A stretch of 34,334 nt of DNA from Rhizaria sp. SCN 62-66 (taxonomy: Eukaryota), in assembly GCA_001724265.1 (NCBI GenBank), contig MEDY01000323.1, positions 1 to 34,334 of the forward strand. Reading direction: 5' to 3'. Of the stretch, positions 1-34,334 are shown piece after piece. The first letter of the stretch is position 1, and every line of letters starts with the position of its first letter. A model generated the notes under the pieces. It was not told the origin of the DNA, ran no database searches, and saw nothing but the letters and a program-made list of their open reading frames with translations. The position numbers and the translations under genes are program-made.

Positions 1-117
1 TGCTTCGAAGGAGTCTTAGAGTCCTGCTGCTTCGAAGGAGTCTTAGAGTCCTGCTGCTTCGAAGGAGTCTTAGAGTCCTGCTGCTTCGAGGGAGTCTTAG
101 AGTCCTGCTGCTTCGAG
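1..117 (-). repeat. 27-bp coding tandem repeat (>=4 copies) encoding PSKQQDSKT
   Basis: Unit tgcttcga(a/g)ggagtcttagagtcctgc at 1-27, 28-54, 55-81, 82-108, partial copy from 109. No spacers; length is a multiple of 3. Confidence 0.95.
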
Positions 118-569
118 GGCACCTTGGAGCTACCACTGTCGTCGTCGTCATCAGAAGGCTTGCCGTCTTCGTCCGCATCCTCGTTCGTGGTGATAGCGTT
201 GATCGTCGTGGTGCCGGCGTCATCTGTGTTAGTGATGACCACCGTCGTGGGGATCGTGTTGGCGGGAGCAGCGCCAGCCTTGCCATCGTAGAGGAAGTTG
301 GAGCCGGAGATGTACAATGGCGCCTTGTAAGTCCCAGCCTCGTTGTAGTACCACGCGTAGGTGCTGTGGTCGATCTCCGCGTTGATCAGGGCGTCGATGT
401 AAACGGACGCCTTGGTCGTGGTGCCAGTCTCAGCGAGAGCGGACGCATGGTCAGGGACCTTGGAGGTAAGGTCCTGCTCGCTCTGGTCAACGACGTCAGC
501 CGAGGCCTGGGCGAAGGCCGCCATGCCAAGCATGGAAGCCATAACAACGAGAGAGCGGAGCAAACGCAT
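1..569 (-). CDS. Secreted protein of unknown function with acidic stretch and tandem 9-aa repeats (3' end runs off the window)
   Basis: Not in the ORF track. Manual translation from ATG 569: MRLLRSLVVMASMLGMAAFAQASADVVDQSEQDL...YAWYYNEAGTYKAPLYISGSNFLYDG...DADEDGKPSDDDDDSGSSKVPSKQQDSKTPSKQQDSKT..., open to the window edge. Signal-peptide-like N-terminus and the C/G-ending codon bias of neighbouring genes. Confidence 0.85.
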   Translation of the reverse strand, partial: MRLLRSLVVMASMLGMAAFAQASADVVDQSEQDLTSKVPDHASALAETGTTTKASVYIDALINAEIDHSTYAWYYNEAGTYKAPLYISGSNFLYDGKAGAAPANTIPTTVVITNTDDAGTTTINAITTNEDADEDGKPSDDDDDSGSSKVPSKQQDSKTPSKQQDSKTPSKQQDSKTPSKQQDSKTPSK

Positions 570-1333
570 TGTTAAACACTCTGGAATGAAACAAGGGGCG
601 TAGAGATGACACAACGCATGGGAAAAGTGAGGGAGAGGGAGGAGATCGGATGTTGTGGTGAGCGTGTTTCTAAACCGAGCCTCATACGCAACCCAAAGTG
701 GTATTTTGACTATATCAAAGGAATGTCATATTATTAAGCCATTGGACAACGGCTACAAAGAAAAACACCTAAAGTTTGACCATCCCAATGTGCCTTTTGA
801 CCGGCTCAAAGTGGGATCGACAACACTCCTTTGAGCTTCATTCATCCGGCTTGCTCGCTCGCCGATTTTTTCGGCCCCACTCCTCCACCTGTCAACTCAC
901 TTTAAGATGACAACTCGCGGCAATAGATTGGGAGAGTAAAAAATGCAAGGGTGGTGGGGACATGATACAAATTCATAATTGTATTGTTTTTTGATAGTCG
1001 CACAGACAGACATTGTAGTTCATGTTTCCGCGTCAAGGTACTAGCTCTCGGCGTTACAGTAACCAGGCTCATCATTGTCACGCAAAGCTAGCGAGCTGGG
1101 TTTTGTGAGTAGTTCTTGATACCAGCCACCCGCTTCACATGACATCATCTGCAACATGTGCAATATCTCACAAAGGTCAGGGGGGACGCCGCTCCGGCTG
1201 AGGCTTGCAGCTCAAAATAAAGAGCTCTTCATAAAAAGTCCCCCTCGTCCGTCCGCGTCGGCGTCGTCATCATCATTGTTTCATCATCATACTCGTCATC
1301 ACCACATCGTCTTCATCACAGAGCACCGGGCGC

Positions 1334-1984
1334 TTAGACATCAGCCTCCCAAAGCTCGACCTTGATAGCGACGCTGAAGTACTCAGCGATCTTCTCGGGG
1401 GTCATCGCCTCCTCAATCGTCTCGCCGTTGGGGCGGAGGAGCGAGATGTGGCCTGTGGCCGTGGCCCAGGCGCCCGTGGTGTCCCAGCGGATGACGCCGG
1501 CCTTACCCTCGAAGGGCGTCATCGAGACGCCGCGCTTCTGGCCCTTGGGGGGAACGGCGACGATCGAGGGGGCGCCGAAGTTCTTGTTAAGGTACTGAGG
1601 CACGAAGGTCTTGACACGGTAGATGTGGTTGTTGCCCTTGGCACACGTGATAGACTCGTTGTTGGCCAACTTGGGGATCTTAAGACCCGGGTGGCCCTTC
1701 TCTGCGGCGCAGTTGAAGCACGCCGAGATGCGGATGGCGCAAGTGTTCGTGATCCAGGCCGCGTCGATCTTGCCACCAAGAAGCTTCTTGGGGTTCGACT
1801 TAGGGTAGCAGTCGTCGAGCAGACGGTACTTGGGCATCGACGCGTGCGCGCCACTGACCTTCGTTTGGATCAGAGACGTCGGAACAGCCTCGAGGCGCGA
1901 CTTCGGGAGCGAAGCCGCCGCTGCCAAGCTGATGGAAACCAGCAGGGCCACGAAGAGGAGCACTGCACGGGCACTTCCCTTCAT
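1334..1984 (-). CDS. Secreted Tae4-like (type VI amidase effector family 4, NlpC/P60-type) peptidoglycan amidase; candidate domesticated amidase effector, 216 aa
   Basis: Signal peptide MKGSARAVLLFVALLVSISLAAA. Tae4-like motifs in order: NTCAIRIS (catalytic Cys), HIYRVK..YLNKNFGAP, GKAGVI, W.TATGHISL (catalytic His), terminal VELWE. Intronless CDS, TAA stop. Confidence 0.8.
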   Translation of the reverse strand: MKGSARAVLLFVALLVSISLAAAASLPKSRLEAVPTSLIQTKVSGAHASMPKYRLLDDCYPKSNPKKLLGGKIDAAWITNTCAIRISACFNCAAEKGHPGLKIPKLANNESITCAKGNNHIYRVKTFVPQYLNKNFGAPSIVAVPPKGQKRGVSMTPFEGKAGVIRWDTTGAWATATGHISLLRPNGETIEEAMTPEKIAEYFSVAIKVELWEADV

Positions 1985-2494
1985 ATCACCTACACAACAG
2001 GAAAACAAAGCCGCGGAATAAATACATAAATGATTAGAACATTATAGCCTACAAACTACGCATACAATTAACCGCAAGGGAAAGAGACGGCCTTTAGCGA
2101 CCCCATGGGAACTTCAAAGAAGGACGACTTGTGCCATCATTTCTCTCGAGCGAGCTCGAAAAGCGGTCGGTCGAAAAAGTCTCCTTTATGTCATTCATTT
2201 TTTCAGTCCAGAGCCAAGTCTCAACTTTATTTTCATTCTGGCTCGATATGAAGGCTGAATCAAAGAAGTTTTAGTGGTGCATATTGAGGGTGTTCAGTCT
2301 ATGTTTTTGTTGATATGAACGAGAGTTGATGTGCCATGTATTTTTTTCTCTTTAAATGTGCTCCTTGTTGCGCACACAGAGCAATATCTTCTTCGTATCT
2401 GTCACCCTCCCATCTGCATCTCACTGCCAGCACGCCTGTTTCTCCTTGTTTGGTCGCTTTCACGGGTGTACTTTGCGCTACAGGCAGCGCTACC

Positions 2495-4947
2495 ATGATG
2501 TCCTCCATGCGCACTCGTCTCGCCAAGACCGCGACTACGCTGTCTGGCGCGATCGCGTCGTCCGCCTCCGTCTCGGTCGCTTCGCGCCGTAACCTGGGCA
2601 ACTCGGCCCCCTCTTCGCTCCGCAAGGAGTGGGAGAAGATCGCCGCCAAGGACCTCCGGCAGACCCCTGTCGAGTCGCTCATCTCCAAGACCGCTGAGGG
2701 CATCGACATGAAGCCCATCTACTTTGCCGAGGACGTCCCCGCGTCTGCCGCGCAGGAGCTGCCGGGCCGCTTCCCCTACACCCGCGGCCCCAAGGCCACC
2801 ATGTACACCGTGCGCCCCTGGACTGTGCGTCAGTACGCCGGCTTCTCCACCGCCGAGGCCTCTAACGCCTTCTACAAGCGCAACCTTAAGGCCGGCCAGC
2901 AGGGTCTCTCCGTCGCCTTCGACCTCGCCACGCACCGCGGCTACGACTCCGACAACGCCCGCGTCACTGGTGACGTTGGCATGGCCGGTGTCGCCATCGA
3001 CACGATCGAGTGCATGAAGGTGCTCTTCAACGAGATCCCGCTCGACAAGGTCTCCGTCTCGATGACCATGAACGGCGCCGTCATCCCTATCATGGCCATG
3101 TTCGTCGCCGCCGCGCGCGAGTCTGGCGTCGCCTCCCAGGCCCTCACCGGCACCATCCAGAACGACATTCTTAAGGAGTTCATGGTGCGCAACACCTTCA
3201 TCTACCCGCCCGAGGCGTCGATGCGCGTCATCGGCGACATTATGGCCTACACCTCGACCGAGATGCCCAAGTTCAACTCGATCTCCATCTCCGGCTACCA
3301 CCTCCAGGAGGCCGGCGCCGACGCCGCTCTTGAGCTCGCCTTCACCCTCGCCGACGTACGTTCCAGTTGAAGTTTAAAAAAACATCATGATCTTTTTGTT
3401 TTGTGTATCTCATTGCACTCGTAATGTTTGTGGTTTGTTCGAAGCTCCACGTGATCTCACCTGTACTTAATCGTTGTGCTGTTTTTGTTTCCCCTTAATT
3501 CTAGGGTATCGAGTACGGCCGCACCGGTGTCCGCGCTGGTCTGGACATCGACGCCATTGCGCCCCGGTTCTCCTTCTTCTTCGGCATCGGCATGAACTTC
3601 TACATGGAGGTCGCCAAGCTCCGCGCCGCGCGCAAGCTCTGGGCCAAGCTGATGAAGCAGCACTTCAACCCCAAGAACGAGCAGTCGCTCATGCTCCGTA
3701 CCCACTGCCAGACCTCCGGCTGGTCCCTCACCGAGCAGGACCCCTACAACAACGTCGTGCGCACCACGGTCGAGGCGATGGCGGCCACTCTCGGCGGCAC
3801 GCAGTCGCTGCATACCAACGCTTTTGACGAGGCCGTTGGCCTGCCCACCGACTTCAGCGCCCGCGTCGCGCGCAACACGCAGCTGCTGCTGCAGACCGAG
3901 GCCGGCATCCCCAAGGTCGTCGACCCCTTCGGCGGCAGCTACATGATGGAGGCGCTCACAGAGGCGCTGATCGAGAAGGCCGAGAAGATCATCAACGAGG
4001 TCGAGTCCCTGGGCGGTATGGCTAAGGCCGTCACCTCCGGCATGCCTAAGATGCGCATCGAGGAGGCCGCGGCGCGCAAGCAGGCCCGCATCGACTCCGG
4101 CGAGGACATCATCGTCGGCGTCAACAAGTTCCAGGTTGAGGGCGAGAAGCCCATCGACGTGCTCGTCATCGACAACGCCGCCGTGCGCCAGTCGCAGGTC
4201 GCGCGCCTTGCCGCAGTTAAGGCCTCCCGCGACAACGTCAAGGTCAAGGCGCTGCTCGCCAAGATTACCGAGGCCGCGGCCGACGCGTCCAAGGGCAACC
4301 TGCTCGCCATTGCCGTCGAAGCCGCGCTCGCGCGCGCGACGCTGGGCGAGATCTCCGACGCCATGGAGTCGGTTTTCACCCGTTACGCGCCCGACGCCAA
4401 GCTCGCCGCCGGCGCGTACAAGAGCGAGATCGGCTCCATTTCGAACCCGGAGGACGCGAAGCGCGCCATGGAGGAGGTGCTCGAGCTGCAGAAGCGCTGT
4501 GCCAAGTTCGAGGAGAAGCGCGGCCGTCGCCCGCGTCTGCTGTCGGCCAAGATGGGCCAGGACGGCCACGACCGCGGCGTCAAGGTCGTCTCCACCGGCT
4601 TCGCCGACCTCGGCTTCGACGTCGACATCGGCCCCCTCTTCTCCACGCCCGCCGAGGTCGTGCGCCAGGCGCTCGACGCCGACGTGCACGTCATTGGCGT
4701 GTCGACGCTCGCCGCCGGCCACAAGGCGCTCGTCCCCGAGCTCATGAAGGAGCTCAAGGCCAACAACGCGTCCGACGTCCTTGTCGTCGTCGGCGGCGTC
4801 ATCCCGCCCCAGGACTACGAGTTCCTGTACGAGCAGGGCGTGAGCGCCGTCTTCGGCCCCGGCACGCGCATCCCCGACGCTGTCCGCAAGGTCCTCGACG
4901 CGCTCGACGCGCAGACCGAGAACTCCGGCGTCTCTGCCTCCATGTGA
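2495..4947 (+). CDS. MMUT: Mitochondrial methylmalonyl-CoA mutase (adenosylcobalamin-dependent), 767 aa, 2 exons
   Basis: Exons 2495-3355 and 3505-4947; intron 3356-3504 (GTACGT...TAG) restores FTLAD|GIEY. Motifs [39 protein letters not shown]12-binding QDGHDRG. Ser/Arg-rich presequence. Confidence 0.97.
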
Positions 4948-5270
4948 GTCAGCGGTCTCGTCTGATCGGCAGATAACGGGTTGGCTAGGTGGGGTGTTGC
5001 TGACTGGGAGCTCAAATCTCGCAGAAAGCTGCTGTTGTTGAGATGGTTTAATAATTGATGCTTTTTGAGGACGTTACGGTTTTGTTGTTGTGGCAGATGT
5101 GGTTGTTGATGTCTCTTGTGTGTTGAATCGCGGTAGCGTTATGTAATTAAGTTGGGCTGGTGGAAAGAATAAGAATGACTAAACTTTTTATTAATCAATA
5201 AACAACTGTCACAATATTTAAAACAAAAAAAAAAACGCTATAATTCTAGGTAACTTTCGTTCCGACCGAA

Positions 5271-8200
5271 TCACTTTAACATTATCAGCTTCGTAACTGC
5301 ATCACAAATCTCCCTCGCGACAGCCGCAACCACCGTGCCATAACCAACCGTCCTTCGCGGCTTGCCAGCTACCCGTCTTGTTTGCACTGACGCTGCGGTG
5401 ACTGTTGATAACTCCCAGTGTACAGCAGAGTCGCCAGTGCAAACTACCTCAAGTGACAGCCGGCTTGCTAAGCCTGTGTAGTCATAGTCATGTTGTCCAG
5501 CATTAGCGTCTGCGTCAGAAACCGACTCGTCTCTGTTTTGATCAGCAGCAAGAGCACATGCCCACGCAGCAGCCCTCAGTCCCATTGTCGCAAGAGCCAG
5601 AGGCAAGCATTGGACGGCAGCGACTGCAGCAACGGCAGCAGCGGGCGGCAGCGTGAAGAGCACGAGTGAGAACAGCAACGCGCCTGCTAAGCACTGCTCG
5701 CGGTCGAACGCGTTCGAGAACGTGACTTGTGCGCGCAGCGTACTTGTGCGAGCACCGGTGAAGAGACGCGCGAGCACGTGCAGCATTTGCAGGAGCGCCA
5801 ATAAAACGACACAGTACGCATTGGCAAGTGCTGCTGCAACAAAAAGGGGCGGGAGCAAGATGAGGTCGTGTGCGAGTGCCAGGGCAAATGAGGGCGCGGC
5901 AGGGATAGCAAGCATGGCGACCAAGATTATAACAGCGATAAGGAGCTGCGACGTGACCGTGAGCAAAGCAGGGGTGACCGAGAGCAGTGAAATACCTGCA
6001 GTGACTGGTGTCGCTGCGGCAGCTGACAACAGTGCTGTAATAACGCTGTTTGTGAAAGAAACACACGTGATCGCCGTTGCGTTTACCAGTGTGGCTGCAA
6101 TGGCCGCGAGTTGGGCTGCGAATGAGAGCAAAAATCCCAGTACTGTCGCAGCCAGCGAGTGTAGCAAAGCACAGAGAGGCACAATGATACGCACAAGCAG
6201 CACAGCAAAGCGAGAGCTCGTAGAGCGAGAGTTTGACCTCGCACTCGAGCTCGTATTTGTGCTTGCATTGAGCGGCGAAAATGGCTGAGATTGCAGCTCC
6301 AGGTGCGTCTGCGCTGAAGTGAGGGCAGGAAGCCACGGTGAGATACGACAGACAAACCACTGCAACGGAGGCGGAGGCGCGTGCGACTGCTGCTCTGTCG
6401 CAAGCACTGACGGCAACAGAGGCGGAAACAGCGGCAGCAATGCGGACACTGCAGCTTCGACAACACCTGCACCCGAGACAGAGCCACTAACAGAGCTAGT
6501 TGCGCTTTTGCCAGCCGTCGTCGAGGCAGCAGTGGCCCGAGCGATTGCGACAGCAATGGGCGACGACACTGCAGTTGGCGCAGAGTCCGCAGCAACAGTG
6601 TGCTCCGCAGCCGAGTCAGACTTGGCACCAGCGAGCAGGCCAGGGGAAGGACATGCGGCTTCGAGCGCGGCAGGCGTGCCCCAGAGCGCTGCTGCAATGC
6701 CGCCACGGCCGTGAGTCAGCCGCACCGTCGTTGCGGCAAGAGCGAAGGGCGAGCCGTGGCTGGCAGCGGTGATCAGATGCCATAATAAGGCGGCAGGAGA
6801 AGCTGTTACCGCTGGAAGCAAACTTTGTACCGTGAGCAAAAGTGTAATGAGAAGAAACACAGCCAGAAACAGGCGACTAGTTAACTTGGCACTCGCGGTT
6901 CCAGAAAACGTGGATTTGACTAGCTTGTTGTTCATAATCCTGCCACGCTCATTACTGTTATTGTTAATGCATGCAAAACGGGAGACAAGACTATAACGAG
7001 TGAAAGACCTCACAACATTGCCAAAAAGGCCAAGATTATGTGTCATACATTGCATTTCGACACAGATTGGCAGCAAAACAAAGTGCCACGCAAAGCGACC
7101 ACCGATCATGGCCACAAACACAACAGCACTAGAAACAAGTGCAATAACGAAAGCGAGAAGCAATAGCGAAAGATTCAGTGCAAAAAACTGTGGCAGCGCG
7201 ACGAAAACTTGCTGGGCATCGTCTTTAAGCAAAGATAGCGTCGCTGAGTTTGTACTCATCACTGTGTCGGCAACAGCAATTGTGATAGAACTGACAGTAC
7301 AGCTGTTTAGAGCAGTGCTGGCGCAGGACTTAATTGTCTCACTCACAAACAGGGTCGCAGCAACTTGGAGCAGCAGCACAGCACAAATAGCGGCAACAGT
7401 GCTGCTCCACGTTTCACGCCTCTGATGGCTTGACTTCGGCAGCACAGTCACTCCTGGTGTGGCTGTACGCAGCAATAAAACACGTGCGGCCTCAGACTGA
7501 GCTAAGGCAGCAGCAGTTGCCACAGCGGCATCACTCTTAGGAAACACGTTGAAACCCTTCTCAGTATCTTTGCTCACGCCGGAGCTGTTCGTAGCTGCGA
7601 GTCCTAGCGCGCAGAGCAAAGAGTGGGCTCGCGCGCGAGACAACAGAGGCAGCAGCGGGGGCAACGGCACAGCAGCCGCCGCAAGTGACCAAGGGCAGTA
7701 CCAGACCACAGCCGCGTAATGCTGTTTAGTCGGCACAGAGCTACAAACACCTGGAGCTCGGAGGGACAAGCGCCAGCACGCAGTAACGCTGTCAGAAACG
7801 CTATGCTTGTTATTGCTGGTATTTGCAATTTTGAACAACGGGAACGAAAACAAGACTTCAGCAATAGCAATCGGTTCACTGTTATTTCCGCTTAAAATAG
7901 TGGTGTTTTCGTTATTATAAGGGTTGTCGGTGTCGCTCGCAGTGCTAAGTGACAGCTCAGCGTGGCCAACAACACGTAACGCCTGCGACGAGTGTGATGT
8001 GGCGACTTCATGTTCGTTGTTGGGGGTGACAGCAGCAGCAACAACCCATCGATCCTTACCACAGCTAGCCGCATTGTTCAACGGAGTGTTTACATGGCCA
8101 ACCGCGCTGTCAGCGCTAGATCTCGAGCTCGAGCTCAAGCTCGGGTTGAAGCTTGACTGCGAAGATGTTGTTGATTGCGACTGCGACAAGAGTAACTCGG

Positions 8201-8612
8201 TGTTTGGAGGTGCAAAGCAGCGAGACGAGCGGCGTAATTGCTGTTGTTGTGGCTCTAGTGCTCGCTGCCTCTGCGCTTGTCGAGAGTGAGACTCCGATTG
8301 CTGCCTTGTGTGCTGAGGCTGATGCCGCTTCTCTGGTGTGGTGAAACTCGCCACATCCCCACAAGCTCCACCAGAGCTGCGAGACGCGGCAATGTGCCAT
8401 CCAAGTAAACACAGACGCGCGCGTGGCGGCAGCTGAGACTGCTGTAAAGACGTCACGGCTGAGAGAGATTTGGGGGGAGTTGGTTGGGGTTGTTGCTGTT
8501 TGCGGGGAGAATCGGCTTTGGGAGATTGTAGAAGCGTGATAGCTGTTATTGATAGGGCATCCCGGAGTTCAGTCGGGAGATACACGACTGGTTTAGTGTA
8601 AAAGGCCTCCAT
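5271..8612 (-). CDS. Large multi-pass membrane protein with a divergent PIG-Q/Gpi1 (GPI-GlcNAc transferase subunit)-like C-terminus, ~1113 aa
   Basis: 3.3-kb uninterrupted ORF, first ATG 8612. Segment ALAHDLILL...LARLFTGARTSTLRAQV..FDREQCLAGALLFSLVLFTLP resembles the Gpi1 pattern LFxGKKxNxLRxR...QLLLGTLLFxxLxFLxPT. Many hydrophobic segments; the remainder is low complexity. Confidence 0.6.
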   Translation of the reverse strand: MEAFYTKPVVYLPTELRDALSITAITLLQSPKADSPRKQQQPQPTPPKSLSAVTSLQQSQLPPRARLCLLGWHIAASRSSGGACGDVASFTTPEKRHQPQHTRQQSESHSRQAQRQRALEPQQQQLRRSSRCFAPPNTELLLSQSQSTTSSQSSFNPSLSSSSRSSADSAVGHVNTPLNNAASCGKDRWVVAAAVTPNNEHEVATSHSSQALRVVGHAELSLSTASDTDNPYNNENTTILSGNNSEPIAIAEVLFSFPLFKIANTSNNKHSVSDSVTACWRLSLRAPGVCSSVPTKQHYAAVVWYCPWSLAAAAVPLPPLLPLLSRARAHSLLCALGLAATNSSGVSKDTEKGFNVFPKSDAAVATAAALAQSEAARVLLLRTATPGVTVLPKSSHQRRETWSSTVAAICAVLLLQVAATLFVSETIKSCASTALNSCTVSSITIAVADTVMSTNSATLSLLKDDAQQVFVALPQFFALNLSLLLLAFVIALVSSAVVFVAMIGGRFAWHFVLLPICVEMQCMTHNLGLFGNVVRSFTRYSLVSRFACINNNSNERGRIMNNKLVKSTFSGTASAKLTSRLFLAVFLLITLLLTVQSLLPAVTASPAALLWHLITAASHGSPFALAATTVRLTHGRGGIAAALWGTPAALEAACPSPGLLAGAKSDSAAEHTVAADSAPTAVSSPIAVAIARATAASTTAGKSATSSVSGSVSGAGVVEAAVSALLPLFPPLLPSVLATEQQSHAPPPPLQWFVCRISPWLPALTSAQTHLELQSQPFSPLNASTNTSSSARSNSRSTSSRFAVLLVRIIVPLCALLHSLAATVLGFLLSFAAQLAAIAATLVNATAITCVSFTNSVITALLSAAAATPVTAGISLLSVTPALLTVTSQLLIAVIILVAMLAIPAAPSFALALAHDLILLPPLFVAAALANAYCVVLLALLQMLHVLARLFTGARTSTLRAQVTFSNAFDREQCLAGALLFSLVLFTLPPAAAVAAVAAVQCLPLALATMGLRAAAWACALAADQNRDESVSDADANAGQHDYDYTGLASRLSLEVVCTGDSAVHWELSTVTAASVQTRRVAGKPRRTVGYGTVVAAVAREICDAVTKLIMLK

Positions 8613-9056
8613 TGTGAGAGGCAATGAGGGGAAACCCTTGTCGGGCTGGAAAAAAAAGACGGGTTGGCAGCCGTTGAAGATCACCTAGACGAGAGTAAGA
8701 TAAACAACCTGGCAAATTGAGTTAATCAAGTATTCAGAAAATGCGAATAATTGGATGAAATGATCGTAGTTATAAAAACCTGCCGTGTCAAATTAAGCCG
8801 GAATAACGGACACTGCAGTGTATTTGAGATCATATTAAATACTAGGTAAACGAGGCGCGGACTCTATCAATCAGAGGTATTGAGGCCGCGAGCGCCTTCA
8901 GTAAGAGACGCAATTTCTAAGTGCAGAATGTGCCAGAAATATTGTTATCTCGCACATAATGGCACTATGAGTACTAGATACCTTGACACTCGGCCATAAT
9001 AGCACAAAGCTCAGATAGTCGAGATATCCTAAGGGTGCAAGCATGGAGAGGAGCTT

Positions 9057-10092
9057 TCAAACATTCGTCGCGCGCGCCTTCTTGCCTTTACCCTCCGGCT
9101 GCACAAGACTCGTGGTGTCGTCCTTCTCAAGCACGTACAACACCGACGCGGCCTCCGCGTTGGCCTTGGCCTCCGCAGCGGCGGCGACGTCAGCCGGAAG
9201 CTTCAGTTTGGACCGGTCGAATGTGAACTCGGTGGCGTTGCGCCAGGCAGTGTTGATCGTGTCGGTGACCGACTCGTCTGAAAGAGCGACATATCGTGAT
9301 ACGATGATGAAATATTGGTGTGTGAGTTCAGTTGCGTCAGTAGGATCTGATAAAGTGTTGTGAGAGTAGCGAAGAGTGGAACAGTTTTCTTGCGGAGATC
9401 TGAGTGAGATGAGGAACGTACCGTCCGCAGTCATCAGGCGGTAGGCAATGTAGCCGCCGAGACCAAGCCAGAAGATGACGGTCCAGCCCTCGAAGAAGAG
9501 AAGCCAGCGCGACATGCGGTGCATCTTGTCCTTAGGGTTGGCACGGGCGCGAGACAGCTTGCTGCTGCTCGTCATAGCCTGCGTAAGAGTCGAAAGAAAC
9601 AAAACAAAGACAAAAAATGTGTCAGCACTATATCCATAAAGTACACTAAAGATTCAGCCGAGAATTTGCTGTTCAGTAGAGCGAGCTTGTGCGAGTGTCT
9701 CGAGAACATGCCTTAAACTCCTTTATCTTGTTGTGGCTGTCTTGAGCGACAGCGGCGGCGGCGGCCTCGGCCTCCTTGGCGGCAACCTGGGCGCCGAACG
9801 CCTTCTCAATCGAGTCGTCAAGCGAAGGCGCAGACCCTGCGGGAGTGCGCGCACCACCGAACGAGATACCACGCTGATGGGCTGCAACAACCACGGGAGA
9901 AGTGAGGAGAAGAGAGTGTGAACGTAGAGTAGTCCGACTGGTGCTCATCGTGGCAGAAATGGCAGCCGCACGGCTACGCTTAGTAACAGCAGCCAAAGAG
10001 CTCATCAGACTCTTAGGCAGGGCAGCAGAGGATAGCAGGGCACTGCTGCAGCTGCTGCCGAGAGCCATGAGCCGGTGGCTAGCAGAGAGCAT
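9057..10092 (-). CDS. Putative mitochondrion-targeted single-pass membrane protein of unknown function, 252 aa, 3 exons
   Basis: Exons 10092-9712, 9578-9422, 9277-9057; introns 9711-9579 (GCATGT...CAG) and 9421-9278 (GTACGT...CAG). Ser/Arg/Ala-rich, acid-free N-terminus (MLSASHRLMALG...) and one TM segment WTVIFWLGLGGYIAY. Confidence 0.7.
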
Positions 10093-10661
10093 TCCTTTCA
10101 CCGAGAAAAACGCAAAATGAGAGAAGTTCATGGTGAGGACAATCGTCAACAACAAAACAAATGAAACTACAAAACAATAAAAATAAATTAAATAACAAAT
10201 ATGCGAATTATAAATCAACATCAAATAGGCATGTACCAGAAAATTGCTTAATAGTTGCCCCCTCAGCGGTCACACGGTCAATTAGTCAGTCGGTCGGATC
10301 GGAGCAGTGACCGTGAGCAGCGGCTTGACTTCGGTATTTGGGAGGAGGAACGGAGGCTTAATTTTTCTCGAGGGGTCTGATGGACTGGGAGAAAATGTGT
10401 CTAGCGGGTCGAGACGAAGCTGTAATGTCTATTGGTATCAACTTCCACAATATTCAGAAGTTGACGTATTCAGTTTTTCATTCATGACCCGCCTGTGGGT
10501 GCTGCAGGACGCAATTTAGAGCAAGTTAGTTCGACGATCGTCCCCTTTTAGAGAGGGGACCACCAGCCCTTTTCTTCATTGCCCTTGTGTGCCTTTCCAT
10601 GACGATGCTCACGGCTGTGGAGTTCTTTATTACTTTCTTTGTGTCTTGTTGTAGGGTGACA

Positions 10662-13600
10662 ATGCGCATCAAGGTCGCAGTCGCTTTTGTCATGGCCATT
10701 TTGGCCATGGCATGGGCTGCTGCTGAGCCCGAGGTGAGCGCCTTGCAGTCCGCCAGTGCCTCCTCCCAGGAGGTTCTTGCGCTGGACAGCGATGTTGCGT
10801 ACGAGATCAACGATATGTTCGATACGTCTCTCGTCGAGGTACGTTCCCTCTTTCAGATCCCAACTAAATCCGACCCCATTTGCCCCTTGAAATCCGTTCC
10901 GGTAGGAGCCACCCCATGCCGACCCTGGTCTCCTTTGCACGTTGCTTACCTTCCGACTTTACCCACCTTTTCCCCCCAATTTCGCCCTTGCTTTATAGAC
11001 TGATGCTGAGGCTGAAGTCGAGATTGACTCCGAGTCTGAGTCTGAGGTCGAGCGCCGCCGCCGCCGTCGCCGTGGTGGCCGTCGCTGCCGCAAGCTCCGC
11101 CGCCGCCAGCGCCGCCAGCTCAAGAACCTCCGCCGCCAGCTTGCTGCTCTGAAGAAGCGTGGCAAGACTGCTCGCAACAAGTCTTTCCGCCGTGTTCGTA
11201 AGGCCATCCGTCGCCTCCGTGGCTGCCGTGGTGGCCGCCGTGGACGTCGTGGAGGCCGCCGCTGCCGCAAGCTCCGCCGTCGCCAGCGCCGCCAGCTCAA
11301 GAACCTGCGTCGCCAGCTTGCTGCTCTGAAGAAGCGTGGCAAGACTGCTCGCAACAAGTCTTTCCGCCGTGTTCGTAAGGCCATCCATCGCCTCCGTGGC
11401 TGCCGTGGTGGCCGCCGTGGACGTGGTCGTAAGCTCACTCCTGCCCAGCGTGCCCGCCTCATCCGCCTACGCCGCACTCTTAAGACGCTCCGCCGCTCCC
11501 GTCAGGGCAAGTCTCCTCGCGCCAAGAAGATCCGCCGCGCGATCCGCAAGCTCACCGGTGGCCGTCGCCGCCGTGGTGGCCGCAAGCTCAACCCTGCCCA
11601 GCGCGCTCGTCTTAACAAGCTTCGCCGCACTCTCCGCCAGCTTCGCCGCTCCCGTCAGGGCAAGTCCCCCCGTGCCAAGAAGATCCGCCGTGCGATCCGC
11701 AAGCTCCGTGGTGGTCGCCGTGGCCGTGGCCGCAAGCTCAACCCTGCCCAGCGCAAGCGCGTGAAGGACATCCGCCGCAAGCTGCACGCTCTCCGCCGCA
11801 CTAAGCAGACCAAGTCTGCTCAGTTCCGCCAGCTGCGCCGTGCTCTCCGCGCCCTCGTCGGCCGCCGCCGTGGCCCCCGCATGACCCCTGCTCAGCGCCG
11901 CGCCCGCAAGGCGCTCCGCCGCCAGATCAAGGCGTTCCGCGGCGACCGCAAGAGCAAGCAGTTCCGCAAGCTTCTCCACCGCGCCCGTGCTATCAAGCTC
12001 CAGGCCAAGCGCAACGCCATGCGCCACCGCGTCCAGAAGATCAAGAAGGCCCTCAAGCAGCTCCGTGCCCGCAACCAGACCAAGACTGCTGCGTACCGCA
12101 AGCTCCGCGCCAAGCTGGCTCACGCCCGCCGCCGCGTAGCTGGCCGCAACCGCCTCAACCCTGCTGAGCGTGCCAAGCTTGCCAAGCTCCGCCGCCGCCT
12201 CCGCAACATGCGCCGCTCTCGCCAGACCAAGACTGCTGCTTACCGCCGCACTCGCCACGCCGTCAAGCGCCTGCAGACCAAGGCCCGTGGCCGTCTCCCG
12301 CGCCTCAATGCCGTCCAGCGCCGCCGCGTCCAGAAGCTGCAGGCCGCGCTCCGTAGCATGCGCCGTGCCCGCCAGACCCGCTCGTGGCGCTACCGCAACA
12401 CCCGCGCCAAGATCAACCGCGTCTACGCGCAGGCCCGCCACCAGATCTGGGTCCGCAACCACCGCAAGCACCTGATGCGCCGCATCCGCAAGACTCAGCG
12501 CAAGCTTAACCAGCTTAAGGTTGTTGGCAAGACCAAGGGCCGCACCGTTCGCCGCCTCCAGCGCCGCCTGAACCGCCTTCGTGCGGCTCACCGCCACCCC
12601 CGCTGGCTCTCTGCCTACGCCAAGAAGCAGATCCGCATCCTCAAGAAGCGTCTCCGCCGCATGCGCAAGGCCCAGAAGACCAAGTTCCCCAAGTACCGCA
12701 AGCTCCGCCGCCGCCTCGCTCACATCCGCAAGCACGGCGCTAAGAAGCCCCGCTCCCTTGGCCGTCACCTCCTGGTCCGCATGCAGCGCGCCCTCAACAA
12801 GCTCCGCGCCACCGGCCAGGGCACCTCGAAGCAGGCCCGCAAGCTCGTCCGCCGCATCAACAAGGTCCGCCGCATCTCTCGCAAGATGGTTAAGGCTCGC
12901 AAGAGTGGTAACCGCATCCTGTTCAACAAGCTCCGCCAGAAGCTCCGCAACATGGCCCGCCCCGCGCGCCCCATGACCCTCAAGCAGCGCATCCGCCGCC
13001 TGTCGAACCGCATCCAGAAGATCAGCAACCACCTTAACCGCGCCAAGGCGACTGGTGACAACCAGAAGGTCGAGCGCCTCACCAAGAAGGTCGAGCGCAT
13101 GCGCTCCAAGATCGAGAAGCTCCGTCGCCGCCAGGAGATGGATGACCGTTTCAAGGTTATGGGCACTACCAACCAGAACAACTCGACCCGTGGCTCCCGC
13201 AGCTCCTTCACTGGCCGTCCCTCCCGCGTCACGCGCCGCTTCCTCCGCAACACTAACAGCATCGCCAGCCGCCTCGCGGCGATGGCCGGCTCGGCCCAGA
13301 ACCAGGAGATGGTGAACAAGATCAAGGAGGTCCAGACCCGTATCTTCTCTGCCCGTGCCACGATTGCCCGTCGCATGAAGGCGGCCAAGGTCATGAAGGC
13401 CCGTGCCATGCGCATGGCCTCCAAGGCCGAGTACGACAAGAAGCGCTACGAGGTCCGCCGCTCCCGTAAGTGGCTCCGTCGCCTCCGCCGCGACCGCCGC
13501 CGTGCCGCCAAGCTGAACCGCCGCGCCGAGCGCCAGGCCAAGTACGCCCAGAGCATTGCCACCCGCGCCCGCACCGCGATCAAGGCTGACCGCGTTGTCG

Positions 13601-14010
13601 CCAACACCCAGCACCTCCAGCTCCGCGACGCGCTCCCCGCCGAGGCCCGCCCTCTGCTCGACGAGCTCGCGCAGTCGTACACCAACGCCGAGAACCAGAT
13701 CCGCGGCGAGATCCAGCAGCACCGCGTGCCGCCCACCAACATCGAGTACGTGCCCCCCGCCAAGACGGCCCCCATCCAGGCCATGGTCAACACCGCGGCC
13801 GCTCCCGTCACCGCCCTCCCCGGCTCCAAGCTCCCTGCCCCCGGCACCGGCCTGCTTGTTGACCCCAACTACAAGGGCATGACCGCGGCTCAGGCTGAGG
13901 CGATGTATGCGCGGCTTCGCGAACAAAACAAGTATCGAGATTTCTCTAGCGAGTTCATCGATAAGCACCTCGGCACTACTGCCCAGATCCCTCCTTCCAA
14001 CACGGTCTAA
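10662..14010 (+). CDS. Secreted, extremely Arg/Lys-rich helical-repeat protein with acidic pro-region, 1062 aa, 2 exons
   Basis: Exons 10662-10838 and 10999-14010; intron 10839-10998 (GTACGT...TAG). Exon 2 is in frame with the 11761..14010 ORF. Signal peptide MRIKVAVAFVMAILAMAWA, acidic ...SLVE|TDAEAEVEIDSESESEVE, then RRRRRRRGGRRCRKL... Strong CGC/AAG/CTC codon bias. Confidence 0.9.
11074..11760 (+). repeat. Internal coding repeats of the cationic protein: a 177-bp near-perfect duplication, then ~150-bp units
   Basis: CRKLRRRQRRQLKNL starts at 11086 and 11263 (period 177). RKL(T/N)PAQR starts at 11428, 11581 and 11731 (periods 153 and 150). Confidence 0.9.
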
Positions 14011-14267
14011 GTGTGCACACAAGAAAAAAGATGAAACAGGAGATGGTTGTCGTATACGTCTTTCGTCTCGGCACTGCAGAAAGAACTTTGTGTAGTGCTT
14101 TTGAACTCTCTTCTTTTCAGTATCTACCGTGTCCTCAAAAGTGTGTGTGTGTTGTATCAAAGCGTTTTGGATTCTGACTCTGTTCTTCAGTGTTGGTTTG
14201 TGGTCGGAGGAATGAAAAAATGTATGCAGCTACAGCTTATGTGCTTACAACTCTTTTTATACAAAAC

Positions 14268-14348
14268 GATAATCAGTTTATTACAAAATACCCCCTCAAC
14301 AACTCAAAGATAATCAGTTTATTACAAAATACCCCCTCAACAACTCAA
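14268..14348. repeat. Tandem duplication of a 40-bp sequence (period 41) downstream of the cationic-protein gene
   Basis: gataatcagtttattacaaaataccccctcaacaactcaa at 14268 and at 14309, identical. Confidence 0.9.
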
Positions 14349-14860
14349 TAATAGTGTGTTTTTTACCAGCCTGCTCTGCTCGGGATCTCAGTTTCGCTCC
14401 TTCCCGGAGCGTGAGTCAAGGGCGATGTGTTTCGACCATGCACCGTTGGAATTCAACGTAATTTTGATGTTTGCTATGAATATTGAGTTGAATTTTTATG
14501 GATGTATGCTCTCCCTTATTCATCACTCCGAAATTTGTCATAGAGATGGATATTAAGAAAGCATTTTAGATCGGCCATCGCCGAGTGGTGTGAGCCCTGT
14601 GGCTCCACAACTACGATCACAGGACGTTGCCCTAAAAAGTATTGTAAACAGCATGCTTGAAATCCCCTACATTACACACATTCAAGACTCTTCATGTCAA
14701 CTTGAAACGAAAGAACAGTCACATCTTGCGTCAGTAACCTCACCTGTTTCCCGTCGTTTGCCCTCGCTTACACTGACCTCAACCTACTTCTTTTGCCGAC
14801 TGATAAAGCCTCACCCCAGAACAAGTTTGGGCTGCCTACAGGCTTCATCGCAACGAAAAC

Positions 14861-15898
14861 ATGAGCGGGCGTGGTGTTAAGCGTGCCACAAAGCCGCCCG
14901 CGCAGCCTAGTACGTCGAAAGATATCATCATTTGTCGCACGCTCCTCCTTCGCACCACTAGTCTCTCCCATGGACTCTCGCACCTTCTAACACATCTTTC
15001 AACTTGTATTTTATCATTCGAACCTGCTCTTGTTTCTTTAGAAGCGGCGAAGGGTGCCAGTGCGCGCTCCGCTGCCGCTGCAGCGTCCGCCGCCTCCGCG
15101 AGCGCTGACGGCGATAACGACAACGACGACGACGATGATGACGGCGACGCCAAGGGTGGCAGCAAGTCCCGCGGTGAGAAATCCCTCGGTAAGATCACCC
15201 AAAAAGTTGTTGAGCTTCTTAAGTCTTCCCCCGACGGCGTTGTTGATCTGAACCAGGCCTCGATCGAGCTCGACGTGGCCAAGCGCCGCATGTACGACAT
15301 CACGGCCGTGCTGGAGGGCATCGGAGTTATCGACAAGCGCGGCGTCAACTCGATCCAGTGGCGTGGCTCCGACTCGGACGCTCAGTCGCGCACGCAAGAG
15401 CTGCAGGCCGAGTACGCCGGTTACGAGCGCGAGGAGCGCGAGCTCGACGAGCAGCTCGCGCGCATGCAGCGCACCGTCGAAGGGCTGCTAGCGCCGCAGA
15501 ATCCTGACAACAGGCACGTGTTCATCAGCCCCGCGGACCTGATGGACGTGCGCGCTTACCGCGACTCCGGTCTGCTCGCGCTCAAGGCGCCCGCCGGCGC
15601 GCTGCTCAACATGATGGAGCCCACCGTGGAGGCGCTGAACGCCGCCGCAGCCGCTAGGGCGGCGCTGGCTAACGGCAATGGCAGCGCGAGTGCGGGCGCT
15701 GGCGCGACTGAGGCTGGCGTTAAGACCGAGTCGCAGCATCACTTGTATCATGAAGAGTTCATGCCGTATAAGATTTACGTCAAGTCTGAGCACGGACAGG
15801 TCGAAGTAAGTATGCAACAACTCCAGAGTTCGGGCAGCGGTGCGGTGAAGGCTCAGGAACGCGAGGTTGAGGTGAAGCTTGAGGGTACTGAGAATTGA
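14861..15898 (+). CDS. E2F: E2F-family transcription factor, ~301 aa, 2 exons
   Basis: Winged-helix domain RGEKSLGKITQKVVELL..DGVVDLN...KRRMYDITAVLEGIGVIDK...IQW, then coiled coil and marked-box-like YKIYVKSEHGQVEV. In-frame intron 14910-15041 (GTACGT...TAG, 132 nt). Confidence 0.92.
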   Translation: MSGRGVKRATKPPAQPSTSKDIIICRTLLLRTTSLSHGLSHLLTHLSTCILSFEPALVSLEAAKGASARSAAAAASAASASADGDNDNDDDDDDGDAKGGSKSRGEKSLGKITQKVVELLKSSPDGVVDLNQASIELDVAKRRMYDITAVLEGIGVIDKRGVNSIQWRGSDSDAQSRTQELQAEYAGYEREERELDEQLARMQRTVEGLLAPQNPDNRHVFISPADLMDVRAYRDSGLLALKAPAGALLNMMEPTVEALNAAAAARAALANGNGSASAGAGATEAGVKTESQHHLYHEEFMPYKIYVKSEHGQVEVSMQQLQSSGSGAVKAQEREVEVKLEGTEN

Positions 15899-18800
15899 AT
15901 GACTTCCCGTTGTGTCGTTACTGTATGTACGGGCTAATTTCAAGGAGATTGTTCTTCATTTCTCCTGTCATAACAGTCTCATGGCCGGCCATGTCGATGG
16001 TCAAAGACGGAACTCAAAGCACTTCCTTTTGAGTCAAAGCTGTCGTGAAAAATGTTACAGTAGTAGGACAAGACATAGATGCACTAATACACATCTATAT
16101 TGATAGACACTCTTTTGAATGCTGGTCAAACAGAAGTGTTCATCTCTCCTCTATTTGTTTGTTCCTGCTTAGATCGATTTGGGACTTATCGTATCCTCGA
16201 ATATACCAGCTCTTGTGTCAAAAATATTATCAACACATTGCGATCCTTCTTATTAAATGGCAAAAACGAATAACTTGTTGGATTCAGATCAATTGAATGA
16301 TTTATGAAACTTGCTGTTAAACTGTTGTGTGTAAACTATGCTGTGAGTGTGATTGTGCGAGATAGTATGACAACACTGGGCTCTAATAGGCGCAGATGGA
16401 TGCGTAGATACTCATACAAATTCTGAAAATAACACTGGCAACAACGAAACTGAACGTTCTTGAAAGGTAACAGTCCTTTTGTTGGCACACCGAAACTCAC
16501 ACTGCTGTGGAACTCGGCTATGGAACTGAAGTTTCAAGTTATAATTCTGTGGAAATAATAGTTACTGGAAAAACATCTGTAAATTTCATAAATATTTTGC
16601 TATCCAAACTAGGTGCAGGAATCCAAGTCTGGGTGTGTCTACGATTTGGCATGATTCTTCGATCTGATATTAGACTTAAAACATAGACGAACGATAATGA
16701 GTACCCATTCTTCACTTCTTACATGCTTATATTGAGTTATGCAAAAATTTTACGAACAATATTACCATATTTATCAAATAATTCTATATATCTTTAGAAT
16801 AAAAACTATTATATTAACATAATCTACGGTTAACATGTGCTATGACTGCATTAAAAGCAATGTCACAATCAGTAAGCAGTTACAAGTGGGCAGGTAGATC
16901 CTAGACGGGACCGTGTTGACATCGTGCTCATGTGTATCATCAAGCTTTATCTGCTTAAATAAGTTTGAAATAAGTTTCCACAAGATACTCAAATGTTTTT
17001 ATGTTTCTACATTTCTCTTTTGCCGCTGCCGCTTCACTTTCGTGATGCCTGTGCTTGCAATGCCTGCGGTCTGTTGCCGCTACCCTTGCGCCTGTTACTG
17101 TTGTTCTTATCCAACACTATAACAATCTAGAAAACGTATTTTTTGTTGCTTTTACATATTTTAAGTATGTACCAGCATTTTTTTTACAGTAACTTTTCCA
17201 TTGAACAAGATTACACAGTGTCTGCACGAATAATAGGAATGAGGGTTTCATAACGTGGTTGAGCGACCTGTCTGGCGTAAATGTGAAGAAATCATATGAC
17301 ACCGTCCGTTTATCAGTATAAAACTCACGGTGACAATTCATCTGTTAGCAATCTATAGGATATCATTGAATCAAAACGAGGTGCTGCATTTTAAGTGAGA
17401 TGTTAGTAAAGGTTGCCATGAGATGATTCCGACAGAAAATTAGAGCAGTTTGACCGAAATCAACAAATGTTGAAGCTTGGGTTGAATCACGTTTGAATTT
17501 GTAAATTAAAAGCAAAATCACATTTATAAGTTATTTTTACAAGGGCTTTTTAGTTATTAAAAAGAATAACTATTGTTTAGCTGAGATGTATCGAGTTAAG
17601 TTTTGATGACTGGGTCGGGAGCTCGAAGGGCGGAGGAGGATGACCTGCCCACCATTTCATCGCGTCATCATATTTACTTGTGACTGCAATATTAATGCAT
17701 TAAATTTCTGTAATTAAAATTATTAGAAGTGTTTATATTCAGTACTAGAGATTTATTTGTGTTTGTGCCGTATTTATTGCACATATAAGCATCCTTTCAA
17801 AACTGCTTCTCGGGCAGTCAAAACGCTGTCCCTCCTTCATTTCACCAAATCAAAGGTTTCATCATCAGACAATGTATGCATTCTTTTATATTATAGTTTA
17901 CCGCTTAGTTGCGTAATTTTTCAAGTGTTTTCGCGAGTATTATCTAGAGGAGACTTTGTTTGACTCCGCTATATCAACTGGTCTGCGATGCTATGCTGCC
18001 GACGACATGATTTGCGACGTCCGCGCTCCAACCACGCTCGCAACTTAGTCCTTGGCTGATTTGTTGGGAAAACTGCGTGGCAGCATTGCCCTTACGCTCT
18101 GTTGTGTGGAAAACGTGATTAAATGTTGCGTTACTGAGCAGAACACCGCGCCACAGCGTTCCGCTGAATGTGACTCATTTTCTAATAATCGCACCACTCG
18201 CATCTTTGAGTTTTGCGTTACGCTTGCTTTTAAGGTCAAATTGTGTCTTTTCCTGTTGCGAAAACGCATCGCTAGGCGTTGATACAACCTTATGGCTTTA
18301 TTGGCGGAGCGGTTTAATCATAATATTGTTGTTTTATGTCATTTCTGGTGTGGTGGCGCGAGCGCAGCTTCGTGCAATAATCTGTTCAAGTTCTTCATAA
18401 CGCACCGTTGACAGCACCACTAATGTCAGCTGCGCGCCAAAGGCCCTGCTGACCCCGGATTTATCTTACATGACCTGGGTCCGCCCGCGCGCGTTAGCAG
18501 AGGACCTCAGCTTCCTCCCTCTTCGCTCTCACCCATGTTCGAAGATGTTCATGTCGTTTGCCGATTGAACAACGAGCGTAACCACCTGGATCAACCCAGA
18601 GGAGACGAGTTGGCAAACTTAGATTTCGTGATATCTCTGCCAGTGTCAAAATGACAATTAATTAACTAACTTTTTTTGATGTCACTTATAGTTTTAATTT
18701 CGGATATTTATTTTTTTGTTTGAACAACAAGTATTATAGCTCGATATGTCTCACGGGAGGCGACATTTTTCTTGTGATGAAGATATACGCACCAAGACAA

Positions 18801-19216
18801 ACAAAAACTTGACTTTGAATAAAGAAAGTATTTTTATCGCATGACAAATAATATGTGAACGCTAAGATAAAACAAAACTACAATCAAAAATCTCAAGATA
18901 TGTTTACAAAGCCAATAAAGCGACTCTCTGAATTCAGCCTCTCCACAGGTTGTAGCAGGTGGGTGTGCGGAAAGCTGGGCGAACCTCAGGCCCGTCGGGA
19001 CCGTGAGCCGGCCCCAATAGACACCGCTGAGTACGCGCTTGCGGAGGAGAGAAAAATTTGAATTTTCGAATTCTGCCTGAGTTAAAAACTTACGGCTTTT
19101 CCAACTTAAACTCGTGCGACACGACTTTATTTCACGAACAAATGACTTGATCTCATCTTTTTATTTGTTTTCATATTTCCTGCACTTCTGCGCTGCGTAT
19201 ATTTAGTAGTAAAACA

Positions 19217-19804
19217 ATGTCTACTTTCGAGAACATGGTTTTCGAGGCCATCGCTGCCCTCAAGGAGCGCAACGGCTCCTCGCGCCCCGCCATCAAGAAG
19301 TGGCTCGAGGCCAACAAGCCCGAGGCTGCCAAGAGCGACGTCTTCGAGCGCAACCTCAAGGCTGCGTTCAAGCGCATCCAGGACAAGGAGCTCGTCACCG
19401 TCGTCGGTGCTTCCTTCAAGCTCAACGATGCTTCTAAGGCTGCTGTCAAGAAGGCTGCTGGCGCTGCCAAGAAGGCCGCTGCCCCCGCCAAGAAGGCTGC
19501 TGCTAAGAAGCCCGCTGCCAAGAAGGCCGCCGCCCCTAAGAAGGCTGCTGCCCCCAAGGCTGAGAAGGCTGAGGCTGCCCCCAAGAAGGCTGCCGCTGCC
19601 AAGAAGCCCGCTGCTAAGAAGGCTGCCCCCGCCAAGAAGGAGGCTGCCGCTAAGAAGGCTGCTCCCAAGAAGGAGGCTGCCCCCGCCAAGAAGCCCGCCG
19701 CGAAGAAGGCTGCTGCTAAGCCCGCTGCCAAGAAGGCTGCTGCTAAGCCGGCTGCCAAGAAGGCTGCCCCCAAGGCCGCCGCCAAGAAGGTCTCCAAGAA
19801 GTAA
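19217..19804 (+). CDS. H1: Linker histone H1, 195 aa
   Basis: Globular domain TFENMVFEAIAALKERNGSSRPAIKKWL...GASFKL followed by a Lys/Ala/Pro-rich tail (KKPAAKKAA repeats). Confidence 0.95.
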   Translation: MSTFENMVFEAIAALKERNGSSRPAIKKWLEANKPEAAKSDVFERNLKAAFKRIQDKELVTVVGASFKLNDASKAAVKKAAGAAKKAAAPAKKAAAKKPAAKKAAAPKKAAAPKAEKAEAAPKKAAAAKKPAAKKAAPAKKEAAAKKAAPKKEAAPAKKPAAKKAAAKPAAKKAAAKPAAKKAAPKAAAKKVSKK

Positions 19805-19933
19805 GTTAATCAGCTTGCTGACGTTACTCACTCTCTGTGTCTCTAAGGAGAGATAAAGCATCGCTGTGTCTCTTCATGTGGCATTGACTCACTTTTCAAA
19901 ATAACACCCCCAAAAACCGACAAAAATAACTCT

Positions 19934-19949
19934 GGCGTTTTTCAACGCC
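19934..19949 (+). promoter_or_regulatory. Histone 3' UTR-type stem-loop
   Basis: GGCGTT-TTTC-AACGCC: 6-bp stem with two basal G-C pairs, top U-A pair and UUUC loop, followed by TCCCCA; 130 nt after the H1 stop. Confidence 0.6.
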
Positions 19950-21129
19950 TCCCCAACTATGAGTTCAACAACAAACAAAAGTGACTACACTAGCTTCTCT
20001 CTTGATTGATTACATTCCACAATTGTCTTGGTGTCTTTGTTCTGTGCTGCAATGCCTTTGATTTCAGAGATTTTACATAGATCATACATAAATGACAGTG
20101 ATTTACCCCTTTTAATATCTCGTCCGGCGATGTGTCCCTCCCACACACGATCACGATTTTGCTTATTACGCAAAATATTCGGTATATATGGACGCCATTT
20201 CATGCCAAGTCAAAGTGTAAAGTATACTACGTGTCTGTATACCTGGGTCTATCGGTAGAATTTAAATTGGTTTCAGTTAATTCCATGTCCTGTGCTTTTG
20301 AAAGAGCCCGTGGGTACGCGACCCCTGATCTTGCTAAGATGCTTTCGCGGTAGATACAGCACGATATTCGGTCTAGATAACAAATCAACTACTATCACTT
20401 CATAAAACCCCGTGCTGTCTTTCTGGATTATGTCGTTACATGTGAAACTATCGCGGAAATGTTGCGCTAGAAAGAAAGAGAAATAGCGCGCGAAACTGAG
20501 ACCTAACGGTCGAATCGCGCAGGGGTTCCGCAATAAAGGACGATAAAACACACTAAACACCCATAGCCAACAGTAAAAACGCCAAAGCAGCTATATCGTC
20601 GTTTGTCCTTGTGTGCAGTCGTAATATCTTAATCTTATCAAAGCAGGAATAGCAAGAGAAGCGCAATAATTCGAAACAGGTCAGCCACCTCGGTCAGATG
20701 ACTCGTCAGGTACTCTTCAGTGCAAAGAGAGCAGAACAAAACTCCATGACTTAGACATCAAGCCTGGTGAACACAGATATATAGCCACTTTCTTGGTGTC
20801 AATGCACTCTGAATGCGAGACTAAGCACAGCGTCGCGCAGCAACTCATGCACAACAAATAACCGCCAGTCATAGAGCAAAACATGATCACACAGTGCCCG
20901 CTCCGTATACAGTCATACTGTACGTAAACAGTCACAGCATTCGCTCAGTTTGCCCACTAGTGCTCACAAGCACTCTGAGTTGCTTGCTGCTCGCTTCCCG
21001 TCGCACAGTGCACTCACTCTACGTCGTACACTCACTTTTCGTTGCTCGTGCTCCCCTCGCCGACCATTGATCCATCCGCATCACCAGCTGACTCCGCGCC
21101 GTTCCCCGTCGGCGCGACGCCTTCGCTGC

Positions 21130-24100
21130 TCACTCCTCGTCCGCAAGCCAGGGCACGAGCGAGAGCACGCGGCCGCGCGTCGCGGCGGACATGAGGCAGT
21201 GCCCGTGGCCGCCGTCGGGCTCATACAGAACGCGCACGCGCACCGCGTCCTTGAGCGCCTGCTCCGCGCCCGCCACATCGAGCTCGGGTACGGCACCAGC
21301 ACCGGCGCTAGTACTCGCAGCACCCACGGCCGCGCCTGTCTCACTGCTTTTGTCCTTTTTATCGTCCTTGTTGGCGTTTTTGTAGCGCTCGAGCGTGTCG
21401 GGCAGCAGCGCGTCCCACTCCTGCTCGGGCCGCGGGCTCTTGCCCCGGCGTGCGAGCGGCACCGCCGTGCCGGGCCCCCAGTACGCGCCCTCGGCCGGCG
21501 CCTCGCCGCGCGCCGCGGCCTCGGCGGCCAGCGCGGCGGCGGCCGCGGGCGGCGGGAAGCGCGCTGCCAGCGCAGCAAGCAAGGGCCCGTGCGCGGCCGC
21601 GTGGTGCAGCCGGAAGTGGTTCAGGATGCGGTCCGCGGGCAGCAGGTCGTCCTGGCCCGCCAGCGCGAGCACCAGCTTGATGCGCGGGGCCGCTTGCGCC
21701 AGCACGGCCGCCGCGGCAGCGGGGGAATAGTCAGACTCGGCCGTGGCGCCGGTGTCATCGGCAGTATCAGCATCTGTATCCAACGTGTTTGCGCTCATCC
21801 TCGCGTCGCCGTCAGTGAGACGAGTGCGGCCAGCAGACTTGGCGACCTTGGCGCCGGAGCCAATACTATTAGCACTCGTGTTTACAGCGTTCACAGTGTT
21901 GACAGTGTTCGCAGTAGTGTTGACAGGGGTGTTGACAGAGGAAGACAACATCTTGTCGGCCTCGTGCGGAGCCCACTGGCCGAGCCCGCGGCCGGCCGCG
22001 GGGTCGTAGCGCAGCCCGCAGAGGGGAAACACGCCGTACGGGTCGACCTCGGAGGCCACGGGCGCGAACGGCAGCGCGGGCCGCGCGCGGGCGACGGAGA
22101 GCGCGGCAGGCCCGTTGGTACTGGGACGGGCACTGCTAGCTCTCGCGCTCGCGCTCGAGCGGTCGTGGGTGTGAGTGTGGACTGTGGGAGCTGTGGGAGA
22201 TGCCACGGGGGAGGAGGGCCAGTAGGCGTCGAGGAGGCACGCGTCCGACTCGGGGTGCTGCTGCTGCGGCTGCCTCTGCGCGTCCCCGCAGCCGCCGGCC
22301 GCCGCAGTCGCCGCCGGGGCGGGGGACGCGGCCACGGCGTCCGAAGGGTAGTAGGCGTAGCGGTCCGCGCAGGCCGGTGGCGCTACGGCCGCGGGCAGGT
22401 CCTCGACGAAGAGGGCGTTCTCGCGCCACCTGGGGGGGATCGCGGACGAGAAACAGTGGAGGAAAGCAATGTGAGGACAAAGGTAAACTTAAATAAACGT
22501 ACAGCATCTAAACCACAAACAGTGAACAGACGCATCATGCTGTTAGATCATCACGCTTTGTTGCAACCGTACCAAAAGTGCCTGCGCATGACGCGGACGA
22601 TGCCCATCTCCTGCGAGATGAGGCAGCGGCGGATCCAGTCGGCCACGGATTGAGGCTGGCGGTACACGAAGACGTGGCACGTCGTGGGGTAGCACAGCAT
22701 CAGCGTCACCGGATCAATCAGCACTGTGCAAGAACGGGGACAGAGAATAAAGGTAAATTCATGTTTGTGAGATTTGAGCAAGTCGGTTTGTCAGATTATC
22801 GATTGAATCAAACGAATTCATTGTCGAGACTACGCGTTGCGTGAAAAGTAACAAGAATGTCGTAAAAGAGCTGTCATTTGCTCCATAAAAGGTGACGTAC
22901 TGGCCGAGTGAACGATGTGGGGGCGGTACTTGATGCACCACGTGGTGGCAAAAGTGCCAAACGAGTGCGACATGAACACGGCGCGCGAGTAGTTGTGCTC
23001 TGTGAAGTCACACGCATACAGCAACAAAGGAGAGTTTATCATCGTGTGAGAAGAGTGTAAAAAGTATAGGTCAGGCGAAGCAGGATTTGAAAAAATTGGG
23101 ACAAAAATGTGTTCACACGTACCTTGAAGCATCGACTCCACAAAGCTCGCAACCTCCTTGACTTCGGGAACGCGCTCCCAAACTGTGACAGCGTAGTAAC
23201 AACACAGCATAAAAACAAGTTGCAATCAAAGCAACACAGAACAGCAATGAGAAATGATAAACAGTGAGTTTAATAATATAAAACAGCATTAAATCAAGAC
23301 AGAATATCTTTAAAATCAAACACCACTCGTGACTACATTGACTCTTTTTGACTCGCGCAGGACGTACCGCGCGCGGAGATGTGCGAGAGCTCGACGAGAA
23401 ACACGTCCCTGTCGCGCACGTGGTACAGGAAGTGCAGGTACGCAAGCAGCCCCTGGCCAAGCCCGTGGATGAAGACGAGCGGAAGTTTGTCGCGGCGCTG
23501 CGCGTCGCTGCGGATCTTGTGCCAGTAGTGGAAGCCGCCGAGCTTCTTGCGCGTGAAGCCGAACGCAAGCCGCAGCACGAGCTTCGATACTGAGGACGAC
23601 ACGGCCTGCGCCGAGTAGAGCAGCAGCGGGCGGTGCATCGCCGACACGGGGTCGAGCGTCAGCCGCATCGACTTCTGCGCAGGGTCTAGCCCGGGTGGGA
23701 ACACGACGCCGACACGCTCCTGCAGCGTGTCCACCATGGCCGCCAGCTCGCGCGCCTCCGCCGGCGACAGCTGCGTCGGCAGGCGGTAGAAGCAGGCCCA
23801 CGCAAGCCACTGGATAACGTTGCCGCGGCGCAGGTCGCGCGCGTGCGCGACGGTGCCGAGAAACCAGCGCGTGAGGCTCGAGTTTGCGTCGCCGCAGTCG
23901 CCCCAGGTGCGCAGCGACATGGTGTTGAGCAGAGACGCGAACGTGCGCGCGCGCAGCTCAGGCGTGCGGCTACGGCGTCGAAAAAACATTCAAAACAGAG
24001 TGGAAAAAAACGTAATGGAGTTAGAAGTGAGATGAAAAGTGCTGTGGAGCAGGAGAGGAAAAAATGCAATAATGGGCGTGATTCGATAGCCGTTTGAGCC

Positions 24101-24373
24101 GTGCAGGCCTGAAATGCAAAATGTGTTAAAAAAAGGAATAATGGTATGGAGATGCGTAACGGACCTGTCAGAGTACGACGGAGGTTCGTGAAACCATTGG
24201 AGCTGCTTGATGTGCGTCCGGTAGTAGATGTAGAATGCGATTTCGACAAAGAATAGCAAGGTAGTGACCTCGGACACGAGCGTTTGAAAGGGTACCGGCA
24301 GAGGCCAAATGTCAAGTAAGTGGAAGAGAAAGAAGGTGACGATCATAAGCAGCACCTTGAGAGAGAAATTCAT
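21130..24373 (-). CDS. Membrane-anchored alpha/beta-hydrolase-fold protein, 806 aa, 6 exons
   Basis: Exons 24373-24165, 23969-23368, 23182-23123, 22999-22901, 22723-22573, 22429-21130; all GT-AG with consistent phases. N-terminal hydrophobic helices, oxyanion motif VFIHGLG, nucleophile elbow MSHSFGT, LIDPV, RHFWWRENALF, candidate Asp in AGQDDLL and His in GGHGH. Confidence 0.85.
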
Positions 24374-24898
24374 GCTGCTGAGTTCGCACCTGCATAAAGT
24401 AAACAACCAAACAGGAACAGAATATGGTTGTAATTTGTGATTAGCGGGTGGTGAGTTTGCTCCAGTTCGGAGAGTTAACAGCGCGAAATGGAAACAAGGT
24501 TTAAGCGTGTATGACCTCAGCATTCTAAATAGAACAAATGTTTAAGAGAGTTAACGTGTCTGAGTTTCTGTTCATTTGTGTTTCTCGTTATTTAACGAAG
24601 CAGTGCAGAGATACGCAAGTTGAAAGTTTTTGCCCACATCTCAACGGTCGCCTCCCGCATGCAACTGCCGCTGCTCTGTGCAGTCCCACCACAAACTAGT
24701 ATTTATTCGATTATATCATCAATACATCACAATATAGATGTCAACAACCTGAAAACAAGTGCTTCAACTAATAATCAATACCTTTATTGGCTTATTTTCT
24801 GCTAAGCTCATCATATACCCGCAGAATCACCATAAAACTAAAAGGCAAATGACAAAAAATGGCCCTAAAATAGCAGAAACAACCGTACCGCACTCACC

Positions 24899-26232
24899 TC
24901 AATACTGCGGCACGTCGAACTCGTAGGGCAGCAGCAGCTCAAGCGCCTGCTTGAGCTTTGCGATGGCGGTGGGCACGTCGTCGAAGTTGAGCGAGGACGA
25001 CACGTGGCGCGAGAGCCTGTCGGCCTCTTTGCACGCCGCGCCGCGCGACGCCGCGCCCGTAGGGTTGGGCGTGACCGTGAGCGGCGCTCCAGGCCCTGGC
25101 CGGCCAGTCACGCCAGGGGCGCGCGCGCCGGACGGGGACGCGGCCGAAGACGCGGCCGACGCCGGCGAGTACTGCGGCTGATGCTGCTGCGGCTGGTAAG
25201 AAGGATACTGCTGCTGCTGCTGAGGCTGCTGCGGCTGCTGAGGGGAGTGAGACGCGGGGGCAGCGGCGGCGGCAGGCGGGTAGCCGTACGCAGGCGGCGC
25301 GGGCGCGGCAGCAGGCGCGGCAGCGGGCGCGGGCGCGGGCGCGTGGTAAGGCGCAGGGGCAGGCGCAGGCGCAGGGGCAGCAGCGGGCTTGGGGGCGGGC
25401 TTGGGGGCGGCGCCAAGCGAGGACGACGACAGCGAGGACGAAAAGCTGTTGCTGTGCGCACCGGGGGTCTGCAGCTGGCTCAGCGCGGCCGTCAGCGCGT
25501 CCTCCTCGGCCTCCGCACCGCCGCCAGCGCCGGCGTTGGCGGCGCTGGCGTTGGGGTCGAGGTCGCCGGGGCCGCCGGGGGTGGGCGCGACGCCCGCTTT
25601 GATGGCGCGGCGGATGTCCGCGACCTTCCACATCGCATACGCGGCCTTCTGCTCGACGTCGGGCTCGGGAGGTCCGAACTGGAGCGCGACCTCGAACAGC
25701 ACGGCGGCAGAATAAAAGCACTTGGCCGTGTCCATATCCGCCGCGCCCTTGCGGTCCTCCTCATCGGCGTTCGCGAAGAGCGTCAGCGCAAAAGACTCAA
25801 GGTGCGCGCGACGTTCGTCGCGGGGCACGCCAGCGAGCGAGTTGTTGTTCTCGAGCCAGTCCATCAGCGAGACCAGGTAGCCCGTGTCGGCAGGGGTGCG
25901 CTTTTGCACCTTGAGGCCCTCCTGCGCCGCGTACGTGCGGCCTGGGCGGGGGGCAAGAGATGGGGATCAAAACAAAGGAACAAAAAGGGGCACGCTTGAG
26001 AAAGATATGCAAGACATGATAGAGTTTAGTGTAGAATTGAGACAATATAAGTGAGATTGAGAGCAAATATTGAAGTGTTGAGAGAAACATCGAAGCTCGT
26101 GTCAAAGCCAAGAAGAGGCAGACACGTACACATATGAGCGACCTTAGGGTCAAGCTTCTCAACTTGCTTCGCCTGAACAAGGAACTTCTTGATGTTCTTC
26201 ATCTCAGGGGAAAGGACCGCGATGTTGTCCAT
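24899..26232 (-). CDS. VTA1: Vta1/LIP5 (ESCRT Vps4 activator), 381 aa, 2 exons
   Basis: Exons 26232-26130 and 25941-24899; intron 26129-25942 (GTACGT...CAG) gives DPKVAHMC|RTYA. MIT region (LMDWLE, FALTLFANADEEDR, YAMWKVADIRRAIKAG..PTPG), Pro/Ala/Gln linker, VSL-like SRHVSSSLNFDDVPTAIAKLKQALELL. Confidence 0.92.
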
Positions 26233-26719
26233 GGTAGCGGGGGATCTAAGGAGCAAGAGTGGCACACGACGAGGGTCAGGAGGTGAGCGAAACCAAGGGA
26301 GGTATTTGGCACTACAGAAGACATTTCCAAGTTGTGTCATATATAAAGGGTATATAAAATAATATATTATAACGGAAACAGCTTGATTTGAAAACAGAGA
26401 CGGATGGAGCAGAGAAATCTATAAGTTCAAAATTGCACAGTCCCCTCAACCACAAAAATCTGGCTCTTGTGGTGCGGCATGTTGCCTCTGAAAAAGCTGC
26501 CTATATCACACCACCACCATCGTGAAGTTGCCTGCGAGCGCTGCTCTGGGACTGCCTCGTACTAAATCTTAGAGAATCATATGTCGTATGCACCCCATCT
26601 TTTGTACAGCGCTCACGATTCCTACCACAAATACTCCCTCTTTCACCCACCGCAGAGTTTCCTAGAACCTGTATCTTTCCTCTACCAGCCCCGTTCTCGC
26701 GCGTAGTTCGCCTTCTCTC

Positions 26720-29700
26720 ATGTTTGCGCACACCGCCGGGGCTCAGGCACCCCCTGCTGCGGCACTGCTGACTGCAGAGCATCCTCTTCAGCGTCTTGTG
26801 ACACTCTCCGAAGACACTCTTCGCAAGCATGCTTTCGTCGGTGGTGAGGCTTCGGAGAATGCTCCGAGCGCTCTGTCTCTCCTCGCTCTTGTCTTTACCA
26901 CCAGTGACGCCAGCGCAGAGACTGACAGCGATGGTGACAGCGACGACGATGCCGACTCGGAAGCCGACGCTGAGGCGGAGGCTGACTTCGCAACAGAGTC
27001 TGCGCTCCTCACCCTCACCGCCACCGCCGCAGCTGTTACTGCACTCACTAACGCTAAGCCCAACCACAACAGCAACAGCACTTCGTCTAGCAGCTCCAGC
27101 TCCAACTCGAACTCTGGCAGCTCAAGCTCTGGCTCTAGTACCAGCAGCGGCAACAGCAACAACAAAGCGAGCCTCCCGCCCGTAAGGCTCACCGCTGTGG
27201 AGCAACTGCTTTGCGGCGCCGCCGCCGGCGCCGTGGGCAAGACGGTCGTTGCGCCGTTCGACCGCGTGAAGCTGCTCTACATGGTCAACCCGGCGCGCAC
27301 GTTTACGTTTACGGCGGCGACCAAGACGTTCCGCACGATCTTCGTCAACACGGGCGTGTCGGGGCTGTTCAAGGGCAACGGCAGCGCCATGTGGCGCGTC
27401 CTGCCCTACTCGGCCCTCACCTTCACCACCTTCGACCGCTACCATCGCTATCTCCGCGCGAACCTGCCCGACGAGGCCAACCACCCGGTTGTGGCGCGCT
27501 TTCTCGCCGGCGCGGCCGCGGGCACGACCGCGACGGTGCTGACGTACCCGCTCGACGTGCTGCGCGCGCGCGCCGCGGCGCACTGGGGCGCCAACGCGCT
27601 CTACTCGAGCGCCGGCAAGGGCATCGCGGACATCGTGCAGAAGGAGGGCGTGCGCGCGCTCTTCGCGGGCATCATGCCGACGCTCTACGGCATCGTGCCC
27701 TACGGCGGTATCTCCTTCGCCGTGTTCGAGACGCTCAAGGCGGCCTACGTCACGGCCGTGCTCCCTGCCGGCAGCAAGGACAGCGACGTGCCCGCCGCCG
27801 TGCGCTTCATTGCGGGCGGGCTGGCGGGCGTGGCGGCGACGACGGTGGTGCAGCCGCTGCAGATCGTGCGGCGCCGCATGCAAGTCAGCACAGTCGTCGA
27901 CGGCATGCCGCAGTACCGCTCCACGCTCCACGCACTCAAAGTCATCTACATGACCGAGGGCGTGTACCGCGGGCTCTTCAAGGGGCTCATGCTGACGTGG
28001 CTCAAGGCGCCCGTGTCGATGGCCGTGTCCTTCACCGTCAACGACTGGCTGCGGCACAAGCTACTCAAGTACCACACCAACGCGCGCGACGAGTGGCAGG
28101 CCGCGACGGCGGAGCGCAAGCGCGCGCGCGAGGCCGAGGAGGCGCGCGCCGCCCGCGCCGCGAGCTACCGCAAGGCCGTCATCCGCGAGCTCGTCGCCAC
28201 TGGTGCCGTGTCGGTCACGGCCAAGACTGACGCCGGCAGCAGCGCCGCGGCGATCGACGACACCACGGGCGTGGCCGTCGTCGGTGGCAGCGCCAGTGCC
28301 AGCGACAGCGTCGGTAGTGTGGGTGCGGACGACGCTGCTGCGAACGCTGCGACCGGTGCTGAGAGCGCGGTGAGAAATCTCAGTGGCAGCCGTGACCAGA
28401 CCGCGCCCGCGCCCGCGACTGCGGCCGGCGGCGCGAGCGCCATTGGCGGCGCCATTGGCGGCGCGACCAACGTCGTGACAGTGCGGCGCCGCCGGTCCGG
28501 CCCGGCCGCGACGCTCGAGGACGACGGCGTGGCTTGGGTGTCGGCGTCCATCGCGCTCTCCGAGGGCGAGAGCGGCGCCGCCGGCAGCGGTGACGGCGCG
28601 GATATCGACCACGCGAACTTAGCCACGATTGGCGAGTTCGGCGGCGGCCCGCATAGCCAGTGTGTTCATAGCCACCAGGGCGGCGAGTGCGGTGTGTGCC
28701 GCTACTGCCGCAGCCTCGCTGCCGCCAGCGAGGCCGCCACGACCACCGCCGCCGCGCGCGCCGCCGCTCTGGCCCTCAGTGCTAACACCGCCGCCAGCGC
28801 GGGCGCAGCTGCCTCTCAGAACAGCACCAGCACCAGCAGCAGCGCTGTCTCCGACAAAGACGCTGCGAAGGCGACCGCCGAGACCGTGGCCGCCGCCGAG
28901 GCCGCCGCGGAGGCCGCCGCCGCGACGGCCGAGATCGGCGGCTGGAACGACGCTCTGGTCGACGCGCTGCTCGAGACGCACAGCAGCACCGGCAGCATCG
29001 GCGCCTTCGCGCTCAGCGCGCCCTTCCTGGCCGCCGTGTGCGACTGCGTCGAGGCCAAGGTCTCCGCCGCGGCCGCCGCAGCCGCCGTGGCCGCCATCGC
29101 CGCGGCCGACAGCAACGTCAACAGCGGCCAGATGACTGTGACGGGCCCCCCGCCGGCGCCGGCACCCGTGAGCCCCGAGGTTGAGGCCGACGCGGTCACG
29201 TCGTGCACGGCGGAGTGCGTGAGCGCGTATCAGCACGAGCGCGACGCCAACGCCAACGCCGCCGCGTGCTCCGCAGCGGCGGCAACGACAGCGGCGGCGG
29301 CCGCGACGGCAACGGCAGGCGTTGGCGCCAAGACGGCTGCTGGTGCTACCGCTGCTGCTGCCGACAAGGCTGCTTTGGGCGCGGCGGCGTCGAGCGCGTC
29401 GACAACGATGCCCGGCGACGCGAGCGGCAAGTTCAGTCTCCTCACTGGTCTGAGAACAAGCACGAGTGACAGCGGCAGCACGAGCAGCTCCAGTTCACGC
29501 GCCGGCGCGGGCGGCAAACAGTGTAAGACCGTCACCCCGGTGCCCCACATCGAGCTGCGGTCCGACAACGTGCGTCTGAGCTCCGAGGCGCTGCTGCTCG
29601 CCGGTGGCCTCGCCGGCGCCTGTGCTAAGACCGTGATCGCGCCTGCCGACAACATCAAGATTCTCTACCAAGTCGACCCCAACAAGCGCTTTACCTACAA

Positions 29701-30556
29701 GTCCGCGCTCCAGACGGGCAAGTCTATCGTCGCGAGCGCCGGCGTGCGTGGGCTCTGGCGCGGCCACGGCGCCACGCTGCTGCGCGTCGTGCCCTACGCC
29801 GCCGTGACCTTTGCGACGTTCGACCGGTTCCACGAGGCGGTGAACAAGGCGCTGTACTCGGACCCCTCGGAGCTGAGTGACGGCGCCGTCGTCACGCTGC
29901 CCGACGGCACGGTGCAGGTCAACTGGACCGCGCCGGGCCCGCACGACGTTGTGGCGCGCTTCCTGGCGGGCGCGATGGCCGGCGCGACGGCGACCGCGCT
30001 GACGTACCCGCTGGACCTCATGCGCGCGCGGCAGGCGGCGTCGATCACGAGCGCGCCGCTCTACTCGTCCTACTGGTCCGGCTTCCGCTCCATCGTGCAG
30101 GGCGAGGGCGTGACGGCGTTGTGGGCCGGGCTGAAGCCCACGCTGCTGGGCATCGTGCCCTACGCCGGGCTGTCCTTCTCGATCTTCCACTCGATCAAGC
30201 GCGAGATCCGCGAGCGCGGCAACTACAAGACCGACTCGCACATCCCCACGTGGGCGCGCCTCCTGGCCGGCGGCGCGGCCGGCCTGCTCGCGCAGTCGCT
30301 CACATACCCGCTGGACATCATCCGCCGCAGGAACCAGGTCGGCACGCTGCAGGGCGTCGGCACGGGACGCGCCCTGCGCACCATCTACGCCACCGAGGGA
30401 CTCAAGAACGGGCTCTTCCGGGGGCTGTCGATGAACTGGATGAAGGGTCCCGTTGCGTCTGCCGTCAGTTTCACCGTCAATGACAGGCTTAAGACGTGGA
30501 TGGCGCGGCGCCAGATCAAGTTGGAGCACGGAGAGAAGCCGTCTACGCTGCATTAA
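26720..30556 (+). CDS. Tandem double mitochondrial carrier (two 3-repeat SLC25 units, CoA-carrier SLC25A42/Leu5-like) joined by a long Ala-rich linker, 1278 aa
   Basis: Unit 1 signatures APFDRVK, YPLDVLRAR, QPLQIVRRR; unit 2 APADNIK, YPLDLMRAR, YPLDIIRRR. GNGSAMWRVLPY/GHGATLLRVVPY, GIVPYxG and GLSMNWMKGP resemble the CoA-carrier subfamily. One uninterrupted ORF. Confidence 0.88.
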   Translation: MFAHTAGAQAPPAAALLTAEHPLQRLVTLSEDTLRKHAFVGGEASENAPSALSLLALVFTTSDASAETDSDGDSDDDADSEADAEAEADFATESALLTLTATAAAVTALTNAKPNHNSNSTSSSSSSSNSNSGSSSSGSSTSSGNSNNKASLPPVRLTAVEQLLCGAAAGAVGKTVVAPFDRVKLLYMVNPARTFTFTAATKTFRTIFVNTGVSGLFKGNGSAMWRVLPYSALTFTTFDRYHRYLRANLPDEANHPVVARFLAGAAAGTTATVLTYPLDVLRARAAAHWGANALYSSAGKGIADIVQKEGVRALFAGIMPTLYGIVPYGGISFAVFETLKAAYVTAVLPAGSKDSDVPAAVRFIAGGLAGVAATTVVQPLQIVRRRMQVSTVVDGMPQYRSTLHALKVIYMTEGVYRGLFKGLMLTWLKAPVSMAVSFTVNDWLRHKLLKYHTNARDEWQAATAERKRAREAEEARAARAASYRKAVIRELVATGAVSVTAKTDAGSSAAAIDDTTGVAVVGGSASASDSVGSVGADDAAANAATGAESAVRNLSGSRDQTAPAPATAAGGASAIGGAIGGATNVVTVRRRRSGPAATLEDDGVAWVSASIALSEGESGAAGSGDGADIDHANLATIGEFGGGPHSQCVHSHQGGECGVCRYCRSLAAASEAATTTAAARAAALALSANTAASAGAAASQNSTSTSSSAVSDKDAAKATAETVAAAEAAAEAAAATAEIGGWNDALVDALLETHSSTGSIGAFALSAPFLAAVCDCVEAKVSAAAAAAAVAAIAAADSNVNSGQMTVTGPPPAPAPVSPEVEADAVTSCTAECVSAYQHERDANANAAACSAAAATTAAAAATATAGVGAKTAAGATAAAADKAALGAAASSASTTMPGDASGKFSLLTGLRTSTSDSGSTSSSSSRAGAGGKQCKTVTPVPHIELRSDNVRLSSEALLLAGGLAGACAKTVIAPADNIKILYQVDPNKRFTYKSALQTGKSIVASAGVRGLWRGHGATLLRVVPYAAVTFATFDRFHEAVNKALYSDPSELSDGAVVTLPDGTVQVNWTAPGPHDVVARFLAGAMAGATATALTYPLDLMRARQAASITSAPLYSSYWSGFRSIVQGEGVTALWAGLKPTLLGIVPYAGLSFSIFHSIKREIRERGNYKTDSHIPTWARLLAGGAAGLLAQSLTYPLDIIRRRNQVGTLQGVGTGRALRTIYATEGLKNGLFRGLSMNWMKGPVASAVSFTVNDRLKTWMARRQIKLEHGEKPSTLH

Positions 30557-30888
30557 AGGCGCAGCTAAATCGTGCTCTTCAGTCGCATGGTTGCGCGTGT
30601 TGTTTGGGGTACCTCCTCTGCAATGAAGAAAGCTGCGTTTGTGAGGGGATTACGAGCTCTTATTTAAGTCTCTGGAACTTACTATGATTTTTTGTATATT
30701 ATGTTGTTGATTTAACTTAAACTTGATTCTGTTATGTATTACCGATACAAAGTCTCATTTCTACACCAATACGTCACACGTAACAAAAAGAATTGATTGT
30801 TATTTTGCTTGCTCAAACGCAAATAAAGCGCGCAAAAATAAATAATAGCTATGTAATGTTGTTATATCTTGTCATGAGTTGACTCAAC

Positions 30889-33099
30889 TCACTCGCCGAT
30901 GACAACGACCTTGAAGTTCTTGCCGCCAGAGCGCAGCAGCACGACTTTGTCCATCAACACGTGCTCCTTCTCGCACAGCCTTGGCCCCAACGCCGCCGAA
31001 GCGCCACCAGCGCCAGCAGCAGCAGCAGCAGCGTCTCCCTCGGCCGCGACGTGGATTTGCTTGTGGTTGACGTAGAACCCGCCCTGGGAGAGCAGACGGC
31101 GCGCGGCTGCCTTGGACGCGGCAAGGCCGGACTTGACCGCCAGGTCGACAAGTAGCATGCCCGAGCCGGCCTCAGCGCCCGCGACGGCGGCGGCAGGGAA
31201 GAGCTCGCCGCGCGCAATCGTGACGGTGGGGACTCCGGACAGCGCGGCGACGAGCTCGTCCGCAGTCACGCTCACGGCGGACGCAGTCTCAGTCGCGGAC
31301 GCTGACTATGACGCAGACGCGCTGTTATTGTTGGACACGATAAAGGGCGCGGCGGACCCCGGCAGCGGCGGCCACTGGACCAGCTCTGGCACGACGATCC
31401 CCGCCGCGATCGTGTGCGCGCTGACAGGCGGGCGTGGGAAGAGCGTCTCGGTGGCGACAACGGCGTTCTTGACGCCCGGGAGCCCGTGGACGAGGTGCAC
31501 GACGTGCATGCCCAGCACGCGCTGCGCCAGCCGCTGCTCGGGTTCGATCGCGTGCGCCGCCGTCACCGCGGCTACCGCGGGCTCGGACAGCAGCGTCAGC
31601 AGCCGCAGCAGGCGCGGGCAGTCGGCGTCCGTGGTCTGCAGCAGGTACTGGTATAGCGCGTATGGCGTCGTGAGCGTGGGATCCAGCCACAGCGCGTTAC
31701 CGGCCGACTTGCCGAACTTGGCGCCCGAGGATGTCGTCAGAAGCGGCAGCGTGAGGCCGTGCAAACCGTCGTGCTCCTCGTTGCCAGCAGCAGCAGCTGC
31801 TGTTGCCGCGGTAGGAGCTAATCCCTTTTTCTTGGAGTCGCCCTTCTTGGCGTTCTTGCCGTCAGCGCTCGGGACGGCCGCGGCAGCACCGGCGGCGTTG
31901 TTGCTGATGCTGCTGTGTGCGTTCTTGACGCGGCTGTAGTAGTCGACACCGGCGGTGATGTTGCCCCACTGGTCGCTGCCGCCGAGCTGCACCGTACAGT
32001 CGAGCGTCTTCTTGAGGTGCGCGAAGTCGTAGCCCTGCAGCGCCTGGTAGCTGAACTCGGTGAACGACATGCCGTCGGCCTCGGCGGCGGCCGCGCCCGC
32101 AGAAACGTCGGCCGCTGCGGGCGCGGCCGAGTCAGCCGCCGGGGCCTCCATGCGGCGCTTGACCGAGTCCTTCGCGAGCATGGAGCCGAGACGAAAGTAC
32201 TTACCGACGTCGCGCAGGAAGGCGATGACGGACATGGCGTTGTACCAGTCGGCGTTGTTCACCACCGTCACCTTCTTCGCGCTGCTGGCAGGAGTGCTAT
32301 TCGTGGCCACGTTGCCGTAATCGGGGTCAGAGATCGCGGTCACGTCGGCGGTGGCACGGGCGAGCATCCTGCTCAGAACGGCCTCGATCCCCTTGACGTT
32401 GGCCTTGACGTCGTCCTCGCTCAGCAGTGTGCGCTCAGAGCTGCGGCCGGAGGGGTCGCCAATCATGCCAGTGCCGCCGCCAACCAGCGCGACGGCCTTG
32501 TGGCCCATGCGCTGGCTGTGCGCGAGCGCGAGGATGACGAGGAGGTTGCCCAGGTGCAGCGACGACGCGGTGGGGTCGAAGCCCGCATACAAAGAACGCA
32601 CGGGGATTGACACAGTCTCGCCCTCCTGGGCAGAAACCGCGCCATTAGACGCTGCACTAACAGAAGCGTCTGCGGGTGAAGTCACATCAGCGGGCGCGTT
32701 CGTGCTGGGGCGCTGCAGAGGCGCGGAGCGCTTGGTGGGAGAAGGGGCGAAGTGTCGATCGATGCCGGGCGTGGACTGGTGCAGGAAGCCACGAGTGCGG
32801 AAAAAGTCCACAAGAGACTCATGAGAGGTTGTGTCAGAAACGGGCACAGTGCGGCCAGCAGTCGGAGTCGTAGGCAAGTATGAGTAACTGAAAGGGGCGG
32901 CGCTGGAAGCATCGGTGGAGGCGGAGGCAGAAGCGCCAGGGTGTGCGGACGCCGATGCGGAGAAAAGACGTGAAGTTCGCGGCAGTGGTAGTGTAACAAG
33001 AGCAAACTCTAAACCACGGAAGCGCAATTCGGGCAGTGATGTTGTGGTTAGAAGACGGCGCGACGTGGCGACGGACAGAGACCGCGCGCGGGCCAGCAT
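30889..33099 (-). CDS. YARS2: Bacterial-type (mitochondrial) tyrosyl-tRNA synthetase with C-terminal S4-like domain, interrupted by one in-frame TAG at 31306-31308
   Basis: YAGFDPTASSLHLGN (HIGH), IGDPSGRSSER, FTEFSYQALQGYDF, QLGGSDQWGNI, KFGKS (KMSKS). The same frame continues after the TAG into LAVKSGLAASKAAARRLLSQGGFYVN...LLRSGGKNF, TGA at 30889. Presequence-like N-terminus. Confidence 0.93.
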
Positions 33100-34041
33100 G
33101 CTGGGCGAGGGGTCTAAAGAGTAGTGAGTTTGAAAAGTAGGTACAGTGAGTCAATAACGTATTTCCAAGAAAATCAATTAAGTTTACATATAAAATACTC
33201 AACTTAAATCATAATATCTGTCCCACATCACTGTTAACGACCAATTTAGCGATATCCATATCATATTATATCACGCACTCATGTTGTTTCTGCCGCGACT
33301 TAGCTGTTTGCATCTTGTCACCATGGTCACACACTGTTTCACACAGGATACGTGCATATGAACAAAACAGTGCATTTTTATTACAATGTACGTGTGGGCA
33401 TTGCTTCATTGAAGTGTCGCTCCTTGTGTCACTGCTCCCATACATGATTTATAACGATGTTACTCCAACCGTTACAGTGGCGCACTCGGTTTGAGTATGT
33501 GCATGTGTGTGCATTGTCACGACAGTCACAGCAAGTTGTTGAGACACAACAACAACTTGGACGAAGACTAACAAAGACATTACCACGTCTATACATGCGC
33601 ATGCACAGCCATAAACATGAGCCTTACAACCAGCTATAACCTCAAAACTTACCAACACAATGCAGCTTCTTCTTCTTTTACCTTAAAACGAAAACAAAAC
33701 CAACAAAATGTAAGTTTCGCTTTTTGTGTTAAACATAACTATAAACAAAATAGCGCATGTCAATACTCGTCTTTCGTGTCGTTTCTTCTTTGCGCAGAAG
33801 AACAACTTATATTTTGTGTTTCTTTTTTGTGACGAATAGAAACTACACACGCTCTTAAAAACAATTTAAAACAAAAAACAGACTTTACTTACGAAAATAA
33901 ACACACACAGACTCTTGACCATTCGTAGTCAATCAGTCACGCTGTACTCCTGAAAGACTCTGGTGCCATCACAACAACTTGGCGCTCGTTGCGTCTGTCG
34001 CACACGCTCTTGAAAGCGCTGCTTCGGATCGCTCGCGTCGC

Positions 34042-34334
34042 TTAGTAGCGCTTCTTGACGGACGCGCTGCCGAGCCCGTAGCCGCGCGCGCCACCGCCGC
34101 CGAGCAGCCCGGCCATGTTGGCGCGCACGCGCATCTCGCTGCGGTTCATCGACTCGATCAGCCGGTTGTTGGCGGCGTTGGGCGCCACCGCGCGCTGCAG
34201 CCACGCGAAGCGGCTCGCAGGCTGTACGCCCGCGCCCAGCGCCACGGGGTCCACCGCCAGCGCCGCGGGCGCGCGGGCGCGCGACACGGCACCGGCCGCA
34301 GCCGCGGCGGCGGCGGCCTCGGCGGCCACGGCGG
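34042..34334 (-). CDS. 3' end of a protein of unknown function (starts outside the window)
   Basis: GC-rich open frame from the edge, ...SRFAWLQRAVAPNAANNRLIESMNRSEMRVRANMAGLLGGGGARGYGLGSASVKKRY-TAA, followed by AT-rich UTR-like sequence. Confidence 0.7.
   Translation of the reverse strand, partial: AVAAEAAAAAAAAGAVSRARAPAALAVDPVALGAGVQPASRFAWLQRAVAPNAANNRLIESMNRSEMRVRANMAGLLGGGGARGYGLGSASVKKRY

Follow-up and report, generated by a model that had tools for sequence, protein, structure and literature searches.

A Tae4-family gene for a probable peptidoglycan amidase with a predicted secretion signal, transcribed from eukaryotic nuclear DNA of bioreactor and wastewater metagenomes

The window, by which we mean the whole 34,334-nucleotide stretch of DNA analyzed here, carries an intact and uninterrupted ORF whose codons run from 1984 to 1337 on translation and which encodes a Tae4-family, Dae4-like amidase beside a divergent gene for methylmalonyl-CoA mutase (MMUT, Table 1). 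A preliminary description of this DNA had pointed to the Cys motif NTCAIRIS and the His motif ATGHISL of the Tae4 family, and both are present, containing Cys82 and His179 respectively. The N-terminus of the protein consists of MKGSAR, an 18-residue hydrophobic run and AAA/S, which we judged by eye to be a signal peptide, as had been proposed; the protein would thus carry a signal-peptide-like N-terminus and is probably secreted. Residues 1-30 had pLDDT values of 52-63 in the AlphaFold2 model described below. In the Tae4 3' UTR, directly past the stop codon, an imperfect 14-nt repeat (TCATCATCACACTCG, 2.7 copies) occupies positions 1281-1320.

Table 1. Features at the Tae4 locus, in positions counted from the first nucleotide of the window.
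Feature	Position	Strand	Details
Tae4-family (Dae4-like) amidase CDS	1334..1984	minus	216 aa plus stop TAA at 1334-1336; single exon
Catalytic Cys82 codon (NTCAIR)	1739..1741	minus	aligns with the Tae4 catalytic Cys motif (PMC3695027)
Catalytic His179 codon (ATGH)	1448..1450	minus	aligns with the GH of 4hfk and 4j30
Predicted signal peptide, residues 1-24	1913..1984	minus	read by eye
Loop after the catalytic His (about residues 181-200)	1385..1444	minus	from the alignment; Glu191 inside
3' UTR of Tae4	1036..1333	minus	about 300 nt, to the end of the X4 RNA contig
Pyrimidine-rich tract and AG acceptor (AG 1991/1990)	1990..2008	minus	5 nt before the ATG
5' stretch of the primary transcript, probably unspliced (outron or 5' intron)	1992..2055	minus	inferred from X7
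MMUT (methylmalonyl-CoA mutase), divergent neighbor	2495..4947	plus	two exons; Pfam and spliced RNA contig

The neighbors of the Tae4 gene are eukaryotic. Pfam families found in the window were MM_CoA_mutase, E2F_TDP, Vta1, six Mito_carr repeats and the class I synthetase family tRNA-synt_1b, and the MMUT intron (3356-3504, GT..AG) was absent from an RNA contig, which bears out the intron-containing eukaryotic neighbors of the preliminary description. Named MMUT relatives were 61-67% identical and came from fungi, chlorarachniophytes and animals (nearest 65-67%); other relatives were closer, at 76-88%. A protist host is plausible, since the locus is compact, the genes are GC-rich and the introns are short, and a run search found DNA of the window in bioreactor and wastewater metagenomes. 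Codon usage of the Tae4 gene was host-like, as described: its GC3 was 0.84, against 0.71-0.94 in the five Pfam-identified neighbor genes, a value that would also fit a GC-rich bacterium, and its RSCU correlation with the pooled neighbors was 0.85, against 0.84-0.97 for the five genes, which are themselves part of the pool. Non-coding DNA flanking the gene had 42-48% GC. None of the 7 flanking ORFs scanned for an immunity gene had a Pfam match, in keeping with the earlier statement that no such gene lies beside Tae4. The setting is therefore not that of a type VI secretion (T6SS) effector and its immunity partner, given the eukaryotic neighbors, the flanks with no Tai4 match and the predicted N-terminal signal peptide. 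With six family members as queries, tblastn found no Tae4 paralog and no Cys-rich module of the kind described below elsewhere in the window.

Three other parts of the window stood out. Directly downstream of Tae4 on the same strand, the minus-strand ORF at 3-614 encodes a second protein with a predicted signal peptide and a high content of Thr, Asp and Ser, which matches no Pfam family and extends past the window edge; a 27-nt tandem repeat at 1-116 (4.3 copies, 98% matches) encodes SKQQDSKTP-type repeats toward its C-terminus. A single plus-strand ORF of 1,278 residues at 26720-30553 has six Mito_carr repeats, where three are usual, after a long N-terminal extension; a tandem-fused mitochondrial carrier and a read-through of two genes are both possible. 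In the AT-rich region 16001-19000, with 35-45% GC where genes have 55-73%, no ORF reaches 120 aa; the region is spacer, repeat or degraded mobile DNA.

We aligned contigs of four other sequencing runs (X3, X4, X5 and X7) to positions 1-6000 of the window. X4, a run labeled as a doubtful RNA library, gave a 2,071-nt contig of MMUT with 3356-3504 removed and left the intergenic bins 601-1000, 2001-2400 and 5201-6000 uncovered, so we conclude that it holds RNA. The same run gave a 982-nt contig over 1036-1991 that contains the full Tae4 ORF at a depth of 33, against about 10 for MMUT, and that showed no joint and no hidden exon within 1036-1991. This contig departs from the genome at AG 1991/1990 and continues with six non-genomic letters and then the library adapter. 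The same is seen in the MMUT RNA contig, whose match to the genome begins at the AG of that gene (2482) after five unaligned letters. The Tae4 gene is thus transcribed and processed as a host mRNA. A pyrimidine-rich tract and AG lie 5-19 nt upstream of the ATG in 5/5 Pfam-identified genes (Tae4, MMUT, E2F, carrier and aaRS); an AG this near an ATG is common by chance, so the RNA contigs are the evidence that counts, and they uphold, for Tae4 and MMUT, the claim that the amidase gene has the same pre-ATG acceptor as host genes. Apart from Tae4 and MMUT, the tracts of these five genes lie upstream of the ATGs at 14861, 26720 and 33099; the MMUT AG is at 2482-2483.

For the non-genomic letters of the Tae4 message we considered a nearby cis-spliced 5' exon, which is unlikely: the six letters are absent on the right strand from 1992-5218, so a trans-spliced leader is the more likely source. 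The ends of the Tae4 and MMUT RNAs look like spliced-leader trans-splicing. An Rfam scan of the window gave nothing at gathering score, neither a spliced-leader RNA nor another RNA gene. In the polyA-RNA run X7, a contig over 1572-2055 reads through the acceptor and the next contig starts at 2115. These contigs fit divergent primary transcripts around a 60-bp promoter gap, with DNA carry-over as another possible source; across the acceptor X7 had only unspliced contigs, which could be such carry-over.

Contigs of three other runs, from other studies, covered the Tae4 gene and its AT-rich flanks, and two of them extended to the MMUT side. A 2,098-nt contig of X3, from another study, matched 318-2415 with 0 differences. 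In X5, a 1,324-nt contig over 1422-2745 joins most of the Tae4 ORF to MMUT exon 1 with 2 differences, so it represents another strain. The exact window protein (P0001) and the exact MMUT exon-2 product were each found on 7 contigs, the longest of 53,676 bases. The Tae4 gene is encoded in eukaryotic nuclear DNA. The X5 strain had 0 differences in the covered ORF positions, against 8 in 1,229 flanking non-coding bases (615-1333 and 1985-2494), a pattern with a chance of about 0.03 by rough estimate, and the sole variant within the Tae4 ORF, at position 1945 in X7, is synonymous (CTG>TTG). The ORF appears to be under constraint.

The family assignment rests on both profile and structure. Pfam Tae4 (PF14113) matched residues 79-188 above its gathering threshold (44.7 bits against a cut-off of 27, E 1.7e-11), covering profile positions 2-104 of 125 and ending at 104, while an NCBIfam scan of the window protein gave no match. 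Below E 0.01, phmmer against PDB sequences returned only Tae4 chains (4hfk, E 1.7e-4; 4j30, 4hff and 4jur, E 1.3e-3). We built an AlphaFold2 model of the window protein from a 120-sequence alignment; mean pLDDT was 88.5, and values exceeded 94 across the Tae4 domain. Foldseek against the PDB gave 11 matches at E<=1e-3, all of them Tae4 crystal structures, with TM scores by target of 0.63-0.82; among them were 4hfk_A (E 2.4e-10, TMt 0.79), 4j30_A (TMt 0.82), 4bi3, 4bi4 and 6ijf, and the next match after these 11 had an E of 0.42. Both checks that the preliminary description had proposed, against the Pfam model and against Tae4 crystal structures, thus returned Tae4. The protein has the family, the fold and the catalytic dyad of Tae4, and Cys82 and His179 are invariant in the alignment (34/34 rows in all, 21/21 rows of the clade defined below and 13/13 bacterial rows).

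We searched 1.84 billion representatives exhaustively with HMMER; 175 matches had E<=1e-3, of which 42 reached E<=1e-10 and 3 reached E<=1e-30. The best match, P0004 (E 1.6e-55), was 57-60% identical in the domain. P0004 and most of the next matches consist of a signal peptide, one to three Cys-rich modules of about 35 residues, a low-complexity linker and the Tae4 domain. The module follows the pattern C..GG.C.D....C...F.TGLCPG...I.CC and had no Pfam family and no usable Atlas match; the window protein does not carry the modules of its relatives. Variants P0030, P0163 and P0166 have a C-terminal Cys-rich domain, and P0059 has a Kringle fragment scoring 32.8 bits, below the cut-off of 34.3. 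A second group with the same kind of Cys-rich modules (P0031, P0046, P0056, P0069, P0116 and P0128) carries a short-loop, bacterial-type Tae4 and branches among bacterial rows, which points to either module shuffling or a second transfer.

The genomic setting of some relatives could be read from their contigs. L005 (identical to P0011) has as neighbors on its 230-kb contig a myosin of 1,913 residues with Myosin_head, MyTH4 and WW domains and a DDX60-like helicase, and L001-L004 are mRNA-like contigs of 1.1-1.35 kb with AT-rich ends and complete ORFs for a signal peptide, two Cys-rich modules and Tae4. Three of these contigs, L001, L002 and L004, share TGGATAAGTCAT near their 5' ends (within 1-60). 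In its first seven letters TGGATAAGTCAT agrees with the beginning of TGGATAATCCGGCTTTTCTG, the conserved spliced leader of Paulinella (PMC6053224), and it could be a related rhizarian leader or simply reflect orthologous 5' UTRs. Named relatives of the window protein were bacterial, mostly metagenome-assembled Myxococcota, 25-37% identical, and many had a lipobox or PG_binding_1. Possible viral carriers (giant virus or phage) gave 25 pattern matches in viral contigs, 0 of them confirmed. By features, the nearest Atlas cluster (0.93) was a 57-member eukaryotic Tae4 cluster in which Mollusca was the commonest phylum, which we take as a lead only.

Phylogenetic trees, all unrooted, placed the window protein consistently. 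FastTree on 238 rows joined P0001 and P0004 at 100 and gave a 27-row group at 95, and a quick IQ-TREE run on 96 rows gave a 22-row clade holding P0001 with an SH-aLRT of 90. For a careful IQ-TREE run we removed 29 of these 96 rows beforehand, namely those on long branches, a duplicate, and further rows that were distant or redundant; in the resulting 67-row tree (bootstrap/SH-aLRT), P0001 and P0004 joined at 100/99, P0005 was added at 97/86, and a 21-row clade was held at 100/98. The clade comprises the window protein, L005, 15 rows that have at least six Cys beyond the Tae4 domain, and 4 rows that are fragments or others; it contains 0/19 named bacterial rows; 2/21 clade rows lie on contigs shown to be eukaryotic, and the others are termed eukaryote-type by domain architecture. 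Between GH and YF, clade members have a loop of 20-26 residues with a nine-residue insertion and no CxxxC, against 13 residues in most bacterial rows. Cys59 and Cys92, a covarying pair that probably forms a disulfide, are jointly present in 14/21 clade rows and jointly absent in 7/21, occur in 0/13 bacterial rows and are present in P0001. The window protein thus belongs to the long-loop clade both by its insertion and by its placement at 100/98.

The same loop marks where the active site has been rebuilt. In Salmonella Tae4, Cys44 and His126 are reported as the essential dyad and Asp137, flanked by Cys135 and Cys139, as a third required residue (PMC3695027). In the window protein the loop after the His is 22 residues long, against 13 in bacterial relatives, and has no CxxxC pair; neither an Asp alignable with the canonical Asp137 nor the Cys135-Cys139 pair was found, because the loop has been rebuilt. 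A loop Glu occupies one column in 18/21 clade rows and sits one residue later in P0001 and P0004, making Glu191 a candidate third catalytic residue. P0001 and P0004 also share D175T, D181S, W183L, G185P and F167W, at positions near the catalytic His that are otherwise conserved in 18-19/21 clade rows, so altered specificity or weaker activity is possible. The substrate-groove motifs were mostly retained in the alignment (NTCAIR, RV, GxxG, ATGH and YF..LW).

Eukaryotic linkage, host-like RNA processing, the predicted secretion signal and the absence of an immunity partner together fit the picture of a domesticated amidase effector (dae), which is how the preliminary description had read the gene. 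We consider it likely that the gene product is a secreted peptidoglycan amidase with the papain-like NlpC/P60 fold, derived from bacterial Tae4 toxins, and that the gene is now an ordinary nuclear gene of a wastewater or bioreactor microbial eukaryote. The primary transcript would start in the bidirectional promoter gap of about 60 bp common to Tae4 and MMUT, and another 5' end, most likely a trans-spliced leader, would take the place of its own at the AG that lies 5 nt before the ATG. The signal peptide would direct the protein to the secretory pathway. In the mature enzyme of about 190 residues, Cys82 would be the nucleophile and His179 the base, with Glu191 possibly orienting the His, and the bond cut would be the gamma-D-glutamyl-diamino-acid bond in the stem peptides of peptidoglycan. 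The enzyme may attack bacteria inside food vacuoles or extracellularly, in prey digestion or antibacterial defense; an immunity protein would not be needed, since the producer has no peptidoglycan. As a precedent, Nematostella Dae4 is reported to be secreted, to cleave Gram-negative and Gram-positive peptidoglycan, and to kill B. subtilis, an effect lost on mutation of the catalytic Cys of the enzyme (PMC8713801).

The rebuilt active site also raises the idea that the enzyme has moved away from bulk peptidoglycan digestion, either through a changed bond or substrate or toward control of a peptidoglycan-bearing endosymbiont or organelle rather than prey. We regard this as unlikely. The remodeling near the catalytic His that P0001 and P0004 share, the loss of the Asp/Cys-Cys loop throughout the clade and the missing Cys-rich modules of the window copy would suit such a shift, and the specificity of tick Dae2 is reported to have widened after transfer (10.1101/2020.04.10.036376). 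However, the dyad and most substrate-groove motifs have been kept, the ORF is apparently under constraint, and the window holds no sign of an endosymbiont. A secreted peptidoglycan amidase used on bacteria is the reading we retain.

The preliminary description had further suggested an undescribed independent transfer, and here the data led elsewhere. Of the phylogeny it had proposed, with bacterial Tae4 and known Dae4, our trees covered the bacterial part, and the named bacterial rows fall outside the clade of P0001; the independent transfer is not supported, since P0001 nests within the 21-row eukaryote-type clade with its derived loop insertion. A lineage-specific transfer directly from a bacterium, apart from other eukaryotic tae4 homologs, would agree with the lack of a named eukaryotic sequence among the matches and with the modest identity to the nearest relative, P0004; tae genes are also reported to have entered eukaryotes several times (PMC8713801), and Giardia muris is described as having its own recent, lateral acquisition of Tae4 (10.1101/870949). 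We nevertheless think this improbable, as the clade that holds P0001 at 100/98 includes no named bacterial row, P0001 has both its nine-residue insertion and its Cys59/Cys92 pair, and the named bacterial relatives are only distantly similar. The nesting and the common derived insertion indicate instead that the transfer predates the window organism. For the wider family, an AU test did not reject a union of the long-loop and short-loop proteins with Cys-rich modules (28 rows, p 0.35), which the free tree separates, so one transfer or several are both possible, and since the trees are unrooted no donor can be named. An assembly chimera, or a bacterial contaminant joined to eukaryotic DNA, might be suspected from the metagenomic source of the window and the intronless Tae4 ORF but is very unlikely on the evidence of linkage, splicing, codon usage and constraint, given three runs of other studies that cover the gene and its flanks (two reaching the side of intron-bearing MMUT, one with strain-level differences), Tae4 RNA spliced at a eukaryotic-type acceptor, and host-like codon usage and gene/spacer GC pattern.

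Eukaryotic tae homologs, the 'dae' genes, were reportedly described by Chou et al. in 2015. Eukaryotic tae4 homologs (dae4) are already in print and the window gene adds another, leaving the general picture from published dae genes unchanged; the features that mark the clade, and the Cys-rich module, are possibly undescribed. Taking all parts jointly, we tentatively entertain a broader reading that is possible but doubtful as a whole: the window gene would be a stripped-down member of an undescribed Dae4 subfamily, marked by a rebuilt loop with a conserved Glu in place of the Asp/Cys-Cys arrangement, by the Cys59-Cys92 pair and by the Cys-rich module of about 35 residues as a candidate cell-wall-binding domain, and dispersed across unrelated eukaryotes that range from protists to animals. 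On the branch of P0001 and P0004 the modules would have been lost and the residues around the catalytic His remodeled, with a changed substrate range as the outcome, in a host lineage with no earlier report of spliced-leader trans-splicing.

What the locus offers is a documented case, resting on genomic linkage, splicing and transcription, of an interbacterial weapon kept as a working-looking, predicted-secreted gene in a free-living microbial eukaryote of engineered ecosystems. Genes of this kind make up a sizeable eukaryote-type clade, as yet unnamed, that is marked by a structural signature of its own and by accessory modules. In the microbiology of wastewater, the gene is a candidate tool with which grazers may lyse bacterial prey, and for enzyme discovery, its product is a compact, disulfide-poor candidate peptidoglycan amidase with a rebuilt active-site loop.

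Compared with bacterial Tae4 (4hfk, 4hff, 4j30, 4jur, 4bi4 and 6ijf), the window protein belongs to the same PF14113 family, has the same fold (TMt 0.63-0.82) and shares the Cys and His of the NTC and GH motifs, and hydrolysis of the gamma-D-glutamyl-mDAP bond is the chemistry expected of both. The two differ in that sequence identity to the bacterial structures is only 19-23%, in that the window protein has a predicted eukaryotic signal peptide and neither T6SS delivery nor a Tai4 immunity gene, and in that a longer, Cys-free loop replaces the CxDxC loop that carries the third catalytic residue of the bacterial enzymes. The nearest named bacterial relatives are secreted or lipoprotein Tae4-like proteins of Myxococcota and others (L072-L092; also a protein of Paraliomyxa that has PG_binding_1). 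The WITNTC motif is common to them and the window protein, and many are exported, but they are 25-37% identical, have a short 13-residue loop, often with CxxxC, and carry lipoboxes or PG_binding_1 where the eukaryote-type proteins have Cys-rich modules.

Among eukaryotes, the closest functional precedent is Dae4 of Nematostella vectensis (nvDae4), which, like the window gene, is tae4-derived, resides in a eukaryotic genome, is transcribed, and encodes a secretion signal together with the conserved Cys of the active site; we liken the two by description, and the host is an animal in one case and an uncultured unicellular-type eukaryote in the other. The Tae4 of Giardia muris and the NlpC/P60 hydrolases of Trichomonas vaginalis, also likened by description, are described as separate acquisitions in parasites and represent the same concept, that of a protist with a bacterial papain-like peptidoglycan hydrolase directed against bacteria.

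Follow-up and report, generated by a model that had tools for sequence, protein, structure and literature searches.

A spliced eukaryotic gene for an orphan, strongly cationic helical-repeat protein with a predicted secretion signal

The 34,334-nt stretch of DNA analyzed here, referred to as the window, carries a plus-strand gene whose product would be an extreme polycation, and the locus raises the question of whether such a protein is real and, if so, what a cell could use it for. The deduced protein contains 350 Lys/Arg against 49 Asp/Glu residues, for a net charge of about +301 (R 22.9%, K 10.1%, S 4.3%). The first-pass annotation read it as a secreted protein with an acidic pro-region followed by a long series of cationic helical repeats, and proposed either a polyprotein of membrane-active hairpins or an extrusome, adhesive or silica-templating protein.

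A spliced and expressed two-exon gene

The two-exon gene was confirmed as first described, coordinates included, with its start codon at 10662 and a product of 1062 aa. The transcript is composed of the following parts.

10662-10838, plus strand: exon 1, 59 aa
10839-10998, plus strand: intron, 160 nt, GT..AG, with the joint 10838|10999 in contigs of runs X3 and X1
10999-14007, plus strand: exon 2, 1003 aa, followed by the stop codon at 14008-14010
14011-14207, plus strand: 3′ untranslated region, reached by contigs of X3 (14025-14207), X1 (14020-14198) and X4 (13858-14114)

The signal-like N-terminus depends on the splicing of exon 1 to exon 2, and the joint at 10838|10999 (160 nt skipped, GT..AG) is found in contigs from two of the four runs, which belong to two studies. 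The X3 contig, from a polyA metatranscriptome, is 505 nt long and extends 338 and 167 nt to either side of the joint. The X1 contig is 565 nt long and comes from a library labeled RNA-Seq cDNA, although automatic classification suggests that it may be DNA. A contig of X13, a run with no library kind on record, is unspliced and spans 10300 to 10908, reaching into the intron. Because of the GT..AG joint the transcript is assigned to the plus strand, against an antisense ORF of 920 aa (11467-14229, minus strand), which has no Pfam match and was rejected as a codon-bias shadow. Codon use is native (ENC 31, compared with 28-43 in seven neighboring gene segments), and of the 24 listed base differences that separate run contigs from the window, 17 affect the third codon position. 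An in-frame deletion of 6 nt within a Gly/Arg linker occurs in contigs of both X3 and X13. Other contig joints with sides of 20-32 letters (11072>13476, 11753>12361 and others) were treated as repeat or foreign-contig artefacts. The locus represents a genuine nuclear gene, with two exons, from a microbial eukaryote, and it is spliced and expressed; it is present in sequencing libraries from wastewater, activated sludge and biofilm, and it is conserved in at least one other organism.

Neighboring genes encode a mitochondrial-looking protein, E2F, methylmalonyl-CoA mutase and a large membrane-like ORF. A Tae4-like amidase is encoded at 1337-2041 on the minus strand, and it had been suggested that the repeat protein complements this enzyme in killing bacteria; the genomic arrangement does not uphold such a link, as about 8.6 kb, including other genes, separates the two. 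The neighboring TyrRS stands at 35-45% to the sequences of Salpingoeca rosetta, Raphidocelis, Capsaspora, Chlamydomonas eustigma, Ramicandelaber and Obelidium, with bacterial values similar. Searches for tRNA and Rfam families found none in the 34,334-nt window.

Architecture of the protein and of its relative

The sole relative found is encoded on a metagenome contig, L001, and shares 44% identity with the window protein (450 of 1028 aligned positions). This homologue is 1120 aa long, is encoded without an intron in an uninterrupted frame, and has a net charge of +313. With only two family members known, taxonomic spread and co-occurrence are unusable. The window protein is divided as follows.

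10662-10718, plus strand: predicted signal peptide (residues 1-19), with MRIK, a hydrophobic stretch of 14-17 residues without charge, and an AWA|AA small-residue site
10719-10838, plus strand: acidic piece, exon 1 part (residues 20-59), partly conserved in L001
10999-11052, plus strand: acidic piece, exon 2 part (residues 60-77), TDAEAEVEIDSESESEVE
11053-11073, plus strand: seven-Arg run (residues 78-84), the switch from acidic to polycationic sequence
11074-11427, plus strand: two 59-aa units (residues 85-143 and 144-202) with two Cys each
11428-13056, plus strand: eleven further units of about 45-53 aa (residues 203-745)
13057-13224, plus strand: transition region (residues 746-801) comprising a final degenerate helix, an Asn/Ser/Thr/Gly-rich stretch of low confidence and the first acidic residues
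13225-13725, plus strand: predicted long antiparallel helical bundle (residues about 802-968), moderately basic and conserved
13726-13851, plus strand: Pro-rich, low-confidence linker (residues about 969-1010), shorter in L001
13852-14010, plus strand: C-terminal module and stop codon, highly conserved, LVxPNxKGMT...RLREQNKYRDFS..IDKHLGTTA

The putative signal was called by inspection and simple hydropathy, a heuristic procedure. Its uncharged run covers residues 5-21 (Kyte-Doolittle mean 2.41) and, as in the L001 homologue, is the only hydrophobic segment of the protein. Small residues occupy positions -3 and -1 of the putative cleavage site, so that by this heuristic the signal feature of antimicrobial peptide (AMP) precursors is present. 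An uncharged run of 17-19 residues could, judging by its length, also serve as a signal anchor instead of a cleavable signal. The segment is conserved, with 16 of 21 residues identical in L001. At the DNA level, conservation sets in about 7 nt upstream of the ATG.

Between the signal and the repeats, residues 22-77 contain 18 Asp/Glu and no Lys/Arg in 56 positions (net -18), followed directly by the seven Arg. The L001 homologue has 15 Asp/Glu in 55 residues and a six-Arg run at the same place; an acidic propiece ending at a basic site is present in both proteins. The arrangement of signal-like N-terminus, acidic pro-region and RRRRRRR switch reported at first pass is thus found in the window protein and matched in its relative. 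The Arg run is a possible convertase site.

Downstream of this switch acidic residues nearly vanish. Residues 78-745 (668 residues) contain 280 Lys/Arg and 3 Asp/Glu, and the longest runs free of Asp/Glu in the protein are 296 and 238 residues. The corresponding core of the L001 homologue has a single Asp/Glu in 743 residues, and therefore the exclusion of acidic residues has survived 56% sequence divergence. The two proteins have no N-glycosylation sequon in common (5 and 1 are present, respectively).

The array begins with two 59-aa tandem copies identical at 170 of 177 nt, a recent tandem duplication. The first has, as annotated, 30 Lys/Arg, no Asp/Glu and two flanking Cys, which lie at 89 and 135; the second has 28 Lys/Arg and no Asp/Glu. 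One X1 contig skips 177 nt at 11074..11427, reflecting either assembly collapse of this near-identical tandem or a one-unit allele. Cys occurs only at 89, 135, 148 and 194, one at each end of the two units. A disulfide-stapled hairpin is not supported, the relative having no Cys at all. The multi-module precursors of plant alpha-hairpinins likewise carry helix-loop-helix modules in tandem after a signal peptide, and some of these modules are Arg-rich; the peptides are stapled by CX3C...CX3C disulfides. Such double-Cys motifs are absent here, the window protein having four single Cys in two units.

In all, the window protein has 13 units of about 48 aa, each helix-loop-helix, and TRF reports a 153-nt period over 11422-11754. 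From residue 203 to 745 the layout is a first helix (L..L...L..L), a loop RQ[TG][KR][TS]P, a second helix ([YF]..L...[LI]..L) and a Gly/Arg or basic linker. The unit consensus of the first-pass annotation agrees with column statistics computed from 27 units. In these, nine of the 48 positions are conserved as hydrophobic with the 3-4-3 spacing of heptad a/d positions: the hydrophobic frequency is at least 0.93 at columns 2, 10, 13, 17, 20, 38 and 41, and 0.78-0.81 at 31 and 34. The remaining positions are mostly Arg, Lys, Gln, Asn or Ala, and the Asp/Glu frequency is at most 0.04 in every column. The proposal of helical repeat units is likewise consistent with the AF2 model, in which the clearest units are helix-loop-helix, with helices mostly at pLDDT 70-87 and linkers below 50. 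The packing of the hairpins is not established, because the pTM of the first AF2 model is 0.25. Roughly the first five linkers are rich in Gly/Arg and have low confidence in the model, and later units are joined via helical or non-Gly linkers.

When a profile built from the 13 window units alone is run against the L001 core, 14 units score 8 bits or more. Shuffling the residues of that core leaves no unit of at least 8 bits in 200 of 200 shuffles, and the best shuffled domain scores 3.3 bits. By this sequence-level measure, the repeat is more than composition. A crude Nei-Gojobori dN/dS in the repeat region is near 1, a value that is unreliable at a pS of about 0.48 and GC3 of 0.82-0.88 and that lends no positive support to constraint on individual residues.

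The C-terminal half is of a different character. In the A3 model, the predicted bundle forms helices at 184-350 with a pLDDT of about 71-93. Fold searches with it return generic helical-bundle matches only: 87 chains reach Z of at least 8, among them the TTYH extracellular domain (Z 13.2, the best value), the McpS sensor domain (11.9) and the pore-forming toxin component AhlC (11.5), and helical bundles commonly give values below about 13. The best Foldseek match has an E of 0.19. The C-terminus is neutral and Pro-rich, as described in the first pass, with 7 Pro within residues 951-1000. The C-terminal module comprises 45-50 residues and has a low model pLDDT. None of the C-terminal pieces scores above cutoff in Pfam.

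An orphan family

The first pass recognized no known family, and Pfam, NCBIfam, PDB sequences and folds, and large protein collections bear this out, none of them yielding a further relative. Pfam returns only DUF1090 for the window protein (16.4 bits against a cutoff of 24.4), with no HEAT, ARM, TPR, PPR, Sel1 or other helical-repeat family, and nothing above cutoff for the L001 homologue. NCBIfam matches are sub-threshold only, namely the ribosome-associated YibL (25 bits against a cutoff of 110) and an SMC coiled coil. Against a collection of 5.8 billion proteins, none of 8000 scored candidates is related to the whole protein, and in the same homologue search the 13-unit profile finds none among 8000 scored candidates when applied to longer proteins. 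A phmmer search of 1.84 billion representative proteins recovers nothing but a fragment of 200 aa that is identical to the C-terminus of the query itself, and the ESM Atlas gives no usable match to the whole protein or to residues 690-1003. Pattern stretches drawn from genome contigs (194) and viral contigs (135) include no relatives. Among the titles and abstract beginnings listed for the literature on comparable proteins, nothing similar appears.

Among PDB sequences, the window protein alone finds importin alpha at E 0.69, and a profile of the two family members finds designed proteins only. These are designed helical repeat and bundle proteins (6xss, 8f6r, 7unj; 6xr1 and the DHR series; best E 3.4e-05), and designed helical proteins are also among the top Foldseek rows, all at E of at least 0.19. 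They share with the window protein idealized Leu/Arg/Lys/Ala helices in regular hairpins. Because designed proteins are artificial, the likeness is compositional and architectural, not evolutionary; the designed proteins, moreover, are near-neutral, stable folds. What is defined here is an orphan family for which the gene model is validated and a repeat profile and a conserved signature at the C-terminus are available.

Proposed function and alternatives

We tentatively favor, with somewhat less than even confidence, a reading in which the protein is a polycation of the secretory pathway and its hairpins acquire their fold on polyanions, for example bacterial envelopes, extracellular DNA or polysaccharide. 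The signal would direct the chain into the endoplasmic reticulum. The acidic piece would hold the flank behind the signal negative, so that N-in/C-out insertion could take place before the polycation emerges. The charge-difference rule underlies signal orientation, and the acidic piece probably allows correct signal-peptide insertion. An acidic N-terminal piece ahead of a polycationic part also occurs in the secretory proform of eosinophil major basic protein, where it masks a very basic, toxic domain. Here, however, a piece of -18 cannot neutralize about +300; the eosinophil protein has a C-type lectin fold, in contrast to the helical repeat of the window protein, and homology between the two was not found.

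Like charges cover every face of the hairpins apart from a narrow seam of Leu/Ile, so they are unlikely to be stable by themselves; they would probably fold and pack once bound to polyanions. If set free outside the cell, in a phagosome or in a secretory compartment, the array of about +300 could coat, bridge and condense polyanionic targets, candidates being bacterial envelopes (lipopolysaccharide, teichoic acids), extracellular DNA and the acidic polysaccharides of flocs and biofilms. The likely outcome would be that bacteria are agglutinated, killed or captured, as if by a very large secreted protamine. The N-terminal units, fast-evolving and variable in copy number, may supply bulk charge, and the C-terminal units, which are conserved one-to-one, may together with the bundle and the end module supply assembly or anchoring.

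A structural or packaging role is an unlikely alternative with some points in its favor. The polycation would condense acidic cargo in extrusomes or secretory granules, or form an adhesive, cyst-wall, theca or stalk matrix through complex coacervation. A large repetitive protein with a predicted long bundle and a conserved end module is suited to assembly; what is conserved is extreme charge, not exact sequence; and the runs that contain the gene come from activated sludge and biofilm, habitats in which organisms commonly grow attached. Against this, no acidic partner gene is evident nearby, and nothing comparable appears among the listed titles and abstract beginnings of the literature.

The original proposal, that kexin/furin-type convertases cut the Arg run and the Gly/Arg linkers to free membrane-permeabilizing bactericidal hairpins of about 45 residues, appears rather improbable. 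Cationic AMP precursors consist of a signal, an acidic propiece and a basic site, as in the frog-skin preprodermaseptin type and defensin propeptides, and some, such as apidaecin, are multi-copy polyproteins. The window protein resembles them in its order of signal, acidic piece, Arg site and cationic helical sequence, an order conserved in both family members, and in the repetition of the cationic unit. Unit number is variable, as in peptide polyproteins (13 in the window protein, 14 scoring units in L001), and the first five or so linkers are probably exposed, since they are Gly/Arg-rich and of low model confidence. However, [KR]R sites are found everywhere (74 in the window protein, 87 in L001), so the linkers are not distinguished as cleavage sites, and the helical or non-Gly linkers of later units do not fit this scheme. 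The cationic part, about 670 residues with a net charge near +280, contrasts with the 10-50-residue peptides of AMP precursors; acidic spacers between the units are absent, and the two have no sequence relationship. Nor do the hairpins appear to be membrane-active: nine hydrophobic positions in 48 make a thin a/d stripe instead of a broad hydrophobic face, and the mean Eisenberg hydrophobicity in 18-residue windows is strongly negative (about -0.4 to -1.7), unlike that of typical amphipathic membrane-active peptides and closer to that of arginine-rich polyanion binders. Finally, the conserved non-repeat C-terminal half, with its bundle and end module, has no counterpart in AMP precursors and argues for function as an intact protein.

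If the hydrophobic N-terminus were not a secretion signal, the protein could be an intracellular nucleic-acid binder of the nucleus, nucleolus or an organelle, which we regard as improbable. About 33% Arg/Lys and the Gly/Arg stretches recall arginine-rich RNA and DNA binders, and the sole sub-threshold family matches are to basic helical proteins (YibL and the SMC coiled coil). Dense Arg/Lys, near-absent acidic residues and probable folding on polyanions are likewise shared with protamines, linker-histone tails and arginine-rich RNA-binding motifs; these, however, are nuclear and lack secretion signals, in contrast to the signal-like N-terminus here, and they differ from the ordered 48-residue repeat of the window protein with its heptad seam. 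The H1/H5 globular domain (PF00538) matches neither the window protein nor its relative, and it does match the window's own H1 gene (19151-19801, E 2.7e-14). In-frame upstream ATGs at 10600 and 10606 lie within the window transcript, which an X3 contig covers from 10499; they are not conserved in L001, where a stop codon immediately precedes the start codon and closes the frame. A candidate 5′-UTR acceptor site lies at about 10654 in the window. The N-terminal segment, its small-residue sites and its acidic flank are conserved there, and such a flank is atypical for mitochondrial or plastid presequences.

More improbable still is a secreted cell-penetrating effector that enters a eukaryotic host or prey and acts on its nucleic acids or nucleoli. 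Arginine-rich helices are classic cell-penetrating sequences, and a signal, an N-terminal acidic region and many R-x-L-R strings are present (38 R.L strings), but R-x-L strings are expected by chance at such a composition, parasitism or predation on eukaryotes is not in evidence, and in size, at 1062 aa, the protein differs from the known translocated effectors of this type. A template for silica or other biominerals, as raised in the first pass, is very improbable: polycations do precipitate silica in vitro and the protein has a predicted secretory signal, but its charge is mainly Arg, with about 10% Lys and only about 4% Ser, unlike the Lys/Ser-rich modified motifs that typify diatom silaffins and the Lys/Ser-rich repeats of silaffin/cingulin-type biosilica proteins, and a silica-making organism is not in evidence.

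The favored reading, a secretory polycation that folds on polyanions, has a bolder and more doubtful form. With this protein, a new class of secreted proteins that are naturally "supercharged" may have its first member. Its polyanion-templated hairpins, an array of about +300, would leave the cell intact, exported by a protist that lives in biofilms or feeds on bacteria. Targets coated with polyanion, whether bacteria, extracellular DNA, polyphosphate or acidic polysaccharide, would be bridged, condensed or killed, and a dedicated acidic leader would make the export topologically possible. If true, this would be an extreme natural secreted polycation, about 1060 residues with a net charge near +300 in a regular, almost design-like repeat, and it would show how a eukaryotic cell translates and exports so basic a chain. 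It could also reveal how protists of wastewater communities deal with bacteria, extracellular DNA or the matrix of flocs, and provide a modular natural scaffold for polyanion binding. The repeat profile and C-terminal signature of this orphan family can be used for finding further members.

Gene model and the metagenomic relative

The gene for the hairpin-repeat protein is split in two. Exon 1, of 59 codons, starts with the ATG at 10662 and ends at 10838, between GAG and GTACGT, and exon 2 begins at 10999, directly after ...TATAG, with 1003 stop-free codons and a stop codon at 14008–14010. This model was checked by placing contigs from four public sequencing runs on positions 10300–14400. Run X3 is recorded as a polyA metatranscriptome, run X1 is labelled RNA-Seq cDNA and, by automatic guess, is possibly DNA, and run X13, from the same study as X3, has no library kind on record. 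The 160-nt stretch separating 10838 from 10999 (GT..AG) is precisely absent from one 505-nt X3 contig, with 338 nt and 167 nt on either side of the joint, and the same joint is present in one 565-nt X1 contig. A 2116-nt X13 contig is colinear from 10300 into the intron, as far as 10908. A T>C at 10793 is common to all three contigs; the spliced and unspliced forms therefore derive from a single strain, in line with expectation for RNA versus DNA or pre-mRNA.

Contig cover extends to ~14207, so that ~200 nt of 3′ UTR are covered. The listed base differences between contigs and window fall mainly at codon position 3 of the frame (17 of 24), and a single indel is listed, a deletion of 6 nt at 11561 that keeps the frame and lies in a Gly/Arg linker (X3 and X13 contigs). 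Codon use agrees with that of the neighbouring genes (ENC 31 versus 28–43): A makes up 1% of third positions, Arg is CGC or CGT in 240 of 242 codons, and Lys is AAG in all 106. An antisense ORF of 920 aa matches no family and was read as a codon-bias shadow of the gene. Contigs at 90–95% identity were also found in X3 and X13, so those samples contain related strains or species side by side, with arrays that differ. Just past the last 3′ contig cover, at ~14262–14350, lie two tandem copies of a ~40-nt AT-rich motif (…ataatcagtttattacaaaataccccctcaacaactcaa…).

A scan of metagenome contigs returned one locus only, L001, on a contig of 3932 nt. Its plus strand carries one uninterrupted ORF (252–3620), which begins right behind a stop codon (VT-MRVKVAVAFVMALL...) and, counted from that Met, encodes 1120 aa. 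In a global alignment with the spliced window product, 450 of 1028 aligned positions are identical (44%). L001 has no intron at the site of the exon joint and reads without a break from the signal to the repeats by way of the acidic piece and the Arg run; this continuity is a second line of confirmation for the splice model. The gene model is thus validated twice over, by contig joints and by an intronless relative; the exon splicing on which the first-pass annotation depended is borne out, as is its description of a polycationic repeat protein with a signal and an acidic pro-piece.

The two loci have unrelated 5′ DNA up to ~7 nt before the ATG (GGTGAC[A/T]ATGCGC) and are nearly identical from there through the signal-peptide codons. 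In-frame upstream ATGs at 10600 and 10606 of the window lie within an X3 contig starting at 10499; L001 has no counterpart of them, which leaves 10662 as the conserved start. In both loci a pyrimidine run with a TAG stands shortly before the conserved ATG region and could be the acceptor of a 5′-UTR intron.

Charge, repeat units and family

The window protein contains 350 K/R and 49 D/E (net +301), and the L001 protein 358 and 45 (net +313). The 56-residue acidic piece of the window protein holds 18 D/E and no K/R, and that of L001, 55 residues long, holds 15 D/E and 2 K/R. Behind the Arg run, the 668-residue core of the window protein has 280 K/R and 3 D/E, and the 743-residue core of L001 has 274 K/R and 1 D/E; the longest acidic-free stretches of the window protein span 296 and 238 residues. 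The two proteins differ at more than half of their positions, yet both have kept acidic residues out, and charge itself thus appears to be under selection.

A repeat profile seeded with three clear units found the remaining ones, and a profile from the 13 aligned units recovered 13 units in the window protein. The same profile detected 14 units in L001 (independent E-values 6e-15 to 2.5e-4; best 42.9 bits in the real core), whereas residue shuffles of the L001 core yielded units of at least 8 bits in 0 of 200 cases (best 3.3 bits). Across all 27 units, columns 2, 10, 13, 17 and 20 are hydrophobic and near-invariant, a loop reads RQ[T/G][K/R][T/S]P, and hydrophobic residues recur at columns 31, 34, 38 and 41. 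This 3-4-3 spacing in each helix is the a/d pattern of a two-helix coiled coil, and the hydrophobic periodicity peaks at 3.5 residues. The other columns are mostly Arg, Lys, Gln, Asn or Ala, with D/E at no more than 4% in every column. Single-sequence AlphaFold2 modelled the first five to six units as a helix of ~15–27 residues, a loop of 6–8 and a helix of ~14, with later units merging in part into long continuous helices; pLDDT is mostly 70–87 in helices and below 50 in the Gly/Arg linkers, and the model lacks a global fold (pTM 0.25).

Units one and two of the window protein form a 59-aa tandem, identical at 170 of 177 nt, and each has one Cys at either end. Exactly one 177-nt unit (11210–11388) is missing from one X1 contig, through either assembly collapse or a real allele. 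Because the L001 protein has no Cys, disulfide stapling is not characteristic of the family. Recent duplication within each lineage seems to have produced the N-terminal units; from ~residue 490 onward units align one-to-one, and residues 546–750 are 49% identical.

The C-terminal half was folded using an alignment with the L001 orthologue as second row (mean pLDDT 71.4, pTM 0.49). The last repeat units reach pLDDT 87–96, and residues 184–350 of the model form four long helices (~71–93). Foldseek found no PDB match at E ≤0.001 (best 0.19), and a wide VIA fold search returned only generic helical bundles (87 chains at Z of at least 8), and the best Z, 13.2, is of a size that common arrangements also reach. 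Conservation is highest in the final ~50 residues (LVxPNxKGMT..., RLREQNKYRDFS, IDKHLGTTA), which have no Pfam match and low model confidence.

Nothing meaningful was found in Pfam, NCBIfam, the ESM Atlas, prokaryotic genome contigs or viral contigs, in a 5.8-billion-protein collection (whole protein and unit profile), or among PDB sequences (protein and two-sequence profile), where the two-sequence profile matched only de novo designed helical proteins. Exhaustive phmmer against 1.84 billion representatives retrieved only the query's own 200-aa C-terminal fragment, and no comparable protein was found among the titles and abstract openings listed by literature searches. The family accordingly has two known members. 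It is a new orphan family, in keeping with the first-pass annotation, which had recognised none; the defining features of alpha-hairpinins, for example, are absent from the window protein.

Neighbouring genes

The window is eukaryotic nuclear DNA, with GC-rich coding blocks (65–73% GC) and AT-richer spacers between them.

Genes assigned by family match
2330–3367 and 3505–4944, plus strand: methylmalonyl-CoA mutase
14861–15895, plus strand: E2F
19151–19801, plus strand: linker histone
24902–25966, minus strand: Vta1
26666–30553, plus strand: mitochondrial carriers
30892–33150, minus strand: organellar-type TyrRS

The carrier locus contains six Mito_carr repeats (E 1.4e-119) in one 1296-codon open frame, twice the usual three, and is thus either a tandem pair of carriers sharing the frame or a double carrier formed by fusion. 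The TyrRS is of bacterial/organellar type, and its best named relatives, at only 35–45% identity, are scattered among choanoflagellate, filasterean, fungal, green-algal and bacterial sequences; by this marker, the source organism has no close sequenced relative in the protein collection searched. A stop-free frame of 1137 codons (5274–8684, minus strand), rich in Ser, Ala and Leu, has numerous long hydrophobic stretches suggestive of a membrane protein and finds no match in Pfam or NCBIfam. Two minus-strand frames at 9060–10269, divergent from the hairpin-repeat gene and apparently one gene, have no Pfam match, and the upstream frame has a presequence-like N-terminus rich in Ser, Ala, Leu and Arg. 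The ~3 kb spacer at 16000–19000 (35–45% GC), unusually long for an otherwise gene-dense window, contains no open frame of at least 110 codons, no tRNA and no Rfam match.

The amidase that the first-pass annotation had linked to the hairpin-repeat protein does exist. An ORF at 1337–2041 (minus strand) matches Pfam Tae4, type VI secretion amidase effector 4 (E 2.1e-11, 44.4 bits, cutoff 27), with no match in NCBIfam. It has its own signal-like N-terminus (start MKGSARAVLLFVALLVSISLAAAAS) and appears to be a peptidoglycan amidase of bacterial origin that a eukaryote has domesticated. The link itself carries little weight, because the two genes lie ~8.6 kb apart in a eukaryote, with three other genes between them.

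Possible mode of action

The N-terminal segment is the sole hydrophobic segment in both proteins, with two basic residues before it, an acidic flank behind and small residues at candidate −3/−1 sites. It would direct the chain into the endoplasmic reticulum, although its uncharged run of 17–19 residues may be a signal anchor rather than a cleavable signal. The acidic piece (−18) is too small to neutralise a protein of ~+300. The conserved acidic piece keeps the C-flank of the signal negative, which under the charge-difference rule would favour N-in/C-out insertion before the polycation emerges. Since like charges cover each hairpin except for a minimal Leu/Ile seam, the hairpins would be unstable alone and fold on polyanions, and the array could then bind, bridge and condense polyanionic material. 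Near-identical sequence occurs in wastewater, activated sludge and biofilm, where the abundant polyanions, outside the cell or in the phagosome, would be bacterial envelopes, extracellular DNA and acidic polysaccharides. On this reading we tentatively favour, for the protein either whole or processed in part, an antibacterial, agglutinating or capture role.

Among five alternatives, a granule or wall/adhesive matrix protein carries the most weight. Second is the cleaved antimicrobial polyprotein proposed in the first-pass annotation, whose interpretation of the protein is supported in part. The layout does recall cationic peptide precursors, but the hydrophobicity of the window protein is lower than theirs. 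The polyprotein idea is weakened further by basic pairs throughout ([KR]R sites number 74 in the window and 87 in L001), by the lack of acidic spacers, and by conservation of the non-repeat C-terminal half. An intracellular nucleic-acid binder ranks third, and the window protein lacks the defining features of linker histones; a cell-penetrating effector ranks fourth. Silica templating is the weakest, the defining features of silaffins being absent as well. While the favoured antibacterial, agglutinating or capture function is putative, the hairpin-repeat protein is unusual enough to merit experiment.

Follow-up and report, generated by a model that had tools for sequence, protein, structure and literature searches.

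A probable new nuclear genetic code in a putative cercozoan, with UAG read as glutamate and UAA and UGA kept as stops

We describe the genome of an uncultured wastewater protist in which UAG is almost certainly a sense codon and in which the nuclear code very probably assigns UAG to glutamate while retaining UAA and UGA as stops. Judged from the sequence, we think it likely that this is a new nuclear code in a GC-rich cercozoan, at a stage soon after codon capture: its gene ends are free of TAG, a single divergent tRNA-Glu(CUA) is present, and UAG is starting to spread through genes and sits within the gene for the release factor eRF1 itself. On the same reading, it would be the second independent reassignment of UAG in Rhizaria.

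The window analysed here, 34,334 nucleotides long, is the complete contig C323 of a 34.9-Mb eukaryotic assembly of 714 contigs, and it was found in sequencing runs whose labels read bioreactor, wastewater or activated sludge. It carries a mitochondrial/bacterial-type tyrosyl-tRNA synthetase (TyrRS) gene (Table 1) with a TAG in the context GCG TCA TAG TCA GCG. The first-pass annotation had placed this in-frame UAG between the catalytic part and a same-frame S4-like domain, and the open reading frame, the Pfam domains and the homologues all confirm that arrangement. The S4 match itself is weak (aa 650-680, 21.5 bits, under the 22.8 cut-off), and the part after the TAG (aa 599-736, 138 residues) matches all 119 of 119 TyrRS homologues. 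Since the TAG column falls in an insertion without counterpart in 116 of these 119, this site by itself does not identify the residue. In the protein collection, TyrRS ends at the TAG on 6 contigs. The TyrRS TAG is genuine and belongs to a change of code seen across the genome. It was also described as the only internal TAG of the window, which is borne out, as no other passed the filters used. Of the 12 terminal stops first reported for the window (7 TGA, 5 TAA, no TAG), the absence of TAG gene ends stands and the exact count was not reproduced: coding frames end at 5 TAA and 6 TGA, one of the latter just inside an intron, and the single TAG frame end falls within an intron.

Table 1. Coordinates of the TyrRS gene, its parts and the tRNA(CUA) gene. 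Positions are those of the window unless a contig is given.
Feature	Position	Strand	Evidence or remark
Mitochondrial/bacterial-type tyrosyl-tRNA synthetase gene	30889..33099	-	736 codons, one in-frame TAG, intron unnecessary
Catalytic domain PF00579 (tRNA-synt_1b), aa 169-554	31438..32595	-	Pfam, E 2.7e-63
Ser/Ala-rich lineage-specific insertion, ~aa 555-606, contains the TAG	31282..31437	-	Homologue alignment
In-frame TAG, codon 598, sense, most likely Glu (judged from other genes)	31306..31308	-	
C-terminal S4-like domain, intact and in frame	30892..31281	-	Weak S4 and SYY_C matches; 119/119 homologues matched
Terminal TGA stop, then AT-rich 3' region	30889..30891	-	
Proposed 120-nt intron, rejected	31306..31425	-	Composition, donor, unspliced polyA contig
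tRNA(CUA) gene	G000:C84:76009-76081	-	Pattern search, ARAGORN, Rfam 58 bits

Three further genes in the window are recorded here as observations in their own right. A secreted protein with a Tae4-type amidase domain (1334-2041, - strand; PF14113, E 2e-11) was perhaps acquired from bacteria for prey digestion. The frame at 10999-14010 (+) is repetitive, encodes 1,000 extremely Arg/Lys-rich residues and has no Pfam match, and a single frame at 26666-30556 (+) contains two entire mitochondrial carriers, with 6 repeats in all and a long Ala-rich linker between them.

A TCG-to-TAG error or a nonsense allele had been proposed as an equally simple account of the TyrRS codon. When the codon was checked in contigs of the sequencing runs, those of run X1 (a possible source run; 31043-31991) and of run X4, which comes from a different study (31043-31447), both kept the TAG and crossed it with zero differing letters; the identical letter in a second study's contigs makes an assembly error unlikely. 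Run X6 also covers the codon and continues only 22 bases beyond it, less than the 31 letters set for spanning, and the codon lies outside the coverage of the polyA run X5. The alternative of a 120-nt intron ending at the TAG is likewise unlikely. At 68% GC, the segment has an exon-like score of +0.03 per base; a real intron of eRF1 has 52% GC and scores -0.17. Its donor, GTCAGC, which had already been flagged as lacking the consensus, contrasts with the observed donors GTACG, GTATG and GTCCG; the donor consensus in the genome sample is GTACG, not GTRAG. An X5 polyA contig (31343-31659), from a library that may contain DNA, runs unspliced over the proposed donor.

The use of stop codons was surveyed in about 1 Mb (1,004,056 bases, overlapping loci included, sites de-duplicated), or roughly 3% of the genome, chosen partly blind (614 kb) and partly around family matches. 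For calling frame ends we trained a coding model on these data, and an end counted as donor-free when no splice donor lay within 60 nt. TAA or TGA terminates 133 frames, 104 of them donor-free (50 TAA, 54 TGA). TAG ends only four, three of which lie just inside GT introns, while the fourth is followed by eight further codons of the same acidic tract and then by TGA; genuine TAG gene ends amount to 0 or 1 of 105 non-intronic ends. Conversely, 18 TAG codons continue in frame, compared with no TGA and one TAA, a doubtful case in a repetitive stretch. After ORFs of at least 500 codons (434 kb), the median number of open codons was ~12 behind TAA (n=23), 11 behind TGA (n=31) and ~150 behind TAG (n=16). 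The base after the terminal stop is mostly G for both TAA (42 of 61) and TGA (39 of 67) in the genome sample. The suggestion that UAG is a rare sense codon thus holds genome-wide; in the sampled 3%, at most one gene end is TAG, and the many conserved genes ending in TAG that would have spoken against it were not found. In the blind 614 kb, UAG accounts for 14 of 91,559 codons (1 in 6,500), which puts it below even the infrequent codons ATA, AGA and TTA and makes it equal to ~0.4% of Glu codons (GAG 3,383, GAA 424). Extrapolation from these 14 sites gives about 800 UAG sites genome-wide.

The excess of TAG among internal stops is by itself weak evidence. For 14 TAG among 15 internal stops P=0.09, and point changes drawn from codon usage alone would yield 76% TAG, so that mutation under the standard code would also favour TAG among nonsense changes. 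Raw counts of stops inside family matches mislead as well, owing to acceptor TAGs: among 142 kinase matches, nine lone TAGs comprised four splice acceptors and five internal codons, and the TAGs at the edges of helicase, Ras, SNF2 and kinesin matches were for the most part acceptors too. The one lone TGA examined among family matches with a lone TAA or TGA was intronic, and no internal stops were found in ABC (20 matches), WD40 (149), AAA (22) or SMC (13) families. The case for a sense UAG rests instead on the empty TAG gene ends, on the kinds of genes affected and on the machinery. In-frame UAG occurs within conserved coding sequence of eRF1, Thg1, kinases, a UBE2J-like protein, SUV3, a USP and TyrRS. 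The idea that the code is standard, with each TAG due to an assembly error, a nonsense allele, a pseudogene or a splice acceptor, does explain many TAGs at domain edges. It is opposed by the letter shared with a second study, by the TAG-free gene ends, by the cognate tRNA and by eRF1, which would lack its GGQ domain if cut at its TAG. We regard it as very improbable and already largely refuted.

The residue read at UAG is most likely glutamate, as judged from conserved positions in other genes, rather than the leucine or glutamine of the exLh and Iotanema examples. In Thg1, the TAG of SD-TAG-F falls in the SDE motif, where the opposite residue is Glu in four of four solved structures. In a kinase hinge (IVT-TAG-L), the column holds 21 Glu, 4 Asp, no Gln and no Lys among 28 of the organism's own kinases. 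In eRF1 (GK-TAG-KK), it holds 106 Glu, 12 Asp and 1 Val among 119 sequences, with Glu in the yeast and human structures. Elsewhere, the TAG lies opposite Asp in yeast Ubc6, Asp in human SUV3 and Ser in human UBE2J2; a USP5 alignment was set aside as uninformative, because it has a gap at the site. We also scored nine residues at 13 TAG sites against Pfam models, and the bit sums were E 751.6, K 744.5, Q 744.1, D 735.2, A 735.0, S 734.3, Y 723.7, L 721.4 and W 715.3. Glutamate leads lysine by 7.1 bits, glutamine by 7.5 and leucine by 30, the last of these gaps speaking against the exLh code. Most of the lead over Gln and Lys comes from two sites: once Thg1 and the hinge are left out, Glu stands +1.2 bits over Gln and -0.2 against Lys, and at a MORN site K, L, A and Q all score above E. 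Lysine, second in the sum and the top residue at four weakly conserved sites, is nevertheless missing from the three conserved Glu columns, and the tRNA described below is not Lys-like; lysine, or a residue outside the nine scored, is hardly credible.

A glutamine reading, as in Iotanema and some ciliates, draws on sites of another kind. Two TAGs of contig C681 lie opposite Gln, one in a ubiquitin copy and one in a tandem repeat; further TAGs fall within poly-Gln tracts (L070, L121 twice, L173); and in the neighbour-residue context of 14 unbiased TAG sites Gln scores best (+7.3 bits, against Asp +5.2 and Glu +0.5). Gln opposite UAG is, however, confined to drifting or low-complexity sequence. 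Of the 23 differences between the C681 ubiquitin copy and the gene of the cell itself, 12 are C>T, which makes drift from CAG to TAG plausible, and we infer that the TAGs opposite Gln are such transitions tolerated in loose sequence. Glutamine would require Glu-to-Gln replacement in the SDE motif of Thg1, in the kinase hinge and in eRF1, yet none of the 4, 28 and 119 sequences compared has Gln there, and the acceptor stem of the CUA tRNA is of Glu type rather than Gln type. With conserved columns that are Glu or Asp, the Iotanema code is a poor fit, and we consider a glutamine reading decidedly unlikely. The peritrich and Blastocrithidia pattern, in which UAA is also Glu, disagrees with the frames that UAA ends here.

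A tRNA with a CUA anticodon had been proposed as something to look for, and one was found. A pattern search returned 18 matches, one of which is an intron-less tRNA(CUA) (Table 1), single-copy by DNA search of the genome and followed by a run of T; its contig also encodes kinase, kinesin and WD40 genes. Among the tRNAs compared it is nearest to tRNA-Glu(CUC), with 47 of 73 bases identical (64%) in an ungapped comparison, against 40 for tRNA-Lys. The TCCCA/TGGGA acceptor is common to tRNA(CUA) and both tRNA-Glu genes and is absent from tRNA-Gln and tRNA-Lys. The anticodon and acceptor stems contain mismatches, and at the gathering score Rfam recognizes a generic tRNA only. ARAGORN labels the gene 'Pyl' because that label follows from the anticodon. 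A minimum-free-energy fold gave no cloverleaf (z -1.5) and was given no weight. The corresponding search for a UUA anticodon returned two matches, of which the one identified is tRNA-Lys(UUU). As a separate observation, several other tRNAs have unusual acceptor stems, with tRNA-Ala starting GTG, tRNA-Tyr TCC and tRNA-Ile AGT (L007-L010, L022, L015 and others).

Inspection of eRF1, likewise suggested at the outset, revealed altered stop-recognition motifs. A PF03463 search gave two hits, of which one is the only eRF1 gene found in the genome and the other presumably encodes Pelota. The in-frame TAG lies upstream of the GGQ domain in L033 (G000:C63:103370-103699, -) and recurs with 100% identity in L176, which may share source data; in the protein collection, eRF1 begins after the TAG on 4 contigs. 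The GTS motif reads GSS (T32S) at a position that is Thr in 118 of 119 homologues, with one gap. Other changes are M34V, G57S, T58K and L-to-M changes at the YxCxxxF motif. The closest relative, P0003 (84%), shares M34V and T58K, keeps Thr32 and Gly57, and carries Val opposite the TAG. Scanning metagenomes with eRF1 returned one locus, from the same organism, and no relative. According to the accessible text of PMC5304391, Thr32 of eRF1 bonds the G of UAG, and Iotanema has Gly at this position.

These elements would fit together as follows. A tRNA-Glu duplicate may have changed its anticodon from CUC to CUA and, presumably still charged with Glu, would read UAG only; since a CUA anticodon is unable to read UAA, UAA and UGA would remain stops. 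T32S in the GTS loop may weaken the reading of the third-position G of UAG. In the order that we propose, UAG would have vanished from gene ends and then re-entered genes as a rare Glu codon. TyrRS would be made full length, with a probable Glu598 in a flexible linker. UAG might instead be ambiguous, read mostly as Glu through the single CUA tRNA and partly as Gln, Lys or Tyr or as residual termination, which would keep the codon rare. One tRNA gene with stem mismatches, a frequency below that of ATA, AGA and TTA, mixed Glu and Gln contexts and a change as mild as T32S are consistent with this. On the other side, TAG is at most a single gene end in the survey, it is carried by the apparently single-copy housekeeping genes eRF1, TyrRS, SUV3 and Thg1, and the TAG nine codons ahead of a TGA is apparently read through. 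Ambiguity is the most probable of the alternatives and is still unlikely.

The host of the preferred glutamate code is probably a member of Cercozoa (Rhizaria), on the basis of a one-gene tree. The first named matches to GRP94 were Paulinella, Norrisiella, Lapot and Bigelowiella, and a quick tree of this one gene (46 of 120 rows) joined it to Paulinella and five other sequences with an SH-aLRT of 95; named matches to eRF1 and TyrRS gave no placement. The cell's ubiquitin starts MSMQIF, a form that we take to resemble those of rhizarians. The only 18S in the bin, on contig C706 at 41% GC, was left out of the placement; it looks heterolobosean and may be mis-binned. Rosculus vilicus was rejected as the source, since the 37.7% GC given for it in the accessible text of PMC10770858 does not fit the GC-rich genes.

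Several loci deserve separate mention. The C706 18S rDNA (L074:1500-5945) is divergent and extends over 4.4 kb with several group I intron-like insertions, one of which contains a His-Cys-like ORF. Unusual divergence also marks the cell's ubiquitin (L180-L183; TLANK, IFQGK, LDDGR), which is fused to L40 on two contigs. A long ORF on C681 (L179, L197; G000:C681:1-4200) combines tandem repeated domains with the captured ubiquitin copy and C>T-rich drift and may be a mobile element; its C-terminal part recalls, to our eyes, a phage-tail chaperone.

Codes in which UAG alone is reassigned are known, as far as the accessible text of these reports goes, with Leu (rhizarian exLh, ciliates), Gln (Iotanema, ciliates, Protocruzia) and Ser (Scotinosphaera) (PMC11687900). 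The closest precedents are exLh (Sainouroidea), with UAG as Leu, and Iotanema spirale, with UAG as Gln (PMC5304391). Both resemble the present case in keeping UAA and UGA as stops; exLh is likewise rhizarian, and Iotanema is likewise changed at eRF1 Thr32 (PMC5304391). They differ in the amino acid, Leu or Gln as opposed to Glu here, and in exLh most marker genes hold at least one UAG, whereas here it is 1 in 6,500 codons; the cognate tRNA gene, found here, was only predicted in the portion of that work available (PMC5304391). Phyllopharyngean ciliates (Leu or Gln), Protocruzia (Gln) and Scotinosphaera (Ser) share UAG-only reassignment, and CUA tRNAs were found in two of those assemblies; in the text seen, none uses Glu, UAG occurs in 78-91% of genes and UAA is the predominant stop (PMC11687900), whereas here few genes have UAG and UAA and UGA split termination about equally.

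Glutamate at UAG also has precedents, again as described in the accessible parts of the reports. Oligohymenophorea sp. PL0344 reads UAG as Glu through tRNA(CUA) genes nearest tRNA-Glu, but has UAA as Lys and UGA as its only stop; the identity between tRNA(CUA) and tRNA-Glu found here is a little under the 69-93% in PL0344 (PMC10553269). Peritrich ciliates (UAR=Glu) and Blastocrithidia (UAR=Glu, UGA=Trp, UAA dual) share UAG as Glu with our organism and differ in that UAA is also Glu (PMC11687900, PMC12153298). Blastocrithidia, too, has a tRNA-Glu(CUA), but it is AT-rich and recodes UGA (PMC12153298), unlike the GC-rich coding DNA here. UAG as Glu with UAA and UGA as stops was not described in the literature searched, which omits most subscription papers and leaves priority unproven.

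In the literature consulted, as far as its accessible text shows, uncoupling UAG from UAA is rare, and Glu otherwise occurs only beside a changed UAA. Here the proposed code, the tRNA gene and the release-factor change occur side by side while the codon is still rare, and seeing them at this stage makes codon-capture and ambiguous-intermediate models testable. A natural eRF1 variant (T32S) and an amber tRNA are available for assay. Standard gene callers truncate proteins with UAG, such as TyrRS and eRF1. If the proposed code is correct, the UAG inside eRF1 could couple release-factor supply to UAG read-through, a possible feedback between the two.
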